Part shown: positions 1 to 64,000 of the stretch, one piece after another
Layout of the letters: every line of letters begins with the position of its first letter
How positions within the stretch are numbered: the stretch's first letter is position 1
Source: Elusimicrobiota bacterium
GTDB taxonomy: Bacteria > CG03 > SLGR01 > JAFGSA01
Direction: 5' to 3'
DNA: 64,000 nucleotides
Assembly (NCBI GenBank): GCA_016934855.1
Contig: JAFGSA010000052.1
Coordinates: forward strand, 6,220-70,219
The notes under the pieces: model-generated
The model's input: only the letters and a program-made list of their open reading frames with translations
Told to the model about the DNA's origin: nothing
The model's database searches: none
Position numbers and translations under genes: made by a program

Positions 1-1362
1 CGTAGCCCCGTCCGCTCCCACGGATATACCCCCGTGGGCATCGGCTATCTTGACATCGAGCTCGTTATAGCAGGCCGTGGTCCTTATCTGATCCCAGGCT
101 CTCCCCGTAGCGAACACCCCGTACGAACCCACGAATGATATCCGGCCTTCTTTTGCAAGGCCGGATGCGACTTCGAGCATGTTCGCCTCGGCTATCCCTA
201 CGCTGAAAAACCTCTTTTTCCTCTCGGGATGGTTCTTGAAGAACATATCCATCTTAATGGAGCTGGTTATATCCGCCCCGTGGGCGACTATCTTCTCGTC
301 AGCCCCTATCTCGTCAAGGGCGTCGCCGAAACCCATCCTCGTCGCCTTCATCTCGACCTTCATATCATCCTGTGAATTCCACCAGTAATCCCGGGAAAAC
401 TTCGGAAGCTTATCCTTTATCTTCCGGTCGACCTGCGCCTGGTAATCCGATGCCGTTTTCAGAAGAGCATCAACTTTCTCCTTCGTGAAGCCCTTGTCCG
501 CGATATCTTCAAGGGCTTTATCAAGCGATTCTTTTCCGCTGCGCCCGTCTTTCGGCGCAACCCCGTGATATCCCACCACGTTCTCGGCGTATGAAACGCC
601 CTTGCCTTTAACCGTGTTCGCGATTATGACAGTAGGCATTCCCTTCTTTCGGGAAGCGTCATCGAACGCTTTTAGAATCCCTTCCATATCATGCCCGTCT
701 ATCTCTATCACGTTCCAGCAGAAAGCCCTGTATTTATCCGCCAGCGGGCTGATGCACATGACCTCTTTAGTCGGACCGTCTATCTGAAGGTTGTTTTTAT
801 CCACTATGCCCACGATATTGTCCAGTTTGTAATGGCTGGCGCACATAACGGATTCCCATATCGAGCCCTCGTCCTGCTCCCCGTCACCCATTATGCAGAA
901 TACCCTGTAATCCCTGCCCTGCAGCCTGGCGTTGAGGGCTGATCCTATAGCCACACCCAGACCCTGGCCGAGAGACCCGCTCGAGAGCTCGACTCCCGGC
1001 AGCTTGAGCCTGTTCGGGTGCCCTTCGAAACCGGAACCGAGCTTCCTGAGTTTTACGACGTCTTCAACGGGAAAATAACCGGCTTCGGCAAGAGCGATGT
1101 AAAGAGCCGGGGCCTTATGCCCGGCGGACCAGAATATGCGGTCGCGGTCTTCCCAGCCGGGATTGCCGGGATCGTGCCTTGCCACTTTCAGGTATAAAGC
1201 GGCGGTGATATCCATTATGGAAAGCGTCCCCCCGGGATGACCCGACCCGGCAGCGTGGATCGAGATCATGTTGTAAGCTCTCATCTCCCTGGCTTTAGCC
1301 TTCAGTTCTTCTATAGAATAGTCCCTTATTACCTTGTTATTTTTAGAGTTTATTAAAGGCAT
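1..1362 (-). CDS. tkt: transketolase (N-terminal and middle domains; 3' end runs off the window start)
   Basis: Reverse-strand translation from ATG at 1360-1362 (SD AAGGAG upstream) gives MPLINSKNNK...SIHAAGSGHPGG...CIMGDGEQDEG...ANTVKGKGVSYAEN, the TPP-binding transketolase signature. It is open to position 1 and absent from the ORF track because it has no stop inside the window. Confidence 0.85.
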   Translation of the reverse strand, partial: MPLINSKNNKVIRDYSIEELKAKAREMRAYNMISIHAAGSGHPGGTLSIMDITAALYLKVARHDPGNPGWEDRDRIFWSAGHKAPALYIALAEAGYFPVEDVVKLRKLGSGFEGHPNRLKLPGVELSSGSLGQGLGVAIGSALNARLQGRDYRVFCIMGDGEQDEGSIWESVMCASHYKLDNIVGIVDKNNLQIDGPTKEVMCISPLADKYRAFCWNVIEIDGHDMEGILKAFDDASRKKGMPTVIIANTVKGKGVSYAENVVGYHGVAPKDGRSGKESLDKALEDIADKGFTKEKVDALLKTASDYQAQVDRKIKDKLPKFSRDYWWNSQDDMKVEMKATRMGFGDALDEIGADEKIVAHGADITSSIKMDMFFKNHPERKKRFFSVGIAEANMLEVASGLAKEGRISFVGSYGVFATGRAWDQIRTTACYNELDVKIADAHGGISVGADGAT

Positions 1363-1408
1363 ATTTAACTCCTTTCTCTTCCCCCCAGACCTTATATAAG
1401 GCTGTAAT

Positions 1409-2602
1409 CTAGCCTTCTATGAATTTTTTAAGTTTTCCAAGACCTTCTTCCATTTCCGGGATATCTATCCCGGAGTAGGCGAACCTTATATACCTGTTGG
1501 TCTCGCCGGGAAGCTCCTTGCCGAAATGAAGTCTTGTGCAGAACGAGACGCCGGTCTCCTGCAAGACTGTTTTACGGAACTCGTGGTATGTCTTGAAACC
1601 CATATTCTCCATGACCTCTGTTACGTTAGGAAACAGATAGAAAGTGCTCTCTGGCTGAAAACACCTGAACCCTTTTATGGAGTTCAGGAGTTTTATTCCC
1701 TTATCCCTTCTCTCCTTTAAAATACCCAGTATCTTTTTCGGGCCTGACTGGTCGCCCTTGAGGGCTTCTACTGCGCCGTACTGTATGAAATGGTTCGGGC
1801 AGGATTCGTCGTTAGTGTTCAGTTTGGCGTATATATCCGCGATCTGCCGGCAGGTGATGGCGGCTCCGAGCCGCCAGCCTGTCATAGCGAATTTTTTCGA
1901 GAAAGTATAAAGCAGCACGCAGCGCTTGCGCATTCCGGGAAGCGAGGCCAGGGACTTGGAACAGCCGCTGTAGCGTATATCGAAATACGCTTCGTCGCAC
2001 AGGACAAGGAGGTCGTTCCTGACGACTATTTCCGCTATCCTTTCCAGCTCCTCCATGCTGGCCTCCGCCGCCATCGGGTTCTGGAAATCATTGAATATCA
2101 ATAGTTTCGTCTTGTCGGTTATGGCCCTTTCCATGCTGTCCAGGTCCAGCAGGAACCCGTCCTTCCCTTCCTTGTATGTGTAGGGCACGGCAACGCCGCC
2201 GCTGAATTCTATCTGCGACTCATATATAGGGTACCCGGGGTTAGGATAAAGCACTTCGTCGCCCGGGTTCATCAGGCAATCGATGAACTTGCCTATGACA
2301 GGCTTGCCGCCCGGCTCTATAATAACGTTTTCCCAGGTAAAATCGGAATCGTGTGACCTGTTTATGTCCTGGGCAAGTGCTTCCCGGAGCTCCTTTATGC
2401 CCGCGTTGGGACAATAACCTGTCTTGCCGTCATAAATAGCCTTGATAGATGCCTGTATTATGTTCTCCGGTGTACGTATATTCAGGTCCCCGAGGTGAAA
2501 AGGATAGACTTTGTTTCCTTTTGAGGCGTGTTCGTTCGCTTCAGCCGATACCAGGAATGCGGTTTCGGTACCCAGCTTTTTAACCCTGTCTGCAATTCTC
2601 AT
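1409..2602 (-). CDS. class I pyridoxal-phosphate-dependent aminotransferase (aspartate aminotransferase family)
   Basis: 397 aa with the PLP-lysine motif FSKKFAMTGWRLG and a fold-type I aminotransferase layout. Confidence 0.8.
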   Translation of the reverse strand: MRIADRVKKLGTETAFLVSAEANEHASKGNKVYPFHLGDLNIRTPENIIQASIKAIYDGKTGYCPNAGIKELREALAQDINRSHDSDFTWENVIIEPGGKPVIGKFIDCLMNPGDEVLYPNPGYPIYESQIEFSGGVAVPYTYKEGKDGFLLDLDSMERAITDKTKLLIFNDFQNPMAAEASMEELERIAEIVVRNDLLVLCDEAYFDIRYSGCSKSLASLPGMRKRCVLLYTFSKKFAMTGWRLGAAITCRQIADIYAKLNTNDESCPNHFIQYGAVEALKGDQSGPKKILGILKERRDKGIKLLNSIKGFRCFQPESTFYLFPNVTEVMENMGFKTYHEFRKTVLQETGVSFCTRLHFGKELPGETNRYIRFAYSGIDIPEMEEGLGKLKKFIEG

Positions 2603-2681
2603 CTTCCGACTCCTTCATCTAAACCGTTTTTAGATTTTATTAAATACGCGATAAAAATTCAACCTCCGGAAAGCTCCGGAT

Positions 2682-3044
2682 TCACGCCAGCCGGTCATCT
2701 ATCTGCCTCAGTAAAGCCTGCGAATCGAACGGTTTGACGACATAACTCACAGCGCCGGCCTCCAGCCCTCTCATCACGTCCCCCTCCTGGCCCAGGGCAG
2801 AAAGTATTATTATCGGGATTTTCGAGGTCTTGGGATCACCTGATATGGTCTCCGTGGCCTCTATGCCGTTCATCTGGGGCATCATTATGTCCATGAGTAT
2901 CAGGTCGGGTTTTTCCTTGCCCACTGCCTCCACTGCCTCTTTACCGTTATAGCATACGACCACTTTATAATCCTTCTTCTCGAGCATGAACCTAAGCAGC
3001 CTTATAGTAACATCATCGTCTTCGACTATCATTATCTTTTTCAT
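2682..3044 (-). CDS. single-domain response regulator (CheY-like receiver)
   Basis: MKKIMIVEDD...DLILMDIMMP...KP receiver motifs. The ORF-track start at 3053 is TTG; the ATG at 3044 sits 9 nt after the SD GGAGAGG. Confidence 0.8.
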   Translation of the reverse strand: MKKIMIVEDDDVTIRLLRFMLEKKDYKVVVCYNGKEAVEAVGKEKPDLILMDIMMPQMNGIEATETISGDPKTSKIPIIILSALGQEGDVMRGLEAGAVSYVVKPFDSQALLRQIDDRLA

Positions 3045-3092
3045 GATGGACAACCTCTCCTTCCGGTACCTTTATTATTTCATTCATCGCTG

Positions 3093-5285
3093 TCATTTTC
3101 CTTTTTTCGCGCATATTGCTATATCGAGCATCAGGTTGAGCGCGTCGCTGTCTTTGATATCGCCCTGGGAAAGTATCTCGAAAGGCATCGAAGCCTTATC
3201 CATGGCCTTGCTGATATTATCCCGGAATTCCTTTATATCCACTTCAGAGTCTTTCCCGGGCTCCATGCACATGGCTATATCTATATTGTTGGTCGTGGAC
3301 ATGTGCGCGATCTTCTCGTAATTTATCATCTTGGGGGAATAATAATGAACAAACAGCGGCTTCACATAGAAATTAAAGCGTTTCTGCGTGGCCAGTTTCC
3401 CCAGCCTGTCGACTATTTTAGCCGTTATTGACTCCGAGCCCTCGGGCAGGAGGTATCCCGTTCTTATTTCCCTGAGCTCTTCTTTCTCCTCGCCTATGAC
3501 CTTCGTTTCGAAATTCTCGTCTACCGGTTTTGCTTTTTTATCCTCTTTTTTCTCAAGAGGCTTTATCTTGCCTATCGGTTTGACCGGAGCTTTTTTCGCC
3601 GCGGCAGCCTTTTTCTCATCAGGCGGCGGCGGCGGTTCATCGTCAAACTTGTTTATTTTTTCGACGGGGGCGTATTCAGCGCAGTTCCGGCAGTAATACC
3701 TGTTGTATTTCTGGATATATTCCAGGGGATTGCCGCATTTCATGCATCTTCTTATATCCTCTACCGGCGGATGCATCCCCGGCGGCTGGGGAGCGTACGG
3801 CCTCACGGGCGGATAGCCTGCGGGCATGAACGGCTGCATGGGATCCGTATACATCCCGCAGCCGGTGCAGAAATATTTCTGGTACTGGGGCAGGAAAGTC
3901 AGCTGTCCGCCGCATCTCGCGCAGATATTGCCCATCTGATGAGGGGCGGGATATGGCGGCATTACAGGAGGCGCGTACGGCTGCTGCATCCCGGGCTGCC
4001 GGACCGATGCGGGCGCCGGCGCCTCTTCCTCTTCTTCCGGTTCCTCTTTTCTGGCTTTCTTCTTTTTCTTCGGCTTCTCCTCCTCTGCTTCATCTTCATC
4101 CTGGTCTTTGGGGAGATTGTTGTCTATTATGTCCTTGACGAAATCCAGCTCTATCTGGTCGTTAGAGAGCTCCAGGTAAGCCGCTATGCGGTTTATTATA
4201 CCCTCGAGCTCCCTTATATTGTCGGTCAGGCGCTCCGAAATATAGCTCGTTATCTCTTCGGATATCTCTATGCCTGCCTGTTCGGCCTTCCTTTTTATTA
4301 TGGCGCGGCGCGTCTCTATGTTTGGAGATTTAATATCGGTAGTGAGCCCCCATTCGAACCTGGATTTAAGCCTGTCTTCAAGGGTCGAGAGCTGTTTAGG
4401 GGGTTTATCCGAAGTTATTACTATCTGTTTGCCCACGGCATGCATGGCGTTGAAGATATGGAAGAACTCCTCCTGCGTGGATTCCGACTGTTCGAGGAAC
4501 TGTATGTCGTCTATAAGCAGAAGGTCTATCTGCTTGTATTTCATCCTGAGGCTGTTCACTTTTCCCTTTTCTATCGCCTCCACGACTTCGTTTACGAAAT
4601 TATCCGTCGTGACATAAGCGATAGTAAACTCGGGATACTGCTCCTTGACGAACGTGCCTATGGCCTGCATGAGGTGCGTCTTGCCGAGCCCCACGCCGCC
4701 GTAGATGAACAGCGGGTTGTAGTTCTTGCCGGGTTTTTCTGCCACGGCCTTGCACGCGGCATAGGTGAACCTGGTATTGGCTCCGACGACGAAATTATCG
4801 AATGTATATTTTTCGTTAAGGTCCATGTATACGCCGTTCCCGGATTTCTTTTCTTCGGGTTTCCCGTCCGTCTTTGCTTCTTCTTTTTCAGCGGCAGGAG
4901 GTTCGGCCTCGTCCTCTTTTTCTTCTTCGGGTCTGTTTTCCTTCGACTCGGGCTTCTCCGGCTCTACCTTTTCTTCCTCGAGCACGGGCTTTTCCTCAGT
5001 TTTCTCTTCTTCCCCGGGTTTCTCGTCTTCCTTAGGCTGGTCCTTCCGGTTCAGTATCCTGTCCAGTTCGGATGTTATCCTGTCCCTTAACTTGTCATTC
5101 AGCTCATAAAGGTATAACGACCAGTCGAAATTCTCGTTAGGCGAAGGGAAGGGCTTACTGGCGATCTTGCCCAGTTTTTTAACCAGGACATTGATGTCCT
5201 TCTCATCGCCTACGATATTAAGCTTGTAGCGGTTATCGTCTTTTGCAGTAGGTACGTGTTCGAGCGTATAGTCTTTAAATACCAT
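3093..5285 (-). CDS. DnaA-like AAA+ ATPase lacking domain IV, with two C-terminal zinc ribbons and an unknown C-terminal domain
   Basis: DnaA domain-III motifs: Walker A FIYGGVGLGKTHLMQAIG, Walker B LLLIDDIQFL, box VII DRLKSRFEWGLTTDIKSPNIETRRAII, sensor II NIRELEGIINRIA. There is no domain-IV HTH. An acidic/lysine-rich and proline-rich low-complexity stretch follows, then two C-x2-C-x14-C-x2-C ribbons (nt 3858-3923 and 3681-3746), then a roughly 140 aa unknown domain. The most likely start is MVFKDY at 5285, 21 nt after the upstream stop, rather than the 5468 ORF-track start. Confidence 0.8.
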   Translation of the reverse strand: MVFKDYTLEHVPTAKDDNRYKLNIVGDEKDINVLVKKLGKIASKPFPSPNENFDWSLYLYELNDKLRDRITSELDRILNRKDQPKEDEKPGEEEKTEEKPVLEEEKVEPEKPESKENRPEEEKEDEAEPPAAEKEEAKTDGKPEEKKSGNGVYMDLNEKYTFDNFVVGANTRFTYAACKAVAEKPGKNYNPLFIYGGVGLGKTHLMQAIGTFVKEQYPEFTIAYVTTDNFVNEVVEAIEKGKVNSLRMKYKQIDLLLIDDIQFLEQSESTQEEFFHIFNAMHAVGKQIVITSDKPPKQLSTLEDRLKSRFEWGLTTDIKSPNIETRRAIIKRKAEQAGIEISEEITSYISERLTDNIRELEGIINRIAAYLELSNDQIELDFVKDIIDNNLPKDQDEDEAEEEKPKKKKKARKEEPEEEEEAPAPASVRQPGMQQPYAPPVMPPYPAPHQMGNICARCGGQLTFLPQYQKYFCTGCGMYTDPMQPFMPAGYPPVRPYAPQPPGMHPPVEDIRRCMKCGNPLEYIQKYNRYYCRNCAEYAPVEKINKFDDEPPPPPDEKKAAAAKKAPVKPIGKIKPLEKKEDKKAKPVDENFETKVIGEEKEELREIRTGYLLPEGSESITAKIVDRLGKLATQKRFNFYVKPLFVHYYSPKMINYEKIAHMSTTNNIDIAMCMEPGKDSEVDIKEFRDNISKAMDKASMPFEILSQGDIKDSDALNLMLDIAICAKKGK

Positions 5286-5305
5286 CAGCTGCCTTTTCCG
5301 GAAAC

Positions 5306-5905
5306 TCAGCCATTCATGACCGCCTTGATCTTTTCCGATACAATACCGTATTTCTCCGCGAAACCGGACTCCAGTCCCGCCTGCCTGCCGGCCATCTGAG
5401 CGCAGGACGACTTGTCCCCTATGCCTTTCGCGTTTATATGATAGTTCATCATGCCGCCCCTGAAACATGAACCCGCAAGTTCAGACGAAATACCCACATC
5501 GGTGATTATGTTAGCGAATTTCCCGAGATCGAGCGAGCCGGCTACATCCAGCAGTTCACAGCTCTTCTCGGCTATCTCCAGCGAGACAAGCGCTGATGCC
5601 TTAAGAGCGGCCTGGAGTTTTTCCCCTCCCTGCCTCCACGCGGCGAGCACCTCTTTGAACCTTGCGCTGTCTTCTTCCGCAAGAGAAAGCATCTTCTTCT
5701 GTATACCGAGGAGCCTGCTCTCCGCAGCGAGAGCCTCCCCGTTCTGCCGGTCTTTTTTCAGCACCGCTATCCTGAGCGACATGAGCAAGAGAGCGCATGC
5801 CATCGAACCGATGACTCCCAGCGCGTTTCCGCCGCCCGGAGTACCGCTGTCCGAAGACAGCTTCTCAATATATCCGCCCAGAGAACTTTCAGTTAAACTG
5901 TCCAT
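5306..5905 (-). CDS. formiminotransferase-cyclodeaminase (FTCD_C)-like domain protein
   Basis: GTPGGGNALGVIGSMACALLLMSL matches the cyclodeaminase / methenyl-THF cyclohydrolase glycine-rich motif. SD GGAAGG precedes the ATG. Confidence 0.6.
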   Translation of the reverse strand: MDSLTESSLGGYIEKLSSDSGTPGGGNALGVIGSMACALLLMSLRIAVLKKDRQNGEALAAESRLLGIQKKMLSLAEEDSARFKEVLAAWRQGGEKLQAALKASALVSLEIAEKSCELLDVAGSLDLGKFANIITDVGISSELAGSCFRGGMMNYHINAKGIGDKSSCAQMAGRQAGLESGFAEKYGIVSEKIKAVMNG

Positions 5906-6176
5906 TTATCCTGACCTTCCCTTCTTCTACAAGGATCCTGGCCAGGGGCGTTACCAGAGCCCCCGGCGGGATATTTACCGTCATCGAGCCTTTTCTCATC
6001 TCGTCCAGGAGATACTTCTCCGTTATGAGAGCGCGCGCGGAAGCCATTTTTCCGCCGGACAGCGTTCTGCCGGTGAAGAACCCCCGTTTAAAATCATCCT
6101 TCCCGCTCTTTCCTGTCTCCGCCGCCTGTGAAAAAGCGTCTACTATCATATCGGCGATGAGTTCATCTCTTACCAT
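5889..6176 (-). CDS. small hypothetical protein (95 aa) with an amphipathic N-terminus, BMC-locus associated
   Basis: SD AAAGGGG precedes the ATG. The N-terminal helix DELIADMIVDAFSQAA resembles encapsulation peptides. The C-terminus has a GALVTPLARILVEEG motif also found in the TIM N-extension. Confidence 0.55.
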   Translation of the reverse strand: MVRDELIADMIVDAFSQAAETGKSGKDDFKRGFFTGRTLSGGKMASARALITEKYLLDEMRKGSMTVNIPPGALVTPLARILVEEGKVRINGQFN

Positions 6177-6259
6177 TAAATACCCCTTTTCTCGATACTG
6201 ACGATCACGGAAGACCGGGAACAGGCCGCGGCTCCCTGATCATCAGAACCGGCCTTTTC

Positions 6260-6559
6260 TCAGCTTTTCTTTTTCAGATGCCCCTGGGGGAGTATCATCT
6301 CGAGATCCTCATGAGGCCTCGGTATAACGTGAACGCTCACCAGTTCTCCGACCTTCTGAGCGGCCGCCGCGCCGGCTTCCACAGCCGCCCGCACAGCTCC
6401 TACTTCTCCCCTGACCATAGTCGTCACGTAACCGTGCCCTATCTTCTCGTATCCCGCGAGATCGACCTTGGCAGCCTTCACCATCGCATCGGACGCCTCT
6501 ATCATCCCTATCAGCCCGATCGTCTCGATCATTCCCAACGCAAACTTAGATTCCGCCAT
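6260..6559 (-). CDS. BMC-H shell protein (PduA/EutM-like hexamer)
   Basis: [26 protein letters not shown]...[19 protein letters not shown] is the canonical BMC (PF00936) domain. A strong AGGAGG SD precedes the ATG. Confidence 0.93.
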
Positions 6560-6578
6560 TTTATACCTCCTGTTTTCA

Positions 6579-6716
6579 GTTTTAAGTTTTAAGCTTTAAG
6601 CTGTAAGCTCAATAATCCGCGAAAATATGAAAATCCATTCATAACATCATCAGTTAATTGATTTTCTTTTCCTGTCATTTCTTTGTCTTATAACTTACAG
6701 CTTACAACTTACAACT
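6579..6716. repeat. long imperfect inverted repeat (about 23 bp arms built from TTTAAG/CTTACA heptamer-like units) flanking an AT-rich roughly 80 nt spacer, between the aldolase and BMC-H genes
   Basis: Left arm tttaagttttaagctttaagctgtaagct and right arm ttataacttacagcttacaacttacaact are reverse complements with 3 mismatches. Confidence 0.6.
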
Positions 6717-8120
6717 CTAGTACTTGCTGTCGGATTTTCCTCCCGTCACTATGGCAACCGACGCCGACGCACCTATCCTGGTCGCTCCGGCTTTCACCAT
6801 CGTATCCGCATCTTCGCCCGTGCGTATTCCGCCTGATGCTTTGACTCCCATCGCAGGGCCGACGGTCTTTCTCATCAGGCTTATATCCTCGGCAGTAGCG
6901 CCTCCCGGGCCGAAACCGGTAGATGTCTTCACGAAGTCGGCGCCGGCATTCTTTGATATCTCGGACGCTTTTACTATCTGCTCCTTGCTGAGAAGCGCGG
7001 TCTCCAGGATTACCTTGAGAATTTTGCCCCGCGTCGCTTCCCTCACGGCTTTAATGTCATCCTCCACCAGCCGGTAGTTGCCTCCCTTCAGCGCTCCCAC
7101 GTTTAGGACCATGTCTATCTCGTCGGCACCGTTCGCTATCGCGTCGCGGGCTTCTATGGCCTTTACCGTAGGCGTGGTAGCTCCCAGGGGGAAACCTATC
7201 ACGGTAGTGACCCCTACGCCTGAGCCTTTCAGCAGTTCGCTGGCCATCTTCACGTGAGTCGGGTTCACGCAGACGGTGGCAAATTTATATTTTTTTGCTT
7301 CTTCACACAGTTTCCCTATCTGTTCCTGCGTCGCGTCCGCCTTGAGATTCGTATGGTCTATGAGCCTGGCAACATCAGCGGGCACTCCCGACGTGACCTG
7401 TTTCGAAGATATCCTTGATGCGCCGGCATCGATTATGGATTTAACCTCATCCTTGCGGTTTATCACGCAAAGCCCGCACTCCGCGCATGATTCGATACCC
7501 GGACAGGCTCCCGGCCTGGCCGTTTCTCCGCCGACCGGCACCACGTTCCTCAGGTTCATGATTTCAGCAGTCTTCTTCGCCAAATTCCTGCTGAGAGTTA
7601 TCTCGGCGCCCAGGTTTTTTATCGTGTTTATATACTCGTTTATCCTGCGCATGTAAAGTGACGTGACAGGAGGCTCGGGCGCATTACAGCACAATACCGA
7701 ATCCCTGGCCATTATTATCTTCTTTCCGTACCTCATCGCCATGAGGATGAGATTGCTGGCAGCGTTATCAGGCAGCATGTTTGCTATTTTGGATGCCCCG
7801 TTCAGCGTCAGGACAGGCACTATCACGGCATCCAGTTTCTCTACGAATCCCCTGTCCCACATCTCTTTCTCCGTAGCTATGTCGCAGCCGCCGGCTTCCT
7901 GTACTTTCTGCTTGCCGATGATACGTTCGGCGGCCGGAGTCAGAAAAGCGCGGAACTTCATGCCCATGTCCCTGAGACACCTCACCTGTTTAAGCGACGT
8001 TTCCACCTCCCTGTCCCCGCCCATGAATATGAGCAGGACGTTTTTTGCGGACGCATCTTCCCCCTTAAGCCTGTTTATCGTCTCCCTGGTCACTTTCTGT
8101 ATGAAATTCTCGTCTGCCAC
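6717..8120 (-). CDS. deoC: fusion of a flavoprotein-like (HFCD/SpoVFB-like) domain with deoxyribose-phosphate aldolase (DeoC/DERA)
   Basis: The C-terminal half ([12 protein letters not shown]...VKTSTGF...ASGGIRT) is a class I DERA. The N-terminal roughly 150 aa ([10 protein letters not shown]...[21 protein letters not shown]) resembles the PF02441 flavoprotein fold, and a Cys-rich linker ([13 protein letters not shown]) joins the halves. GTG start with SD AAGGAGGA. The N-terminal amphipathic helix [13 protein letters not shown] looks like an encapsulation peptide. Confidence 0.85.
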
Positions 8121-8129
8121 GGCTCCTCC

Positions 8130-8438
8130 TTAATGATATTTTTTCGTCTTATTCCCTGCCGAAACACTGTCTACTATGCCGGCTATTATCGTCCTGGTCG
8201 GCCCCTTACCGGCCCCCATCATCTGCCGGCAGGAAGATCCCTCGTCGATTATGAGCACCGTATCGCCGGGACCCGCATCCATGCTGTGGTCTATCGCAAG
8301 CTGTACCGGACCCGACCTGGTCCCTTTCATCCCGTCTACCGGACATATTAGCATCAGCTTTTTCCCTTCGAGCGAAGGATGTTTTCTCGTTGCCCAGACG
8401 TTCCCTACAACTTTTGCTATAAACATATAAATTCGCAT
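8130..8438 (-). CDS. BMC-P vertex protein (EutN/CcmL family pentamer)
   Basis: 102 aa with the EutN_CcmL pattern IAKVVGNVWATRK...GDTVLI...GAGKG. Confidence 0.88.
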   Translation of the reverse strand: MRIYMFIAKVVGNVWATRKHPSLEGKKLMLICPVDGMKGTRSGPVQLAIDHSMDAGPGDTVLIIDEGSSCRQMMGAGKGPTRTIIAGIVDSVSAGNKTKKYH

Positions 8439-8500
8439 CTCGTGAAGCGCATTTCGTGAAGCGTGCTATTCAGATGTATTTTTCCCGGACGATTCACTTT

Positions 8501-8815
8501 TTACGTTTCACCCTTCACTAAATTTACTCCGTCTATTATGCCTATCACCGCGTTATGGCATATAGGCTCTTCCTCGAAAGCCTGGCATGCTTCTTTAGAG
8601 GAAACATAAAAGACATATTCCGAATAGCCTGCACCGACCGCGTCGAGCGCCAGCACCGATTTACCGCTGTCTTTCGGACTTATATCCTTCCCGCCGTTCA
8701 CAGCTTCCGCCACCTCTTCCCAGGTCATCGGCTTCAGCATCAGTATCTTCTTCCCTCCGGTATTAGGGTACTTGCTGGTAGCTACGACCCTGCCTATGAC
8801 CCTGCCGGCTTTCAT
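8501..8815 (-). CDS. BMC-P vertex protein (EutN/CcmL family), second paralog with an insertion
   Basis: MKAGRVIGRVVATSKYP... is the EutN/CcmL N-terminal signature. An atypical roughly 25 aa insertion is present. The stop overlaps the downstream RpiB start. Confidence 0.82.
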   Translation of the reverse strand: MKAGRVIGRVVATSKYPNTGGKKILMLKPMTWEEVAEAVNGGKDISPKDSGKSVLALDAVGAGYSEYVFYVSSKEACQAFEEEPICHNAVIGIIDGVNLVKGET

Positions 8816-9252
8816 CTTTTCTCCATGTCCGCTATAAGGTTAATCCTGCGTTCGTGGCGGCCGCCCTCGAACCCGGTCCTGAGGAAAGCGTCTACTATCT
8901 TCTTCGCCTTTGCGAAAGAGGTAAAATCTGCTCCCAGGCAGAGGATATTCGCGTTATTATGCTTCGCGGCCATGACCGCGGCTTTCGCGGTCCTCACGGT
9001 GACTCCCCTTATGCCTTTCACCTTGTTGACGGCGATGCATACTCCGAGCCCGCTCCCGCATACCGCTATTCCCTTTTCCGCCCTTTTCCCCGAAACATCC
9101 ATGGCTACTTTTTCCGCGTATACGGGGTAATCAACGGAAGCCGGTCCGTCCGTACCGTTATCTATTACTTCGTGGCCGGACGCTACCAGGAACTTCCTTA
9201 TCCTGTCCTTGAGCGCATATCCCCTGTGGTCCGATCCGACGGATATCTTCAT
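8812..9252 (-). CDS. rpiB: ribose-5-phosphate isomerase B / LacB-like sugar-phosphate isomerase (catalytic Cys retained)
   Basis: MKISVGSDHRGYALK...IAVCGSGLGVCIAVNK...GGRHERRI is the RpiB/LacAB family, with the CGSG catalytic cysteine. Confidence 0.88.
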   Translation of the reverse strand: MKISVGSDHRGYALKDRIRKFLVASGHEVIDNGTDGPASVDYPVYAEKVAMDVSGKRAEKGIAVCGSGLGVCIAVNKVKGIRGVTVRTAKAAVMAAKHNNANILCLGADFTSFAKAKKIVDAFLRTGFEGGRHERRINLIADMEKR

Positions 9253-9256
9253 ATTT

Positions 9257-9706
9257 TCACCTGTAATACCTGTCTTCGACGGATTTCACCTTGTCCAGCC
9301 TTTTCCGGTGCCTTCCCTCGCCGAAGGGAGTCTCCAGCCATTGGGTCACTATGTCACGGGCGAGAAGCGTACCCAGCATCTTGCCCCCGAGACAGAGCAC
9401 GTTGCAGTCGTCGTGCTCGGAAGCGTACGCTCCCGTAAGATGGTTATACGCCGTGACAGCCCTTATGCCCCTGACCTTGTTTGCCGTCAGGCAGACCCCC
9501 CCTCCGGTTCCGTCTATCAGTATGCCCCTGCCGTAATCTCCCCGCGATACGGCTTCGGCCACAAGCAGCGCGTAGTCGGGGTAATCGCAGGATTCTTCCG
9601 AATACGTGCCGAAATCTATCACGTTATGCCCTTTTCCCTGCAGAAATTTTTTAATATCTTCTTTTAAGGCGAAACCGCCGTGGTCCGATCCTATTACTAT
9701 ATTCAT
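9257..9706 (-). CDS. RpiB/LacA-like sugar-phosphate isomerase paralog (catalytic Cys replaced by Asp)
   Basis: MNIVIGSDHGGFALK...ILIDGTGGGVCLTANK...GEGRHRKR is the same family, but with DGTG in place of CGTG. SD AGGAG precedes the ATG. Confidence 0.85.
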   Translation of the reverse strand: MNIVIGSDHGGFALKEDIKKFLQGKGHNVIDFGTYSEESCDYPDYALLVAEAVSRGDYGRGILIDGTGGGVCLTANKVRGIRAVTAYNHLTGAYASEHDDCNVLCLGGKMLGTLLARDIVTQWLETPFGEGRHRKRLDKVKSVEDRYYR

Positions 9707-9788
9707 TTTCTGGTAACTCCTGATCCGTGTAATATGTCATGTGAAATGTGTAACGTATAAATATCAAATTCAGATGAAACCGGATGGA

Positions 9789-9810
9789 AATCTACTGCCA
9801 ATCTATTGCC
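9789..9810. repeat. tandem direct 11-mer repeat (aatctactgcc / aatctattgcc) in the 184 nt intra-operon gap between BMC-T and the RpiB pair
   Basis: Two adjacent 11-mers differ by one base; read directly from the sequence. Confidence 0.5.
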
Positions 9811-9890
9811 AGAATAACAATCTTCTGCAAATTGAAAATAATTTCTAAGCATGAAATTTCCCTGCACTTCGCATATTACAACTTATACAA

Positions 9891-10439
9891 TCACAGCACG
9901 CTCTTCCGCAGGTCTTTATGCGGACTCGGGATTATGACCCTTCTTATGAGTATCCCTTCTTCTTTTATCGAACCGCACCCCGCGTTCACCGCCGACCGGA
10001 CGCTGGCGACATCCCCGGTCATCGTAACATACGCTTTTCCGCCGAGAGCGTTTGCCAGCCTCACGTCTATGAGCCTGATATCGGCTGCCTTCGCCGCGCT
10101 GTCAGCGGCTATTATGCACGACGCGACCGAAAACGTTTCTATGATGCCCAGCGCCCCGATCTCCGAGACGTCAGACGTGCCCCTGATAGCAGGAACAAGC
10201 TGGTCATGCACGTTCTTTATTATCAGTTTATCGACCAGCGCGTCTTCTGCCAGGTTCAGGCCGCTTTTCAGAGAACTCTCCACATCGGCCGTCGAACCGG
10301 TTATAAGGACTATGAACTTGCCCGGGCAGACGGAATGGGCTTCCACCAGTTCGCTGCCAGCAGTTTTCAAAAGGGCATCGGTGACCTCAAACCCTTTGGC
10401 CACACTGCATAATTCTATCAATCCTATCGCGTTGCGCAT
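9891..10439 (-). CDS. BMC-T shell protein (tandem BMC-domain, PduT-like pseudohexamer)
   Basis: Two BMC domains (IGLIELCSVAKG... and IGALGIIETFSVAS...). The likely start is MRNAIGLIEL at 10439, 10 nt after the PduS stop, with a GGAG SD. Confidence 0.85.
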   Translation of the reverse strand: MRNAIGLIELCSVAKGFEVTDALLKTAGSELVEAHSVCPGKFIVLITGSTADVESSLKSGLNLAEDALVDKLIIKNVHDQLVPAIRGTSDVSEIGALGIIETFSVASCIIAADSAAKAADIRLIDVRLANALGGKAYVTMTGDVASVRSAVNAGCGSIKEEGILIRRVIIPSPHKDLRKSVL

Positions 10440-10449
10440 ATTTTGCTCC

Positions 10450-11766
10450 TCAGCCGGATATCTCGATATACTCACTGCTAAAGCCCTTCACGGTGCCGCT
10501 TATGCTGGAGTGGACCGCCGCGCCGAGCTTATCTGCGGGTATCCCGGCCAGCAGGTCTCCCTTTTTCACCCTGTCGCCCTCACTTACTACGGGACTTGCC
10601 GGTGTCCCTATATGCTGGCTGAGAGGTATTCTGACTTTTCCGGTATCCACGGTCTTGACCCTGATATCGTGCATATCGTATGAATCTATATCAAGCCGGG
10701 CCATAAGCCTGTCCGTATTGACTCTTCTGAATTCCCTTTCCGGATGCGCCTTGAGATCCGAAAGCGAATGGGGATTCTTTATCCCTTTCTCCGCGAGTTC
10801 CTTCTTCGTCTTCCTGAGCATGTCCCGGGGGGACAGATCAAGGGGGCACGCGTACATATTGCATAACCCGCACTCGCTGCACAGGTACGCGTTCGTAAGA
10901 TGCACCTGATCGCCGCCGATAAAAAAGTTCCTCATGATCATGTGCGGCGAGAGGTTGTGTCCCAGCAGGTTCCTTGGGCATACTATAGTGCAGTCGAAAC
11001 ACTGATCACAGGTGGATTTGGCCCTTCTGGCCATGGCCTCGAAACCGGCACTGTGCTTCGCCACAAGAGGATGATCGGGCTTCAGCACTATCAGTCCTCC
11101 GCAGAGCTTCGTTATACTGAAGGATCTCTCCACCACCTTGCCCATCATGGGACCGCCGGCTATCACGGCATAATCTTTCAGCAGAGGTACGGCCCTGTCT
11201 ATAAGTTCTCCCGCGGATATGCCCACGGGCACCTCCGCGATATACGGTTCTTCGACCTCACCGGCGACTGTTACCCACCTGGTTACCACCGGGGTATCGC
11301 TTTCCACCGCAGCATTTATATTCACAAGAGTGTTTACATTTATCACGACCGCACCGACGCTAAGAGGTATGCCTCCTTCCGGGATGATCCTCCCGGTTAT
11401 GTTATATACCAGCTCGAACTCGTCTCCGGCGGGGTAATAGTTATCCAGGAGCGCTACCCTGACGGATTTATCGCGGGCGGCTGCCTTCCTGACAGATTCC
11501 GCAGCTTCCGGATACTTTTTTTTCAGCGCGATAAAGACGTTTTTCGCCCCCGTTGTTTTTTTCACGTGCCCCAGACCCTGCATTATCTCGGCGGCACGGT
11601 TTTCCATCAGATACCTGTCCGTACTCAGCAGAGGCTCGCACTCGGCTCCGTTGGCTATCACGGTATCGACGGAGGCCGCTATCTTGACATGCGCAGGGAA
11701 TCCGCCCCCGCCTGCGCCTACGACTCCCGCTCTTCTGACTCTTTCGATAATATCCTTTTTCTCCAT
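10450..11766 (-). CDS. pduS: PduS/RnfC-like NAD(P)H-binding Fe-S flavoprotein (BMC cofactor-recycling oxidoreductase)
   Basis: N-terminal GAGGGGFP (Complex1_51K/SLBB region), two 4Fe-4S motifs (CDQCFDCTIVCP and CSECGLCNMYACP), and a C-terminal RnfC_N-like barrel segment PLSQHIGTPASPVVSEGDRVKKGDLLAG. Confidence 0.85.
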   Translation of the reverse strand: MEKKDIIERVRRAGVVGAGGGGFPAHVKIAASVDTVIANGAECEPLLSTDRYLMENRAAEIMQGLGHVKKTTGAKNVFIALKKKYPEAAESVRKAAARDKSVRVALLDNYYPAGDEFELVYNITGRIIPEGGIPLSVGAVVINVNTLVNINAAVESDTPVVTRWVTVAGEVEEPYIAEVPVGISAGELIDRAVPLLKDYAVIAGGPMMGKVVERSFSITKLCGGLIVLKPDHPLVAKHSAGFEAMARRAKSTCDQCFDCTIVCPRNLLGHNLSPHMIMRNFFIGGDQVHLTNAYLCSECGLCNMYACPLDLSPRDMLRKTKKELAEKGIKNPHSLSDLKAHPEREFRRVNTDRLMARLDIDSYDMHDIRVKTVDTGKVRIPLSQHIGTPASPVVSEGDRVKKGDLLAGIPADKLGAAVHSSISGTVKGFSSEYIEISG

Positions 11767-11811
11767 CCTATGATATCAATGATCTGGGTCTCGCCGGCTG
11801 TCTGTCCCGCG

Positions 11812-13242
11812 TCATACTATCCTGAAATAGTCCACAAGGGTGCAGCGCAGCGGGCGGGTGAATGTCTTCGCGCTTACCAGCCCGTCACCCGTAGGCGTGG
11901 CTATGGAAAGCGATGCGAACCCTTCTCCCATTCCGAGCCCCATGTAAGACGGGCCGTTTTTTACGAATATGGAGCATGCCGCGGCATAGGCCATCTTCGT
12001 CAGCCTGTCCACGTTCAGTGAATGCATCACGGCAGTGTGCCCGTTGCCTCCCTCCATCTCCACGGCAAGCTGTATAGTCCTGTCGATGGAACCGGTCCTT
12101 GCAAACGGGAGTATCGGCATGAGCTGCTCGGTCCACATAAAATCGTGTTTTTCGTCGACGAGGCCCCACAGCAGCCTTACATCTTCCCGCAGATCGATAC
12201 CCAGCGCGTTCTTCGCAATAAAAGAAGCGTTCCTGCCTACATACTCGCGGTTCAGCACGGGTTCCCTGCAGCCGGCACCGCCTTTTACTATCGCGGCAGA
12301 CGCGAGCCTGTCCATCTGTTCCGGCGACAGTTCGTGAACCCTGGGATCTTTTCTCATTCTCTCCAGCACAGCCTCGGCCGCGCCGTCTGCCAGAAGGACT
12401 TCTTTTTCCGCCGTGCACAGTATGCCGTTATCGAAACTGGCCCCCCTTATTATCGAATCCACCGCTTTTTCGAAATCGGCGGTTTCGTCGACAACTACCG
12501 GAGGGTTCCCGGGCCCGGCGGCGATGACTCTCTTACTGCTTTTCATCGCTGCCGCGACTACCCCCGGGCCTCCGGTCACAAGAAGAATCCTTATATCAGG
12601 ATGAGTAAACAGGGTCTGTGCTCCCTCGATGCTGGGGGTTTTCATCGCGGTTATCAGCCCCCTAGGGCCGCCGCTCGCCGCTATGGCGTCTGAAAGGATC
12701 TGCATAGTATACTGGGAGACCTCCCTGGCAGCGGGATGCGGGGCGAATACCACGGAATTGCCCGCCGCTATTATGCTTATAGAATTATTTATTATCGTAG
12801 ACGGAGGATTGGTCGAGGGAGTAACGGCTCCTATGATCCCGTAAGGCGCCCTTTCCACGAGAGTCAGCCCGTTGTCCCCGGTGAAAGCTTCGGGACGCAG
12901 ATCTTCGACACCCGGCGTTTTTTCCGCGGCCAGGGTGTTCTTCAGCACTTTGTCTTCCCACCGGCCCATCCCGGTCTCCCTGCTTGCCATCTTCGCAAGC
13001 GTCTGAGCTTCTTTAAGGGAAACACGGCGCATCGCATCAATCAGTCTCTTCCTGGTCTCAAGATCCGTATCCCTGAGCTTTCTCTGCGCTTCCTTCGCGG
13101 CCAGGATCGCCTCTTCCATCGTCTGGAAAAGTACCCCGTCACCCGAGGAGGCGGCAGGGCCGTATGATACGCCCTTCTCCTTCTCCATCCTTGATATTAT
13201 CTCTCTTACCACGTCTGATATCTGCTTCTCGTCTACATTCAT
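11812..13242 (-). CDS. CoA-acylating aldehyde dehydrogenase (PduP/EutE-like) with an N-terminal encapsulation peptide
   Basis: Aldehyde dehydrogenase fold with the catalytic-Cys region ILCTAEKE. The N-terminal amphipathic helix ISDVVREIISRM is followed by a linker. The ORF-track start at 13257 is TTG; the ATG at 13242 follows the SD GAGAGG. Confidence 0.85.
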   Translation of the reverse strand: MNVDEKQISDVVREIISRMEKEKGVSYGPAASSGDGVLFQTMEEAILAAKEAQRKLRDTDLETRKRLIDAMRRVSLKEAQTLAKMASRETGMGRWEDKVLKNTLAAEKTPGVEDLRPEAFTGDNGLTLVERAPYGIIGAVTPSTNPPSTIINNSISIIAAGNSVVFAPHPAAREVSQYTMQILSDAIAASGGPRGLITAMKTPSIEGAQTLFTHPDIRILLVTGGPGVVAAAMKSSKRVIAAGPGNPPVVVDETADFEKAVDSIIRGASFDNGILCTAEKEVLLADGAAEAVLERMRKDPRVHELSPEQMDRLASAAIVKGGAGCREPVLNREYVGRNASFIAKNALGIDLREDVRLLWGLVDEKHDFMWTEQLMPILPFARTGSIDRTIQLAVEMEGGNGHTAVMHSLNVDRLTKMAYAAACSIFVKNGPSYMGLGMGEGFASLSIATPTGDGLVSAKTFTRPLRCTLVDYFRIV

Positions 13243-13301
13243 TCTCATACCTCTCAAAGCTTGATACGGGTCCGCTTCCGGTATTCGCCGTGGATCGGCG
13301 G

Positions 13302-13595
13302 CTACTTGGTTTTTCTGAAGATAACCTTCCCTTCTTTCTCTATGTAATCCACTATTCCCATTACCGTGCAGTCTACCGGCCTGTTCTCGGTGGCATCCGT
13401 CATCCTGGCGGATGACCCCTTGACGAACAGGACTACCTCCCCCTCTCCGGCTCCCACTGAATCGATCCCCACCTGCGGTGCCGAAGTAGGCTTGAGATTA
13501 TCGTCTACGGGCTGTACCAGGAGAAGTTTCCTCCCCTGGATTTTTTCATCCTTTACGGTGCAGACCACGTTTCCTGTTATTATTCCGAATTCCAT
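13302..13595 (-). CDS. BMC-P vertex protein (EutN/CcmL family), third paralog
   Basis: MEFGIITGNVVCTVK...GEVVLFVKGSSAR is the EutN_CcmL pattern. Confidence 0.88.
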   Translation of the reverse strand: MEFGIITGNVVCTVKDEKIQGRKLLLVQPVDDNLKPTSAPQVGIDSVGAGEGEVVLFVKGSSARMTDATENRPVDCTVMGIVDYIEKEGKVIFRKTK

Positions 13596-13620
13596 GCTTG
13601 TTCTCCTTTAAGACTGACGC

Positions 13621-13917
13621 TCATTTTACAGGTCTTATGGGAAGCAGTTCCTCCAGATCCCGGAAAGGATATGGGATGACATGGGCGCTCATCACTTTCC
13701 CCACCCGGTTAGCCGCGCTGCAGGCCGCATCTACGGCCGCCTGGCAGTCCGCCACGGAACCCCTGACCAGCACCGTCACTATCCCGTCTCCGGTTTTCCT
13801 GTAACCGGCTATCTGGACCTTCGCCGTTTTCAACATGACATCGGCCGCTTCCACCATGGCAGTCAGTCCCATGGTCTCGATCATGCCGAGGGCTGTCATG
13901 TCCCTGTCAATATCCAT
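13621..13917 (-). CDS. BMC-H shell protein (PduA/EutM-like hexamer)
   Basis: ALGMIETMGLTAMVEAADVMLKTAKV...VTVLVRGSVADCQAAVDAA is the BMC domain. An alternative start at 13899 (MTALGMIET) is plausible. Confidence 0.9.
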   Translation of the reverse strand: MDIDRDMTALGMIETMGLTAMVEAADVMLKTAKVQIAGYRKTGDGIVTVLVRGSVADCQAAVDAACSAANRVGKVMSAHVIPYPFRDLEELLPIRPVK

Positions 13918-13923
13918 AACGCT

Positions 13924-14541
13924 TTAACATATAAAAACCTTATCGCCGTTTTTCAGATCACACGAATTGGCCTCGTCCGTATCTATATGACACTCGAGCC
14001 TGTATTTATCGCTCACACGCACCAGCACGTTTTCGAATACGACCGACCTGGATCCGGCTGTCCGGATGCGGACCTCCTGCTTGTCTGCGAGATTGAATTC
14101 TTCGGCGTCCGCGGGGGTCATATGAATATGCCTTCTGGCTACGATCACTCCCTCTTTTATCTGCAGGGATCCCTTAGGCCCGATAAACCTGGCCCCGCCG
14201 GAGCTCTTTATATCCCCGGATTCCCTGACCGGGACTTCTATCCCGATCCTGTAGCTGTCGGTCCTGGATATCTCGGCCTGGGTTATCTTTCTCGCGGGGC
14301 CGAGTACCCTTACGTTCTTGAGCGTGCCCCTGGGTCCGAGTATATCTATCGTCTCCCGCGCAGCGTATTCGCCGGGCTGCACCAGGTCCCTCAGTTTGCG
14401 CAATTCGTATCCGCTCCCGAAAAGCGCCTCTATGGCTTCCCGGGTCAGATGCACGTGCCTGTTGGAGATATTGCAGATGACAGGTTTATCCATCCTCCCG
14501 AGTCTCTTAACAACTTCTCCTGCGATCTTAGATATGTCCAT
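13924..14541 (-). CDS. pduL: phosphate acyltransferase PduL (PTAC) with an N-terminal amphipathic helix
   Basis: Two PduL repeats, NISNRHVHLT...GPRG and ARRHIHMTPADAEEF...ECHIDTDEAN. The N-terminal helix is ISKIAGEVVKRLGRM. Confidence 0.9.
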   Translation of the reverse strand: MDISKIAGEVVKRLGRMDKPVICNISNRHVHLTREAIEALFGSGYELRKLRDLVQPGEYAARETIDILGPRGTLKNVRVLGPARKITQAEISRTDSYRIGIEVPVRESGDIKSSGGARFIGPKGSLQIKEGVIVARRHIHMTPADAEEFNLADKQEVRIRTAGSRSVVFENVLVRVSDKYRLECHIDTDEANSCDLKNGDKVFIC

Positions 14542-14623
14542 ATCAGCCGCTTAATACGTAACGCGTTATATGTAAAGGGAGAAATAATCTATAAGCCGCC
14601 TGCTGCCTCATTATTCTCCCCGG

Positions 14624-15520
14624 TCAACCCCTGAATTTTACTATGCTTGCAAATGAACCGGCCTCAAGACTGGCCCCGCCGACCAGACCTCCGTCTACGT
14701 TCTCCTGCTTCATTATGTCCGAGATGTTATCCGGTTTTATGCTCCCTCCGTATAGGATCCTGATATTCTGGGCGAGTTCTTCCGTGAACATCTCCGAGAG
14801 GGTATTCCTTATAAACTTGTGCGCTTCTTCGGCCTGTGCGGGAGTCGCCGTCTTTCCGGTACCTATCGCCCAAACGGGTTCATATGCTATGGTCAGCGCT
14901 TCCTTTTCATCTTCACTTAGGTCGGCCAGCCCGCCGGAGAGCTGTTTCTTAAGAACTTCGAACGTCTTTCCCTTCTCCCTTTCCTGGAGCGACTCGCCTA
15001 TGCATACTATGGGCTTCAATCCTTCTTTCACGGCGAACTTCAGCTTTTTATTGACTGTCCCGTCCGTGCACCCGAAATACTGCCTTCTCTCGGAATGCCC
15101 TATTATGACCCACTCGCATCCGCATTCCCTGAGCATCGGCGGAGATATCTCCCCCGTGTAAGCGCCGTTCTTTTCCGGATACATGTTCTGCGCGCCCAGG
15201 GCGATGTTGGTCCCCTTCAGAAGTTCGCCTGCCAGGTTCAGCGCGGTATAGGGAGGCGCAACCATTATATCTACGTCGGTTACACCGGCGACCTTGTCTT
15301 TAAATGCCTTTATGAATGCAACGGTCTCGCTGCCGGTCTTATTCATCTTCCAGTTTCCAGCCATCAATGGTCTTCTCATCAGTTCCTCCGTTATCTCGAT
15401 ACCATGGGTATCCGCCGCTTCCCTGGCCATAGGAGTGACAAGCGTCCCCTTCGTCAGGGATACCCTCCTTTTTCCGCTCCTTATTGCTGACATTATGTCA
15501 ACATATTTGTAAATTCCCAT
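14624..15520 (-). CDS. tpiA: triosephosphate isomerase with a roughly 48 aa N-terminal extension
   Basis: The core MAGNWKMN...IAYEPVWAIGTGKTATPAQAEE...GGSIKPDN is TIM. The extension MGIYKYVDIMSAIRSGKRRVSLTKGTLVTPMAREAADTHGIEITEEL precedes it. The start codon abuts a predicted promoter. Confidence 0.88.
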   Translation of the reverse strand: MGIYKYVDIMSAIRSGKRRVSLTKGTLVTPMAREAADTHGIEITEELMRRPLMAGNWKMNKTGSETVAFIKAFKDKVAGVTDVDIMVAPPYTALNLAGELLKGTNIALGAQNMYPEKNGAYTGEISPPMLRECGCEWVIIGHSERRQYFGCTDGTVNKKLKFAVKEGLKPIVCIGESLQEREKGKTFEVLKKQLSGGLADLSEDEKEALTIAYEPVWAIGTGKTATPAQAEEAHKFIRNTLSEMFTEELAQNIRILYGGSIKPDNISDIMKQENVDGGLVGGASLEAGSFASIVKFRG

Positions 15521-15526
15521 TTAGAA

Positions 15527-15555
15527 AATATACTATTATTTTATTATACAGTCAA
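15527..15555 (-). promoter_or_regulatory. predicted sigma70-type promoter of the BMC operon (TTGACT-17 nt-TATATT, overlapping a TGTATAAT element), 6-7 nt upstream of the tpiA ATG
   Basis: Reverse-strand sequence TTGACTgtataataaaataatagTATATTttctaaATG sits in an AT-rich 72 nt intergenic gap. Confidence 0.5.
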
Positions 15556-15592
15556 GCAAAAATATTAAATATTTTATAATTTATAAGATATG

Positions 15593-16693
15593 TCAGTTGA
15601 AACCCATGACCCTGTTGCGCCCCTGTTCTTTGGCCATATACAGCCGGCTGTCTGCCATATTGATCAGATCATCGAAAGTTTCCATATTATCGGAATATTC
15701 GGCGACTCCTATTGTGACCGTCATGCCGTAATCGCACCGGTTATGCGTAAAAACCGTTTCTTCGATGTTCTTCCTGAGCCTTTCCGCCAGTACGGACGCT
15801 TTCCTGCCGGCCGTCTCCGGCATCATGACCACGAATTCGTCGCCGCCGTACCTGGCGCACAGGTCGGCCGCCCTGGTGCTCTGGAGTATCAGCTTAGATA
15901 TGTGTATGAGCGCCTGGTCGCCTACCTGGTGCCTGTTGGTATCGTTGAAATCCTTAAAATTGTCTATGTCGATAAAAACAAGCGACAGAGCACGCCCGTA
16001 CCTTTTTGCCTTCTCGAATTCCTTGTGCATGTGCCGGAGGAAATATCTCTTTATGTACAAACCTGTCAGGCCGTCTGTAATAGCCAGTTCGTACATCCTT
16101 GCATTGTTTATGGAGACAGCTGCATGGGACGCTATTATGGACATAAGCCGCTCATCGTTCCTTATAAACTGTTCCCCGGTGATCTTGGAATCCAGGTTGA
16201 CGACTCCCAGGAGCTCACCCTTGAATATCAGGGGAAGAGAAAGAATGGTCTCCTTCGGCAAGGCATCATCCGGGAATATCTCCTTGTAGAACCTGTTTTC
16301 CGTCGTGTCGTTTACCAGAACTGGTTTTCTGGTATACGCCACTCTGCCCGCGATACCTTCTCCTATCTTCAACTTCACATTCTCTACGGCCCTCGGGCTT
16401 AGCCCCAGGGATTCCCTTATCCGCAGGATGCCTTCCTTCCTGTCATAAAGCATTATAGAACCTTTTTTTACTTTGCCAGCTTTCACGAACGCTCCCATGA
16501 TTGCGGGAAGCAGCTCGTTCATCTCGAGATGCGAGGACATGTCGCTAGAGAGCTTCTGCAGCAGTTTCAGGTCATGGACAGCCTGACGGAGAAATCCGGT
16601 CCTGTTCCTCAGCCTGAAATAATTCTTCAGCAGGAATAATATTCCTGAAACAATTGCCAGTATTAATACGGAACAGAAGATCCGGCCGGTCAC
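15593..16693 (-). CDS. membrane-anchored GAF-GGDEF diguanylate cyclase
   Basis: N-terminal TM segment, a GAF-like region, and a GGDEF domain with an intact RYGGDEF active site. The start overlaps the upstream permease stop by 4 nt. Confidence 0.85.
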   Translation of the reverse strand: MTGRIFCSVLILAIVSGILFLLKNYFRLRNRTGFLRQAVHDLKLLQKLSSDMSSHLEMNELLPAIMGAFVKAGKVKKGSIMLYDRKEGILRIRESLGLSPRAVENVKLKIGEGIAGRVAYTRKPVLVNDTTENRFYKEIFPDDALPKETILSLPLIFKGELLGVVNLDSKITGEQFIRNDERLMSIIASHAAVSINNARMYELAITDGLTGLYIKRYFLRHMHKEFEKAKRYGRALSLVFIDIDNFKDFNDTNRHQVGDQALIHISKLILQSTRAADLCARYGGDEFVVMMPETAGRKASVLAERLRKNIEETVFTHNRCDYGMTVTIGVAEYSDNMETFDDLINMADSRLYMAKEQGRNRVMGFN

Positions 16694-17586
16694 AGGCTGA
16701 GCTCCTCCGGGTAGGGCTTACCCACGGCTGCCGGCGGTTCGGATCTCCCTATAAGCCCGGAAAGCACTATTATAGTCAGCAGGTATGGTATGGACTGGAT
16801 GAACTGGCTGGGTATGTTTACTCCCATAGTCTGGACATGTATCTGTATGCTCTCCGCAAGGCCGAATATCAGCGCCGCCCCGGTCGCTCCCAGAGGTGTC
16901 CACTTGCCGAATATCATGGCTGCCAGCGCGATAAAACCCCTGCCGCTGGACATATTGGATGTGAACTGCGACTGCTGCATTGCGAGCCATGCGCCTGCCA
17001 GGCCCGCCAATGCTCCGCTTATCGCGACCCCGGAGTATCTCATCAGCCATACGTTTATTCCGAGACTGTCCGCCGCCGCCGGATTTTCCCCGCACGCCCT
17101 GAGACGCAGTCCGAAAGGAGTCTTGAAGAGGATTACATGCGCCAGGACCACGATGAAAACAGTTATGACTATCACCGGGCTTATGCCGCCGATCACAGGA
17201 AAAGTAATAAGCTTCAACGGTATTATCCTCGCGGAATTCGATGAACTTCCGAAAACAAGAATAAGGAAGAATTTTGTTATGCCTACAGCGAAGATATTGA
17301 TCGCTACTCCGCTTACTATATGATTCACCTTGTACCTTATGCAGCTTACGGCGTGGATGACGGAAGTGATTATCCCGCCGGTCACTCCCGCGATAAGACC
17401 GAGCCACGGATTCCCCAGGTAATATGTTCCCACTACCGAACAGAAAGCGCCGTTCAGCATTATCCCTTCCAGCCCTATATTTATAACCCCCGAACTCTCC
17501 GAAAAGACGCCGCCCACGGCCGCCAGTATGTAAGGGACGGATATCCTGACAGTCTGCAGTAAAATATTCAGGACGAAATCCGTCAC
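16690..17586 (-). CDS. ABC transporter permease (nucleoside/simple-sugar type, BMP-system)
   Basis: 298 aa polytopic permease; its start is coupled to the upstream permease stop. Confidence 0.8.
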   Translation of the reverse strand: MTDFVLNILLQTVRISVPYILAAVGGVFSESSGVINIGLEGIMLNGAFCSVVGTYYLGNPWLGLIAGVTGGIITSVIHAVSCIRYKVNHIVSGVAINIFAVGITKFFLILVFGSSSNSARIIPLKLITFPVIGGISPVIVITVFIVVLAHVILFKTPFGLRLRACGENPAAADSLGINVWLMRYSGVAISGALAGLAGAWLAMQQSQFTSNMSSGRGFIALAAMIFGKWTPLGATGAALIFGLAESIQIHVQTMGVNIPSQFIQSIPYLLTIIVLSGLIGRSEPPAAVGKPYPEELSL

Positions 17587-18710
17587 TATTTCCTCCTGAG
17601 CCCTTCCCGGGAAACCTGTTCCCCTATTATGGCGTCGGCTCTCTGCGTATCCGGCTTATCGTCTCCGGTCGCTGAATTCCTCAGGAGTATCCTGGAAAAG
17701 ACGGTGTTTCCCACGACCACGCTCAGTATGACAACAGCCTGGAGTATATCAAGGATCTCCTTGGGCACCACAGAGTTAACAAGAAGGCTTCCGAAAGAAA
17801 GCCCTCCGAACAGAAGGCTTGCGGCTATGATGCCGAACGGATGGTTTTTCCCGAGCAGAGCTACTGCTATCCCCATGAATCCCACGCCTCCCGAAAAGCC
17901 CTGTTCGAAATAATACTTGTAACCCATGACATAATTGGAACCGACCAGCCCCGATATGCCGCCCGAGACGGCCAGCGTCACGATCATCATCTTCGAACTG
18001 TCAACCCCCGCGTACTCTCCCGCAGCAGGGTTGTAACCCATTGCTCTCAACTCGTAACCAAACCTGCTTAAATACAATATATACCATACAGCCAGCGCCG
18101 CTGCTAACGCTATAAAAAAACTGAAATTGAGCGAAGAACCCTTAAAACCCGGAAGTATGCCGGCGATGGCCGGGAGCCGCGCCGCAGCTGCTATCTGCGG
18201 CGTCCTCACTGTTCCGGGAACGAAGAAATGGCTCGTGACTATATAGTTAGTGAAAGCGAGAGCAATGAAATTCAGCATGATGGTGGTTATAACTTCGTGG
18301 GCTCCGGTCTTTGCTTTCAGCATACCAGGGATGAATCCCCAGGCCGCACCGCCGGCCGCGGCGGCGGCAAGGCACACGGGAATCAACAGCAGCCCGGGCA
18401 GCCCTGAAAAAACACAGCCTGTCCAGGCGCACAGGAGCGATCCCATGTAAAGCTGTCCTTCGCACCCGATATTGAACAGACCCGCCTTGAAGGCGAATGC
18501 GACCGCAAGTCCCGTAAATATCAGGGGGGTCGCATAAAAAAACAGCTGTCCTATGCCGTAAAGATTCCCGAAAATGCCGGAGAATAGAATGGAATATACG
18601 AAGAAAGGATTCTTCCCTGTGATGAGGATGAATAGCGCTCCCACCGCCAGAGAGAATAAAACAGCCATGAGCGGCACCGCCAGGTTGATCATCAGGGTCT
18701 TTCTTTTCAC
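17586..18710 (-). CDS. ABC transporter permease (nucleoside/simple-sugar type)
   Basis: 374 aa polytopic permease overlapping the ATPase stop. Confidence 0.8.
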   Translation of the reverse strand: MKRKTLMINLAVPLMAVLFSLAVGALFILITGKNPFFVYSILFSGIFGNLYGIGQLFFYATPLIFTGLAVAFAFKAGLFNIGCEGQLYMGSLLCAWTGCVFSGLPGLLLIPVCLAAAAAGGAAWGFIPGMLKAKTGAHEVITTIMLNFIALAFTNYIVTSHFFVPGTVRTPQIAAAARLPAIAGILPGFKGSSLNFSFFIALAAALAVWYILYLSRFGYELRAMGYNPAAGEYAGVDSSKMMIVTLAVSGGISGLVGSNYVMGYKYYFEQGFSGGVGFMGIAVALLGKNHPFGIIAASLLFGGLSFGSLLVNSVVPKEILDILQAVVILSVVVGNTVFSRILLRNSATGDDKPDTQRADAIIGEQVSREGLRRK

Positions 18711-20236
18711 TGCCTCTCCTGCATGCTAATGCTGCCGGTCATCATCATGCCCAGTTCCTCTTCACAGGTCTTATCTGGAGAGGTCTCTCCCGTTATCCTC
18801 CCGGAAAACATGACAAGGATCCTGTCCGAAAGAGCCAGTATCTCGCTCAGCTCGGAAGATACCAGGATGATCCCTTTGCCTTTGGCTCTCTCTTCGAGAA
18901 GTTTTTTATATATTATCTCCACCACTCCTATGTCGACTCCCCTGGTCGGATGCGCGGCGAGGAGCACCGACGGGTTACGGTCTATCTCCCTGGCTACGAC
19001 TATCTTCTGCTGGTTCCCCCCGGAAAGACTGTAGGCCGGCGCGCCCGGGTTGCCCGGGACGATATTATACTCGCTTATCATCTGCCGGCTTTTTTCGCGC
19101 ATCCCGGTAAAATTCATCTTCCAGATACCGTGCGAAAAACTCCTGTCAGCCTGCCGGCCCAGCGCCATATTGAACGCCACGGAATATTCCAGAACAAGAC
19201 CGTGCCTTTGCCTGTCAGCCGGGATATATGACATCCCTTCCCTCCGTGCCCGGGCGGGCTCCAACCGCGTGATATCCCTGCCCATGAGATATATCTTCCC
19301 CGAACTGGTTTTCTTAAGCCCCCATACGGCTTCCAGCAGGTCGTTCTGCCCGTTGCCTTCCACCCCTGCGATGCCGAGGATCTCCCCGGAACTGAGTTCG
19401 AGAGATACGTTATCCAGCGCCTTCACCCCTTTTTCATCTTCCAGGCTGACGCCCCTGAGTTCGAGAAGGGTCTCCTTCTTCTCGGCCTTTTTCCTGCCTG
19501 TTTCAAGATAAACGGTACGCCCTATCATCATGCGCGACAGCTCCGACTCGTCGGTCTCGCCTGTCTGCCTGACACCTGCCACCGCACCCTTGCGCATCAC
19601 GGTCACCCTGTCCGCTATCTCCATCACCTCTTTCAGTTTATGAGTTATGAATATGACCGTATGGCCCTGTTCCTTCAGGTTCCTGAGAATAAGGAAAAGC
19701 TCTTTTACTTCCTGGGGAGTCAGCACCGCTGTGGGTTCGTCCAGGATGAGGATTTTCGCGCCCCGGTAAAGGACTTTCACTATTTCAGCCCTCTGCAGCA
19801 TCCCCACAGGGAGGTTTCCTGTTATTTCGCCAGCCGGGATACCGAAACCGTACCTGTCCGAGATCTCTCTGATTTTTTCCAGGCCTTTCCGGATATCCGT
19901 GAAAGGCCCGCGGCGGGGCTCCCTGCCGAGCACTATATTCTCGGCAACGGTGAAACGGCGCACCAGCATGAAATGCTGGTGGACCATGCCTATCCCGTGA
20001 GAAATGGCTACGTGGGGATTTTCCATCCTGACCTTCTTTCCCCGTATGACTATATTCCCCTTGTCCTGGTGCTCGAGACCGTAGAGGATGTTCATGAGGG
20101 TGCTCTTGCCGGCTCCGTTTTCGCCGACTATGGCATGTATCTCGCCGTCCTTTACACCCAGATTTATATTGTTATTTGCGATTACCCCCGGAAATGTTTT
20201 TGTGATATTGCGAAGTTCTACCGCGAGGAAAGCCAT
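18707..20236 (-). CDS. ABC transporter ATP-binding protein with duplicated NBDs
   Basis: Two Walker A sites (GENGAGKST and a second NBD) with LSGG signatures; 509 aa. Confidence 0.85.
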   Translation of the reverse strand: MAFLAVELRNITKTFPGVIANNNINLGVKDGEIHAIVGENGAGKSTLMNILYGLEHQDKGNIVIRGKKVRMENPHVAISHGIGMVHQHFMLVRRFTVAENIVLGREPRRGPFTDIRKGLEKIREISDRYGFGIPAGEITGNLPVGMLQRAEIVKVLYRGAKILILDEPTAVLTPQEVKELFLILRNLKEQGHTVIFITHKLKEVMEIADRVTVMRKGAVAGVRQTGETDESELSRMMIGRTVYLETGRKKAEKKETLLELRGVSLEDEKGVKALDNVSLELSSGEILGIAGVEGNGQNDLLEAVWGLKKTSSGKIYLMGRDITRLEPARARREGMSYIPADRQRHGLVLEYSVAFNMALGRQADRSFSHGIWKMNFTGMREKSRQMISEYNIVPGNPGAPAYSLSGGNQQKIVVAREIDRNPSVLLAAHPTRGVDIGVVEIIYKKLLEERAKGKGIILVSSELSEILALSDRILVMFSGRITGETSPDKTCEEELGMMMTGSISMQERQ

Positions 20237-20246
20237 CTTTTAAATT

Positions 20247-21290
20247 CTATTTTTCTTCCAGCTGGATCTCTATTTCTCCGTCAATTATTTTCCGTTTCAG
20301 TTCTTCGACCCTCGATATGATATCCGGCGATATCAGGAACCTGTTGTTTTCGTCGTATATGTATCCGACCCCGTTATCCTTCAGACCCAGCTGTTTTATC
20401 CCTCCCTCGAACTGCCCCGTCATCTTATTCCTTATTATATGGTAGACGGAGACATCCACTCTCTTTATCATCGATGTCAGGATATTGCCGGGAGCCTCAT
20501 GATACTGGTCCGAATCCACTCCTATGGCGAGCATATCCTTTTCCCGGGCCGCCTCGAATACACCCAGCCCCGTAGATCCCGAAGCATGGTATATTATATC
20601 GGCGCCGCTATGGTACTGAGACAGGGCCAGTTCTTTTCCCTTAGCCGGGTTTTTGAACGCCTCGCCCGTCACGCCGGCATAGGCCACGAGCACCCTGCAG
20701 CCGGGATTTACTTCTTTCACTCCCTGCACGAAACCCGTTTCGAACTTGTGTATTAACGGTATATCCATCCCTCCGATGAACCCTACCGTGCCGGTTTTTG
20801 TCATCAGACCCGCTATAGAGCCCACGAGGAAAGAGCCTTCCTGTTCACTGTAATTTATAGCGGCGAGATTATCCGGGACGTTCAAGCCTTCGGATATATT
20901 ATAGTCGATACACACGAAATCGACATCGGGAAAATCATTGGCTATCCTGGTTATATCGTCCGTGAAAAGTATTCCTATGCCGAACACGAGGTCGAATCCC
21001 CTGGATGCGAACATCCTCAACGCCGATTCCCTGTCCGCGCCGGATCCGGGCTCCACATATTCCGTGTATATATCGAAGTCCGCCTTGGCCTTTTCGAGCC
21101 CCCTGTACGCGGAATCATTAAAGGATTTATCTCCGCGGCCGCCTATATCGAAGACCAGCCCTACCTTCAGCTTCCCGGCGGATCCGTCGTTTTTACCGGC
21201 AGTGCATCCCCCAAGGAGAAAAACGGATATGAACAAGAATTTTACAGTCGAACTCATTTTAAACCTCTGTTTTTTACCAGTCTTCATCAA
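20247..21290 (-). CDS. BMP-family (PnrA/Med-like) nucleoside-binding lipoprotein, the substrate-binding protein of the ABC importer
   Basis: Lipobox LLGGC, then KVGLVFDIGGRGDKSFND typical of basic membrane protein/purine-nucleoside receptors. An alternative start MSSTVKF at 21257 avoids overlap with the 5'-nucleotidase. Confidence 0.8.
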   Translation of the reverse strand: MMKTGKKQRFKMSSTVKFLFISVFLLGGCTAGKNDGSAGKLKVGLVFDIGGRGDKSFNDSAYRGLEKAKADFDIYTEYVEPGSGADRESALRMFASRGFDLVFGIGILFTDDITRIANDFPDVDFVCIDYNISEGLNVPDNLAAINYSEQEGSFLVGSIAGLMTKTGTVGFIGGMDIPLIHKFETGFVQGVKEVNPGCRVLVAYAGVTGEAFKNPAKGKELALSQYHSGADIIYHASGSTGLGVFEAAREKDMLAIGVDSDQYHEAPGNILTSMIKRVDVSVYHIIRNKMTGQFEGGIKQLGLKDNGVGYIYDENNRFLISPDIISRVEELKRKIIDGEIEIQLEEK

Positions 21291-22827
21291 GACTCACGTT
21301 TATCATTCTTCCCTCGATCCTGGCGTGTATCGGGGAATTGCCCTTAATATATTTTATTTCCTCGTCCCTGAGTATCAGCCCTGTATCCTCGATCTCCGTG
21401 CCTTCCGAGAAAACGCTGTAGCCGTCTCCCCCTTCCGCCAGGAAGGAGTTTGTCACGACCGTGTATTCCTTCTCGTCCTCTATCTCCGAAAGGCCCGCTT
21501 CTTCGTCTTTTATTATGATGTTCAGGACTCTTCTGCCTTCAGGGAGAGAGCTGTTGTATATCATCTTCAGACCGGAGACCTGCAGCCTGGATTGTTTTGC
21601 AGATGCGCTCTGCTCCAGAAGACGGCGGACCTGGGAACCCTTGAGCACCATCTTCACAAGCGTATTCCCGAAAGGAGACAGCTCCCAGACATCCCTTACC
21701 CTAATATCGCCGTCCGGTATCGCCGCCCTTATGCCCCCGGAATTCTGAAAAGCAAAATCGCAACCGGTCAGCTCCCTCATCATATCAGTCTGCCAGTTAC
21801 CCAGGGCAAGTTCGCCGTTCTTGGAATCTTCGCCGTAGGTCCTGTGAAGCATAAGCACATCTGATGCGCCTATCACCTCGTTCATCCTTGCGGTAAGCTC
21901 GCCGAACGACTCGCTTATGAATTCGTCTATTTCTTTTTTACCGGGATACCTGGAAGCCAGGAGCGGGACGACCCTGTTCGAATACGACATTATTTTCCTT
22001 TCGATAATGCTGTAGTATATCTTCAGGTGACCTGCATACTGGAAATGACACCCCGGTTCGCAGATGAGCACTCTTCTTACTTTCTTCGGTTCGTCGAACT
22101 TCAGATGCGTATGTCCGCCGAGTACTATATCGACTCCCTCAAGGCCTTCTGCCAGCTGCATGTCTTTCTCGGCTCCCTGATGCGATAACAGGATGATTAT
22201 TTCCGCCCCTTTCTTCCTGAGCCTCGCGGCACTCTCGTTTGCGGTCTCAAGCGGGTCGGCGAACTCAAGGCCCTCGATATTTTCCCCCATGGTGATGAAT
22301 TTCATATCCTGCGTGAGTATACCGGTAAAACCCACCTTTACACCGTTGAGTTCGGTGATAAAGGCATCCTTTATATACCCGGGGTTAAGCCCCGTGCCGG
22401 CATCGATGATATTCGCCCCGAGCATGGGAAAGCCGGCAAGACCGGACAGTTCTTCCAGAGTCTCCCTGCCCATATCGAAATCATGATTGCCGACAGCCAT
22501 CACATCATAACCCAGCAGGTCCATCAGTTCTACCACTATCCTGCCCTCTGTCAGGATGCCTTCGGGCGTGCCCTGGAATATGTCTCCGGAATCCGCCAGC
22601 AGGTAATCGCGCTTCAGCCTGCCCAGGAAATTCCCCAGGGCCGACATGCCGCCTATCGCGGTCTTCTTCCCGTCCTTATACATCATGGAAGGAAAGACAT
22701 GCCCGTGACCGTCGGAAGTGTAGACCACGTCCAGCTCCACGACGTACCTGTTCCAGTAATATCCGTAGGCGGCAAGGAATAATCCGGCCGCGAACACCGG
22801 GACCGCTATTCGGCGCAGGTATTTCAT
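21274..22827 (-). CDS. secreted bifunctional 5'-nucleotidase / metallophosphoesterase (UshA family)
   Basis: Signal peptide, a calcineurin-like domain ([13 protein letters not shown]) and a C-terminal 5'-nucleotidase domain ([12 protein letters not shown]). Confidence 0.85.
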
Positions 22828-22842
22828 CTATAGTCTATCCTG

Positions 22843-24120
22843 TCACTTAGGTATATCCAGACTCTCCACTTCCATCAGCTTGAGGAATTCCTCGTTGGAT
22901 TCCGTGGACCTCATCTTCTGTACGACGAGTTCCATGGCTTCCACGACTCCGAGAGGATTCAGTACCTTCCTCAGTATCCAGACTTTATTGATCTCTTCTT
23001 CGGGAGCTAGGAGTTCTTCCTTCCTGGTCCCCGACCTGAATATGTCTATCGCGGGGAAGACTCTCTTGTTAACGAGCCTCCTGTCGAGGTTTACTTCCAT
23101 GTTGCCCGTTCCCTTGAACTCTTCGAAGATAACATCGTCCATCTTACTGCCTGTCTCGATCAGCGCTGTCGCGAGTATCGTGAGGCTCCCGCCTTCTTCT
23201 ATGTTCCTGGCGGCCCCGAAGAACCTTTTGGGGCGCTGAAGGGCCTGCGAATCCACTCCGCCTGTAAGCACGCGCCCGGATGACGGCGCTATGGTATTAT
23301 ACGCGCGCGCAAGCCGGGTGATGGAATCCAGCAGTATCACCACGTCCTGCTTATGTTCGACCATCCTTTTGGCTTTTTCTATCACCATCTCGCTGACTTT
23401 GATATGCCGGTTGGCGGATTCGTCGAACGTTGAGCTTATGACCTCGCCGTGAACGGACCTTTCCATATCGGTCACTTCCTCGGGCCTTTCGCCCACGAGG
23501 AGCACTATCAGCTTCACCTCGGGATGATTGTTTGTTATGGCATTTGCTATCTTCTGTAGGATTATAGTCTTCCCGGCCCTCGGCGGAGACACGATAAGTC
23601 CTCTCTGTCCCTTTCCTATAGGCGTCAGAAGGTTCATTATCCTCGTTTCTATCACATCCCTTGTGGTTTCCAGGTTTATCCTTTCCATGGGATACAGGGG
23701 AGTGAGTTCGTCGAACTTCGTCCGCTCCCTTATCGTAGCCGGATCGTCGCCGTTCACCGCTTCGACCTTCAGAAGCGCGTGATAACTCTCGCCGTCTTTC
23801 GGAGGGCGGACCTCGCCGTATACCGTATCGCCTTTTCTCAGAAGGAACTTCTTTATCTGCGACGGCGATATATAAATATCATCGGGGCCGCTCACATAGT
23901 TGTTCTTATTGCAGCGCAGGAAACCGAATCCGTCAGGAAGTATTTCCAGCACCCCCTCTTTATATATCTTTCCGTCGTTGTTGTTCTTCTGCCTTCCCTT
24001 CATTATCTCCATTACCAGTTCCTTTTTCTTCATGTTATTGGTATTGGGGATATCGAATCTTTTCGCTTCCTCCTTAAGTTCCTTTACAGTCTTCGTCTCG
24101 AGTTCGTTAATATCTACCAT
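22843..24120 (-). CDS. rho: transcription termination factor Rho
   Basis: N-terminal Rho_N plus a cold-shock-like RNA-binding domain, an ATPase with GKT, and the Q/R loops; 425 aa. Confidence 0.92.
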
Positions 24121-24123
24121 ATA

Positions 24124-24723
24124 CTATTTCCTCCTTTTGAATTCCTTTATGGTATTTTTAATATTCTTTTCTATCTCTTTCTCTTCTTCTTGTGTTTCTA
24201 TTACTGCATCTGCCTCCTTTATTTTATCTTCCTGCGGGCTCTGTATCGAGAGCCACTTTTTTGCTTCCTCTTCCGTTATACCTCTTTTTTCCGTTATCCT
24301 GCGCACCAGAACGTCTTCAGGCGCATGAGTGACTATTATCCTGTCAAATATATCTTTCCATCCGGCTTCGAATAAAAGAGGCACGTCCGCCGCGCCTACC
24401 TTTACCCCTTCCCCGGCCCATATATTGAAAATCTTCAATACCTCCTGTCTCGCCAGAGGATGAATGATGCCTTCGAGCTCAGCCCTCAGATTCCGGTCAG
24501 CCAGCATGTCGGCTGCCAGTTTCCTCCTGTCCAGTTCGCCCGAATCGGCCATATACTTATCGCCCCATCTTCCCCTTATCTGCGCCCAGGCGATATTGCC
24601 GGGCGACTGGTAACTTCTTACCAGTTCGTCTACGAGTATCACCGGTATCCCCTGCTTCATCAGCAGACCCGCCACGGTAGACTTGCCCGACCCCATGCTC
24701 CCCGTTATTCCTATTTTCAGCAT
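24124..24723 (-). CDS. coaE: dephospho-CoA kinase
   Basis: MLKIGITGSMGSGKSTVAGLL P-loop with the CoaE fold. Confidence 0.88.
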   Translation of the reverse strand: MLKIGITGSMGSGKSTVAGLLMKQGIPVILVDELVRSYQSPGNIAWAQIRGRWGDKYMADSGELDRRKLAADMLADRNLRAELEGIIHPLARQEVLKIFNIWAGEGVKVGAADVPLLFEAGWKDIFDRIIVTHAPEDVLVRRITEKRGITEEEAKKWLSIQSPQEDKIKEADAVIETQEEEKEIEKNIKNTIKEFKRRK

Positions 24724-27371
24724 GCCCCGAGATCCATCCAGTTCCGCCCCGTCTTTATATCTACCGTGAGCGGAACAGAAAGGCCGTATGCTCCTTCCAT
24801 TGTCTTTTTTATGACGCTTTTCGCGGTTTCAGCACTGTCTTCGCCGATCTCGAAAAGCAGTTCATCGTGTATCTGCAGCAGCAGTTGCACGTCATTATCG
24901 TTGAAACAGAACTCTTCGTTCAGATCCACCATGGCGAGCTTTATTATATCGGCGGAGCTGCCCTGAACCGGAGTATTCACTGCGATCCTCTCGAACAGCT
25001 TGCGCCGCATAAAATTCGAGGAGTTTATCTCGGGAAGATATCTCCTCCTGTTCAATATGGTAGTGACATACAGGTCTTTTCTCGCTTTTTCGACCGTCTC
25101 GTTCATATATTTTTCTATCCCGGGATACTGTTCGAAATACCTCCGTATGAAATCCTTCGATTCCGCCTCGTCCATATCGGCCCTTTTCGAAAGCCCCCAG
25201 GATGACATCCCGTATACTATTCCGAAATTTATCGCCTTGGCTTTCTTTCTCAGCTCCTCGCTGACCTCGGCTTCAGGCACTTCGAATATCCTTGAAGCTG
25301 TCTGTGCGTGGATGTCTTCTCCCTTACGGAAACTGTCTATGAGGTTTTCGTCACCGGATATGTGAGCGAGTACGCGAAGGTCTATCTGAGAATAATCCGC
25401 GCTCAGGAATACCTTTCCGGCTCCCGCGATGAATGCCTTCCTTATCCTGCAGCCCTGCGAAGTCCTGACGGGGATGTTCTGCAGGTTGGGCTCGCTGGAC
25501 GAAAGTCTCCCTGTGGCCGTACCGAAGATATTAAAAGTAGTATGCACCCTGTCTGTCCTTGCATCTGCCATGGACGGCAGTGGCTCGACATATGTAGATA
25601 ACAGCTTCTGAAGTTTCCTGTATTCTATTATCTTCGCTGGAAGCGGATGCTCATCCGAGAGTATCTCCAGCACTTCCTCTGCGGTAGAGTAGCCTGTTTT
25701 AGTCTTCTTCACCGGTTTGAGTCCGATCTTCTCGAAGAGTATCACCGAGAGCTCCCTGGGAGAATTTATATTGAATTCCTGTCCGGCCGTGTCTTTTATT
25801 TCTTTTTCAAGCAGCGCCAGCTCTTCTTTAAATTCCGCCTCCGTATTCTTCATGAACTCCCTGTCTATTTTTATCCCAGCAAGCTCCATCTCCGAGAGTA
25901 TGCGGACTGTCTTGAGCTCGACGTCATGATACAGCTTTTCCATCGACTGCCTTTTAAGCTCGCCTGAAAGGATCTCTTTCAGCTCGAATAAGGCGGCTAC
26001 CCGGCCGGAGACAATCCCGGCCATATCCTCTATACTTGCGTCCCGGGGATTCTCCGGTATTTCCCCGGGCACCCAGCTCAGGTAGGCGGACGCTATCTTA
26101 TCCAGGCTTTTATGGCCTCCCGACGGGTCCAGCAGGTAGCTTGCCGTGATTATGTCAAATGCTTTTTCACCCCGGGGCATATCATTAGCTTTAAGAAACT
26201 TGAGCGTATTCTTAAGATCGTAACTGACGAGCTGTACCCGGCTGTCCGCCAGCAGTCCTGCCAGGACTTCTTTTATGCCGTCCCATGCCGGCTGCCTGGG
26301 CACTCCCAGGTAACTGTGTCCCAGAGGTGCGTATGCCGTGTCCGAACCGTTATAACTAAGGCAGATACCCACCAGATCGCCCGGTAGCAAAGACGGGGAC
26401 GGCGCATCCGAGACCAGGCCCAGGACTATCTGTGTTTTCCCGGCGCAGTTTTTCACGAATCCCGCCATATCGTCCGGGGAAAATATTATGACACTTTTGA
26501 CTTTCCCCCTCAGCTTGTCGGCCTCGATCCAGTCCGACATGAGGTTCTTCGCATTGAGCGATTCGAATTCCTTCCGCAGCCTGTCAGGGTCCGGGCCCTT
26601 CCACGAACCCTCTTCGATGGATATGGGCAGGTCGATGTTCTCCACCAGTCTTACGAGCCTCCTGGTCATATATGCTTCTTTTTCATGTTCCACGAGCTTA
26701 TTCCTGATACTTTCCTTGATCTGCCCTATGTTGTTATATATACCTTCAAGATTACCGTATTTTCCCAGGAGTTCCCTGGCTGTCACAGGGCCGATCCCCC
26801 TTACACCGGGAAGGTTGTCGACCTTGTCGCCTATAAGGGCAAGATACTCCACCACCTGTGACGGGTCGACCCCCAGCTTCTCCCGGACCTTGCCCGGGTC
26901 AAGAACCAGGCCTTTCATCCCGTCAGACACGCTTACTCCGTCCCCGACAAGCTGAAGCGCATCCTTGTCTGCCGTGACTATCGTTACCTGCATGTTCCTG
27001 TCCCTGGCCAGCTTTGTCAGTGTCGCGATGATATCGTCGGCCTCGAAACCCTCGTAATCCATATATTTGACATTCAGGGCATCCAGAACCCGGAAGAGCC
27101 TCGGTATCTGCTGGATCAGCTCCGTATCCGTCTTCTTCCTGTTAGCCTTGTATTCGCAGTAATCCTTATGCCTGAAAGTCGGCTTCTTGTTGTCAAAAGC
27201 CACAAAAATATGCGAAGGCGCCTCCCTGTCTATGACTTTTTTCAGCATCTTCGTAAAACCGTATACCGCATTTATCATATTGCCTTCGGCATCGGTCAGC
27301 TCGGGCAGTGCATGATACGCACGATGCAGGTATGAATTACCGTCTATTAGAATAATCTTCTCATTTTCCAT
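24717..27371 (-). CDS. polA: DNA polymerase I
   Basis: 884 aa with 5'-3' exonuclease, 3'-5' exonuclease-like and polymerase A motifs (RRxxKxxNFGxxYG, QIHDELLFE). Confidence 0.95.
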   Translation of the reverse strand: MENEKIILIDGNSYLHRAYHALPELTDAEGNMINAVYGFTKMLKKVIDREAPSHIFVAFDNKKPTFRHKDYCEYKANRKKTDTELIQQIPRLFRVLDALNVKYMDYEGFEADDIIATLTKLARDRNMQVTIVTADKDALQLVGDGVSVSDGMKGLVLDPGKVREKLGVDPSQVVEYLALIGDKVDNLPGVRGIGPVTARELLGKYGNLEGIYNNIGQIKESIRNKLVEHEKEAYMTRRLVRLVENIDLPISIEEGSWKGPDPDRLRKEFESLNAKNLMSDWIEADKLRGKVKSVIIFSPDDMAGFVKNCAGKTQIVLGLVSDAPSPSLLPGDLVGICLSYNGSDTAYAPLGHSYLGVPRQPAWDGIKEVLAGLLADSRVQLVSYDLKNTLKFLKANDMPRGEKAFDIITASYLLDPSGGHKSLDKIASAYLSWVPGEIPENPRDASIEDMAGIVSGRVAALFELKEILSGELKRQSMEKLYHDVELKTVRILSEMELAGIKIDREFMKNTEAEFKEELALLEKEIKDTAGQEFNINSPRELSVILFEKIGLKPVKKTKTGYSTAEEVLEILSDEHPLPAKIIEYRKLQKLLSTYVEPLPSMADARTDRVHTTFNIFGTATGRLSSSEPNLQNIPVRTSQGCRIRKAFIAGAGKVFLSADYSQIDLRVLAHISGDENLIDSFRKGEDIHAQTASRIFEVPEAEVSEELRKKAKAINFGIVYGMSSWGLSKRADMDEAESKDFIRRYFEQYPGIEKYMNETVEKARKDLYVTTILNRRRYLPEINSSNFMRRKLFERIAVNTPVQGSSADIIKLAMVDLNEEFCFNDNDVQLLLQIHDELLFEIGEDSAETAKSVIKKTMEGAYGLSVPLTVDIKTGRNWMDLGAC

Positions 27372-27620
27372 TGATGTAAAATCGCCAGTTTGTCTATTTT
27401 GGAATGCCGGGAAAACCCGAGAGAACTGAAGTATACAGTAAAACTAAAATCTCCTTTTCAATAATTATAAGAAACCCCTGAAAATATGATAAAGCTGTTT
27501 TTTATCAAAAACCAAAATATTTTAAATTATTTCCTGCGGTGGATTTCCGTACTTTTCGGCAGGCTTAGTATTATTATAAGATTATACAGGAGTTTGTCAA
27601 CTGTGTTTGTCTCCGCACGG

Positions 27621-28067
27621 TCACCTGGCGTGTTTCTTCAGTTCCCTGCTTATCTCCCTGGCCGCGTCCTTTTTTCTTATCGCCTCCCTTTTATCCTGCC
27701 TGGATTTACCCCTGGCTACGGCGAGGGACACCTTGGCCCAGCCGTTCTTGAAATATATCTTCAGCGGCACAAGGGTGACACCTTTTACCTCGATTTCCTT
27801 CTGTATGCTCCTTATCTCTTTCCGGCTGAGCAGCAGTTTCCTGACGCGCTTGGGATCGTATTCGACGTTCGAGCTCTTTTCGTACAGAGCTATATGCGCG
27901 TTGATCAGAAACACCTCGCCGTTTTCTATCTTTGCGTAGCTGTGCTTGATATCGGCTCCGTGGCTCCTCAGGGACTTCACTTCCACTCCTGTAAGGCTCA
28001 TTCCCGCTTCGATTTCCCTAAGGATAATATACTGATAGCCTGCCCTGGGATTGCGAGCCACTGTCAT
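27621..28067 (-). CDS. smpB: SsrA-binding protein SmpB
   Basis: 148 aa with the characteristic SmpB core. Confidence 0.92.
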   Translation of the reverse strand: MTVARNPRAGYQYIILREIEAGMSLTGVEVKSLRSHGADIKHSYAKIENGEVFLINAHIALYEKSSNVEYDPKRVRKLLLSRKEIRSIQKEIEVKGVTLVPLKIYFKNGWAKVSLAVARGKSRQDKREAIRKKDAAREISRELKKHAR

Positions 28068-28927
28068 CGGTAAAACCCGTTTTCCCTGGCCTGCAGGTAT
28101 TCCCTGATGTCTTTGAGTAAGGACGGATTAACCCCGTATAAAGCCGGGGTCCCCTCTTTTTTCACGTAAGGTTTTCCTTCCTTCTCTATCACTTTAAAGC
28201 TATCTTTGGCGCCTTCCTTGCGGGTTATTTCGATATCCATCAGCTCAGCCGGCTGCCCGCCGGTCCCGGACGGCTCCTGGGAAAACCCTGTTGCTTTCAG
28301 CCTGCCGAGTTTTTCCAGCAGAACGGATGCCGGGCCCGTCGACATATCTACTATATCGAAGGCGTCCTCTCCGCTTTTTATGACAATAGATTCTACCGAA
28401 CCGAGGGCGGCGCCGAAAATATCCTTATCTTTCCAGTAAGATTCATCCCTGTCAAAAAGCCCGCTGTATACCCCCTGCGCCAGGTACACCCTGGGATCGC
28501 TGCCGATGCGCACATAGCTCTTTACGTAATCGGGACTCCTCTTTCCTATATATATGGTCCCCGTCTCCTTTTTGCCCGGATTGATACGGACTATCACAGC
28601 TGTCGCCGATGAGACCCGGAGATTATCGTATGTTTCCTGCCTCGAGGATATAACGCCTTCCAGTATGAGCCCTTTAACGGCTCCGACGGCTTTTTCAATG
28701 GTATCTTTTTCTCCCGGCCATATATCGCTCGACACATACCATTTCCCGTCTTTACTGAATAAATCTGTGATTGTCCTGCCTTCTTTTGCTACAGTGACGG
28801 CCGATATGTCGAATCCTGAAAAAGGTTTCCCCGCGCCTGACAGGCGGCCGAAGTTATTCTTCAGGAAGAGTACAGCCGCCAGGATGATAAAAACAGCAAA
28901 AAGAATCGCCGTGGTTTTCTTATTCAA
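28064..28927 (-). CDS. DUF4340-like membrane-anchored protein (accessory to the GldG-type ABC system)
   Basis: N-terminal TM anchor, and position immediately downstream of a GldG-like gene as is usual for DUF4340. Confidence 0.55.
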   Translation of the reverse strand: MNKKTTAILFAVFIILAAVLFLKNNFGRLSGAGKPFSGFDISAVTVAKEGRTITDLFSKDGKWYVSSDIWPGEKDTIEKAVGAVKGLILEGVISSRQETYDNLRVSSATAVIVRINPGKKETGTIYIGKRSPDYVKSYVRIGSDPRVYLAQGVYSGLFDRDESYWKDKDIFGAALGSVESIVIKSGEDAFDIVDMSTGPASVLLEKLGRLKATGFSQEPSGTGGQPAELMDIEITRKEGAKDSFKVIEKEGKPYVKKEGTPALYGVNPSLLKDIREYLQARENGFYR

Positions 28928-28941
28928 GCCGCCCTCCGCGA

Positions 28942-31128
28942 TCAGCCCAGGATCCTGTTCTTCTTATCCCTGTTCCTGAGGTCCGCAGTCCTCCACCTGT
29001 ATATGCCGGCTCCCAATACGGCCAGAGGAAGGAAAAATATGTCAGAATACCTTATGAGGTTTTTCCTGGCTGGACTTATCTCCTTCATAGGTCTTTGCCC
29101 GACGCCTTTGGACCTTATGCTTATCAGGTCGGAATCCTGGGTGAGCCAGTCAATAATATTCAGGAAAAGGCTCTGGCTCACGCCGGGCCCCGAAGAGAAC
29201 CCCTTCTCCGAAAACCTCGAATTTGATACTACTATGGCCCTCCAGTCGGAATCCGCGTCCTCTATGCTGCAGATGACAGTGAACGGGCCTTTCTCTGAAT
29301 CCGGCGACGGCCGGTATTCCTTAAGAGGCGTCATAAAACCCGCAGAGGTATCCAGCCATGACCCTTCGGACGTGCGGGCCAGCACTTTCACCTTGTATTT
29401 CGAATCTTCTTTTTCTTCTATCCTGATCGGCGACGCGTACGGAAGGGAGAAGGCGTTTATATCCTTTACGATAGGATTATCCTTATCCACATCGCTGATG
29501 ACAGGGAAATAAGGGTAATCGATGATATTCTGGACCATGAAATATCCGCTCCTCGTAGTGACAGCTATCCTCTGGCAGTACGTGTCAAGGATAAGCCCTT
29601 TGCCGACCTCCACGCCGTATTCCTTCAGAAAACCGTTTACGGGATTATCTGTCTCTTTCGCCGAGAAATTCTCCATGTCTATACTGTACATATCGGCGAA
29701 GATACCTATGGGTATCCCTTTTTCTGCGGCTTTTCTGACCGTCTTCAGGGCGTCCGGAGTGAACCTGCTGTCCGCTTTCACGATGACGGAGTAGATGTTT
29801 TCCCGGTCGATCTTCTCCTCGCTGTCTACCTCTATGTACCTGTATATGGAATTTATATCCGCTTCCAATTCTTCCGGGTTGTCGAATTCCCCTATATACC
29901 CGACCGTCCTGGTTTGTGCAGACGTTACTTTTTTAATCATGGAAGTCAGGTCATACTCCAGCCCGTCTATATTTTCGATAACCGGTATCACTTCTTTCCT
30001 GTCTGCGTACATTATTATCAGCCCCATGTATCCCTGTTTCACTTCCAGTTTCTCCTTCGCAGCTTCCGTGAATTTGAGAGGGGGTATGCCGTTCACCATG
30101 GCCTCACGGCCCAGGTCTTCGTTTCCGGAAGGATCAAGGAAGGTGAACTGGACCTTGGAGCCCGAATAGGCCCGGTATTCATATAAAAGATCGCGCAGGT
30201 ATCTCCTGGCGTCCTGATAGCGCTGCGGCAGGTCCCTGGAGAAATAGACTTTTATTATCACCGGATCCTTAAGCGATCTTGTTATCTTTTTTGATGCCCT
30301 GGAGATGGAATATATGTTTCCCTCGGTGAGGTCCGCCCTGTAAACGAGCCCCGAAACCAGTATATTGACCAGCACGAGGATACCCGCGAGAAGACCTGCA
30401 GAGGAAAGATTGTAGAACTCCATCCTTACCCTCCTGGAAAAAGCCATATAGGATACGTAGAGGAAAAAGAAACCGAGGCTTAAGAAATACAGTATATCCC
30501 TCATATCGATTACGCCCCGGGACATGTTCTCCCAGTGAGAATCTATACCCAGGAATTCGATTACGGGCCTCATATAAGCCGGGACGACCTGTATGACCTT
30601 CCCCATTATGAAAAGAGCGAACGAGACGGCGAACCCGATTATAAATGCCACGACCTGGTTGGACGAGAGCGACGACCCGAGCATACCCGTTGTCAAGAAC
30701 ATGCCTCCTATGAGTATCATTCCCAGGTAGGCACCCGTTACCTGTCCCCAGTCGACGTTTCCGAGGCCTGATATGCTTAAGGGGTACAAGAGAGTCAGTA
30801 TCACTGCGCTGGACAGCAGGGTGAATACGGCCAGGAACTTGCCGGCGATTATCTCCGTGTCTTTTACCGGCAGGCTCCCGAGTATCTCCATAGTGCCCGA
30901 GCTGAATTCTCCGGACAAAAGCTGCATCGCTACCGCTGGCGCGAAGAACATCATCAGAAGCGGCACATTCATTATAAAATTATCTATTGTAATCTGGTTT
31001 ATCAGGAATATTGTCGAAGCGAACATCCAGCCGCATATTATCAGGAATACGATTATTATTATATAGGCAAGCGGGGATGCGAAATATCTTTTTATCTCCT
31101 TGCCGAAGATCAGGAGCGTCCTTTTCAT
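28942..31128 (-). CDS. ABC-2 type permease fused to a GldG-like auxiliary domain
   Basis: N-terminal 6-TM ABC-2 permease region followed by a large GldG-type periplasmic domain and a C-terminal TM segment; 728 aa. Confidence 0.75.
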   Translation of the reverse strand: MKRTLLIFGKEIKRYFASPLAYIIIIVFLIICGWMFASTIFLINQITIDNFIMNVPLLMMFFAPAVAMQLLSGEFSSGTMEILGSLPVKDTEIIAGKFLAVFTLLSSAVILTLLYPLSISGLGNVDWGQVTGAYLGMILIGGMFLTTGMLGSSLSSNQVVAFIIGFAVSFALFIMGKVIQVVPAYMRPVIEFLGIDSHWENMSRGVIDMRDILYFLSLGFFFLYVSYMAFSRRVRMEFYNLSSAGLLAGILVLVNILVSGLVYRADLTEGNIYSISRASKKITRSLKDPVIIKVYFSRDLPQRYQDARRYLRDLLYEYRAYSGSKVQFTFLDPSGNEDLGREAMVNGIPPLKFTEAAKEKLEVKQGYMGLIIMYADRKEVIPVIENIDGLEYDLTSMIKKVTSAQTRTVGYIGEFDNPEELEADINSIYRYIEVDSEEKIDRENIYSVIVKADSRFTPDALKTVRKAAEKGIPIGIFADMYSIDMENFSAKETDNPVNGFLKEYGVEVGKGLILDTYCQRIAVTTRSGYFMVQNIIDYPYFPVISDVDKDNPIVKDINAFSLPYASPIRIEEKEDSKYKVKVLARTSEGSWLDTSAGFMTPLKEYRPSPDSEKGPFTVICSIEDADSDWRAIVVSNSRFSEKGFSSGPGVSQSLFLNIIDWLTQDSDLISIRSKGVGQRPMKEISPARKNLIRYSDIFFLPLAVLGAGIYRWRTADLRNRDKKNRILG

Positions 31129-32054
31129 TTTCCGGCATCCTCCCCCTGTTCCGTAAGTTTTCTGAATATATCTTCGAGGCTTTCCTTTGTTCTGGACATC
31201 TCCAGCACTGCCCAGTTATTCCTTACAGCTACGGAAAAGATATCCTTTCTCGGATCCAGTCCCGACGTGTTCTCTACGATAATCGTGTCTGCTTCTCTCC
31301 TGACGTAATCCGCCGTATCCAGCTTTTCTATTTCGTTCTTCACTTCATCGGCAGGGCCGTCAAGCTGAACGCTGTACACGGTCTTGCCCGAACCGCCCGC
31401 AAGCTCCTGGTGCGTACCGTCTGCGGCTATCTCACCCCTGTTGATTATGATGACTCTTTCGCATACCGCCTGGACTTCCTGCATGATATGCGTGGATAAT
31501 ACAATCGTTTTCTCTTTTTTCAGTTCGCCTATAAGAGTCCTTATCTCGCGTATCTGGTTCGGGTCCAGACCGCTTGTGGGCTCATCCAGGATAAGTATCG
31601 GCGGATCATGAAGAATTGCCTGGGCCAGCCCCACCCTCTGCCGGTAGCCCTTCGAGAGAGCCCCTATGGGTTTTATTATAACATCTTCGAGAGAACATAT
31701 ATCCACGACTTCTCTGATCCGCTTTCTGATATCCGTGTAAGACATCTCTCTCATGCGGGCGCAGAACTCCAGGTAATCGAGACCGGTCATATCGTGATAT
31801 AGGGGGTTATCCTCGGGCATGTATCCCACCACCTTCTTGACCCCAAACGGGTCTTTTACTACGTCGAGACCGTCTATGCTCACCCGCCCGGCATCGGGCG
31901 GCATGTACCCGCTTATTATCCTCATCGTAGTTGTCTTGCCGGCCCCGTTAGGTCCCAGGAAACCGACTACGCTGCCGCTGCCCACCTTGAACGAGATTGA
32001 ATTGAGCGCCGTGAAATTATCGTATTTTTTTACTAAATTATTTACTTCGATCAT
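31125..32054 (-). CDS. ABC transporter ATP-binding protein (GldA-like)
   Basis: GPNGAGKTT Walker A, LSKGYRQR signature and LILDEPTSGLD Walker B. Confidence 0.88.
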   Translation of the reverse strand: MIEVNNLVKKYDNFTALNSISFKVGSGSVVGFLGPNGAGKTTTMRIISGYMPPDAGRVSIDGLDVVKDPFGVKKVVGYMPEDNPLYHDMTGLDYLEFCARMREMSYTDIRKRIREVVDICSLEDVIIKPIGALSKGYRQRVGLAQAILHDPPILILDEPTSGLDPNQIREIRTLIGELKKEKTIVLSTHIMQEVQAVCERVIIINRGEIAADGTHQELAGGSGKTVYSVQLDGPADEVKNEIEKLDTADYVRREADTIIVENTSGLDPRKDIFSVAVRNNWAVLEMSRTKESLEDIFRKLTEQGEDAGK

Positions 32055-32125
32055 GATATCCCGGGAAAACCTCAGTGAATGGTTATTTATTTATTAAAAA
32101 TCGCGTTATTTTGTCAAGAACAGCA

Positions 32126-32761
32126 TCAGCACAGTCCCAGGAGCGTATCTATTCTTTCGGCGGGATCATCCGCCCTGGTTATATACGATCCGACAACTAT
32201 TTCGTCAACGCCGGCTTTCAGGCATCTGGACGCGCTCTCGGCATTGATTCCGCCGTCTACGGATATCTCGAAGTCAAGACCTTTACTCTTCCTTATCTCT
32301 TTCAGTGCCGCTATCTTCTGCAGCGATTCTTCGATGAAATCCTGGCCGCCGAAACCCGCGTAGACGCTCATGACAAGTACCCTGTTGACCTTATCCAGAT
32401 ACGGGGCGACATCTTCCAGCGGTACGTCGGGATTGAAGGATATGCCCATATTGTCCATCTCCAGTATACTCCGGTTAGCGTCATTGAGCGTTTCCACGTG
32501 TACGAGCACCGCCTGCGAGCCCGCTTCGAAAAACCTGCCGACAAATTTCTCGGGGTTCTCTATCATAAGATGCGTTATCAGCGGGATTCCCGTAATCCTT
32601 CTTACTGTTTTCACCATCTCAGGGCCGTAAGAAATATTGTCCACAAAGTGCCCGTCCATTATATCCATGTGAAAATCGTCTATACGGGTTTTTTCTATTT
32701 TTTTTATGGAAGCCTCCAGATTACCGAAGTCCATGTTGAGTATCGAAACTCCGAGCTTCAT
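32126..32761 (-). CDS. rpe: ribulose-phosphate 3-epimerase
   Basis: MKLGVSILNMDFGNLE...HLMIENPEKF...HVE...VDGGIN motifs. Confidence 0.9.
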   Translation of the reverse strand: MKLGVSILNMDFGNLEASIKKIEKTRIDDFHMDIMDGHFVDNISYGPEMVKTVRRITGIPLITHLMIENPEKFVGRFFEAGSQAVLVHVETLNDANRSILEMDNMGISFNPDVPLEDVAPYLDKVNRVLVMSVYAGFGGQDFIEESLQKIAALKEIRKSKGLDFEISVDGGINAESASRCLKAGVDEIVVGSYITRADDPAERIDTLLGLC

Positions 32762-33798
32762 TTTCCTTCCTCGGGTGCGCTTTCCCCGGCTTCATCGAGG
32801 TTGAATTCGAGTTCTTTTTCCTTGATAAGCACGTCATCGACATATATTTTTGCTTTAGCCGCGCCAAGGACCTTTACCGGAACCTCTATCTTTGCCCCCC
32901 CCTCGACCTTGGCTTCGTATATGATCCGTTCCCCTATATCGTCTTCCAGGATTATCCTGATATCTTTCTCCCGCCCGCTCTGAGAGACTTCGTAGTATAC
33001 CGTCTCGTCCCTGACTTCCTTTATGCTCCTTGTCATCACCGATATAGACACGTTTACCCTGGTATTCTTGTCTATTATAGCCCCTTCCTTCGGGTCCTGT
33101 TCTACGACAGTGCCCTCGTTCAGCTCGTCCATTATCGCCGTCTTGACATCGTTTATGTCCAGCCCGAACTCTTTCATTATTACCTCTACGTCCTGTATAT
33201 TCTTGCCGAGCAGGTTGGGCATCTTCTTTATCTTCTCGTCTTCGGCCGGGCCGCGGCTCACGACTATGTTAACATACGTGTTTTTCTCGACGACCTCGCC
33301 GGCCGGCGGTTCCTGCGAGACGATATAATCCCTTTTAACCGAGCTGGAGTACGTCCTTGTCTGTTCGCCTATCGCAAGGCCGGCCTGCCTTAAGAGCAGC
33401 TCCGCCTGGCGCAGGGATTTCTGCTCTATCTCGGGCACGAATACGACTTTTCCCCCGGATGATATGACGGACTCTATAGCTTTTCCCTCGCGGATCGTAA
33501 GACCGGGAGGCGGGGACTGGGATATAATGCTGCCTGCCGGTATGTCTACATCGTACTTTTCCGCTACTTTTTCAAGGGAAAGGCCTTTTTCGCTAAGCAG
33601 AGTCAATGCGTCATTTATAGTCATTCCTACTATGTCCGGGACGACGACTTCTTTCCTGTTGTGCAGGACCTCGTTCATAAGTATATTAACGATCCAGATG
33701 CCTGCCAGAGAAACTATCAGCAGGATTATGATCGCGGAAACCGTGATCTTAACCGCTAATTCTATCTTTTTGGGGTCTTTCAGTATATCGAGCTTCAT
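32758..33798 (-). CDS. membrane-anchored PASTA-domain protein (three PASTA repeats, no kinase domain)
   Basis: TM anchor, then repeated PASTA-like units (VVPDIVGMTINDALTLL..., VPEIEQKSLRQAELLL..., MPNLLGKNIQDVEVIM...). Confidence 0.7.
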   Translation of the reverse strand: MKLDILKDPKKIELAVKITVSAIIILLIVSLAGIWIVNILMNEVLHNRKEVVVPDIVGMTINDALTLLSEKGLSLEKVAEKYDVDIPAGSIISQSPPPGLTIREGKAIESVISSGGKVVFVPEIEQKSLRQAELLLRQAGLAIGEQTRTYSSSVKRDYIVSQEPPAGEVVEKNTYVNIVVSRGPAEDEKIKKMPNLLGKNIQDVEVIMKEFGLDINDVKTAIMDELNEGTVVEQDPKEGAIIDKNTRVNVSISVMTRSIKEVRDETVYYEVSQSGREKDIRIILEDDIGERIIYEAKVEGGAKIEVPVKVLGAAKAKIYVDDVLIKEKELEFNLDEAGESAPEEGK

Positions 33799-33801
33799 GG
33801 C

Positions 33802-34707
33802 TTATTTGATTACTAGAAAATAATACAAAACTACCATGACAAATGCAATAATAATATACCACCATCTGAACGGGCTGGCCATGGGAGTCTTGATAATGCC
33901 TATCTTCTTCTTCGGGTTCTCTACGGCTCTGCCTATTATCCCGGGCCCGTATCTTACTATTATCTCTACCCCGTCCTCCGTATCCTTAACGTCTTCGACG
34001 GTTGCCGGCAGGGATATCAGTTCGTCTTCTTTCCTCCCTCCCAGAAGATGCGCAAGATAGACGCCGATATCTCTGTCATCAATAATCCTGGTCACGACCA
34101 TATCCCCCGCTTCCACTTTCTCGACTCTTATTGAAGGGTTCGCATCCTTGTTCTTTACCAGATCGATATCGAGGTCTATCAGGAAATTCTCCGTGTCTTC
34201 TTTTCCCAGGTGCAGCATGAACTCATCGTTAATTTTTTCCGCATCCGTCAGGTACTTGAACTGCCTTAAATTGATCTTCTGGCCTTTCATTTCTATAAAG
34301 ATATCGTATTCCCTGCCCGTGTCGTATCTTATCACCTCGATTATGCAGCCGGAGAATATATCCTTTATGCCGTCGATGTTCAATACTTCCCAAAGGCTAT
34401 AGAAATCATCCGCCGCTTCCTCCTGTATCCTCAGGACTATTGCTTCCTCTATCTTCTGCGTTATTTCCCTGAGACTGCCGTCTTTAAGCCTCCTGGAATA
34501 CAGGTCTTTTTCGAAAGCAAACCATTGTTTATCGACGTCGGATTCATATATTTCCGGGTTACAGCCGGTAACGGCCGCGTATCGTATTATCCTCTTGTTC
34601 CTGCTGTTAAAAATAAAAAGGAGGAGACCGTAAATGCTTACTTCGTCGGCCTTGAACTTGCATTTAATGACACCCAGCGGCTTGATATCCCTCGATATGT
34701 TTCTCAA
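33802..34707 (-). CDS. hypothetical tail-anchored membrane protein
   Basis: 301 aa with a C-terminal TM helix (WWYIIIAFVMVVLYYFLVI) and no recognisable domain. Confidence 0.5.
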   Translation of the reverse strand: MRNISRDIKPLGVIKCKFKADEVSIYGLLLFIFNSRNKRIIRYAAVTGCNPEIYESDVDKQWFAFEKDLYSRRLKDGSLREITQKIEEAIVLRIQEEAADDFYSLWEVLNIDGIKDIFSGCIIEVIRYDTGREYDIFIEMKGQKINLRQFKYLTDAEKINDEFMLHLGKEDTENFLIDLDIDLVKNKDANPSIRVEKVEAGDMVVTRIIDDRDIGVYLAHLLGGRKEDELISLPATVEDVKDTEDGVEIIVRYGPGIIGRAVENPKKKIGIIKTPMASPFRWWYIIIAFVMVVLYYFLVIK

Positions 34708-34805
34708 CGCAAGGGTTATATTGCCCGCCGCCCTTTCAAGGTACTCCCTGGCTTCCTCTTTGTCACAGCCGGTTTCTTCTATAAGGACATCTATATCGGT
34801 GCTGG

Positions 34806-35702
34806 TTATCTGCTTCTTGGGTGGAATTTTAAGTATACCTCCCTGAGTTTATTCCTGGACAAATGAGTGTATATCTGCGTAGTCTGGAGCCTTTTGTGCC
34901 CGAGAAGTTCCTGTACAGTACGCAGGTTGCAGCCGGCTTCCAGCATATGGGTGGCAAAACTGTGCCGGAGAGTATGTGGCCCTATATCCTTGTTAATCCC
35001 TGCCATGAGACTGCATTTTTTCACTATCCTTCTTATGCTCCTGGACGATAGCCGTCTTCCTGCAGCGTTCACGAAGACTGCGGCGGCGGCGGACGCCCAT
35101 CCGCAATCATCCCTGAATTTGAAATAGTCGTGGACTCTGCCCACGGCGGTGTCACCCAGAGGAAGCATTCTTTCTCTTCCTCCTTTCCCGAAAACGACGG
35201 CAGTACCTCCCAGAAGATCTATATCTTTCCTGTTAAGAGACGAAGCTTCCTCCACCCTGCATCCCGTAGAATACATAAACTCGAGCAGAGCGCGGTTGCG
35301 CAGCTGCAGCCGGCCTTCGCCGTAATTAAAATCGAGCAGTCTTTCGACCTCTTTCATACTCAGTACCGTCGGGTACTTGGCCGCGCTTTTACCGAGAGAT
35401 ACCTTTGCCGAGGGGTCTGTCCCGACCATCTTTCTGTTTTTCAGGAACGAGAAAAAGCTTTTTACGGCCGAGAGTTTCCTGTTCATACTGGTCCTGGAGA
35501 GTCTCTTCTCCAGCGCTTTCAGATAATTCCTGATATCGAAATGGTCTATTTCCGCCAGGCTCTTGCCTGTCCCGTCCCCTATGAACTCCGAGAAATCCTT
35601 AAGATCCCGCCGGTATGCTCTTACGGTATTTGATGAACCTATTCTTTCCTTTTCAATGTAATTAATAAATGTTTCTATATCGCTGTCGATGCCCTTAACC
35701 AT
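34806..35702 (-). CDS. xerC: tyrosine recombinase XerC/XerD
   Basis: R...HTLRHSFATHMLEAGCNLRTVQELLGH...Y catalytic motifs. Confidence 0.9.
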   Translation of the reverse strand: MVKGIDSDIETFINYIEKERIGSSNTVRAYRRDLKDFSEFIGDGTGKSLAEIDHFDIRNYLKALEKRLSRTSMNRKLSAVKSFFSFLKNRKMVGTDPSAKVSLGKSAAKYPTVLSMKEVERLLDFNYGEGRLQLRNRALLEFMYSTGCRVEEASSLNRKDIDLLGGTAVVFGKGGRERMLPLGDTAVGRVHDYFKFRDDCGWASAAAAVFVNAAGRRLSSRSIRRIVKKCSLMAGINKDIGPHTLRHSFATHMLEAGCNLRTVQELLGHKRLQTTQIYTHLSRNKLREVYLKFHPRSR

Positions 35703-37833
35703 TTTTGGCTTCCAGCTCTTTCAGACCTTTTGAAAACCTGCATTTAGGGAAACCCGTGCAGGCCAGAAAGCGGCCCCTCGGGCCCATTCTGATTACCGTG
35801 TCCTTGCCGCATTCAGGGCACTTCTCATATCCCAGGGGGATATTAATTATATAGCCGTCCTGGTCTATCGCGAAAGTCGTTTTACAGGCCGGGTACGCCG
35901 AACAGGCCATGAAGTTCCCGTATCTTCCCTTTTTAATTATGAGCTTTGCGCCGCATTTAGGGCATTTCAAATCGGATTCCCTGTTGGCAACCACGTCGTC
36001 GTTTTTATCAAGAGTATACGTCTGCTTGCATTTAGGATACCCCGAACACGCCATGAATTTCCCGTTCCTGCCCCACCTGATAACCAGCGGGGAGCCGCAT
36101 TTAGGACATTTCTTGCCGGTCGCTTCATCCTTAATTTTCTTCATGTTCTTCATCGCGCTCTGATATTGTATCTTGAACTTTTCGTAGAAATCCTCGAGCA
36201 TTGTCTTCCAGTTTATCCTTCCCTGCGCTATCTCATCGAGATGATTCTCCATTTTGGCCGTGAATTCCCTGTCTATCACTCCTGAAAAATGTTTCTCCAG
36301 GGCTTCCACTACGATAATCCCTATTTCCTGGGGCACCAGTGACCCGCTCTCCCTCGTGATATATTTCCTCCCTACGAGGGTTTTAAGTATGGTGGCGTAT
36401 GTGGACGGGCGGCCGATGCCGTTTTTTTCCAGCTCGCTGATCAGCGTGGCCGAGGTAAACCTTGCAGGCGGCTTTGTCTCGTGCTCTTTATGTTCGAGTT
36501 TTTTCCAGCTGAATGCCGTTCCTTTTGCCAGCATGGGAATGTCGTTTTCGCTGACGCTTGTCTGCCAGACTTTCATATATCCGTCAAATATGATTTTCTG
36601 ACCGTTAGCCCTGAAATTATATTCCCCGCACACGAGATCCAGCTGAACATGATCTATCGAGGCAGGCTTCATCTGCGATGCGATGAAACGCTCCCATATG
36701 AGGCGGTAAAGCCTGTACTGACTGGGAGTCAGGGTGTTTTTCACGTCTTCGGGCAGCCTGAAGGAACTCGTGGGCCGTATACATTCATGAGCTTCCTGGG
36801 CACTTTTTCCGGAACGGTACGTGTTCGGTTTTTCCGGAACATATCTATCCCCTAACTTTAGTCCTATGTACTTTCTGGCACTTTCGACCGCGGATTTTGC
36901 TATAGTAACGGAATCCGTCCTCATATATGTAATCAGTCCGGTGGAAGATCCGTCCGCGAGCTCCACTCCTTCGTATAACTGCTGGGCTATTCTCATGGTC
37001 TTCTCGGGAATGAAGCCGAGCCTGTTAAAAGCATCCTGCTGAAGAGTCGAAGTGATGAACGGCGGCAGCGGCGAGTTTTTCTTTTCTTTCCTGTTTATAT
37101 CGGCAACGGATATCGGTTCGCCGACGCAGGTTCTTATTATTTCTTCGACATGCTGAAGGTTATCCAGCTGGAATTTCTTGAACTTTACGCCGTCTTTTCC
37201 CCATAGCACAACGCCTATATCCTTACCTTCGTGCTCTATCTGTCCCTCTACACTGTAGTACTTCTTAGGCTTGAACTTTTTCCGCTCTTTTTCCCTGTTG
37301 ACTATCATCTCAAGTCCCACGGACTGAACCCTTCCCGCAGAGAGGCCCTTCCTTATCTTCTTCGAGAGCAGCGGAGAGATCTTATACCCGACAATCCTGT
37401 CCAGCAGACGACGGGCCTGCTGCGCATCTACCAGGCTCAGGTCTATCTTCCTGGGTGTTTTGAGAGATTCCAGGATGGCTTCCTCGGTTATTTCGTGGAA
37501 CACTATCCGGTCCACGGCCTCTGACCTGAAATCCATTTCGACAGCCTGCATCAGGTGCCATCCTATGGCCTCGCCCTCGCGGTCTTCGTCCATCGCAAGA
37601 TATATCTTGGGGGACTCCTTTATAAGCTGCTTTATTTCCCTTATTATTTTTTCCTTGCCTTTTATGACTATGTATTCCGGCTTGAAGCCGTTCTCGATAT
37701 CCACACCGAGCCTGTACACAGGAAGATCCATCACATGCCCCATGCTGGAGACGACACGGTAATCGTCACCGAGAAACCTGCTTATTATCTTCGCCTTTGT
37801 AGGAGATTCCACGACTATAAGATTACTACTCAT
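35695..37833 (-). CDS. topA: DNA topoisomerase I with C-terminal zinc ribbons
   Basis: TOPRIM N-terminus, the catalytic Tyr region (TYMRTDS), and three C4 zinc-ribbon repeats at the C-terminus. Confidence 0.95.
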   Translation of the reverse strand: MSSNLIVVESPTKAKIISRFLGDDYRVVSSMGHVMDLPVYRLGVDIENGFKPEYIVIKGKEKIIREIKQLIKESPKIYLAMDEDREGEAIGWHLMQAVEMDFRSEAVDRIVFHEITEEAILESLKTPRKIDLSLVDAQQARRLLDRIVGYKISPLLSKKIRKGLSAGRVQSVGLEMIVNREKERKKFKPKKYYSVEGQIEHEGKDIGVVLWGKDGVKFKKFQLDNLQHVEEIIRTCVGEPISVADINRKEKKNSPLPPFITSTLQQDAFNRLGFIPEKTMRIAQQLYEGVELADGSSTGLITYMRTDSVTIAKSAVESARKYIGLKLGDRYVPEKPNTYRSGKSAQEAHECIRPTSSFRLPEDVKNTLTPSQYRLYRLIWERFIASQMKPASIDHVQLDLVCGEYNFRANGQKIIFDGYMKVWQTSVSENDIPMLAKGTAFSWKKLEHKEHETKPPARFTSATLISELEKNGIGRPSTYATILKTLVGRKYITRESGSLVPQEIGIIVVEALEKHFSGVIDREFTAKMENHLDEIAQGRINWKTMLEDFYEKFKIQYQSAMKNMKKIKDEATGKKCPKCGSPLVIRWGRNGKFMACSGYPKCKQTYTLDKNDDVVANRESDLKCPKCGAKLIIKKGRYGNFMACSAYPACKTTFAIDQDGYIINIPLGYEKCPECGKDTVIRMGPRGRFLACTGFPKCRFSKGLKELEAKNG

Positions 37834-38936
37834 GATTGATTCTTTATATACCTCTTTCCACCTACCTGGGTGACCCTGCCGATCATCTCGAGATAAGTTA
37901 GTTCGCGCATTACTGCGTTTATATCAGTTTTGGTTTCCTGGACTATCCTGTCTATGTGGACAGGCTCTGTTTCCAGGAACCGCAGGATATCCCTTCCTAT
38001 ACGGGACACTTTTTCATTCTCAAAAACCGTTTCTCTCTCTTTTAACAGATCCGTATTAAAAAGATGCATGAGATCTTCCATAACCTCTTCCGGGTCGCTA
38101 AGCGCCATGGCACCCTTTTTTATGAGTTCGATACAGCCGCCGCTGTTTTGAGAAAACACATTTCCGGGAACTGCATATACCGACCTGTTCTGTTCCGCCG
38201 CGTGATAAGCAGTTATCATCGCGCCGCTTTTTACCGGCGCTTCCACTATCACGGTACCGAGAGATATACCGCTGATAACACGGTTTCTCAGCGGGAAATT
38301 ATGCCTGTACGGTTCCGTATCCGGATGGAACTCGCTCACCACAGCGCCGCTTTCAGATATTCTTTCCATCAGCAACCTGTTCTCCGCAGGGTATCTATGG
38401 TCCAATCCGCTGCCCAGAACCGCGATCGTCCTCCCGCCTGTATCAAGCGCCCCGCTGTGTGCGGTCGCATCTATCCCCAATGCGCATCCCGAAACGACGG
38501 TTATATTGTTAGCCGCCAGTTTCCTGGCTATCATCGCGGCGACTTTCCTGCCGTAATCGCTCTGTTTTCTTGTCCCTACTACTGCTACCGAATTATAATC
38601 TGAAGCCAGGATCTCGCCGTCGCAATAAAGCATCATGGGCGGATCGTGTATTTCCGAAAGGAGCGCGGGATAATCCTCGTCTCCGTAAAGGTACAGTCTG
38701 TATCCGCTTTTTTCTATTCTCTTTAACCAGTCATCCACGCCTTGGGCGGGACTGTTCTTTATCCCGGCCAGTCTGGAAGCCGTGTCCCTGTCAATACCGG
38801 CAATACCTGCTATCTCGTCGCCGGAAGCTCTCATCACCCCGTTAACATCGCCTAAATGATCCAGCAGCTTCTTGACTGCAGAATTACCGACGCCATCTAA
38901 TGCCAGCATACTGAAAAGAACCGACCTTTTATCCAT
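37830..38936 (-). CDS. dprA: DNA-processing protein DprA (Smf)
   Basis: Rossmann-like DprA core (VVSGCALGIDATAHSGAL...IAVLGSGLD) and a C-terminal winged-helix. Confidence 0.9.
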   Translation of the reverse strand: MDKRSVLFSMLALDGVGNSAVKKLLDHLGDVNGVMRASGDEIAGIAGIDRDTASRLAGIKNSPAQGVDDWLKRIEKSGYRLYLYGDEDYPALLSEIHDPPMMLYCDGEILASDYNSVAVVGTRKQSDYGRKVAAMIARKLAANNITVVSGCALGIDATAHSGALDTGGRTIAVLGSGLDHRYPAENRLLMERISESGAVVSEFHPDTEPYRHNFPLRNRVISGISLGTVIVEAPVKSGAMITAYHAAEQNRSVYAVPGNVFSQNSGGCIELIKKGAMALSDPEEVMEDLMHLFNTDLLKERETVFENEKVSRIGRDILRFLETEPVHIDRIVQETKTDINAVMRELTYLEMIGRVTQVGGKRYIKNQS

Positions 38937-39094
38937 ATTTCATTAATAGATAGTTTTTTAGGAGCGTTTTGTCAAGGACTGGTTTTCCAGGCAAAAGCCT
39001 GTATACCCGGCATGAATCGCCTGGCAGGCAGGGCCGTACCGGGCCGCGGGACGCCCCGAAATACCTGCGTCTATGAGGCGGCGCGCCTCATGTA

Positions 39095-39481
39095 CTAGAG
39101 AAGTTCATCCTCTATTTCAGGGGGCCGGTTTATGACCGAGGGACTCTTTTTGGCACTTTTCTTCGGAATGTCTTTTCTCTCTTCTCCCGCGAAAAGGCTT
39201 TTTCTCCCGGCAATCAATTTCTGTATGACCTTTTCGTCATTGAGTAATTCTTCGAGGCTCGCCGGCACTCTGCCCGAGGCGAGCATGAGCCTTTCGGGAG
39301 TTATATCCAGAGCGCGGGCTATCCTGGCCAGTTCTTTTTCCCCGCCCGGCGGGTTTCTCTTTCCGCTGAGTATCTTGGAAAGGAACGAGACATCGAATTT
39401 GCTCTTTCTTGCCAGTTCCCGCAGGCTTATATCCTTATATTCCAGTGCTTCCCTGATCAGCTGGTTGAATCTCTTTTTCAT
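39095..39481 (-). CDS. XRE-family helix-turn-helix DNA-binding protein
   Basis: ISLRELARKSKFDVSFLSKILSGKRNP is an HTH_XRE pattern. Confidence 0.7.
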   Translation of the reverse strand: MKKRFNQLIREALEYKDISLRELARKSKFDVSFLSKILSGKRNPPGGEKELARIARALDITPERLMLASGRVPASLEELLNDEKVIQKLIAGRKSLFAGEERKDIPKKSAKKSPSVINRPPEIEDELL

Positions 39482-39496
39482 TCCCTTTTCATATCC

Positions 39497-39883
39497 TCAG
39501 TTATATTTCTTCAGGAGATATATCTTCTTATCTATCTCCTTGTTTGCGCCGGAATCGGGAAATTCCCCCATATATGCATTCCCCCTTTCTATAACATACT
39601 CGCTGCCGTAGAACTGGACAGCGACCTTGTAGTAACTGTAATAAGCAGGCTCGAAATATTCTGAATCATAATAGTCCTTTATTATTTTTTCGAATGCTTC
39701 GTCGGCCTTTTCCGGGCTCTGGAAAAAAAAGAACAGACTGCCCAGATAATAAAAGGCCTTGGGTGCCCAGGAGGCTTCCTGGTGAGCATTTATGAATTCG
39801 TAACATTTGCCGCTCCTGATGAAATCAACGGAAAAAAACAGCAGCAGGCCTGTTACTACGATGATTATTATGATCTTATTCAT
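39497..39883 (-). CDS. hypothetical small membrane/secreted protein
   Basis: 128 aa with an N-terminal TM/signal segment. Confidence 0.45.
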   Translation of the reverse strand: MNKIIIIIVVTGLLLFFSVDFIRSGKCYEFINAHQEASWAPKAFYYLGSLFFFFQSPEKADEAFEKIIKDYYDSEYFEPAYYSYYKVAVQFYGSEYVIERGNAYMGEFPDSGANKEIDKKIYLLKKYN

Positions 39884-39908
39884 GAAGCATGGTATATATG
39901 GATATATA

Positions 39909-40640
39909 CTATTCTTCCTTGAATAACAGCAGGTCTCCTTTTACTACGGGGCGGTCGCAGTAGATTATCTTCGCAGTCGCGGAATAGTCTTCGATATCCG
40001 AGGTTACTATTATCTCCCCGATTTTTTCCGTGATATTGCCCATCATCTCTCCGCTGTAAGGATGGACAACAGGCTGGGACCTGTGATATATGTTCATCCT
40101 CATGTCTTTCTCCAGCCCGTCCTCAAGCCCTATGTCTATGAACACATAGTCACCCTGGCTGTAAAGCGCCCGATTTACCTTAAAACCGGATATCGCCGCC
40201 GAAAACTCGAAATCCGGAGGCGCTAGGAAGTCCCCGTATTTCCGGGTCTCCTCGACGGTCTCTTCTTCGGGTTCCGGCTTTACCTCTTCGGGAAGCCTGT
40301 CTACTACTCTGGGCAGTATTATCTTGTCTCCGGGAAATATCCAGTGAGGATCCTTTACATATTTATTGTATCTATATATTACCTTCCACAGATCCTTATC
40401 CCCGTATTCTCTTGACGCTATTTTAACGAAATAATCCCCGGGCTTAACCGTATAGACATCCAGCACAACCTCTTTACCCTCTGGTACGGACAGTTCCTTT
40501 TCCTGGACCGTAACGACGGGGATACTGGGTTCGGGCGGCAGCTTGTCCATGTCATCCTGTGCTACGGCGATACTCAGTGACACAAACACCGGGACGACGC
40601 CTAAAAATAAAAATTTTCTCAGCATATCTTCTCCTTGCAT
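39909..40640 (-). CDS. secreted LysM-domain protein
   Basis: Signal peptide plus a LysM motif (YTVKPGDYFVKIASREYGDKDLWKVIYRYN...GDKIILP). Confidence 0.75.
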   Translation of the reverse strand: MQGEDMLRKFLFLGVVPVFVSLSIAVAQDDMDKLPPEPSIPVVTVQEKELSVPEGKEVVLDVYTVKPGDYFVKIASREYGDKDLWKVIYRYNKYVKDPHWIFPGDKIILPRVVDRLPEEVKPEPEEETVEETRKYGDFLAPPDFEFSAAISGFKVNRALYSQGDYVFIDIGLEDGLEKDMRMNIYHRSQPVVHPYSGEMMGNITEKIGEIIVTSDIEDYSATAKIIYCDRPVVKGDLLLFKEE

Positions 40641-40655
40641 GTTCTTACGCGGTTA

Positions 40656-41291
40656 TTAAACAGTATAATCTTTACTAATTATAATATCTGCTTCGTTTTT
40701 TTGCAATGAAATAACCTCATGCTCTATTTTAAGTATCCTTTCTGTATACTCGTCCAGCCTGTCCCTCGCCCTTTCCTTCCTGTGCTCAAGCGTATCCATG
40801 AACGTGCGGTCGATAAATACTTTTATGTCGGCATTCTTCAGTGCCGTCGTATATGTACCCTCAGCCAGTATTATGCTTATCCCTGCGAGGTCCAGTTCCT
40901 CCTCGAGGACGGCATTGTTATCATAATCGATAAGAGGCTTCTTCAGGGTGACCGAGTCTTTTTTCTTTGCCTCTTTTATATGCTCGTCCAGGAGTCCGAG
41001 CCTTACTTCGTGCATGCCTACGTTGCCGATATCCTGCCTTCGCGCTTCATCATTGCTGCGCGGCGGCCTTATAAAATAATCATCCTGGTGCAGGGTGACC
41101 GATCTAAATCCGTTTTTTTCGTAGAATATCCTGCCGATTTCATGCGCGATCTCGGATTTGCCGCTTCCCGACTCGCCCGCGACCGTTATCGCGGTGCGGC
41201 TGCCGCCTGTGACTTTCTGCTTTATCTTTTCATATACTCCGGCCGCTGCGTCCGTGTGGTGTTTTTTTACGACTATCTTGTCTCCCAGCAT
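40656..41291 (-). CDS. P-loop nucleoside/nucleotide kinase (uridine kinase / phosphoribulokinase family)
   Basis: Walker A GESGSGKSEIAH, PRK/URK-like length, and DEY-type motifs. Confidence 0.55.
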   Translation of the reverse strand: MLGDKIVVKKHHTDAAAGVYEKIKQKVTGGSRTAITVAGESGSGKSEIAHEIGRIFYEKNGFRSVTLHQDDYFIRPPRSNDEARRQDIGNVGMHEVRLGLLDEHIKEAKKKDSVTLKKPLIDYDNNAVLEEELDLAGISIILAEGTYTTALKNADIKVFIDRTFMDTLEHRKERARDRLDEYTERILKIEHEVISLQKNEADIIISKDYTV

Positions 41292-41292
41292 A

Positions 41293-42819
41293 TCATTCCT
41301 CCATCAGGTAATATCTTCTTCTCAGTTCCTTTAGAATTTCCCTGTCGTCAGAACCGGCGGGATCCATAAAATATCCGGGGATAGGATAATCTTTCTTGTC
41401 GGAGAATCCTTTTCTGACGACCTTGCTGAGCAGCTTTCCGTATCCTTGCGCCGCCGCGGCCCATGTATACTGTTCTTTCACCCTCTCCATGCCCTTGAGC
41501 GAATATCTGTCCCAGTTCTTGTCGCGGAGCATCTTCTTTATACCGCCGCTGATCGAATAATGATCCGTCGGCTCTATGAGAACCCCGTACTCGTCATCCT
41601 GTATTATCTCCAGGGGGCCCCCGTGCTTGGTTCCGATTACAGGCAGGCCTGATGCCATAGCCTCGACTATTGTGAGGCCGAAGGGTTCATGGAGCGCCGG
41701 ATTTATGAAAACCCATCTGCTTCTCGCCGCGTACCTGTATATAAAGGGCAGTTCCGAAATGTGATCGAACCCGGGGAGAAAACAGACCTTGCCTTCCAGC
41801 TTATATGCCGCGATCGCGGATTTTATCTCGTCTATTATGTGTTTCTTTGAATCATCGAACCTGTGACGGTTATTATCATTGAGCGGATCATCCACGTTAC
41901 CCGCGACTATCAGGAGGTTCATCCTGCTCCTCAGGGTCTCGCTCTTGGCATATGCCTTGAGCAGGCCGTTCGGATTTTTTTTCGCAGCAAACCTTGCCGC
42001 GGAAAAGATAAAAGGCATATGCATCCTCTTCCTGGATATGCTGTTCGACAATCCGGCCATGAGTTTCGCCACCGCATTTTCGTATGCCGCGGCATCTCTT
42101 TCAGGCAGTGTATACGGGAAAAAATTCTTCGGGTCTATACCCGGCGGGATTATATTGAATTTTTTCTTACTGCCCGCCGCCCTTATATATACCCTGTGCC
42201 CATACTGCTTCTTTACCTCCTGCGCTGTAGAAGTTACGACAGCGCTGGCATTCCTCAATGCCAGCCGCTCGGCTATTACCCTGAGATGAAAATTATACCT
42301 GCTGTTTACATGGGCGAAATTCGCTCTTGATAGATTTAGATTATCCATTTTTTTCCCGCCCAGCGAATGCCCGGTGAATGTAAAAGGTATCCCCATCTTC
42401 TTCTTGAGTATCACCGCGGCAAGACCTCCGTCGGCATAATGGCCGGTAAAGACATCGGGCTTGGATCCCTGTTCTTCATAGAACTTTTCTATACCTGCCG
42501 CGAATTCATGTATTATCGGCCAAAGTTCCTCTTTTTTCACGAACTTTTCCACGGGTCCGCATTTTATCCTCACGATCCTGAGATTGGGAGAATACTCCTC
42601 TATCTCCCTGTCGTACCCGGGCCAGTCGGGATCGCTGAAATACCTGGTGAAGAGATCGATCCTGAACCCTAATTTCTCAAGTGCTTTGCTGAGTTCTATT
42701 ATATATACTATTTGTCCGCCGGTATCGGGATGCGCTGCTATTTGTAGGTTTTTCCATCTGACGTGCCCCTGGGGGTTCAATAAACCTATAACTAGTTTTT
42801 TGTCTATATCTGGAGTCAT
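41293..42819 (-). CDS. GT-B glycosyltransferase, sucrose-phosphate synthase-like (family GT4)
   Basis: The PDTGGQIVYI motif typical of SPS/sucrose-synthase glycosyltransferases, and a C-terminal EPFGLTIVEAMASGLPV GT4 motif. Confidence 0.7.
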   Translation of the reverse strand: MTPDIDKKLVIGLLNPQGHVRWKNLQIAAHPDTGGQIVYIIELSKALEKLGFRIDLFTRYFSDPDWPGYDREIEEYSPNLRIVRIKCGPVEKFVKKEELWPIIHEFAAGIEKFYEEQGSKPDVFTGHYADGGLAAVILKKKMGIPFTFTGHSLGGKKMDNLNLSRANFAHVNSRYNFHLRVIAERLALRNASAVVTSTAQEVKKQYGHRVYIRAAGSKKKFNIIPPGIDPKNFFPYTLPERDAAAYENAVAKLMAGLSNSISRKRMHMPFIFSAARFAAKKNPNGLLKAYAKSETLRSRMNLLIVAGNVDDPLNDNNRHRFDDSKKHIIDEIKSAIAAYKLEGKVCFLPGFDHISELPFIYRYAARSRWVFINPALHEPFGLTIVEAMASGLPVIGTKHGGPLEIIQDDEYGVLIEPTDHYSISGGIKKMLRDKNWDRYSLKGMERVKEQYTWAAAAQGYGKLLSKVVRKGFSDKKDYPIPGYFMDPAGSDDREILKELRRRYYLMEE

Positions 42820-42912
42820 TATACTGGAACAAGAAAATTATAGCTTATATGGAATATAATTTCAAACAGAACGCGGAAGGGATAATGCGCGGTTCTTTAG
42901 AATAGAAGACCT

Positions 42913-43692
42913 TTAATATGTATCGCCGGCTATGTCATCCGGGTTTACCCAGCCCGTCGGCGGTTTTCCGCACATCTGCGTAATCTGGTCGAGCGTCATA
43001 ACCTGGAACCCGGATTCGCCGTTCCAGCCTGTCGTAGTCATGAAAAGCGGATTGCCCTGGTCATCCAGCCCGTAGAATATCGCTACATGGCCGTATGCAT
43101 CGTTTCCCGTCCTGCCAGCGTTATCGTCCATAGAGGTAGTATCCCAGAAAACGACCGCGCCCGGAGGCACCTGGGACCAGTCGATCCCTCCGGGAGGTAT
43201 CTCGTTTATAACACCCTCTTTCAGAAGGAACTGATACGCGGCGTGCGCGGAATGGTATTTATTAAGCCTTTCCCCGAAATCCAGTATACCGCCGTCCCTC
43301 AAAACCTGCTTTACCCAACCCCAGCAGAGATTATCATATTCGGAACCGCTGCTTTTGTCCATCCACGCCTCTGCGGCGGCGACTACGGCAGGCCCGGTTT
43401 CAGACGTTGACGAACCAGGCTGCGGCTGCGGCGGTCCGGATGGGACGGTCGGTTCAGCGGGAGCTTCCGGCTGCGGAAGCGGTGATTGAGGCGGGGCCGG
43501 CTGCACTCCCCCATTCTTAGTGCCCGCTAATCCTGAGGTGTCAATGCCGAAGGAGGCCGGAGAGCCGAACGCTGCGCCCTGATAACCGGTAGGCATACCG
43601 GTTTGTGTCCTTATCCTCTCCTCCCCCACGAGAGGAAATCCCGCGGAATTCAAAAACAATATGATACTGACTGACAGTAACAGCGTTTTCAT
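42913..43692 (-). CDS. secreted CHAP-domain (Cys/His amidase-peptidase) protein with a Pro-rich linker
   Basis: Signal peptide, a PQP-rich linker, and the CWGWVKQ...GHVAIF CHAP signature. Confidence 0.65.
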   Translation of the reverse strand: MKTLLLSVSIILFLNSAGFPLVGEERIRTQTGMPTGYQGAAFGSPASFGIDTSGLAGTKNGGVQPAPPQSPLPQPEAPAEPTVPSGPPQPQPGSSTSETGPAVVAAAEAWMDKSSGSEYDNLCWGWVKQVLRDGGILDFGERLNKYHSAHAAYQFLLKEGVINEIPPGGIDWSQVPPGAVVFWDTTSMDDNAGRTGNDAYGHVAIFYGLDDQGNPLFMTTTGWNGESGFQVMTLDQITQMCGKPPTGWVNPDDIAGDTY

Positions 43693-43807
43693 ATTATCAT
43701 ACCCGTATAATTTATCTCTTCAATATAATTATACCGGGGTCATGTGACCTATATATGAAAATACTGTGAAATTTCGGTAAAATCTCGTTTAGATCCGGGA
43801 AAACCAG

Positions 43808-44176
43808 CTACGCTTTTTCCAGGTTTATCCTATCGCCGTTCTTCAGTTTCTTCAATCCGGCGAAGCTTCCCTTCACCCGCCCTATGGGAGTCACTGCCGA
43901 AACGGGCCTTATCTCTTCGTCTGTAGATACCGGTGTCCTGCCGAAAAAGATGCAGAAGGCGTTTCCGTCAGGCCAGTACGCCATGTCGCCTTCAGAGACG
44001 GTCTCTGCGCCGTTTTCCAGGCCCTCGTATACCGGTACAGGGAAATACACCTCCTCTCCCCAGATATCGGCGACCGCCGATAAGGGCAGGATCTTATAAA
44101 TCTTGTCCGCGGTCTTTGATCCGTTCAGCTCCGCTTCCAGCTCGAATAAGCCGGTTATTATCTTTATCCTTTTCAT
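43808..44176 (-). CDS. cyclophilin-like fold protein (PF04126-like)
   Basis: 122 aa resembling small cyclophilin-like proteins (ADIWGEEVYF...GDMAYWPDGNAFCIFFG). Confidence 0.55.
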   Translation of the reverse strand: MKRIKIITGLFELEAELNGSKTADKIYKILPLSAVADIWGEEVYFPVPVYEGLENGAETVSEGDMAYWPDGNAFCIFFGRTPVSTDEEIRPVSAVTPIGRVKGSFAGLKKLKNGDRINLEKA

Positions 44177-44327
44177 CCCGCATCCTTTCTTTAAATGTTC
44201 TTTGCTTCGCGCCCTTCATCGTAATTCATAACGCTGAAAAACGATTGACATGTAATTGTAAATTTGATAGCATTGCCTAATTTGTATTTTAATCATCCGG
44301 TTAACTTTACTTATTCTTCAAAAAAGT

Positions 44328-45044
44328 ATGTTTACATTTACTGTAACAAAATTTGATTCTAAATTAAACCTTAAGAATTCCTGCAGGCTGGAGCTGATCG
44401 AGACCTTCGATACCGCATGTCTTCTGAATAACAGCGGTAACTTCCTGACCCTTCTTGCGGACAACCGTTCCGGCGTACCGGAATCCATAAATATAAAATG
44501 CGACTGTTTTAGAAAAGGATTCAAACTTCCCGAGAAATACAGGTTCGATTTTTCCGACTCGAAGGCCTGGAGTTCGGATATAAAATGCAAGATATTCAAA
44601 CCCAGGAAAAAAGTCATCAACCTTATAGAAAAACATGTAAAAAAGAAGAAAAATAAGATCCGCTCGCTGAAAAAGCTGGAAGACCTGATAACCAAAGCCA
44701 GTCTGCGCGACATCATAGGAATGGGACGCGGGCTGACGCCCTCGGGTGATGATTTTCTTGTAGGCTCTCTTAATACTACTGCCGCTTTTTCCAAAAAGCT
44801 ATTCAAAAAACTCAGTTCGGAAATATCTCCGGGGATAGAGAAAACCACATCGCTCAGCAGGCATTTTCTTGAACTGGCGCTGAAAAAGCGCGCGGGAGAA
44901 GATATAATAAGCCTGCTGAAGGCAATAGCCGCCGGCAACGAAAAGAACATAGACAAATACTCCGAAAACATATTGAACATCGGCGCCACCAGCGGCTACT
45001 ACACGTTAAGAGGCATAGCTTGGGCTTTAAAAAAAATATTATAA
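44328..45044 (+). CDS. DUF2877/YlbF-like protein (partner of FdrA and DUF1116)
   Basis: Plus-strand ORF directly upstream of and overlapping fdrA. Gly-rich GMGRGLTPSGDDFLVG. It was preferred over the antisense 44318-44989 ORF. Confidence 0.55.
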   Translation: MFTFTVTKFDSKLNLKNSCRLELIETFDTACLLNNSGNFLTLLADNRSGVPESINIKCDCFRKGFKLPEKYRFDFSDSKAWSSDIKCKIFKPRKKVINLIEKHVKKKKNKIRSLKKLEDLITKASLRDIIGMGRGLTPSGDDFLVGSLNTTAAFSKKLFKKLSSEISPGIEKTTSLSRHFLELALKKRAGEDIISLLKAIAAGNEKNIDKYSENILNIGATSGYYTLRGIAWALKKIL

Positions 45045-46537
45045 GAAAAAACGAATACAGGGATTCTGTTTTTCTCATGCAGATATCCGCGGACCTGGAA
45101 AAAGCCGAGGGCATGCTGTCAGCCTCCCTCATGATGGGGACTCCGGCCAATAAAGACATCCTGAGGCATAGCGGCCTTCTCACCGAAAAAGGAGAAACTG
45201 CGGCGGAAAACGATCTTATAATAGCCCTGGAGGCGGATTCGGAGAAAGCACTGGACGGGGTTTTGAATACCATAGATTCAAGGTTCGAACCTTCCCTGCG
45301 AGACGAAGGAAATGCCGGCTTTTACCCTGCCAGCATAGATTCCGCACTGGGAGCGCTGGACGCTAATTTCGCTCTTATATCCGTACCGGGTGAATATGCC
45401 GCCAGGGAAACCGCGATCGCCCTGGACAGGGGCCTGAATGTCATGATATTCTCGGACAACGTGAGTATTGATGACGAGGTGAACTTGAAAAACAGGGCCC
45501 GTCTTAAAGATCTTCTTCTTATGGGTCCCGACTGCGGGACGGCGATAATAAACGGCGTGCCACTGGGATTTGCCAACCGGGTGCAGCGGGGAGATATCGG
45601 TCTTGTAGCCGCTTCCGGATCGGGACTCCAGGAAGTTACCGTTAATATATGCAAACAGGGATGCGGCATAACCCACGCAATAGGCACCGGCGGCAGGGAT
45701 ATCTCAAAACAGGTCGGCGCGGCGACGCTTATGAAAGGCATAGATATTCTTGATGAAGACGGGAATACTAAAGTGATGGTCATCTTATCCAAACCGCCCC
45801 ATCCGGAAGTCCTTAAAAAAATACTAAAACGCCTGGAGAACGTATCTAAACCCGTAGTAGCGTGTTTCCTCGGGTCCAGGGAGAAGAAAAAAATGAAGGG
45901 AGTCGTATTCACGGACACGCTGGAAGAAGCCGCCGTTGCGGCCTCGTGCCTGTCCAGGGGAGAGAAGATTGTCCTTCCCGAGTTCACGGTCAACGGCATC
46001 GAAGACCTCATCCTCAGGACGAAGGAAAAGACGGAAAAATCCGGGAAATACATCAGGGGGCTTTATGCGGGCGGCACGCTCTGCGACGAGGCTATAGATA
46101 TACTGAGAAAATACGGAATCATGGCTTATTCCAACGCGGGATCGGAGGAAAAATACAAACTTAGCGATCCTGATAAAAGCAGGGAGCATTCGCTGATAGA
46201 TATGGGAGACGATACGTACACGAGGGGAAAACCGCATCCCATGATAGACCTCACCGCGAGGAATAAAAGGATCGCCCTGGAAGCGAAACAGGATCAGGTC
46301 GGCGCGATCCTTTTCGATATTGTCCTGGGTTACGGGGCAAATGCAGATCCAGCGCAGGCCATGAGGGGTACGCTCGAATCAATAAAAGGTGAGAAGATAA
46401 TGATAGCAAGCGTATGCGGCACGAACCGCGACATCCAGGATTATTCAAAACAGGTAAAAACACTCGAAGACTGCGGCGTCATCGTTCTGCCAACGAATGC
46501 GCAGGCCGCCAGGTTCGCCGCCAGGATAATAAAGTGA
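45020..46537 (+). CDS. fdrA: FdrA-family protein (succinyl-CoA-synthetase-alpha-like CoA-binding/ligase fold)
   Basis: Close collinear similarity to E. coli FdrA: DSVFLMQIS...MMGTPANKDIL...LISVPGEYAA...MIFSDNVSIDDE...GPDCGTAIINGVPLGFAN...HPMID. Confidence 0.85.
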   Translation: MGFKKNIIRKNEYRDSVFLMQISADLEKAEGMLSASLMMGTPANKDILRHSGLLTEKGETAAENDLIIALEADSEKALDGVLNTIDSRFEPSLRDEGNAGFYPASIDSALGALDANFALISVPGEYAARETAIALDRGLNVMIFSDNVSIDDEVNLKNRARLKDLLLMGPDCGTAIINGVPLGFANRVQRGDIGLVAASGSGLQEVTVNICKQGCGITHAIGTGGRDISKQVGAATLMKGIDILDEDGNTKVMVILSKPPHPEVLKKILKRLENVSKPVVACFLGSREKKKMKGVVFTDTLEEAAVAASCLSRGEKIVLPEFTVNGIEDLILRTKEKTEKSGKYIRGLYAGGTLCDEAIDILRKYGIMAYSNAGSEEKYKLSDPDKSREHSLIDMGDDTYTRGKPHPMIDLTARNKRIALEAKQDQVGAILFDIVLGYGANADPAQAMRGTLESIKGEKIMIASVCGTNRDIQDYSKQVKTLEDCGVIVLPTNAQAARFAARIIK

Positions 46538-46538
46538 C

Positions 46539-47927
46539 ATGGATTTAAACAAGCGCCTTAAAGTGATAAATATCGGGCTTGAAGGCTTTATTGGAGCTTT
46601 CAGGGACACGGGGACCGAGTATCTCAACCTGAACTGGCGTCCTCCCCTGGTATCCCCTGACCTTCTGAAGAAGATCGATTTGCTCAGGGCGTCCGAAAAA
46701 GTCGCAAAGGCAAACAACGAGGCTTTCAAGAGGCTTAATGATTCCGAACCCGTTCTGATAGATGTCGTGCAGGCAAAAGAAGCGGTCGAAGGAATGAAGG
46801 ATAAAACCATATTCCACGCCGGACCGCCGGTAAGGTGGGAAGACATGTGCGGGCCCGTAAAGGGCGCGGTCATGGGCGCATGCATATACGAGGGCTGGGC
46901 CCGCGACCTCGGCGAGGCCGAAAGCCTCTGCTCTTCCGGCAAGATAAGCTTCTCGCCCTGTCACCATCACCGCGCCGTAGGCCCCATGGCCGGGATACTC
47001 AGCCCTTCCATGTACGTATGGGCCGTAGAAAACCGCACGTACGGGAACAGGGCTTACTGCTCCCTGAACGAGGGGCTGGGAAAGGTCCTTCGGTTCGGGG
47101 CAAACGGCGCAGATGTCATATCGAGGCTGAAATGGATGGAAAATGTGCTGGGGCCCAGCCTGAAGAAAGCGGTTGCGGCCTCCGAAAACGGGATAAATAT
47201 TTCAAGCATAACCGCGCAGGCCCTCCAGATGGGTGACGAATGCCATAACCGCAATGTCGCCGCCACCGGTCTTCTGCTGAAAACCCTGACACAGCTTCTG
47301 CTGAAAGTCATCGACGATACGGAACTGATACTTGAACTTGTACGGTTCATAGATTCAAACCCCCATTTTTACCTTAATCTTTCTATGGCCGCATGCAAAT
47401 CAGTGACCGATGCCGTTTTCGGACTCAAGCATTCGACAATCGTCTCCGCGATGGCCCGCAACGGTACCGAGATAGGCATCCGTGTCGCAGGCTGCATGGA
47501 TAAATGGTTCACTTCTCCGGCCGGCATACCCGAAGGTCTTTTTTTCCCCGGGTTTTCGCAGGAAGATGCGAACCCTGACCTGGGAGATTCCACCGTAAGC
47601 GAGGTGGCAGGCATAGGAGGTTTCGCCATGGCTTCGGCGCCGGCTATAGTCAAGTTCGTGGGCGGTTCTCCCCGGGACGCGGTAGAGTGCACCCTGCAGA
47701 TGGGACAGATATGTCACGGGAAAAACACGAGATATCAGATACCTCAGCTGAATTTCGCCGGCACTCCGACCGGGATAGACATAACGAAGGTAATAGAAAC
47801 CGGAATAACCCCTTTTATCAATACGGGTATAGCCCACAGGAAACCCGGGATAGGCCAGGTCGGCGCCGGTATCCTCAGGGCGCCTATGGATTGCTTTATC
47901 GAAGCGCTGAAATATATTAAAATATAG
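46539..47927 (+). CDS. DUF1116/YlbE-like protein
   Basis: 462 aa, translationally coupled to fdrA, with layout and motifs of the YlbE family. Confidence 0.65.
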   Translation: MDLNKRLKVINIGLEGFIGAFRDTGTEYLNLNWRPPLVSPDLLKKIDLLRASEKVAKANNEAFKRLNDSEPVLIDVVQAKEAVEGMKDKTIFHAGPPVRWEDMCGPVKGAVMGACIYEGWARDLGEAESLCSSGKISFSPCHHHRAVGPMAGILSPSMYVWAVENRTYGNRAYCSLNEGLGKVLRFGANGADVISRLKWMENVLGPSLKKAVAASENGINISSITAQALQMGDECHNRNVAATGLLLKTLTQLLLKVIDDTELILELVRFIDSNPHFYLNLSMAACKSVTDAVFGLKHSTIVSAMARNGTEIGIRVAGCMDKWFTSPAGIPEGLFFPGFSQEDANPDLGDSTVSEVAGIGGFAMASAPAIVKFVGGSPRDAVECTLQMGQICHGKNTRYQIPQLNFAGTPTGIDITKVIETGITPFINTGIAHRKPGIGQVGAGILRAPMDCFIEALKYIKI

Positions 47928-47943
47928 ATTGAAAGGAGAAAAA

Positions 47944-48708
47944 ATGAAAATCTACGATCTTACACAGAGACTCAGTATCCACACTCCGCCGTGGCCGAGC
48001 TATATGCCCCTGGGAATACAGTATTTCAAGAGGATAGCCGGGGCTCACATGGGGCAGGGCGCGAGCGGGCAGATAATCAAGACATCCAACCACGTCGGGA
48101 CCCATATCGACGGAGAGATCCATTTCCACGCCTCGGGAAGAGCTATAGGAGAAATGACGCTGGAAGAACTCTGCGGCGAAGGCGTCGTGGTAGACATATC
48201 CGGCGAGGTCGGGGACTACGACCTGTACTCTCCGGAGCTCCTGGAAAGCAGGGCCGAAATAAAGAAAGGCGATATACTCATTATCAACACCGGTTATCAC
48301 AGGTACGCCTGGGACCAGAAGGATTCGGACGAACTCCGCTATTTCGTAAAACATCCTGGACCCGGCCCGGGTTTCCACGAATGGGCGCTCAAGATGAAAT
48401 TCAAATGGATAGGCGTCGACTGCGGAAGCGCTGATCACCCGATGAACACCATATTAAAGGACTGGCATCCCCGGCTATTCAGGGAAGCGGAGAAGAAACT
48501 CGGGAAGCCATGGGAAGAAGTCTTTCCGCCTCAGGAGTATTACCAGGTCATGCATCTAAAGCTGTTCCCCAAAGGGCTGATACACGCGGAAAATCTCGGA
48601 GGAGATATTGATAAACTCTCCAATAAAAGGACCTGGATAGGGTGTTTCCCGTGGAGGGCCATAGAACTGGAATCCAGTATCTGCAGGATAGTGTCGTTTG
48701 AATTCTAG
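47944..48708 (+). CDS. cyclase-family protein (kynurenine formamidase / arylformamidase-like, PF04199)
   Basis: The HxGTHxD metal motif (NHVGTHIDGEIHF) and cyclase fold. The ATG at 47944 lies 5 nt after the SD AAAGGAG. Confidence 0.75.
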   Translation: MKIYDLTQRLSIHTPPWPSYMPLGIQYFKRIAGAHMGQGASGQIIKTSNHVGTHIDGEIHFHASGRAIGEMTLEELCGEGVVVDISGEVGDYDLYSPELLESRAEIKKGDILIINTGYHRYAWDQKDSDELRYFVKHPGPGPGFHEWALKMKFKWIGVDCGSADHPMNTILKDWHPRLFREAEKKLGKPWEEVFPPQEYYQVMHLKLFPKGLIHAENLGGDIDKLSNKRTWIGCFPWRAIELESSICRIVSFEF

Positions 48709-48721
48709 AAAGGAAGGAATC

Positions 48722-49477
48722 ATGGAAATAGACAAAAGCGTAGAATATCACATTGCGATGAAAAAAGGCGATATAGGGAAATATGTGCTTCTTCCGGGAG
48801 ACCCCGGGAGGGTGGAAAAGATAGCCTCCTATTTCGACGAAGCGAAAGAAGTGGCTTTCAACAGGGAATACCGGACGTTTACAGGAACAGTAAACGGCAT
48901 AAGGATATCGGCTACATCGACGGGCATAGGATGCCCTTCCACCGCGATATGCGTCGAAGAGCTCGCCAAGATAGGCGGCGAAGTCTTCATAAGGATAGGA
49001 ACGGCGGGTTCCCTGCAGAAAGAAGTGGACCTGGGCGATGTGGTGATATCTACCGCGGCTGTCCGTGAAGAAGGAACCACGCGCCAGTACGTTCCCCTTT
49101 CGTTCCCGGCCGTTGCAGATATAAACGTGACCAATGCGCTCATAGAAGCCGCCTCCAATCTGGGGGTCACAGCGCATCCCGGCATAACTCACTGCAAGGA
49201 TGCTTTCTACACGGAAGGCAATTCCGAACTGCCTCTCGCGAAAGAAAACGCAGAGAAATGGGAAGCCTGGTACAAGTCCCGTGTTCTCGCGACATCAATG
49301 GAAAGTGCCGCACTGTTCATAGTGTCTCACCTCAAAAGAAAGCTGGCCGGAGAGGTCCTCGCCATAATAGGTAAAACTTACGAGGACAAGCCGATAGAGA
49401 AAAAAGTCGGGGTGGATGAGGCTATAAAGGTAGCTATCGAGGCGGTAAAGATACTTGACAAAAAGCTAAAAATTTAG
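48722..49477 (+). CDS. nucleoside phosphorylase (PNP/UDP family I; DeoD/Udp-like)
   Basis: GDPGRVEKIA...TSTGIGCPSTAI...RIGTAGSL...ESAALF motifs. SD GGAAGGAA precedes the ATG. Confidence 0.85.
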   Translation: MEIDKSVEYHIAMKKGDIGKYVLLPGDPGRVEKIASYFDEAKEVAFNREYRTFTGTVNGIRISATSTGIGCPSTAICVEELAKIGGEVFIRIGTAGSLQKEVDLGDVVISTAAVREEGTTRQYVPLSFPAVADINVTNALIEAASNLGVTAHPGITHCKDAFYTEGNSELPLAKENAEKWEAWYKSRVLATSMESAALFIVSHLKRKLAGEVLAIIGKTYEDKPIEKKVGVDEAIKVAIEAVKILDKKLKI

Positions 49478-49491
49478 TAAATTAAAGTGAT

Positions 49492-49526
49492 GCGTCGGTG
49501 TTTCCCCCCAATACCGACGCTCTTTT
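49492..49526 (+). terminator. rho-independent terminator after the nucleoside phosphorylase gene
   Basis: GCGTCGGTgtttccccccaatACCGACGC 8-bp stem followed by TCTTTT. Confidence 0.6.
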
Positions 49527-49559
49527 ACCCCCCCTTACAAACTGTTAGAGCCGGTACTG

Positions 49560-49979
49560 TCAAAACGCTCTATTTTCAAGAAAATCGAGAATTATGTCCT
49601 TATGGTCGAACGCCATATCATCGGGAATACTGTCTTTATCGAACAACCCTATTCTTTCCGCATCCGAAGCGGCGGCCGGGCTGCCTTTGCCGGCGGCTGA
49701 AAAGACCACGGAAATGCTGTGAAACCTGCTGTCCCTGGACGGATCGGAATATGCATGGAACTGTGACAGTCCTTCGAGCTCCATCCCCGTCTCTTCCCTG
49801 GCTTCTCTCCTTGCAGCATCCTCGAGCGTCTCTCCTTTTTCGACGAATCCGCCGGGCAGAGCCCATCCCATGGGAGGGTACTTCCTGCGCACGAGCAGTA
49901 TTTTATCTCCTACACGTATTATTACATCAATCGTGCAGAGCGGGAAAGGAGAATTCCTTAGGTCCTTGAAATCAGGCAT
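49560..49979 (-). CDS. NUDIX hydrolase
   Basis: Nudix box GGFVEKGETLEDAARREAREETG. Confidence 0.85.
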   Translation of the reverse strand: MPDFKDLRNSPFPLCTIDVIIRVGDKILLVRRKYPPMGWALPGGFVEKGETLEDAARREAREETGMELEGLSQFHAYSDPSRDSRFHSISVVFSAAGKGSPAAASDAERIGLFDKDSIPDDMAFDHKDIILDFLENRAF

Positions 49980-49984
49980 CCGCG

Positions 49985-51940
49985 TCAGAGCTCATACAGG
50001 GAATACCTGCCGTCGGAATATATCTTCTTCCCGGCGGCCGAGGTTAGTCTCCCGAGCATCTCCCTTACATACTCGTTATAATAGTCGTCATGATACTTCC
50101 CGAGCCTCTCAATATTGTCATCGTTCACGAGCATGTGAGTTATACCCAGCCTGCCTGCTTCCTTTAAAAAAGAATCCATGCCGCCGGCCTTATCGGCAAT
50201 TTCGACGAACGGCTCCCTCGAGAATTCCCCCGGGTATATCGCTTCCCTGTCGATATAAAATGACCTTTTTTCCGCCACCAGGAGTATCTTCGAGCTGCCG
50301 GGCGTATTTTTATTTATAAATTCGGCGGCGTGGTACTGGGGTGTTCTTGATTCAAGGAAGGTCCCGGCGTCCTCATATCCCATTACGAAATCCACGCTGC
50401 CCGAGACATCAAGCCAGGGCCAGATCGTATGAAAATTAGCGCATATAGACAGCAGAAATACGATCATTACGAACTGGTAGAAATATTTCATCTGCCCGTA
50501 GAGATTGACTATTACATAAGCTGTAATTATGCTTAAAATCGGTATGAGCGGATATATAAAGACCATATTTCTGCCCGCAACCGTGTAAATTATCAGATAA
50601 ACAGCCAGGCAGGCAAGAAATACCCTTATGGTGCTCCCTATCTCCCTTACAAGTATTATGGCGGGCAGGAAGAGAATATATACCAGCCCCATGTAATACA
50701 GATTCGACCCTGCCGCTTTATCCAGATATATGTACCACAGAGGGTACAGGTATCCCCATAGACTTTTTATCCCTTCCATATAAAGCGCGCTGTTCTTTCC
50801 GATCCTGTCGGCAAAAAAAGGAAAGACCGGGTTCGAAGCCAATACCAGGTTCTTTATAAAAACAGGCACGAGCATGACGAAAAACGGGATGACAAAATAG
50901 AGCATCTTTCTTGCCGACTGCTGGTAGTTTCTCTGCTTATCGCGGGTATAGAGCCTGTACAGCACCATTATCATGATCACAAGCGGTATAAAAAGGGAAT
51001 AGAACCCCCAGGACAGCGATAAAGCGGCAAATATACCCGAAAGGACCAGCCATTCGCTCCTCGGTCCCGAGTCATACTCCGCGTTCCCCATCCAGCAGAC
51101 ATAGGAATAAAAAGCCATGAAGGAGAAAAACATGTTCCCTATGGCAGCATGGTCATCAAGGAAAAGCCTGTACGTCAGCGGCGTGAAGATAGCTATGGTC
51201 GTAGCAAAAAGCGCTATCTTGCGGTGAAAGAATTTCCTGGTCATGGAATACACGGATACGGCGATAAGCAGGATAAAAAGAAATGTGACGAGTCTAGCCG
51301 TGTAAGGACCGTATAGCATGAGCCCCAATACATACAGCATTGTCATACCGCACGGGAGATCCGCCATGTAGTTATACGGGATACCGTAAATGCCTCCGTG
51401 TATCACATATCTTCTTGCTATGTCAAGCGATACCGAAAACTCTCCGTCGCCCGCGGGAAGCGTTATCGAGCCGATAAACGAGACTGCCAGGCCCACGACG
51501 ATGATTATCAGGAACAATGCCCCGATGAAGGAAAACCTGTTCTGGGAATACGTGCGCCATTTATCCGACAGGGACTTTCCCCAGGAATGAAGGTCTTTTG
51601 CGGTCAGGAAGATCATCAGTAAAAGCGCGGAATACAGGGCTATCCGGTTATACATGTGTAAAGCGCCAAGAACAAGCATAACCAGGTATAGCGCCCCCAG
51701 GCCCAGACCCATGCTGACGCTAACATCTTCAATAAATGTCACCGGTTTTACATCGAGCAGTCTTCTCATCCTGCTTCCGAGGCCCAAGGCTGCAGCTATA
51801 ATCGCGGCCCAGCCCAGCAGGCTCCCGCCCAGGTGAAGAATCGCCCATAAAGTCCCGGACACGAAGCCGTAAAACACCGCTACTGCCCATAATACGAACC
51901 CGTACAGGAGCACATTCCTGAGCTTATTGATATTTATCAC
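49985..51940 (-). CDS. large polytopic membrane protein, putative GT-C-type glycosyltransferase (ArnT/PMT-like)
   Basis: 651 aa with more than 12 predicted TM helices and a C-terminal soluble domain. The family assignment is tentative. Confidence 0.45.
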   Translation of the reverse strand: MININKLRNVLLYGFVLWAVAVFYGFVSGTLWAILHLGGSLLGWAAIIAAALGLGSRMRRLLDVKPVTFIEDVSVSMGLGLGALYLVMLVLGALHMYNRIALYSALLLMIFLTAKDLHSWGKSLSDKWRTYSQNRFSFIGALFLIIIVVGLAVSFIGSITLPAGDGEFSVSLDIARRYVIHGGIYGIPYNYMADLPCGMTMLYVLGLMLYGPYTARLVTFLFILLIAVSVYSMTRKFFHRKIALFATTIAIFTPLTYRLFLDDHAAIGNMFFSFMAFYSYVCWMGNAEYDSGPRSEWLVLSGIFAALSLSWGFYSLFIPLVIMIMVLYRLYTRDKQRNYQQSARKMLYFVIPFFVMLVPVFIKNLVLASNPVFPFFADRIGKNSALYMEGIKSLWGYLYPLWYIYLDKAAGSNLYYMGLVYILFLPAIILVREIGSTIRVFLACLAVYLIIYTVAGRNMVFIYPLIPILSIITAYVIVNLYGQMKYFYQFVMIVFLLSICANFHTIWPWLDVSGSVDFVMGYEDAGTFLESRTPQYHAAEFINKNTPGSSKILLVAEKRSFYIDREAIYPGEFSREPFVEIADKAGGMDSFLKEAGRLGITHMLVNDDNIERLGKYHDDYYNEYVREMLGRLTSAAGKKIYSDGRYSLYEL

Positions 51941-52266
51941 TATCTTATTATGCTTCCGGGAGACACGGCCTTATCCGTATGAAGCAGGACAGGCACGCCG
52001 TTTTCGTCGGCAGCGAGTATCATCCCCCGGCTCTCTATACCCCTTATCTTCCTGGGCTCGAGGTTAAGCAGCACGGGGATATACTTTCCCTGAACATCTT
52101 CGCATCTGTATACATCCGCTATTCCAGCCACCAGGACTCTTTTTTCATCCCCCAGCTCCAGCTCGAGTTTCATGAGCTTATCCGTGCCCTCTACTCTTTC
52201 GGCGGACGACACCCGGCCTATTCTTATGTCAAGTCTTTTGAACTCATCGTAATTTATCGTATCCAC
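51940..52266 (-). CDS. csaA: tRNA-binding protein (CsaA / MetRS C-terminal EMAP-like domain)
   Basis: RLDIRIGRV...GIESRGMILAA matches the tRNA_bind (PF01588) pattern. Confidence 0.8.
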   Translation of the reverse strand: MDTINYDEFKRLDIRIGRVSSAERVEGTDKLMKLELELGDEKRVLVAGIADVYRCEDVQGKYIPVLLNLEPRKIRGIESRGMILAADENGVPVLLHTDKAVSPGSIIR

Positions 52267-52283
52267 GTCATACCTTCCTTCTG

Positions 52284-52964
52284 CTATTCGGGAATCCCGT
52301 GTCTTTTCAGCATAAGCGTTATTTCTATGTGCCCCATCGATTTTGCGATATCGGCCGCGGTCATACCGTCCTTGCTCTTTCTGTCAATATCGGCTCCGCT
52401 TGCAAGCAGCAGTTCGGCGACTTTATAAGCATCATGTTTCGCTGCCTCCATGAGCGCCGTCTTCCCGTATTCGTCCTCAGCGTTTACATCCGCCTTGTTC
52501 TTAATCAGGAGCCTGGCAACCTCAAGGGAATTATAGCCTGCCGCCACCATCAGCGCCGTACCCCCGTGGTTGGCCCTCGAATTGACGTCTGCGCCGTTTT
52601 TTATAAGGAGTTCAGCCGTTTCATACGAATTCTTCAATGCGGTCTTCATAAGAAGAGATCTACCCTCCTCGTCTTTGATATTGGTATCGGCTCCTTTGAG
52701 TATGAGGAGCTCGGCCACTTTCACCGAGTTGTTCACGGCAGCTTTGGACAGGGCGGTCTCATTGTTTCCGTATGCAGCGTTTACGTCCGCACCGTTATCT
52801 ATCAACAGCTGCGCTATTTCAGCGTGATTCAGAATGGCGGATATCATGAGCGCAGTCCGTCCTTCCTCGTCAGCCGCGTCTATATCGGCGCCTTCTTTTA
52901 TCATACGCGCCGCGTTCTCGATGTCATTCGTTATTATATATTCGTCTTTTATCCTCTGGGACAT
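52284..52964 (-). CDS. ankyrin-repeat protein
   Basis: Six ANK repeats (GRTALMISAILNHAEIAQLLIDNGADVNA...). The ATG at 52964 follows the yifB stop by 2 nt. The 5' extension in the ORF track is an artefact that overlaps yifB out of frame. Confidence 0.75.
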   Translation of the reverse strand: MSQRIKDEYIITNDIENAARMIKEGADIDAADEEGRTALMISAILNHAEIAQLLIDNGADVNAAYGNNETALSKAAVNNSVKVAELLILKGADTNIKDEEGRSLLMKTALKNSYETAELLIKNGADVNSRANHGGTALMVAAGYNSLEVARLLIKNKADVNAEDEYGKTALMEAAKHDAYKVAELLLASGADIDRKSKDGMTAADIAKSMGHIEITLMLKRHGIPE

Positions 52965-52966
52965 CG

Positions 52967-54502
52967 TCAGAATGCAGTCCCTTCGCTCAACCTGTATTGC
53001 AGCGCTTCTTCCAGGTGACCGGAAGAAACATCTTCTTTGCCTTCTATATCCGCTATGGTTCTGGCAACCTTGAGCACCTTGTTGTATCCTCTCGCGGAAA
53101 GGCCGTACGTATCTACGGCGCCGGCGAGCAGTTTTCTCGCCTGCGCGGAGATACCGCAGTATTTTTCGATCATCTTTGTGCTCATGCGGGCATTGCAGAA
53201 CACTTTTCTGTCCCTTATGAACCTTTCCGTCTGGATGTTCCTTGCGCTTACAACCCTTTCTCTTATGACGGATGAGCTTTCTCCTTTGCTGAACTGGTCT
53301 ATCTCCCTTCTTTTGAGCTGAGGGACTTCTATATGTATGTCTATCCTGTCGAGCATGGGGCCGGAAATCCTGCTTCTGTATTTCCTTATCTGCCCGGAAG
53401 AACAGCTGCAGCTCTTGCCGTCCACTCCGCTGAAACCGCAAGGACACGGATTCATGGCGGCGACAAGCATGAACCGGGCGGGATACGTAACCGTCTCCAC
53501 CGCCCTGGACACAGTGACTTCACCGTCTTCCATTGGCTGCCTCATGACCTCTATGACCCTTCTTTTGAATTCGGGAAACTCGTCCAGGAAAAGCACCCCC
53601 CTGTGCGCCAGCGATATCTCGCCTGGCCTGGGGGTTGTTCCCCCGCCTACCAGCGCAACGTCAGAAATGGTATGATGGGGCGACCTGAAAGGCCTGACCG
53701 GGAAAATAACCTGCCGCGAATCCAGCCGCCCCGTAACCGACTGTATCATCGTTACTTCGATTGCTTCCTGTATTGTGAGAGGCGGAAGTATCGTGACAAG
53801 CCTCTTGGCCAGCATCGTCTTGCCTGCGCCGGGAGGCCCGATCATAAGAACATTGTGCCCGCCGGCAGCGGCTATCTCGAAGGCTCTTTTTGCGAAATAC
53901 TGACCCTTTATATCGCTGAAATCCGCGTCATACTCGCTGTGTTTGTCGAACTCTTCTTTCTTATCGACTTTAACGGGGCTTATTTTCACGTCGCCGTTTA
54001 TATACTGTACGGCCTGTTTGAGGTCTTTTATAGGTATAACCTCTATACCGTCAACTACCGCGGCTTCCCTGGCATTGGCGCTGGGGACCAGTATCCTCCT
54101 GAACCCGTACTTTTTCAATTTCAAAGCGACGGGAAGCACCCCGAATATCTTCCTCAGGTTTCCATCGAGGGAAAGCTCTCCGGCGCAGACGATACTGTCC
54201 AGACCGTCTTTTCTTACTGCGCCCGTTGATGCAAGTATGCCGAGGGCTATCGGGAAATCAAAGGCAGAGCCTTCTTTTTTCATATCGGCAGGCGCCAGAT
54301 TTACAGTTATTTTTTTTACGGGGAACTCGTAACCGGAGTTTTTTATCGCGGCATTGACCCTGTTCTGGCTTTCAGTAACAGCTTTGTCAGGCAGGCCTAC
54401 CGTAGAATGGGAAGGAAGCCCCCTTCTTACATCGACTTCGACCGTCACGGGGAAAGCGTCGATTCCGGCTACAGCAAAACTTTTTCCTATACTTACTGTC
54501 AT
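52967..54502 (-). CDS. yifB: YifB/ComM family Mg-chelatase-like AAA+ ATPase
   Basis: N-terminal ChlI/Lon-like domain, AAA+ core (GPPGAGKT) and a C-terminal Mg_chelatase_C region. Confidence 0.9.
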   Translation of the reverse strand: MTVSIGKSFAVAGIDAFPVTVEVDVRRGLPSHSTVGLPDKAVTESQNRVNAAIKNSGYEFPVKKITVNLAPADMKKEGSAFDFPIALGILASTGAVRKDGLDSIVCAGELSLDGNLRKIFGVLPVALKLKKYGFRRILVPSANAREAAVVDGIEVIPIKDLKQAVQYINGDVKISPVKVDKKEEFDKHSEYDADFSDIKGQYFAKRAFEIAAAGGHNVLMIGPPGAGKTMLAKRLVTILPPLTIQEAIEVTMIQSVTGRLDSRQVIFPVRPFRSPHHTISDVALVGGGTTPRPGEISLAHRGVLFLDEFPEFKRRVIEVMRQPMEDGEVTVSRAVETVTYPARFMLVAAMNPCPCGFSGVDGKSCSCSSGQIRKYRSRISGPMLDRIDIHIEVPQLKRREIDQFSKGESSSVIRERVVSARNIQTERFIRDRKVFCNARMSTKMIEKYCGISAQARKLLAGAVDTYGLSARGYNKVLKVARTIADIEGKEDVSSGHLEEALQYRLSEGTAF

Positions 54503-54568
54503 TTACGGATATTTTTACTAAATATTTTTGAGTTGTGTCAATAACAGTAATTTCCGGCGTTGATCATA

Positions 54569-55930
54569 CTACCTGGCGCCGGAGTTAATGTATTTCAAGC
54601 GGCCCTTACCCGCGAATTCCCCGCTGATAATGGTATCGGCGATATTCTCCGCCAGCATCCTGTTACCTTCCTGCGTGCAATGTCCGAAAAATCCCATAAA
54701 CCTGTCCCTGAAATATCTGTCGTATCCCGAATCCCGAACCGCATCCTTAAATATCGATTCGTTGTCCACAAAAATGACATCTTCGCTGTTATTCAGCAGT
54801 TTTTTTAGAGCATCTACGCTCATCATGGGATACTGGGCACAAACCAGCCTGATTCCTCTTTCCATTGTGATATTCCTTATTTTATTATAGGCGTCCCGGG
54901 TCTCAGGGTTATAATATGTGTTACTCAGGCTGCTGCATATAGAATAAAACTTCTCGGCTTCCGGTTTATTGCCGGTCTTCCGGTATAACCTGGATAAACT
55001 GCCTGAGACATACATGTTTTTCGGATTTATCGCGAACGCTTTTTTGAACATGCCGGCTGCTTTATCAGGCATACCGTTCCATTCATAGCATCGTCCCGCC
55101 TCAATTATCAGGTCTATATTATCAGGATCGACGAGCATGCCCCGCTTCAATATCTCTTCTGCCTTATCATATCTGTTCCGGCCGTAATAACACCAGGCTA
55201 GCTCGATATACGGCCAGGCATCTTCGGGGTCCGCAGAGAGGGCCTTCATTGTTATTTCCTCAGCTTTAGCGTATTCATTTCTCGCCCGGTAGTACTCGCT
55301 TAATATTATGTATGACCGGATTACACCGGGGTCTTTCTGAATAGCCTCTTTATACGCAGCTTCTGCTTTGTCGTAATCCTGCTGGTCTTCATACCAGCGC
55401 CCGGACCTGATGTCTTCCGTATAAGGCTCCGGTTGCCCCATACCGGGAAATATACTGAGTTTAATCAGCCGTAACAGCTTGAGGATCCGAAGAGAATTAA
55501 GAAAATACGCAGTGTTTTTATCCCTGACGAGCCGGACCAGAGGCAGTATTGTATTTGAAGGATCGTTGTTTATCCCTATCATGGCTATAATCATATTAGG
55601 CTTGTATTTTTCGATGTTCTTTTCAAGACATTCAATTATAATATCTGTCGTGGCGCCTGCCATGCCTTCATCTATGACGCTGAATTTAATACCTGCGCCT
55701 CTCTGGTTGAGTATTTTCTCGAGCGGTCCAGGCCACTGTCCGTCAGTCATGGATTCTCCGAGGCACAGTATCCTGTATTCGCCCGTTTTTCTGACAGACA
55801 GCCTGTTTCTGTATTCTTTGACGGACAGGTACGCGGATCCTGCTATACGCAGTGACGCCTCCAGCAGCACCAGCGCGAGAAGAAATCCCGCGATTATCAA
55901 TGGCAGCCTTTTTAAAAGTATCTTGATCAT
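54569..55930 (-). CDS. TPR-repeat protein inserted within an SGNH/GDSL-hydrolase-like fold
   Basis: An N-terminal TM segment and LCLGESMTDG (GDS-like block I), central TPR repeats, and C-terminal SGNH-like blocks. Confidence 0.55.
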   Translation of the reverse strand: MIKILLKRLPLIIAGFLLALVLLEASLRIAGSAYLSVKEYRNRLSVRKTGEYRILCLGESMTDGQWPGPLEKILNQRGAGIKFSVIDEGMAGATTDIIIECLEKNIEKYKPNMIIAMIGINNDPSNTILPLVRLVRDKNTAYFLNSLRILKLLRLIKLSIFPGMGQPEPYTEDIRSGRWYEDQQDYDKAEAAYKEAIQKDPGVIRSYIILSEYYRARNEYAKAEEITMKALSADPEDAWPYIELAWCYYGRNRYDKAEEILKRGMLVDPDNIDLIIEAGRCYEWNGMPDKAAGMFKKAFAINPKNMYVSGSLSRLYRKTGNKPEAEKFYSICSSLSNTYYNPETRDAYNKIRNITMERGIRLVCAQYPMMSVDALKKLLNNSEDVIFVDNESIFKDAVRDSGYDRYFRDRFMGFFGHCTQEGNRMLAENIADTIISGEFAGKGRLKYINSGAR

Positions 55931-55971
55931 TTCTTACAGTCCGGGCAAAACCTCAGTGACCGTAAAATTTC

Positions 55972-56880
55972 TTACTCCGAAACCGGATCGTTCGGATTTA
56001 TATAAAGAAGATGCCCTCCGGTCGTAAGGGTTATGCGGCATTGCTTAGTGACAGCCACTCCGGGATCGATCGCCGACAATACGGCGGTATCCATAGTGCC
56101 GGACTGTTCCGTTATAAGTACCGTGGCCCTCAGTCTCCCGGAATATTTTTCAATAACGGCGCTGACTTCTTCCTTGGGCATATCAGGAAGGATTATAAAC
56201 CCGAAATCCAGGTACTGCAGCCTGAGGATGACGTATTTTCTGCTCACGGCCTCTGTACCTACCGACGTCATTTTTACGGCCGAAACCGTCTGAAGAAGGT
56301 CTATCTCTTTATCGGGCCCGAGCTTCAGATGCCTTACGCCTTCCGGCACCCGGTATTCCGGGTTTACAGGCGTTATAATCTCCCTTACATTGAACTGCCC
56401 GGCAACTGAGCCTAACGCTTCGGCATCCGAAACCGAAGCCCGGCACACCACGAGCCAGTCGATCCTGGGCTTCCACCCCATCATCTTCATCAGGTAGGCC
56501 TCTTTCTTTTTCTTAATCATCATACTTTCCAGGACTTCCGCCAGTTTTCCGCCGTCGATATGCTCTGCGAGTATTATAAGCATCTTGCCTCCGTCCGGGA
56601 AATCAAGATACAGCGTAACGTCATCAACCGGAAGCACCTTTATCCTGAGCAGTGCGATGTCCATCTCAAAAAGGTCTTCGTAGTTTCCGGCCGGAACATC
56701 CCTGTCCAGATCCACATAGATCATGCTGTCCGGGATGTTCTCGTTCTCAAGCCGGAATACCCTGTCCGTGTTCACATAGAACGTCCCGTCCCTGATGCTG
56801 ACCTTTTCCAGTCCGCCGGCACGGGAAATACCGGCCGGAAGGGATAAAAGAAGAACCGGTAGGATTAGCCGCCTGATCAT
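55972..56880 (-). CDS. secreted hypothetical protein
   Basis: Signal peptide; no recognisable domain. Confidence 0.45.
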   Translation of the reverse strand: MIRRLILPVLLLSLPAGISRAGGLEKVSIRDGTFYVNTDRVFRLENENIPDSMIYVDLDRDVPAGNYEDLFEMDIALLRIKVLPVDDVTLYLDFPDGGKMLIILAEHIDGGKLAEVLESMMIKKKKEAYLMKMMGWKPRIDWLVVCRASVSDAEALGSVAGQFNVREIITPVNPEYRVPEGVRHLKLGPDKEIDLLQTVSAVKMTSVGTEAVSRKYVILRLQYLDFGFIILPDMPKEEVSAVIEKYSGRLRATVLITEQSGTMDTAVLSAIDPGVAVTKQCRITLTTGGHLLYINPNDPVSE

Positions 56881-57371
56881 TTCTGGGTAGTCTTCTGTAT
56901 GAATTTATTGAGTATTTCTATAAGGCTCTTCAGCTCGTCACGGGAACGTGTCTTTATCGGCGTATATGCGTTGGTCTCAAGCATCTCATTCAAAAGAGTC
57001 TCTATTCTGTATATGGGGCCCGCGATACGGTGGGAAAGATGAAAACTGAGTATGCCGCCGATTACGACCGAGACCAGAGTAACCCCCATAAACAGAAAAC
57101 CTATCCAGTAATTCACTTCCGCCAGCTGTCTCTCGGCAAACCGACCGAGGTCTACAGCGTTTAAAACGATATGCATGGCGCTGTAGTAGCCGATTATCGA
57201 GAAGAATATCGTTATAACGACAGTCACTATCGTCAGTCTGAATATCTTGAACTGCAGGGCTCTCATCTTGCCCGGCACTATCTTTATGTGTTTTTCCCGC
57301 CTGTCTTTATCTGCGCTGAATTCATTGTTCATTACGTTTACCTCCGGTTTTTCCGTAAACTGCCGCTTCAT
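56877..57371 (-). CDS. hypothetical membrane protein (two TM segments with a HAMP-like segment)
   Basis: Two TM helices flanking a short loop, then an amphipathic HAMP-like helix. Confidence 0.45.
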   Translation of the reverse strand: MKRQFTEKPEVNVMNNEFSADKDRREKHIKIVPGKMRALQFKIFRLTIVTVVITIFFSIIGYYSAMHIVLNAVDLGRFAERQLAEVNYWIGFLFMGVTLVSVVIGGILSFHLSHRIAGPIYRIETLLNEMLETNAYTPIKTRSRDELKSLIEILNKFIQKTTQK

Positions 57372-57882
57372 GCAGTTTTCTTATCTTTTCGATGACTTTT
57401 GTTTCAAGGCCGTCCCTGTTGGCCGGCAGAACCTCTATAATCTCCATATCATCCCTCTTTTTTATATTTTCTATGAACCCTCCTCCGCCCAGGGTTATCG
57501 TGCCGATTACGATATTGGGCGAATCAAGGGCGTCGACCGCGGCCTTTCTGAATCTTTCCGAAAAACATTCCATTTTGCCTATCTCGTCAAGCACTATGAT
57601 CTTATTGCCGGAAGGGGAAATGGAATCTACGGCTATGTTTTCTATGTTTTCGATGCTGACGCCGTATCTTCTTATGCGGCAGCCAGATACAATATCCCGG
57701 TGAGCGAGATAGGCAGTCCTGCCGTCGATGGTCTTCATCATAAATCCTGCCCTCCTGTCTCCGATTCTCTCTTCCTCGGTATAAAACCCGCCGCACGGCA
57801 GTCCCAGCCCGTTTATTATCTTTTTTATGAGAGTGGTCTTGCCCGAAGACGGTGCGCCGGTCAGAAAGATATTTTTCTTCAT
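57322..57882 (-). CDS. THEP1-type nucleoside-triphosphatase (NTPase, PF03266)
   Basis: MKKNIFLTGAPSSGKTT Walker A plus VLDEIGKME Walker B, the small NTPase_1 architecture. The likely start is 57882 rather than 57918. Confidence 0.7.
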   Translation of the reverse strand: MKKNIFLTGAPSSGKTTLIKKIINGLGLPCGGFYTEEERIGDRRAGFMMKTIDGRTAYLAHRDIVSGCRIRRYGVSIENIENIAVDSISPSGNKIIVLDEIGKMECFSERFRKAAVDALDSPNIVIGTITLGGGGFIENIKKRDDMEIIEVLPANRDGLETKVIEKIRKLHEAAVYGKTGGKRNEQ

Positions 57883-57889
57883 GCCGCCG

Positions 57890-58798
57890 TCAGTCCTCTT
57901 CGGGATACTCCCAGTCAAATTCGCATGTCAGTGATCCGTAAACAACATATATCTTTATCTCGCCAGCATCGTCCGAGAGGCTCCTGAACTGCAGGCTCAT
58001 ATGATCCATTATGGGCTTGGGAATCATGCTCTGGTATGCCTCGTACAGCTCATCGCCGGTCGCTGCCTCGACAAACTCTCCTCCCGTATTATAGGCTATA
58101 TGATCCAGGCCGTATGATCCGCCGTAAGATATGGTATTTACCGGCTGGTCGTTATCGTTAGCATATTCGATGACTTCCAGTATGTCATAATCCTCGCTGG
58201 CGCAATCGTAGCCGTCTGACATGGCTATTATTATCCTGTTCCCTCCTATCTTCTGTATGTCATCTATGCCTTTTGCCACAGCGTCATAAAAAGCCGTCGA
58301 CCCCATGTTCGCGGTCCCGCTCTCAATCACTTTTGTCAGCTTATCCGTGTCGTTGGTAAAACTCTGCGAAACTTCTATCTCGTCCCCGAACTCTATGATC
58401 TCGACGAAATCCTTTTCCGTGAGCGAATCCACGAAAGCGGAAGCAGCTTCGTTGAGGTCATCCGTAGGGCCGCCGCTCATGCTGCCGCTCCTGTCCAGTA
58501 TCAGTACAATAGCCAGCGGAGCATAGGCCTTTTCTATGTCCAGCGGCACAACCGGCTTGGAATCTTCTGTTACATTGACATTCCCCAGCTTGAGGTCGGT
58601 AATCGCGTTTTCATTGTTATCAATCAGTTTGAAATAGGCAAAAGAATAAGGGAATTCGCCTTTGTCTACTATCGCTATAACCCCGTCTATCGAAGTTATT
58701 CCGCCGTCCGGCTCCGATGCCGGCCCTCTCCTGCTCCTGTCACAAGCCGCGGAGAACATTACCACAATAAGAAGGATAAATACGTTATTCCTTCTCAT
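57890..58798 (-). CDS. von Willebrand factor A (vWA) domain lipoprotein
   Basis: Lipobox (FSAAC) and a vWA MIDAS motif (DRSGSMSG). Confidence 0.75.
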   Translation of the reverse strand: MRRNNVFILLIVVMFSAACDRSRRGPASEPDGGITSIDGVIAIVDKGEFPYSFAYFKLIDNNENAITDLKLGNVNVTEDSKPVVPLDIEKAYAPLAIVLILDRSGSMSGGPTDDLNEAASAFVDSLTEKDFVEIIEFGDEIEVSQSFTNDTDKLTKVIESGTANMGSTAFYDAVAKGIDDIQKIGGNRIIIAMSDGYDCASEDYDILEVIEYANDNDQPVNTISYGGSYGLDHIAYNTGGEFVEAATGDELYEAYQSMIPKPIMDHMSLQFRSLSDDAGEIKIYVVYGSLTCEFDWEYPEED

Positions 58799-59474
58799 CG
58801 GTTTTTTCGCTCCTGCGGCGCCGGGAAGGCCTGTAAGAATATCCCCCCTTCTGCTTCATCAGAGCCAGGTTCAGATAATAGCCCAGATTAGTGGACAGGT
58901 TGAATCCTGAGACAAACATCCCGTGGCCTTTTATCTCGGGTATCAGGACAACGCTTCTAAGCAGGTTTATTTCCAGCCCGAGGCTCAGGTTGCCTCCGAA
59001 GTAAGTATTGAACCTGGAGCTTTCCACCAGCTCGGTATCGAGCCTTACAGAATTGAAGTATAATCCGAGCCCTACACCGGCAAAGGGATAAAAAGTCCTG
59101 CTCTTTATGCTGACAATATATAAGAATGCCCCAGTCAGTCCAAACAGGTCCTCAGTAACGCCGTACGTGTCCTCTGGAACATTGAGCATAAGATAATCGA
59201 ATGCAACGCGGTAATTGATTCTTTCCCGCTCGAAGTTAAGTTCCCTGACGATATCAAGGTTTATAGAGAAGTTAGCGTTATCTACGTATCCTCTATATCC
59301 TCTTTTGGGGGTGTTGTATGCGGCTCCCATACTGAACCTGTACCTGTTTTTCATATCCCCTCCGCCTAAAGACAGTTTCGGCAGATCTCCCACCCCGGCC
59401 GCGGAATTCGAATATAGTACAGAGATGATAACAAGAAGTGCGTATGCTTTTCTCATTTGAAGATTTTTTACCAT
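58785..59474 (-). CDS. outer-membrane beta-barrel protein (OmpW/OmpA-like small porin family)
   Basis: Signal peptide, alternating-hydrophobic beta strands, and an aromatic C-terminal barrel signature before a basic tail. Confidence 0.55.
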   Translation of the reverse strand: MVKNLQMRKAYALLVIISVLYSNSAAGVGDLPKLSLGGGDMKNRYRFSMGAAYNTPKRGYRGYVDNANFSINLDIVRELNFERERINYRVAFDYLMLNVPEDTYGVTEDLFGLTGAFLYIVSIKSRTFYPFAGVGLGLYFNSVRLDTELVESSRFNTYFGGNLSLGLEINLLRSVVLIPEIKGHGMFVSGFNLSTNLGYYLNLALMKQKGGYSYRPSRRRRSEKTDEKE

Positions 59475-59485
59475 AAAAGGAAAAA

Positions 59486-59858
59486 GACTGTCAAGTTACG
59501 CGGTATTTTCATCCGGGAAAGCGTTTTTTATAAGGTTAATACCCTCTCTCGATACTTCGACAACGTCGAACCTGACGTCTTTGTCAGTTATCCCGTTCTC
59601 CAGCATATAAAACCGCGCCAGCTTCGAGAGCTTCCGCCTTTTCCTGCTGTCCACTGACTGCGAGGGATATCCGAATGAATTGTCTTTCCTGTATTTGACC
59701 TCTATGAAACAGAGATACCCCCCGTTGTCCGCGATTATGTCTATCTCTCCTATTTTTGAACGCCAGTTCCTGGCCTTTATAGAGTAGTTGTTTCTCCGCA
59801 GCAGCTGTTCCGCGCTGTTCTCGGCTGCCGCCCCCTTTTTCAGATTGTCTTTTTTAAT
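59486..59858 (-). CDS. yraN: YraN/UPF0102-family predicted endonuclease (start codon uncertain)
   Basis: [51 protein letters not shown]...DVRFDVVEV matches YraN. There is no in-frame ATG/GTG/TTG upstream of the conserved core, so I used the ATT at 59856-59858 overlapping the rplS stop. Confidence 0.55.
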
Positions 59859-60189
59859 ATTCTCTTTTTTCCTTGATTCTGGCGGCTTTACCGTAACGTT
59901 TGCGCATGTAATAGAGCTTGGCCCTTCTCACTTTGCCTCTTTTCAATATCTCTACCGAATCTATCAGCGGGGAATGGAGCGAAAAAACCTTCTCCACCCC
60001 TACTCCGAAAGAATATTTTCTTACGGTAAAAGTCTTGTTCAGCCCTTCTCCCTTAATACCTATCACCAGCCCTTCGAAGCTCTGAATCCGCTTTTTATCT
60101 TCGCCGGACCTCATATTCACCCTTACATCGTCGCCCGGCTTGAAATCCTGCATATCTTTTCTCAACTGCTTATCTATCATCTCTATCAT
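59854..60189 (-). CDS. rplS: 50S ribosomal protein L19
   Basis: 111 aa with the conserved L19 core. Confidence 0.93.
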
Positions 60190-60805
60190 TTTTTGCCTCC
60201 TGATCCCTGAATTCTTCTATTTTTTTATGGTCTCCGGATAAAAGCACCCGGGGTACCTCGAGATTTCTGAACTGCCTGGGCCTGGTATAGACAGGATATC
60301 CCCTGTCTTCGCCCAGAGAACCCTCATCGCCCAATACCCCCGGGATGAGCCTGACAACGGCTTCCGCGAGCATAAGCGAGGGGAGTTCCCCTCCGGATAC
60401 TATAAAATCACCTACCGACATCACCCTGTCCACAAAATTCGTTACCCGGTGATCTATTCCAGTATACCTTCCGCTTATCAGAGTGATATCATTTCCCGAG
60501 AGTTCTTCAGCCACTGACTGGTCGAACTTCTCACCGGAAGGTGACATCAGTATCCTTATACCCGGCTCTTTCACGCTCTCGAGCGCCTTCACGACCACCG
60601 GCGCCATCATTACCATACCCGGCCCCCCGCCGTAGGGTATATCATCGACTTTTCTGTGCTTGTCTTCAGAAAAATCCCTTATATCTACGACATTATATTT
60701 AACTATTTCCTTCTTTTCCGCCCGGTTCAGTATTCCTACATCCAGGTAGGATCTTATCTGTGCGGGAAATATAGTCAAAAAATTAATACCGATAGCCCTT
60801 TTCAT
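60170..60805 (-). CDS. trmD: tRNA (guanine37-N1)-methyltransferase
   Basis: SPOUT knot motifs ([12 protein letters not shown]... and [12 protein letters not shown]). Confidence 0.92.
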
Positions 60806-60911
60806 AAAAAAACCCCTTTCTCTGACAGATTCCCGGTTTATCCTGAACTGGCTTTTGCTGCCAGGGGAATCAGAGGAAGGGGCAAATATTATATATGAAT
60901 CCCGCCGAGAA

Positions 60912-61148
60912 TTAAGGCTCTACTATCTCAACGGAAACTCTTTTTCCTTTTCTCACCGCTGCTGCGTTTACCAAAGTCCTGACAGCTTTTATAGTTCTGC
61001 CTTTCTTTCCTATGACCTTTCCGATATCTTCCGCATTAGTGCTGATCTCGATGATAGTTGTCTGCTCACCTTCGACCTCTCTGGCATTTACTTCATCTGG
61101 ATGATCGACTATATTCTTCACTATCTCAATAACCAGGTCTTTCATCAT
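60912..61148 (-). CDS. KH-domain RNA-binding protein (YlqC/UPF0109 family)
   Basis: 78 aa with a GKVIGKKGRTIKAVR KH GXXG loop, in its usual position after rpsP. Confidence 0.85.
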   Translation of the reverse strand: MMKDLVIEIVKNIVDHPDEVNAREVEGEQTTIIEISTNAEDIGKVIGKKGRTIKAVRTLVNAAAVRKGKRVSVEIVEP

Positions 61149-61642
61149 TCCTCCTTATCCAGCATGTTGTCCGGTTCAGATCCTTTGTCTTTTCCGAGCC
61201 CGTTACCATCATTATCTGGATTTTCCTGAGTATTGTTTTCCGGTTTCCCTTCGGATTGAGGTTTTTCAGCGTTTTCCTTTATCTGTTGAGTCTCTGCAGA
61301 CCCCTTATCCGGTTCTGCAGCATTATCTTCCTTTTCGCTTTTCTTTTCTTCCGCTTTTGCGGAAAGCCTGGCCAGTTTTTTTACCCTGCTGTCCCTTTTT
61401 GCCGGATTTTTAAGATTATCCACAAGGGACTTCACGGTCCCAGAGAGCTGTGCTCCTTTTCCGAGCCAGTATTCAACCTTTTCCATATTCAGCGAAGCGT
61501 TGGGAAACTCGTCCTGGGGGTGATAGTGCCCTATATTATCCAGGAACTTGCCGTCCCTTTTGTCTCTCGAGTCTACGGCAACCACCCTGTAGTGAGGATC
61601 CTTGTGTCTTCCAGTTCTTTTTAATCTTATTTTTACAACCAT
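61145..61642 (-). CDS. rpsP: 30S ribosomal protein S16 with a roughly 80 aa low-complexity C-terminal tail
   Basis: MVVKIRLKRTGRHKDPHYRVVAVDSR core, then a K/E/N/D-rich extension. Confidence 0.9.
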   Translation of the reverse strand: MVVKIRLKRTGRHKDPHYRVVAVDSRDKRDGKFLDNIGHYHPQDEFPNASLNMEKVEYWLGKGAQLSGTVKSLVDNLKNPAKRDSRVKKLARLSAKAEEKKSEKEDNAAEPDKGSAETQQIKENAEKPQSEGKPENNTQENPDNDGNGLGKDKGSEPDNMLDKEE

Positions 61643-61674
61643 ATTGGGCTATTTTAATTATTATATATTAATTG

Positions 61675-62385
61675 TCAAGCTTTTCCCGGCGGGGCCTTTT
61701 TTACCCTGCGGGAAACCATTATCCCTATCTCATATAACAGCAGTATCGGCAATGCCAGCGCTATCTGGGTAAACACGTCAGGCGGGGTAAGCAGCGCCGC
61801 CAGTATGAAGACCGCTACTATGGCGTACCTTCTTTTGGCCGCAAACTCTTCCCTGCTTATTATGCCGGCCGCGCTGATAAACCTCATTATGACAGGTATC
61901 TGGAACGCGGCTCCGAACACGACCGTGAGCAGGATAAAGAAATTCACGTATTTCTCAACGGATATCATGGGGATGAGATAACCCCCGCCTATGCCCGTGA
62001 GGAACCTCAGGCCGTAGGGGAGCACCAGCATGTAAGCGAATATAACACCGCAGGCGAATAATAGAAGTGTCGCGGGAAGATATGTCAATACGAGCTTTTT
62101 CTCGCTCTTTTTCAGTGCCTGCCCTACGAATTTCCAGAAATTAAACAGTATGACGGGGGCGGAAAAAAGAACGCCCGAAAGGAAAGAGACTTTAAGAGAT
62201 ACTATAAATGCTTCCTGCGGAGCTATGAAGACCAGGGGTTTACCCAGCGGCCCGCATATGAGTTTAAGTATCTTTTCGTTGAAAACGTAAGAGACCGCCG
62301 CTAATATAAACACGCTCAGCAGGGAATACAGTATCCTGAGGCGCAGTTCTTCCAGGTGAGAAATAAAAGACCGGTTTCCGCTCAA
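61675..62385 (-). CDS. tatC: twin-arginine translocase subunit TatC
   Basis: 6-TM TatC topology with the conserved N-terminal LRxRL region. Confidence 0.9.
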   Translation of the reverse strand: MSGNRSFISHLEELRLRILYSLLSVFILAAVSYVFNEKILKLICGPLGKPLVFIAPQEAFIVSLKVSFLSGVLFSAPVILFNFWKFVGQALKKSEKKLVLTYLPATLLLFACGVIFAYMLVLPYGLRFLTGIGGGYLIPMISVEKYVNFFILLTVVFGAAFQIPVIMRFISAAGIISREEFAAKRRYAIVAVFILAALLTPPDVFTQIALALPILLLYEIGIMVSRRVKKAPPGKA

Positions 62386-62398
62386 TTATTATTCTTCT

Positions 62399-62578
62399 CT
62401 ACTTGTGCTCCTCTTCTTCGCGGCTGTCATGCGTATTTTCCTCATCCGGAGAAGGGTTTCTAAACTCCCTTATTGCTCTTCCGAGAGCCCTGGCTATTCC
62501 CGGAAGCCTTTTTGCGCCGAAGAGCAGAAAGATTATTACCAGTATTACCAGGAGCTCCGGCATGCCGAGGCCGAACAT
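62399..62578 (-). CDS. tatA: twin-arginine translocase subunit TatA/E (59 aa, below the ORF-track cutoff)
   Basis: The reverse strand gives MFGLGMPELLVILVIIFLLFGAKRLPGIARALGRAIREFRNPSPDEENTHDSREEEEHK, with the TatA TM helix, FG hinge and amphipathic helix. Its ATG overlaps the upstream TAA by 1 nt (TAATG). Confidence 0.8.
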   Translation of the reverse strand: MFGLGMPELLVILVIIFLLFGAKRLPGIARALGRAIREFRNPSPDEENTHDSREEEEHK

Positions 62579-62802
62579 TACACGGCCTCTACTGCTTTTA
62601 CTTCCGGCAGTTCGCTTTTAAGCATCCTCTCCACCCCTTCTTTAAGGGTCATCTGCGACATGGGGCAGCCCGAGCAGGCGCCCGTAAGGCTGACCTTGAC
62701 TATGCCGTCGTCCGTCACTTCTCTAAGTTCGATGTCTCCGCCGTCCGCCTGCAAAGCAGGCCTTATTTTCTCGAGCGCTTTCCTTACTTTTTCCTTATCC
62801 AT
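62578..62802 (-). CDS. NifU-like (Nfu C-terminal) Fe-S cluster domain protein
   Basis: 74 aa with GGDIEL...GACSGCPMS, the Nfu CxxC motif. Confidence 0.8.
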   Translation of the reverse strand: MDKEKVRKALEKIRPALQADGGDIELREVTDDGIVKVSLTGACSGCPMSQMTLKEGVERMLKSELPEVKAVEAV

Positions 62803-62831
62803 TTTATTTCTCCTTTATACCGGTACTTATA

Positions 62832-63737
62832 TCAACGCCTCCGGGACAGGTACTCTATCGCGTTCAGCACGGCCTTCGCTCCCTCACCGGCCGCTATTAT
62901 CACCTGTTTTCTCGTAATATCGGTGACGTCTCCTGCCGCGAAAATACCCTCCCTGCTGGTACGGTTGTCTTTATCTATTTTTATCTCGCCTTTCCCGTTC
63001 TTGTCTACGAAACCTATGAAATCCGAAGACGGAACACGTCCTATCTCTATGAATATCCCCTGAACGGCTATATCCCTGGCTGCACTGCCCTCTTTTAACT
63101 TCACCGAGCGGACCATACTATCCCCGGCTATCTCGGTCACATCTGTGTTTTTTATCCATTCAAGCCTGTCGGAAGCCAGGACGCTTCTCTTGAGCATCTC
63201 GTCACCCTTTATTGAATCCCCGTCGGTCAGAAGATAGACCTTGGAGGCTATATTAACAAGCTGCCTTGCCGTGTCCATGGCGGAACTGCCGCTGCCTACT
63301 ACGGCCACATCCTTCCCCGCAAAAACCGGGGCGTCGCATACGGCGCAGTAAGCCACCCCCCTGTTCAAAAATTCCTTTTCTCCCCGCACCCCCAGTCTCC
63401 TGGGTACGGCTCCGGTAGCGACCAGAACGGTTTTTGCGCTGCAGCACTCGCCGTCCGAAGAACGTATTCTGAACCCTTCCTTTTCTTCCCTTATCTCTTC
63501 AACTCTTATACTCTCCTTGAGATCGACGCCGTATTCGCTTACGTGTTTTTCGAATTTACCCACGAGTTCCTCTCCGGTCGTCATCTGAAAACCCGTATAA
63601 TTCTCTATAAGGGAGGACAGCACAGCCTGCCCTCCTACGCTTTCAGTTATTATCCTGAAATCTATCTTCTGCCTGCAGGCGTATACGGCAGCGGTAAGCC
63701 CGGCAGGCCCTCCTCCTACTATGATAAGGTCTTTCAC
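62832..63737 (-). CDS. trxB: thioredoxin-disulfide reductase
   Basis: FAD GGGPAG motif, the redox CAVC motif, and the NADPH GSGSSAMD motif. Confidence 0.92.
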   Translation of the reverse strand: MKDLIIVGGGPAGLTAAVYACRQKIDFRIITESVGGQAVLSSLIENYTGFQMTTGEELVGKFEKHVSEYGVDLKESIRVEEIREEKEGFRIRSSDGECCSAKTVLVATGAVPRRLGVRGEKEFLNRGVAYCAVCDAPVFAGKDVAVVGSGSSAMDTARQLVNIASKVYLLTDGDSIKGDEMLKRSVLASDRLEWIKNTDVTEIAGDSMVRSVKLKEGSAARDIAVQGIFIEIGRVPSSDFIGFVDKNGKGEIKIDKDNRTSREGIFAAGDVTDITRKQVIIAAGEGAKAVLNAIEYLSRRR

Positions 63738-63967
63738 CGGATATTTAGCAGCTCCTCAAGCCTTTTCCTGTTGAAACCCACTATAACTTCTCCGTCGATT
63801 ATTATTACCGGCACCCCCATCTGACCGCTTTTATCTATCATCTCCTGTGCAGCCTCCCGGCTGGAGGATACATCGATATTTTTATAGCTTACATTATTCT
63901 CGTCCAGAAAAGCCTTTGCTTTGCGGCAGTACGGGCATGTAGGCGTAGTATAAACGTGTATATCCAT
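63734..63967 (-). CDS. glutaredoxin/NrdH-like small redoxin
   Basis: 77 aa with a TPTCPYCRKAK CPYC active site. Confidence 0.85.
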   Translation of the reverse strand: MDIHVYTTPTCPYCRKAKAFLDENNVSYKNIDVSSSREAAQEMIDKSGQMGVPVIIIDGEVIVGFNRKRLEELLNIR

Positions 63968-64000
63968 ATTTTGAATCTCCTTTTTCAGATTATGTTATCA

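What the first reader, a model, noticed from the sequence alone, without database searches (positions are those of the whole stretch)
14624..15520. Triosephosphate isomerase with a 48-residue N-terminal extension sharing a VTPxAR motif with two other locus proteins
The TIM core begins at MAGNWKMN, but the ORF begins 48 codons earlier with MGIYKYVDIMSAIRSGKRRVSLTKGTLVTPMAREAADTHGIEITEEL. The segment G-x-LVTP-[LM]-AR-x-x-x-[ED]-x-G recurs at the C-terminus of the 95-aa protein at 5889-6176 (GALVTPLARILVEEGKV). A weaker version ([11 protein letters not shown]) sits in the flavoprotein-like domain of the aldolase fusion. TIM is not a usual BMC cargo. The extension could be a targeting or docking module placing G3P-to-DHAP conversion at or in the shell, and the small protein could be a scaffold using the same motif.
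Basis: seen in the sequence. Interest (0 to 1): 0.6.

Follow-up and report, generated by a model that had tools for sequence, protein, structure and literature searches.

The report
EutQ-like docking domain on microcompartment TIM
The first gene of a sugar-phosphate microcompartment operon encodes a normal triosephosphate isomerase that carries a conserved 47-residue folded domain at its N-terminus. That domain is related to the part of EutQ that binds the microcompartment shell, so it most likely anchors the enzyme to or inside the organelle.

Summary
ORF 14624-15520(-) encodes an intact TIM preceded by 47 residues that no Pfam model covers. NCBI's annotation of this same MAG starts the protein at Met48.

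The extension is coding. At least 17 homologues keep it, starting at the same Met, with codon-position identity pos2>pos1>pos3.

It is a compact beta-alpha-beta-beta-alpha-beta mini-domain (AF2 pLDDT 92), not a classical amphipathic encapsulation peptide.

It is homologous to:
- the C-terminal half of the locus's 95-aa protein (hhalign E 6e-10);
- residues 3-47 of EutQ (hhalign 91%; 11 of 12 extensions hit the NCBIfam EutQ model there). Published work shows this EutQ region binds the Eut shell.

An exhaustive profile search found 215 proteins with the domain. Those with a recognisable enzyme are BMC-linked: RpiB, PduL, EutQ cupin, PduM-like, flavoprotein-like, adenosyltransferase, TIM, and small "EP helix + domain" proteins.

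Best reading: a EutQ-N-type docking module recruits TIM to the SPU microcompartment. The 95-aa protein is a stand-alone EP-plus-domain tether.

[11 protein letters not shown] is ordinary flavoprotein fold, and TIM is already a known SPU-locus enzyme. The extension is also not universal (absent in L018, degenerate in L016).

Rating: new member of a known kind, moderately interesting.

The parts
15380..15520 (-). N-terminal extension of TIM, residues 1-47. It is a EutQ-N-like mini-domain with predicted order beta(3-4)-alpha(6-14)-beta(19-22)-beta(27-28)-alpha(30-39)-beta(42-45).
   Evidence: Translation. No Pfam hit. Conserved in homologues. Codon-position pattern. AF2 pLDDT 92.3. hhalign to EutQ residues 3-47 at probability 91.4%, E 9e-7. 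11 of 12 family members hit NCBIfam EutQ positions 9-47.
14624..15379 (-). Canonical triosephosphate isomerase core, M48 to G298 plus stop. The catalytic Lys58, His142 and Glu214 are invariant.
   Evidence: Pfam TIM E 1.6e-99, residues 51-296. Invariant columns K58, H142, E214. NCBI's annotation of this MAG starts here (P0001, 251 aa).
15385..15389 (-). Internal Shine-Dalgarno GGAGG, 5 nt upstream of the M48 ATG (15377-15379). It may drive a short TIM isoform.
   Evidence: Sequence. An SD-like GGAGG/GAGAGG 4-5 nt before the internal Met is conserved in window, L001, L003, L006 and L007 although the encoded residues differ.
15527..15555 (-). Promoter-like site TTGACT-17-TATATT, ending 6 nt upstream of ATG1. 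No Shine-Dalgarno lies in front of ATG1, so the long isoform may come from a leaderless or near-leaderless mRNA.
   Evidence: Consensus scan, 10 of 12 matches. A similar -35/-10 box directly before ATG1 occurs in L001, L003, L006 and L007. This is inference only.
5889..6176 (-). 95-aa protein: N-terminal EP-like helix (MVRDELIADMIVDAFSQAAE), a GFF linker, and a C-terminal copy of the same domain.
   Evidence: Translation. Orthologues at the same place in L001/L002, L003 and L006.
5895..6029 (-). C-terminal EutQ-N-like domain of the 95-aa protein (residues about 50-94).
   Evidence: hhalign A2 vs A3, E 5.8e-10. Leave-one-out profile E 1.4e-5. hmmsearch.
5306..14541 (-). Rest of the SPU-type microcompartment operon downstream of TIM. 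Gene order: PduL, BMC-H, BMC-P, AldDH, PduS-like, BMC-T, RpiB x2, BMC-P x2, flavoprotein-DeoC aldolase, BMC-H, the 95-aa protein, FTCD_C protein.
   Evidence: Pfam. Identical gene order in L001-L004.

Best explanation
The gene encodes a catalytically intact triosephosphate isomerase. Its first 47 residues form a small, independently folding alpha/beta domain.

This domain belongs to a family specific to bacterial microcompartments and not modelled in Pfam. The family includes the N-terminal H1/H2 region of EutQ, the C-terminus of the TIGR02536 'eut_hyp' proteins, and probably the C-terminus of PduM. It has been fused repeatedly to BMC-associated enzymes.

By analogy with EutQ, whose H1/H2 region attaches it to the EutM/EutL shell, the domain most likely docks TIM onto the shell of the SPU microcompartment. 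Glyceraldehyde-3-phosphate released by the deoxyribose-phosphate aldolase would then be isomerised to DHAP at or in the organelle.

The 95-aa protein of the same operon carries the same domain behind an encapsulation-peptide-like helix. It is most simply read as a stand-alone tether between the EP-bearing cargo (AldDH, PduL, aldolase) and the shell.

Shown here: the ORF, its conservation and coding selection, the fold prediction, the homologies, and the domain's distribution.
Inferred: the binding partner (shell), the luminal location, and production of a long isoform (leaderless ATG1) and a short isoform (SD-driven M48).
For: 1. The extension is real and coding.
- 13 database homologues of 291-312 aa carry it from the same Met1.
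- It is also encoded in frame upstream of TIMs annotated short in L006 and L017, and is present in L007 and L021.
- Codon-position identity is pos2>pos1>pos3 in 9 of 10 locus pairs, and pos3 is lowest in all 10.
- P0009 has no Met at the position of M48 but has one six residues upstream (KMSESKRKP). In P0064 the nearest Met is one residue upstream (KMLKR).

2. Fold. AF2 on the isolated domain gives pLDDT 92.3 and a compact b-a-b-b-a-b fold. The same elements appear in the full-length model.

3. Homology to EutQ.
- hhalign to E. coli EutQ residues 3-47: probability 91.4%, E 9e-7, 36% identity. This lies outside Pfam EutQ, which covers 85-232.
- 11 of 12 extensions hit the NCBIfam EutQ model at positions 9-47, 8 of 12 hit the TIGR02536 C-terminus, and 3 of 12 hit the PduM C-terminus. 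These are the top three of 18,950 models.
- The exhaustive search retrieved genuine EutQ proteins with domain plus cupin, P0203 and P0211.

4. Function of the EutQ region. Deleting EutQ 9-41 detaches it from the shell. EutQ1-99 targets GFP to Eut BMCs. MST shows EutQ-EutM and EutQ-EutL binding (PMC12487888). Truncating the EutQ N-terminus abolishes EutM pull-down (PMC4827028).

5. Distribution. There are 215 hits at E<=1e-3 in 1.84 billion representatives. Pfam families among the best 150: RpiB 13, Flavoprotein 7, PTAC 6, EutQ cupin 2, PDU_like 2, TIM 1, PTA_PTB 1, Cob_adeno_trans 1.

6. Locus context. TIM-with-extension is the first gene of syntenic SPU loci. It co-occurs with the small EP+domain protein in all four distinct loci where both ends are visible: window, L001/L002, L003 and L006.
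Against: - No binding experiment or multimer model exists for this protein. The shell-binding assignment rests on one experimentally studied homologue at about 36% identity over 44 residues.
- In EutQ, H1/H2 works together with a flexible region and H3/H4, which the TIM extension lacks.
- Held et al. argued that EutQ binds the cytosolic face of EutM, so luminal versus outer placement is unsettled.
- The extension is dispensable in some lineages. The L018 TIM heads an SPU locus without it, and in L016 it looks degenerate.
- The conserved internal SD plus ATG means much of the protein may be made without the domain.
- NCBI gene callers chose M48.
- Foldseek found no solved structure with this fold (best E 0.29).
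Confidence: 0.62

Rival explanations
1. Adaptor or piggyback model, the first reader's 'scaffold'. The TIM domain does not touch the shell. It pairs with the homologous domain of the 95-aa protein, and that protein's encapsulation-peptide-like helix carries the complex into the cargo core or to the shell.
For: Exactly two copies of the domain occur per locus, one on TIM and one on the small protein, in all four distinct loci where both can be seen. TIM has the domain but no EP, and the small protein has both. Many other proteins carry EP plus domain as one unit in front of RpiB (L009, L010, L023, L024, P0184, P0246).
Against: EutQ1-99 is monomeric and its H1/H2 region maps to shell association, not self-association. 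Other loci show only one detectable domain copy within 10 kb either side (L008-L012). No multimer prediction could be run.
Confidence: 0.22
2. The extension is not part of the functional protein. Translation starts at M48, as in the NCBI annotation, and the upstream 141 nt is a 5' leader.
For: A strong GGAGG sits 5 nt before M48 and is conserved in five loci. There is no SD before ATG1. NCBI models start at M48 in three MAG records (P0001, P0013, P0016). L018 has no extension.
Against: Amino-acid conservation runs from Met1 in at least 17 sequences. Third-codon-position variability shows coding selection. The profile is homologous to a protein domain family. The ORF opens directly after an in-frame stop at ATG1. 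An independent TIM lineage (P0156) carries the domain without any internal Met. A dual-isoform arrangement is compatible with all of this.
Confidence: 0.05
3. The domain is a peripheral-subunit-binding-domain-like (PSBD/E3_binding) or other partner-binding element. It would tether TIM to a locus enzyme such as AldDH, PduS-like or the aldolase rather than to the shell, or it would bind a small ligand.
For: Several family members give sub-threshold Pfam E3_binding hits at the TPLAR..A...GI segment, E 2.5e-4 to 0.07. hhalign places the same segment on the E. coli AceF PSBD.
Against: All these hits fall below Pfam's gathering score. The hhalign probability is only 9.4% over 19 columns. The predicted fold has four strands, unlike the all-helical PSBD as I know it. 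The three best NCBIfam models are all BMC proteins.
Confidence: 0.08
4. The extension is a classical encapsulation peptide: an amphipathic helix plus a flexible linker. Dwyer et al. predicted this for SPU4 TPI.
For: PMC11585597 predicts an N-terminal EP on SPU4 TPI and notes that annotations miss such extensions.
Against: AF2 predicts a compact 45-residue alpha/beta domain at pLDDT 92 with no disordered linker, and TIM strand 1 starts at residue 52. The sequence family is that of EutQ residues 3-47, not of EPs. The locus's real EP-like helices on AldDH, PduL, the aldolase and the 95-aa protein look different.
Confidence: 0.03

Closest known systems
EutQ N-terminal H1/H2 region (Salmonella/E. 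coli EutQ residues about 3-47), the shell-binding part of the EutQ shell-cargo linker (Sci Adv 2025, PMC12487888; Sci Rep 2016, PMC4827028)
   Same: Homologous sequence: hhalign 91%, 36% identity, and 11 of 12 extensions hit NCBIfam EutQ positions 9-47. Same N-terminal position on an enzyme encoded in a BMC operon. Same order of helix 1 and helix 2. Shared ITxxDI...G....V....IITPxAREvA...GI.I signature.
   Different: It is fused to TIM, not to a cupin or acetate kinase. It lacks EutQ's flexible region and the H3/H4 EP-binding helices. It sits in an SPU (deoxyribose-phosphate) locus rather than a Eut locus. Shell binding is untested here. AF2 adds short beta strands that the published H1-H4 description does not mention.
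SPU-locus triosephosphate isomerase (TPI) described by Dwyer et al. 2024 (Commun Biol, PMC11585597)
   Same: A TIM encoded in an SPU BMC locus alongside DERA, RpiB, AldDH, PTAC and PduS-like. That paper notes N-terminal extensions that automated annotation misses, and predicts an N-terminal 'EP' for SPU4 TPI.
   Different: The paper's main text treats the extension as an encapsulation peptide and does not link it to EutQ. Here it is a folded EutQ-N-type domain. I could not determine this locus's subtype (SPU1 or SPU4), and the supplementary tables were not available.
TIGR02536 'eut_hyp' proteins and PduM (BMC structural or accessory proteins)
   Same: Their C-terminal 40 or so residues match the same domain: TIGR02536 positions 160-206 of 207, PduM positions 111-158. 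The roughly 230-260-aa hits share EP helix + flavoprotein-like domain + this domain.
   Different: The domain is C-terminal there and N-terminal on TIM. The PduM matches are weak (best E 0.0065) and below curated cut-offs.
Canonical encapsulation peptides (PduP, PduD and EutC N-termini)
   Same: A terminal extension absent from non-BMC homologues and presumed to recruit an enzyme to the organelle.
   Different: It is not a lone amphipathic helix with a linker. It is a compact alpha/beta domain of about 45 residues.

Membership tests
Triosephosphate isomerase (PF00121) | Full-length match to the TIM model above the curated cut-off | tested here: met
   E 1.6e-99, 332.9 bits against a cut-off of 20.1, residues 51-296 on profile 1-244/245.
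Triosephosphate isomerase (PF00121) | Catalytic Lys (NWK), His (GHSERR) and Glu (YEPVWAIGTG) present | tested here: met
   K58, H142 and E214 are invariant across 18 sequences. Their assignment as catalytic residues rests on established knowledge of TIM.
EutQ N-terminal (H1/H2) shell-binding domain | Sequence homology to EutQ residues about 3-47 | tested here: met
   hhalign probability 91.4%, E 9.1e-7, 44 columns. 11 of 12 extensions hit NF012001 positions 9-47, best E 3.5e-5. Genuine EutQ proteins were retrieved by the TIM-extension profile.
EutQ N-terminal (H1/H2) shell-binding domain | Encoded in a BMC locus | tested here: met
   It is the first gene of an operon with 2 BMC-H, 1 BMC-T and 3 BMC-P, and the arrangement is syntenic in L001-L004.
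EutQ N-terminal (H1/H2) shell-binding domain | Physically binds shell proteins and is needed for shell association | not testable with these tools
   This needs pull-down, MST or imaging. No multimer prediction tool was available.
Full EutQ-type shell-cargo linker | H3/H4 EP-binding helices and a flexible region after H1/H2 | tested here: not met
   The TIM core starts at residue 48-52, directly after the domain. The extension is therefore only the H1/H2 module, not a EutQ-type linker.
Full EutQ-type shell-cargo linker | C-terminal EutQ cupin domain (PF06249) | tested here: not met
   There is no cupin hit, and the C-terminal part is TIM.
Canonical encapsulation peptide | Single amphipathic alpha-helix of about 15-20 aa joined by a poorly conserved flexible linker | tested here: not met
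   AF2 predicts b-a-b-b-a-b with pLDDT 92.3 and no low-confidence linker. Conservation runs across all 47 residues.
Peripheral subunit-binding domain (PF02817 E3_binding) | Match above the Pfam gathering score, or profile-level homology | tested here: not met
   The window extension gives no hit. Relatives give 13.7-21.6 bits against a cut-off of 23.7. hhalign to the AceF PSBD gives probability 9.4%.
SPU (sugar-phosphate utilisation) BMC locus | DeoC-type aldolase + RpiB + AldDH + BMC-H/T/P shell genes clustered | tested here: met
   DeoC, Aldedh, PTAC and Complex1_51K. LacAB_rpiB x2, BMC x3 and EutN_CcmL x3.
SPU (sugar-phosphate utilisation) BMC locus | Subtype assignment (SPU1-7) by BMC Caller HMMs | not tested
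The composition (PTAC, PduS, TPI, no BMC-Tdp seen) fits SPU1 or SPU4 as described in PMC11585597.

The most novel reading that the evidence does not exclude
The roughly 45-residue EutQ-N-like fold would be a general, so far unnamed second class of microcompartment targeting signal: an 'encapsulation domain' rather than an encapsulation peptide. Evolution would have fused it to TIM, RpiB, PduL, adenosyltransferase, cupin and flavoprotein-like proteins across many BMC types. Small 'EP helix + domain' proteins such as the 95-aa one would be minimal shell-cargo tethers that do EutQ's linker job in BMCs lacking EutQ. In addition, this TIM gene would make two isoforms from one mRNA: a leaderless long form sent to the organelle and an SD-driven short form for the cytosol. 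Encapsulation would then be set by start-site choice.
Probability: 0.3. Interest if true: 0.75.

Novelty: new member of a known kind. Interest (0 to 1): 0.55.

Why it matters
How enzymes without an amphipathic encapsulation peptide enter microcompartments is an open practical question for understanding and engineering BMCs. This finding ties a TIM extension in a widespread but barely characterised BMC type (SPU) to the only experimentally dissected shell-binding region of its kind, EutQ H1/H2.

It also shows that the same small domain is scattered over many BMC enzymes and small adaptor proteins, yet is absent from Pfam and routinely cut off by gene callers.

That yields three things:
- a testable targeting tag of 47 residues;
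- a candidate minimal shell-cargo tether;
- a concrete annotation fix.

It also bears on SPU metabolism. If TIM is inside, the compartment could export DHAP as well as GAP.

Tried and rejected
- A word-index search with the extension alone found nothing. The full-length query was needed.
- A profile search against PDB sequences gave only spurious PPR-repeat hits.
- PSBD/E3_binding relatedness was considered because of the TPxAR...GI motif. It was rejected as unsupported: below the gathering score and hhalign 9%.
- A weak S4-domain hit on the 95-aa protein (E 0.093) was treated as chance.
- The [11 protein letters not shown] 'third copy' was rejected.
- The hydrophobic-moment calculation did not discriminate the EP-like helices, so I do not use it.
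- The metagenome scan with the extension profile returned only five mostly short loci.
- The supplementary tables of PMC11585597, with its list of TPI extensions, were not held.
- I could not find out whether this genome has a second, housekeeping TIM. There is none in the 64-kb window.

Full report
**1. What is in the sequence**

Pfam's TIM model matches residues 51-296 (E 1.6e-99). No Pfam family reaches E<=1 on residues 1-50. The TIM catalytic residues are present and invariant among relatives (K58, H142, E214).

The canonical TIM N-terminus is MRRPLMAGNWKMN, so the extension is residues 1-47 (nt 15380-15520). An in-frame TAA lies immediately upstream of ATG1, so the ORF cannot be longer.

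The window belongs to an Elusimicrobia MAG. Its NCBI protein record (P0001, 251 aa, 100% identical) starts at M48.

**2. Is the extension real protein?**

Yes, on several independent grounds.

- Among the closest TIM relatives, 13 proteins of 291-312 aa cover 98-100% of the query. They align from the same Met1, with consensus MxILKYVDIMSAxxxGKKxxxVxxGTIVTPLARETADxxGIEIxE.
- Two relatives annotated short by NCBI carry the extension in frame just upstream in their DNA: P0013 in L006 and P0016 in L017.
- Further examples come from a Sumerlaeota MAG (L007) and a metagenome contig (L021).
- Across five independent loci, identity at codon positions follows pos2>pos1>pos3 in 9 of 10 pairs, and the third position is least conserved in all 10 (for example 0.67/0.78/0.49). 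This is the signature of selection on the encoded protein.
- An independent, distant TIM lineage (P0156) carries the same domain with no internal Met.

The extension is not universal. The L018 TIM (P0022) heads a syntenic SPU locus with no extension, and in L016 (P0015) the upstream region looks like a degenerate remnant.

**3. The recurrence in the 95-aa protein**

The similarity is much more than a motif. A profile of the TIM extensions (A2) aligns to a profile of the 95-aa protein and its orthologues from L001 and L003 (A3) over 41 columns, with probability 96.6% and E 5.8e-10. A profile built without any window sequence still finds the 95-aa ORF at E 1.4e-5 among all 1042 six-frame ORFs of the window.

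These are the only two copies in the 64 kb.

It lies inside the Pfam Flavoprotein match (27-138), and the domain profile does not detect it even with all filters off. In relatives that have both a flavoprotein-like domain and the true domain (for example P0147), the two sit in different parts of the protein.

**4. What the domain is**

AlphaFold2 predicts the isolated 47 residues with mean pLDDT 92.3 as a compact unit: beta(3-4)-alpha(6-14)-beta(19-22)-beta(27-28)-alpha(30-39)-beta(42-45). The same elements appear at pLDDT about 79-89 in the full-length model. No solved structure matches significantly (Foldseek PDB best E 0.29).

From memory the sequence resembled the EutQ N-terminus, so I fetched E. 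coli eutQ and tested the link.

- hhalign of the domain profile against EutQ aligns residues 3-47 with probability 91.4%, E 9.1e-7 and 36% identity. This region lies outside Pfam's EutQ model, which covers 85-232.
- Scanned one by one against 18,950 NCBIfam models, 11 of 12 TIM extensions hit the EutQ model at positions 9-47 (best E 3.5e-5).
- In the same scan, 8 of 12 hit the last 40 positions of TIGR02536 ('eut_hyp') and 3 of 12 hit the C-terminus of PduM. These are the top three families and all are BMC proteins.

**5. Distribution of the domain**

An exhaustive hmmsearch of 1.84 billion representative proteins found 215 hits at E<=1e-3. Pfam families among the best 150 were RpiB (13), Flavoprotein (7), PTAC/PduL (6), EutQ cupin (2), PDU_like (2), TIM (1), PTA_PTB (1) and Cob_adeno_trans (1).

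Recurrent architectures:
- EP-like helix + flavoprotein-like domain + domain, about 230-260 aa;
- EP helix + domain + linker + RpiB;
- RpiB + domain;
- PduL + two domains;
- domain + cupin, which is genuine EutQ (P0203, P0211);
- tandem two-domain proteins;
- many 80-110-aa proteins built like the window's 95-aa protein, with an N-terminal EP-like helix followed by the domain.

**6. How it most likely works**

The EutQ region has been dissected experimentally in Salmonella.
- Deleting residues 9-41 (H1/H2) leaves EutQ with the cargo and detaches it from the shell.
- H3/H4 (residues 62-99) binds the encapsulation peptides of EutC and EutE.
- EutQ1-99 is sufficient to send GFP into Eut BMCs.
- MST shows EutQ-EutM and EutQ-EutL binding (PMC12487888).
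- Earlier pull-downs showed that the N-terminal 100 residues are needed to bind EutM (PMC4827028).

The TIM extension corresponds to the H1/H2 module only. The best-supported mechanism is therefore that it docks the dimeric TIM to the shell of this SPU compartment, placing GAP-to-DHAP isomerisation next to the deoxyribose-phosphate aldolase.

The 95-aa protein combines an EP-like helix with the same module. AldDH, PduL and the aldolase fusion in this locus carry comparable N-terminal helices. The 95-aa protein reads naturally as a stand-alone shell-cargo tether. TIM-with-domain and this small protein co-occur in all four distinct loci where both ends are visible.

The binding partner is inferred, not shown. 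The main rival is that the two domains pair with each other, which is piggyback encapsulation through the small protein's EP. I could not test that because no multimer prediction was available.

**7. Start sites**

ATG1 has no Shine-Dalgarno. It sits 6 nt after a TTGACT-17-TATATT promoter-like site. Similar -35/-10 boxes 3-11 nt before ATG1 occur in L001, L003, L006 and L007. This suggests a leaderless or near-leaderless mRNA.

The internal M48 is preceded by GGAGG at 5 nt. An SD-like GGAGG/GAGAGG is kept in all five loci although the encoded residues vary (TEE, TED, MEG, RED, REE).

A plausible but unproven reading is that both a long and a short TIM are produced. This also explains why gene callers choose M48.

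**8. Relation to the literature**

TPI is already described as a frequent SPU-locus enzyme, prominent in SPU1 and SPU4. An N-terminal 'EP' was predicted for SPU4 TPI, with the remark that automated annotation misses such extensions (PMC11585597). So the presence of TIM in the locus and the existence of an extension are not new.

I did not find the identification of the extension as a folded EutQ-N-type domain, or its spread over many BMC enzymes and small adaptor proteins, in any of the following:
- that paper's main text;
- the 2021 BMC catalogue;
- the Asgard microcompartment preprint;
- a combined EutQ/PduM text search.

The relevant supplementary tables were not available, so prior notice cannot be excluded.

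**9. Verdict**

It is a new member of a known kind: a EutQ-type docking module on another enzyme. The open possibility is that the domain family represents a general, unnamed class of BMC targeting element.

Noticed in passing
window 15377-15389 (-); L001, L003, L006, L007 at the equivalent site: A GGAGG-type Shine-Dalgarno 4-5 nt upstream of the internal Met48 is conserved in five loci although the overlapping codons encode different residues. This suggests a second, short TIM isoform from the same gene.
   Followed up: partly
window 15521-15555 (-); upstream of ATG1 in L001, L003, L006, L007: ATG1 has no SD and lies 3-11 nt after a -35/-10 promoter-like pair in every locus examined. The operon's first gene may be translated from a leaderless mRNA.
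   Followed up: partly
P0001 (this window), P0013/L006:51-938, P0016/L017:4910-5809: NCBI records of three MAGs annotate this TIM from the internal Met (249-252 aa), cutting off the conserved 47-residue domain. This is a systematic start-site mis-annotation.
   Followed up: yes
L018:5841-6750 and L016:4102-5463: Two orthologous SPU loci have a TIM as first gene without a usable extension. L018 has none and a strong SD. L016 has what looks like a decayed remnant (…SAKEMGIAR*…EINCYMEEF-MRKP).
   Followed up: partly
window 3093-5468 (-); also at the end of L001/L002: A 791-aa protein with a DnaA-type AAA+ ATPase domain (PF00308, residues 217-378) is flanked by long Lys/Glu/Pro-rich low-complexity regions and two CxxC...CxxC zinc-ribbon-like motifs. 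It sits directly downstream of the BMC operon, and a similar DnaA-domain gene follows the locus in L001/L002.
   Followed up: no
window 5306-5905 (-): An FTCD_C (formiminotransferase-cyclodeaminase C-terminal) family protein overlaps the 95-aa gene by 17 nt and is conserved as the last gene of the locus in L001-L003. It has no obvious role in deoxyribose-phosphate catabolism.
   Followed up: no
window 6717-8120 (-), residues about 195-215: The flavoprotein-like/DeoC aldolase fusion has an EP-like N-terminal helix and a Cys-rich linker ([14 protein letters not shown]) between the two domains. This may be a metal or Fe-S site.
   Followed up: no
window 15593-22827 (-): Upstream of the operon lie a GAF-GGDEF diguanylate cyclase (syntenic in L001, L003, L018), a Bmp-family ABC transporter of the nucleoside-uptake type, and a 5'-nucleotidase. 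This fits nucleoside or deoxyribose feeding of the compartment and possible c-di-GMP-linked regulation.
   Followed up: no
L009:9863-10663, L010:5622-6458, L023:399-1529, L024:2-856; P0184, P0246: Many SPU-type RpiB proteins carry 'EP helix + this domain + long linker' at the N-terminus. The window's two RpiB paralogues (8812-9252, 9257-9706) have no extension at all.
   Followed up: partly
P0123, P0125, P0142, P0156; E. coli AceF residues 327-345: The TP-x-AR-x-x-A-x-x-x-G-I half of the domain resembles the first helix and loop of the E2 peripheral subunit-binding domain. The similarity is statistically unsupported and may be convergence or very distant kinship.
   Followed up: partly

Follow-up and report, generated by a model that had tools for sequence, protein, structure and literature searches.

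Why does a set of nucleotide- and nucleoside-handling genes stand directly upstream of a microcompartment (BMC) operon in an Elusimicrobiota bacterium, and do these genes feed the compartment? We addressed this in a 64,000-nucleotide stretch (hereafter the window) of contig JAFGSA010000052.1 (GenBank assembly GCA_016934855.1, positions 6,220 to 70,219), where six genes on the minus strand, running from 22827 to 15593, encode a 5'-nucleotidase (5'NT), a Bmp/PnrA lipoprotein, an ABC ATPase, two permeases and a GAF-GGDEF cyclase (Table 1). The microcompartment, SPU1, is known from Elusimicrobia only, with DNA-derived deoxyribose-5-phosphate already proposed as its substrate (Sutter et al. 2021, PMC8217296; Dwyer et al. 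2024, PMC11585597), and host and proposed substrate are the same for the window. The flanking 5'-nucleotidase, nucleoside transporters, GGDEF cyclase and downstream deoB/PNP/PyNP cluster go unmentioned in the published SPU1 descriptions searched (PMC8217296, PMC11585597).

Table 1. Features of the window discussed in the text (window coordinates)
Feature	Position	Strand	Evidence or content
Transketolase (Tkt), N-terminal 454 aa	1..1362	-	runs off window
SPU1 operon	6260..14541	-	PTAC, BMC-H, BMC-P, AldDH, PduS-like, tandem-BMC-domain shell protein, two RpiB, two BMC-P, flavoprotein-DERA, BMC-H (Pfam)
Triosephosphate isomerase (TIM), first SPU1 operon gene	14624..15520	-	PF00121, 332.9 bits, from residue 51
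Promoter-like TTGACT-17-TATATT	15527..15555	-	consensus scan, 10/12 matches
GAF-GGDEF diguanylate cyclase, membrane-anchored (predicted)	15593..16693	-	GGDEF 143.9 bits, GAF_2 61.2 bits
ABC permease 2	16690..17586	-	BPD_transp_2, PF02653, 146.1 bits
ABC permease 1	17586..18710	-	BPD_transp_2, PF02653, 134.9 bits
ABC ATPase, two fused nucleotide-binding domains	18707..20236	-	two ABC_tran stretches, 159 bits
Bmp/PnrA-family nucleoside-binding lipoprotein (predicted)	20247..21257	-	PF02608, 242 bits
5'-nucleotidase (5'NT), UshA/CD73-family, exported	21274..22827	-	517 aa; Metallophos and 5_nucleotid_C
rho (context)	22843..24120	-	Pfam Rho_N, Rho_RNA_bind, ATP-synt_ab
Uridine phosphorylase (Udp)	48698..49477	+	TIGR01718, 285 bits vs cut-off 280.3; PNP_UDP_1
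NUDIX hydrolase	49560..49979	-	PF00293, E 5.5e-23; Nudix box 49785-49850

The module and the adjacent SPU1 operon

Pfam domains and translations confirm every module gene named in the first-pass annotation, all on the minus strand. At the N-terminus of 5'NT, basic residues precede a hydrophobic stretch of 19 residues, a signal or membrane anchor; its 5_nucleotid_C match scores 138.8 bits, its best solved homologue is the Thermus 5'-nucleotidase (2z1a, E 8.5e-58), and the motifs DGHGH, GDIFQG, GNHDFD, SHQG and GGHTH are present in the translation. The longest bmp open reading frame spans 20247-21290, but translation likely begins at the ATG at 21257, which has an AGAGG ribosome-binding site in front of it; the protein then opens with MSSTVKFLFISVFLLGGC and carries an LGGC lipobox. 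The tightest module junction is a 4-base overlap and the widest a 16-base gap: the 5'NT start lies 15 bp after the rho stop, gaps of 16 and 10 bp separate 5'NT from bmp and bmp from the ATPase gene, the ATPase stop overlaps permease 1 by 4 bases, the two permease genes overlap by 1 base, and permease 2 runs into the GGDEF gene through a GTGA overlap, the start/stop overlap reported earlier.

The composition of the operon matches the published SPU1 description, and its DERA is a deoC equivalog (TIGR00126, 293 bits vs a cut-off of 117). The TIM carries an N-terminal extension of about 47 amino acids, which is kept in homologues P0002-P0012 and P0014 and is in-frame in related loci L080, L082, L084 and L090; published encapsulation peptides are listed for AldDh and PTAC, with TIM not among them (PMC8217296, PMC11585597). 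The module and the operon are indeed co-oriented and adjacent as first described, with the emphasis corrected: the BMC genes lie downstream, at lower coordinates, past an AT-rich gap of 72 bp that holds the promoter-like TTGACT-17-TATATT.

A variable transporter slot in a conserved backbone

Among Elusimicrobiota relatives the conserved backbone is polA-coaE-rho-5'NT-GGDEF-TIM-SPU1. The polA-coaE-rho-5'NT order is kept in L080, L082, L085, L088 and L089, and 5'NT orthologues with 39-51% identity occupy the same position in five relatives. The slot between 5'NT and GGDEF is empty in L080, L085 and L089, and in L082 it holds a CNT/NupC-type nucleoside transporter, which is unrelated to the Bmp ABC system. 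Judged by this gene order, 5'NT and GAF-GGDEF are the resident genes, and the ABC importer between them is a lineage-specific insertion; since most relatives lack the importer, SPU1 function does not depend on it. Each transporter type in the slot is represented by one locus.

The GAF-GGDEF protein has an intact GGDEF motif, a RAAD I-site and a single hydrophobic helix at its N-terminus (TIGR00254, 171.5 bits vs a cut-off of 37.4). Its orthologues, with 53-61% identity, stand directly upstream of TIM in L080/81, L082, L085/86, L089 and L090. The first-pass annotation had called co-transcription of the cyclase with the transporter unusual. The gene lies beside 5'NT and SPU1 even in relatives without any transporter, and thus the transporter, not the GGDEF gene, is the insertion. 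On synteny, the GAF-GGDEF protein is a resident of the SPU1 locus and not a transporter accessory. Our guess is that it links c-di-GMP to a cue sensed by the GAF domain.

It is a serious possibility, though one that we lean slightly away from, that the cyclase is a passenger, inherited with the locus and serving c-di-GMP signalling throughout the cell, with no tie to uptake or compartment. Consistent with this, the ORFs scanned with Pfam contain no PilZ domain, the window has no Rfam match at the gathering threshold and positions 1-28500 no c-di-GMP riboswitch at E<=1, and a 47%-identical homologue is found in an unrelated response-regulator context without a BMC. However, the gene directly precedes the TIM promoter in all six distinct shell-bearing SPU1 loci with a visible upstream side and is missing from both shell-less ones (L087 and L088), a survey of only about six distinct loci, several of them from related MAGs. 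It also stays put while transporter cassettes change on its 5' side, and its orthogroup is sharply bounded (about 20 clusters at at least 46% identity, all named ones from Elusimicrobia(ota)).

Transcription units

The promoter-like site before TIM recurs at the equivalent place, as TTGACT-N17-TATATT or -TATAAA, in L082, L085, L089 and L090; L080, L087 and L088 have sequences close to it. Given this conservation, the SPU1 operon probably starts its own transcript there. For the module, transcription together with polA-coaE-rho or immediately after it is probable. The strongest promoter match of the region is upstream of polA, and no terminator-like site is seen at the 15-bp rho-5'NT junction. 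Thus, the narrow gap to rho and the separate promoter-like site of the BMC operon do not indicate a single transcript for module and compartment.

Catabolic enzymes and the salvage alternative

A PNP/UDP-family phosphorylase and a NUDIX hydrolase had been noted nearby, and both identifications stand, the former as a uridine phosphorylase equivalog; no other nucleoside phosphorylase was found inside the window. The reported lack of visible deoB and acetate kinase is borne out: tblastn over the whole window found no homologue of deoB, PyNP or CNT, and the Pfam-scanned window ORFs of about 150 aa or more include neither phosphopentomutase (PF01676) nor acetate kinase (PF00871). The window ends inside a Tkt gene, whose visible part matches the 677-aa transketolase P0121 from the same contig (72,626 bp) at 100%, and which is orthologous to that of L088 and L092. 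In L088, Tkt, DeoB and PNP stand in a row; downstream of SPU1 in L092 are Tkt, adenine deaminase, DeoB, PNP, PyNP, a DHH-domain gene, a short ORF, a second PNP and PfkB. This synteny probably explains the missing deoB as a window-edge effect, the gene probably lying just beyond the left edge, and PNP and PyNP probably do so too.

We favour, with moderate confidence, a nucleoside-acquisition cassette within a larger conserved Elusimicrobiota nucleoside-catabolism neighbourhood around SPU1. We consider it unlikely that the module serves salvage only, with its place beside SPU1 due to descent in a housekeeping block (polA-coaE-rho ... DnaA-like gene) and no dedicated flux into the compartment. 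Because 5'NT follows rho by 15 bp in the polA-coaE-rho housekeeping string, the adjacency could be inherited order instead of functional coupling, and the terminator-free junction, the promoter match upstream of polA, the promoter-like site of the BMC operon itself and the missing transporter in L080, L085 and L089 agree with such a history. Work on spirochaetes and pneumococci likewise treats PnrA and Bmp systems as transporters for salvage. Against salvage only, two unrelated nucleoside transporter families occupy one slot beside SPU1, 5'NT stays with TIM-RpiB-DeoC in L088 although shell genes are absent there, gene order is kept although TIM identity is only 58-68%, and relatives have a full set of catabolic genes a few kb further downstream (deoB, PNP and transketolase in L088 and L092, with PyNP, adenine deaminase and a ribokinase-like gene added in L092). 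Taken by themselves, the importer and the 5'-nucleotidase fit salvage as readily as catabolism.

The earlier proposal that the locus degrades (deoxy)nucleosides through a DERA compartment gains support from the CNT gene in the slot and the deoB/PNP clusters of relatives; it is not new, since a DNA-breakdown substrate is already part of the published SPU hypothesis.

Ligand class of the Bmp protein

The first-pass annotation had called the transporter a nucleoside importer and named clustering with sugar-binding homologs as grounds to reject this. Bmp residues D48, D54, F57, N58, D129, F183, F212, V258, D259 and K276 line up with the nucleoside pocket of BmpA/PnrA, including all seven family-conserved positions (BmpA F27, D98, F151, F176, V224, D225 and K242). 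The closest solved homologue is 7x0r 'Lbp' (best E among solved members 2e-54, at modest identity), and nucleosides are the ligand of all four solved homologues traced to their papers, down to E 1e-39. Since the solved homologues bind nucleosides and the pocket residues are kept, the sugar test does not refute the nucleoside reading, and all available sequence tests place the transporter with the nucleoside type and not with the sugar type. In the surroundings of bmp homologues, a PyNP gene lies upstream in 9/9 Acidobacteriota loci (adjacent in 7, about 2 kb off in 2) and an ATPase homologue follows in 14/14 related loci; L001 is a separate, independent case of 5'NT-bmp-ABC adjacency. A non-nucleoside cargo (sugar, riboflavin, vitamin B6 or purine base) is very improbable: PF02608 does include riboflavin-binding RfuA (4iil), atrazine/purine-binding 6pi5 and a putative B6 subfamily, and 7x0r was first named a laminaribiose-binding protein, but guanosine is bound in the 7x0r crystal and laminaribiose still supported growth of its knockout, the B6 model gives Bmp 85 bits vs a cut-off of 400, RfuA matches weakly (E 6e-12), and the intact pocket and the PyNP neighbours point to nucleosides. 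A preference for ribo- or deoxyribonucleosides is not readable from the sequence of Bmp.

The PnrA operon of Treponema pallidum, Borrelia BmpA/BmpD and pneumococcal PnrA have in common with the system of the window the PF02608 lipoprotein, the aromatic sandwich with a ribose-binding Asp/Lys pocket, and an identically ordered set of partner genes, for one fused double-NBD ATPase and two BPD_transp_2 permeases. Bacillus subtilis NupNOPQ is another nucleoside ABC importer of this type. Unlike the PnrA/Bmp importers, the bmp-ABC genes of the window are wedged between an ecto-5'-nucleotidase and a GGDEF gene, directly upstream of a microcompartment operon.

Proposed route and comparison with other systems

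With gene identities, a nucleoside-type binding pocket, synteny and a variable transporter slot in hand, we infer the substrates and the flux into the compartment as follows. The 5'NT, membrane-anchored or secreted, would strip phosphate from extracellular (deoxy)nucleotides; the Bmp lipoprotein would capture the nucleosides, and the double-NBD ATPase and two permeases would import them. Cytoplasmic phosphorylases (Udp and, by synteny, probably PNP and PyNP) would release (deoxy)ribose-1-phosphate, which phosphopentomutase would convert to the 5-phosphate. Deoxyribose-5-phosphate may then enter the compartment, where DERA would yield acetaldehyde and glyceraldehyde-3-phosphate; AldDH and PTAC would turn acetaldehyde into acetyl-phosphate, TIM would handle the triose, and RpiB, transketolase and Rpe would process ribose-5-phosphate.

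The enterobacterial deo regulon comprises deoCABD, nupC/nupG and periplasmic UshA, and its logic is the same chain of nucleotidase, uptake, phosphorylase, phosphopentomutase and DERA leading to acetaldehyde and glyceraldehyde-3-phosphate. In Elusimicrobia, by contrast, the DERA and aldehyde steps would be inside a protein shell, the genes lie scattered across about 30 kb with housekeeping genes in their midst and are not gathered in a single operon, and no DeoR or CytR is seen, whereas GAF-GGDEF is found in every shell-bearing locus. A histidine kinase/response regulator pair is present in relatives, and the window keeps the response regulator only. The SPU-type archaeal microcompartments of Hodarchaeales share the flavoprotein-DERA fusion, AldDH, PTAC, RPI and TPI with this locus, and 5'-nucleotidase, uridine phosphorylase and phosphodeoxyribomutase have been proposed as their supply route (PMC12747264, preprint). 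There the supply enzymes were inventoried genome-wide, whereas here several of their genes form a physical cluster with those of the compartment, and, unlike for the locus of the window, that account describes no transporter or GGDEF link. The uptake genes are ordinary in kind, but their placement, together with the ever-present GGDEF gene, provides fresh context support for the proposal that SPU1 feeds on DNA debris.

Gene content and organization of the locus

All genes assigned by the first-pass annotation to a nucleoside-scavenging module are present on the minus strand, as judged from Pfam matches and translations, and the phosphorylase and NUDIX hydrolase that it had placed nearby are equally real, the former matching the uridine phosphorylase (Udp) equivalog. 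In gene order, the module junctions consist of gaps of 16 bp and 10 bp followed by overlaps of 4, 1 and 4 bases. The 5' side of the module is occupied by polA, coaE and rho, the rho stop lying 15 bp from the start of the 5'-nucleotidase (5'NT) gene. On the 3' side, a 72-bp AT-rich gap precedes TIM, PTAC, BMC-H, BMC-P and AldDH, which are followed by a PduS-like protein, a tandem BMC-domain shell protein, two RpiB, two BMC-P, a flavoprotein-DERA fusion and BMC-H. Beyond the last BMC-H lie a small conserved ORF (orf95), an FTCD_C protein, a DnaA-like ATPase, a response regulator, an aminotransferase and a transketolase (Tkt) that runs off the left edge of the window.

Features of the module and its surroundings in the window
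Feature	Coordinates	Strand	Basis or remark
5'NT (Metallophos + 5_nucleotid_C)	21274-22827	-	Pfam
Bmp/PnrA substrate-binding protein	20247-21290	-	Pfam, 242 bits; longest ORF
ABC ATPase	18707-20236	-	Pfam, two ABC_tran stretches
BPD_transp_2 permeases (two)	17586-18710; 16690-17586	-	Pfam
GAF-GGDEF protein	15593-16693	-	Pfam
TIM N-terminal extension	15380-15520	-	~47 aa
orf95	5889-6176	-	95 aa
DnaA-like AAA+ protein	3093-5468	-	791 aa
Ribulose-phosphate 3-epimerase	32126-32761		
DprA	37830-38936	-	
Uridine-kinase-family protein	40656-41291		
Plus-strand block	44328-49477	+	Udp last
Udp	48698-49477	+	NCBIfam equivalog
NUDIX hydrolase	49560-49979	-	
Ankyrin-repeat ORF	52284-53447	-	387 aa as listed
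ComM/YifB-like Mg-chelatase-family ATPase	52967-54502	-	

No terminator-like sites were found on the coding strand from rho to the GGDEF gene, apart from weak intragenic ones. The region's best promoter match (12/12) lies upstream of polA, and the gap before TIM contains a promoter-like TTGACT-17-TATATT, an element present at the equivalent place in four Elusimicrobiota relatives (neighbourhoods L082, L085, L089 and L090) and as near variants in three others (L080, L087 and L088). The most economical reading of these signals is that there would be two transcription units, one running from polA to the GGDEF gene, in which there may be internal promoters, and the SPU1 operon, initiated on its own.

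Several other features of the neighbourhood were recorded. The only plus-strand block in the window encodes AllH-like, FdrA-like (CoA-ligase domains) and AllG-like proteins, a PF04199 cyclase and Udp; of these, the first three are similar to subunits of the oxamate carbamoyltransferase of purine/allantoin breakdown, which hints at base catabolism beside Udp. A uridine-kinase-family protein and a ribulose-phosphate 3-epimerase are also encoded, as are DprA and a ComM/YifB-like ATPase, proteins linked to DNA uptake and processing. The ankyrin-repeat ORF and the 3' part of the ComM-like ORF overlap in the same orientation, and one start codon of the pair is probably over-extended. The small orf95, located after the last BMC-H and before the FTCD_C gene, is conserved (94-99 aa) in L080, L081, L082, L084, L090 and L092. 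The DnaA-like protein passes the DnaA equivalog cut-off, yet aligns only to model positions 99-345 of 437 and thus lacks DNA-binding domain IV; zinc-ribbon and FYVE-like matches occur in its C-terminal part. Homologues of 672-710 aa lie 3' of SPU1 in L080, L081, L084, L087, L090 and L092. In L092 a histidine kinase gene with no counterpart in the window comes after the DnaA-like gene, and in L088 the same kinase follows an unannotated 676-aa protein.

The 5'-nucleotidase and the Bmp importer

The 5'NT combines an N-terminal calcineurin-like metallophosphatase domain (PF00149, 37.3 bits) with a C-terminal 5_nucleotid_C domain (PF02872, 138.8 bits), and its translation keeps the dimetal motifs DGHGH, GDIFQG, GNHDFD and GGHTH behind an N-terminal basic stretch and a 19-residue hydrophobic segment. 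It is matched by the structure 2z1a with an E-value of 8.5e-58. The score against the E. coli UshA equivalog (NF007109) is 171 bits, against a cut-off of 600. By these profile scores, the protein is assigned to the UshA/CD73-type family but not as an UshA orthologue.

The substrate-binding protein matches PF02608 (Bmp) with 242.1 bits (cut-off 24.1) over profile positions 4-298 of 301. Its translation contains a lipoprotein signal with a lipobox cysteine, MSSTVKFLFISVFLLGGC, ending LGGC, and its start is most likely the ATG at 21257, which an AGAGG ribosome-binding site precedes by 8 nt. The operon partners are those of PnrA/Bmp importers, viz., one double-NBD ATPase and two BPD_transp_2 permeases, with overlaps of 1 or 4 bases. 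The closest solved homologue is 'Lbp' of Clostridium thermocellum (7x0r, E-value 2.4e-54), followed by T. pallidum PnrA, Borrelia BmpA and BmpD, and pneumococcal PnrA. In the nucleoside pocket of BmpA, F27 and F176 provide stacking and D98, D225 and K242 bind the ribose, with F151 and V224 as further members, all seven positions being conserved across the family (PMC13325309). A phmmer alignment of the window protein to 9q1u, 2fqw and 7x0r maps all seven onto identical residues (F27 to F57, D98 to D129, F151 to F183, F176 to F212, V224 to V258, D225 to D259 and K242 to K276).

Other specificities were rejected. A sugar might be suggested by the older name of 7x0r, laminaribiose-binding protein, but the structure paper reports guanosine in the pocket and a knockout that retained growth on laminaribiose. 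Vitamin B6 is disfavoured by NCBIfam B6 models that score far under their cut-offs (85 bits versus 400 for a putative B6 subfamily model), and for riboflavin, RfuA is only a distant match. With regard to genome context, a pyrimidine-nucleoside phosphorylase gene lies upstream of Bmp homologues (45-48% identical) in all nine Acidobacteriota loci, immediately next to them in seven and at a distance of about 2 kb in the other two, and the closest relative (65%, locus L001) has the same 5'NT-bmp-ABC order as the window. Since solved homologues, pocket residues, B6 score and genome context agree, we conclude that the window Bmp is predicted to bind nucleosides, in ribo- or deoxy-forms. The importer proposed by the first-pass annotation thus withstands the comparison with sugar binders, its homologues and pocket being of the nucleoside type.

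Two Acidobacteriota MAG loci (L009, 4017-12556; L013, 21-13207) place BMC-H and AldDH directly 5' of a pyrimidine-nucleoside phosphorylase-Bmp-ABC string, L013 also encoding BMC-P, and constitute an independent adjacency of microcompartment and nucleoside-uptake genes in another phylum.

A variable uptake slot among Elusimicrobiota relatives

Eight further Elusimicrobiota neighbourhoods were read using TIM homologues as handles. The common gene order is polA-coaE-rho-5'NT-GGDEF-TIM-PTAC-shell genes, and the slot between 5'NT and GGDEF is empty in L080/L081, L085/L086 and L089, holds a 612-aa CNT/NupC-type nucleoside transporter in L082 and the four-gene Bmp ABC system in the window. The presence of two unrelated nucleoside uptake systems in one slot, with one locus per transporter kind, argues that the position may be selected for nucleoside supply. 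The nearest Bmp relatives among genome representatives belong to an unclassified hydrothermal-sediment MAG, an unclassified uncultured-bacterium MAG, Gemmatimonadaceae and Acidobacteriota; SPU1-bearing Elusimicrobiota were not among them in this pattern-limited scan. This distribution is weakly consistent with a lateral acquisition of the Bmp ABC cassette, within the limits of the scan patterns.

The SPU1 compartment and the proposed supply of its substrate

The adjoining operon corresponds to SPU1, a published microcompartment type described as exclusive to Elusimicrobia (Sutter 2021, PMC8217296; Dwyer 2024, PMC11585597). DERA (pfam01791) and RpiB (pfam02502) lie by two BMC-P. The set is completed by AldDH, PTAC and TIM, by further shell genes (a third BMC-P, two BMC-H and one tandem-BMC shell protein) and by a PduS-like protein, and the TIM is 100% identical to that of an Elusimicrobia MAG, encoded there on a contig of 72,626 bp. 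SPU compartments have already been proposed to process deoxyribose-5-phosphate from DNA degradation (PMC8217296; PMC11585597), and for archaeal counterparts a 2025 preprint describes supply by a nucleotidase, a phosphorylase and a mutase (PMC12747264). The degradation of (deoxy)nucleosides through a DERA-centred compartment, as put forward in the first-pass annotation, is therefore largely right but mostly restates a standing hypothesis. The accessible portions of the Sutter 2021 text and supplements and of the Dwyer 2024 text do not mention the Bmp, nucleotidase, GGDEF, PNP or deoB Pfam families, nor do those of either paper describe a regulator for SPU types.

TIM carries a conserved N-terminal extension, MGIYKYVDIMSAIRSGKRRVSLTKGTLVTPMAREAADTHGIEITEEL, which is in-frame in L080, L082, L084 and L090, persists only as a degenerate remnant in L085 and L089, and is absent from the shell-less L087 and L088. 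No Pfam match was obtained for this extension or for orf95. In the published SPU1 description, encapsulation peptides are given for AldDH and PTAC and, in the portions accessible, not for TIM (PMC8217296; PMC11585597); the extension may thus be a targeting tag not yet described. At the same genomic place, L087 (8001-13174) and L088 (8354-12483) encode TIM-(PTAC)-RpiB-DeoC without shell genes, AldDH or GGDEF, and look like shell-less derivatives, or precursors, of SPU1.

The lack of deoB noted in the first-pass annotation holds within the window but probably does not reflect a real absence. The window stops 454 residues into Tkt, which is 79% identical to the Tkt of L092, a neighbourhood on the same contig as L081. 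There, the aminotransferase and Tkt are followed by adenine deaminase, a PF01676 phosphopentomutase, PNP, PyNP, a DHH protein, a short ORF, a second PNP and a PfkB kinase, and in the shell-less L088, Tkt is followed by the same mutase and PNP. Given an orthologous Tkt with deoB located 3' of it in both relatives, synteny suggests a window-edge effect.

We think it rather probable that the module supplies nucleosides for catabolism. The module itself is a further member of well-known families, and it could instead serve salvage only, lying near SPU1 by adjacency alone, an explanation that we regard as unlikely; the shared slot, at one locus per transporter kind, is the strongest single indication that the module and the adjoining pathway are functionally tied. 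The added value lies in the context, where the nucleoside-uptake slot is swappable, an ecto-nucleotidase is conserved, deoB, PNP and PyNP probably form a cluster, and the presence of the cyclase follows that of the shell at SPU1 loci.

A diguanylate cyclase at shell-bearing SPU1 loci

The cyclase consists of one N-terminal hydrophobic helix, a GAF domain and a GGDEF domain that scores 143.9 bits against PF00990 and 171.5 bits against TIGR00254 (cut-off 37.4). Its translation contains the motif RYGGDEF, with an inhibitory RxxD site five residues upstream (RAAD-LCARY-GGDEF) that is found in seven of seven aligned orthologues. Assignment to the DgcA equivalog (NF041606) fails at 196.8 bits against a cut-off of 370, despite a full-length alignment.

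Orthologues with 53-61% identity lie directly 5' of TIM in every shell-bearing locus with a visible upstream side, making six distinct sequences including that of the window, and share the helix, the GAF domain, a GG(D/E)EF motif (all GGDEF or GGEEF) and the RxxD site. Both shell-less derivatives, L087 and L088, are devoid of the cyclase gene. These true orthologues were found through TIM neighbours; a metagenome scan by peptide patterns missed them and returned relatives with at most 34% full-length identity (at most 44% over the GGDEF domain only) and neighbours that are not shared. The orthogroup is small and sharply bounded, with about 20 clusters at 46% identity or above, the named ones all from Elusimicrobia(ota), and its most distant member on a long contig (47% identity) lies in an unrelated response-regulator context. 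The association of the cyclase with shell-bearing SPU1 is thus real in a small sample of six sequences. The first-pass annotation had seen the GGDEF gene as an odd passenger of the transporter, a picture that needs inverting: the cyclase is kept at TIM while the slot lacks a transporter in L080/L081, L085/L086 and L089.

Rfam searches at the gathering threshold matched no family in the whole window, the c-di-GMP riboswitch included, and at E<=1 over positions 1-28500 gave one spurious U7 match and otherwise nothing. PilZ domains were absent from the ORFs scanned, and a literature search found no paper tying a diguanylate cyclase to a microcompartment locus. We tentatively propose, while considering it doubtful, that the membrane-anchored GAF-GGDEF protein might be a dedicated part of shell-bearing SPU1 loci, coupling c-di-GMP to how the microcompartment is expressed, assembled or used within a supra-locus of about 30 kb. 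If so, c-di-GMP would, for example, switch on DNA/nucleoside feeding in a surface-attached, eDNA-rich state, and a metabolosome would for the first time be linked to a second messenger. The order 5'NT-[transporter]-GGDEF-SPU1-...-deoB/PNP/PyNP would then form one extracellular-DNA-to-acetyl-phosphate supra-locus of that size with a swappable uptake slot.

SPU microcompartments belong to the most widespread organelles of bacteria, and their proposed substrate, deoxyribose-5-phosphate derived from DNA debris, rests mainly on the presence of DERA. At the Elusimicrobia locus, a supply chain comprising an ecto-nucleotidase, interchangeable nucleoside transporters and, in relatives, deoB/PNP/PyNP is physically clustered with the organelle genes, thereby providing independent genomic-context support for the DNA-feeding model. 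This clustering suggests deoxynucleotides and deoxynucleosides as concrete substrates, and the cyclase, constantly present at shell-bearing loci, gives a testable starting point for understanding how the organelle is regulated.
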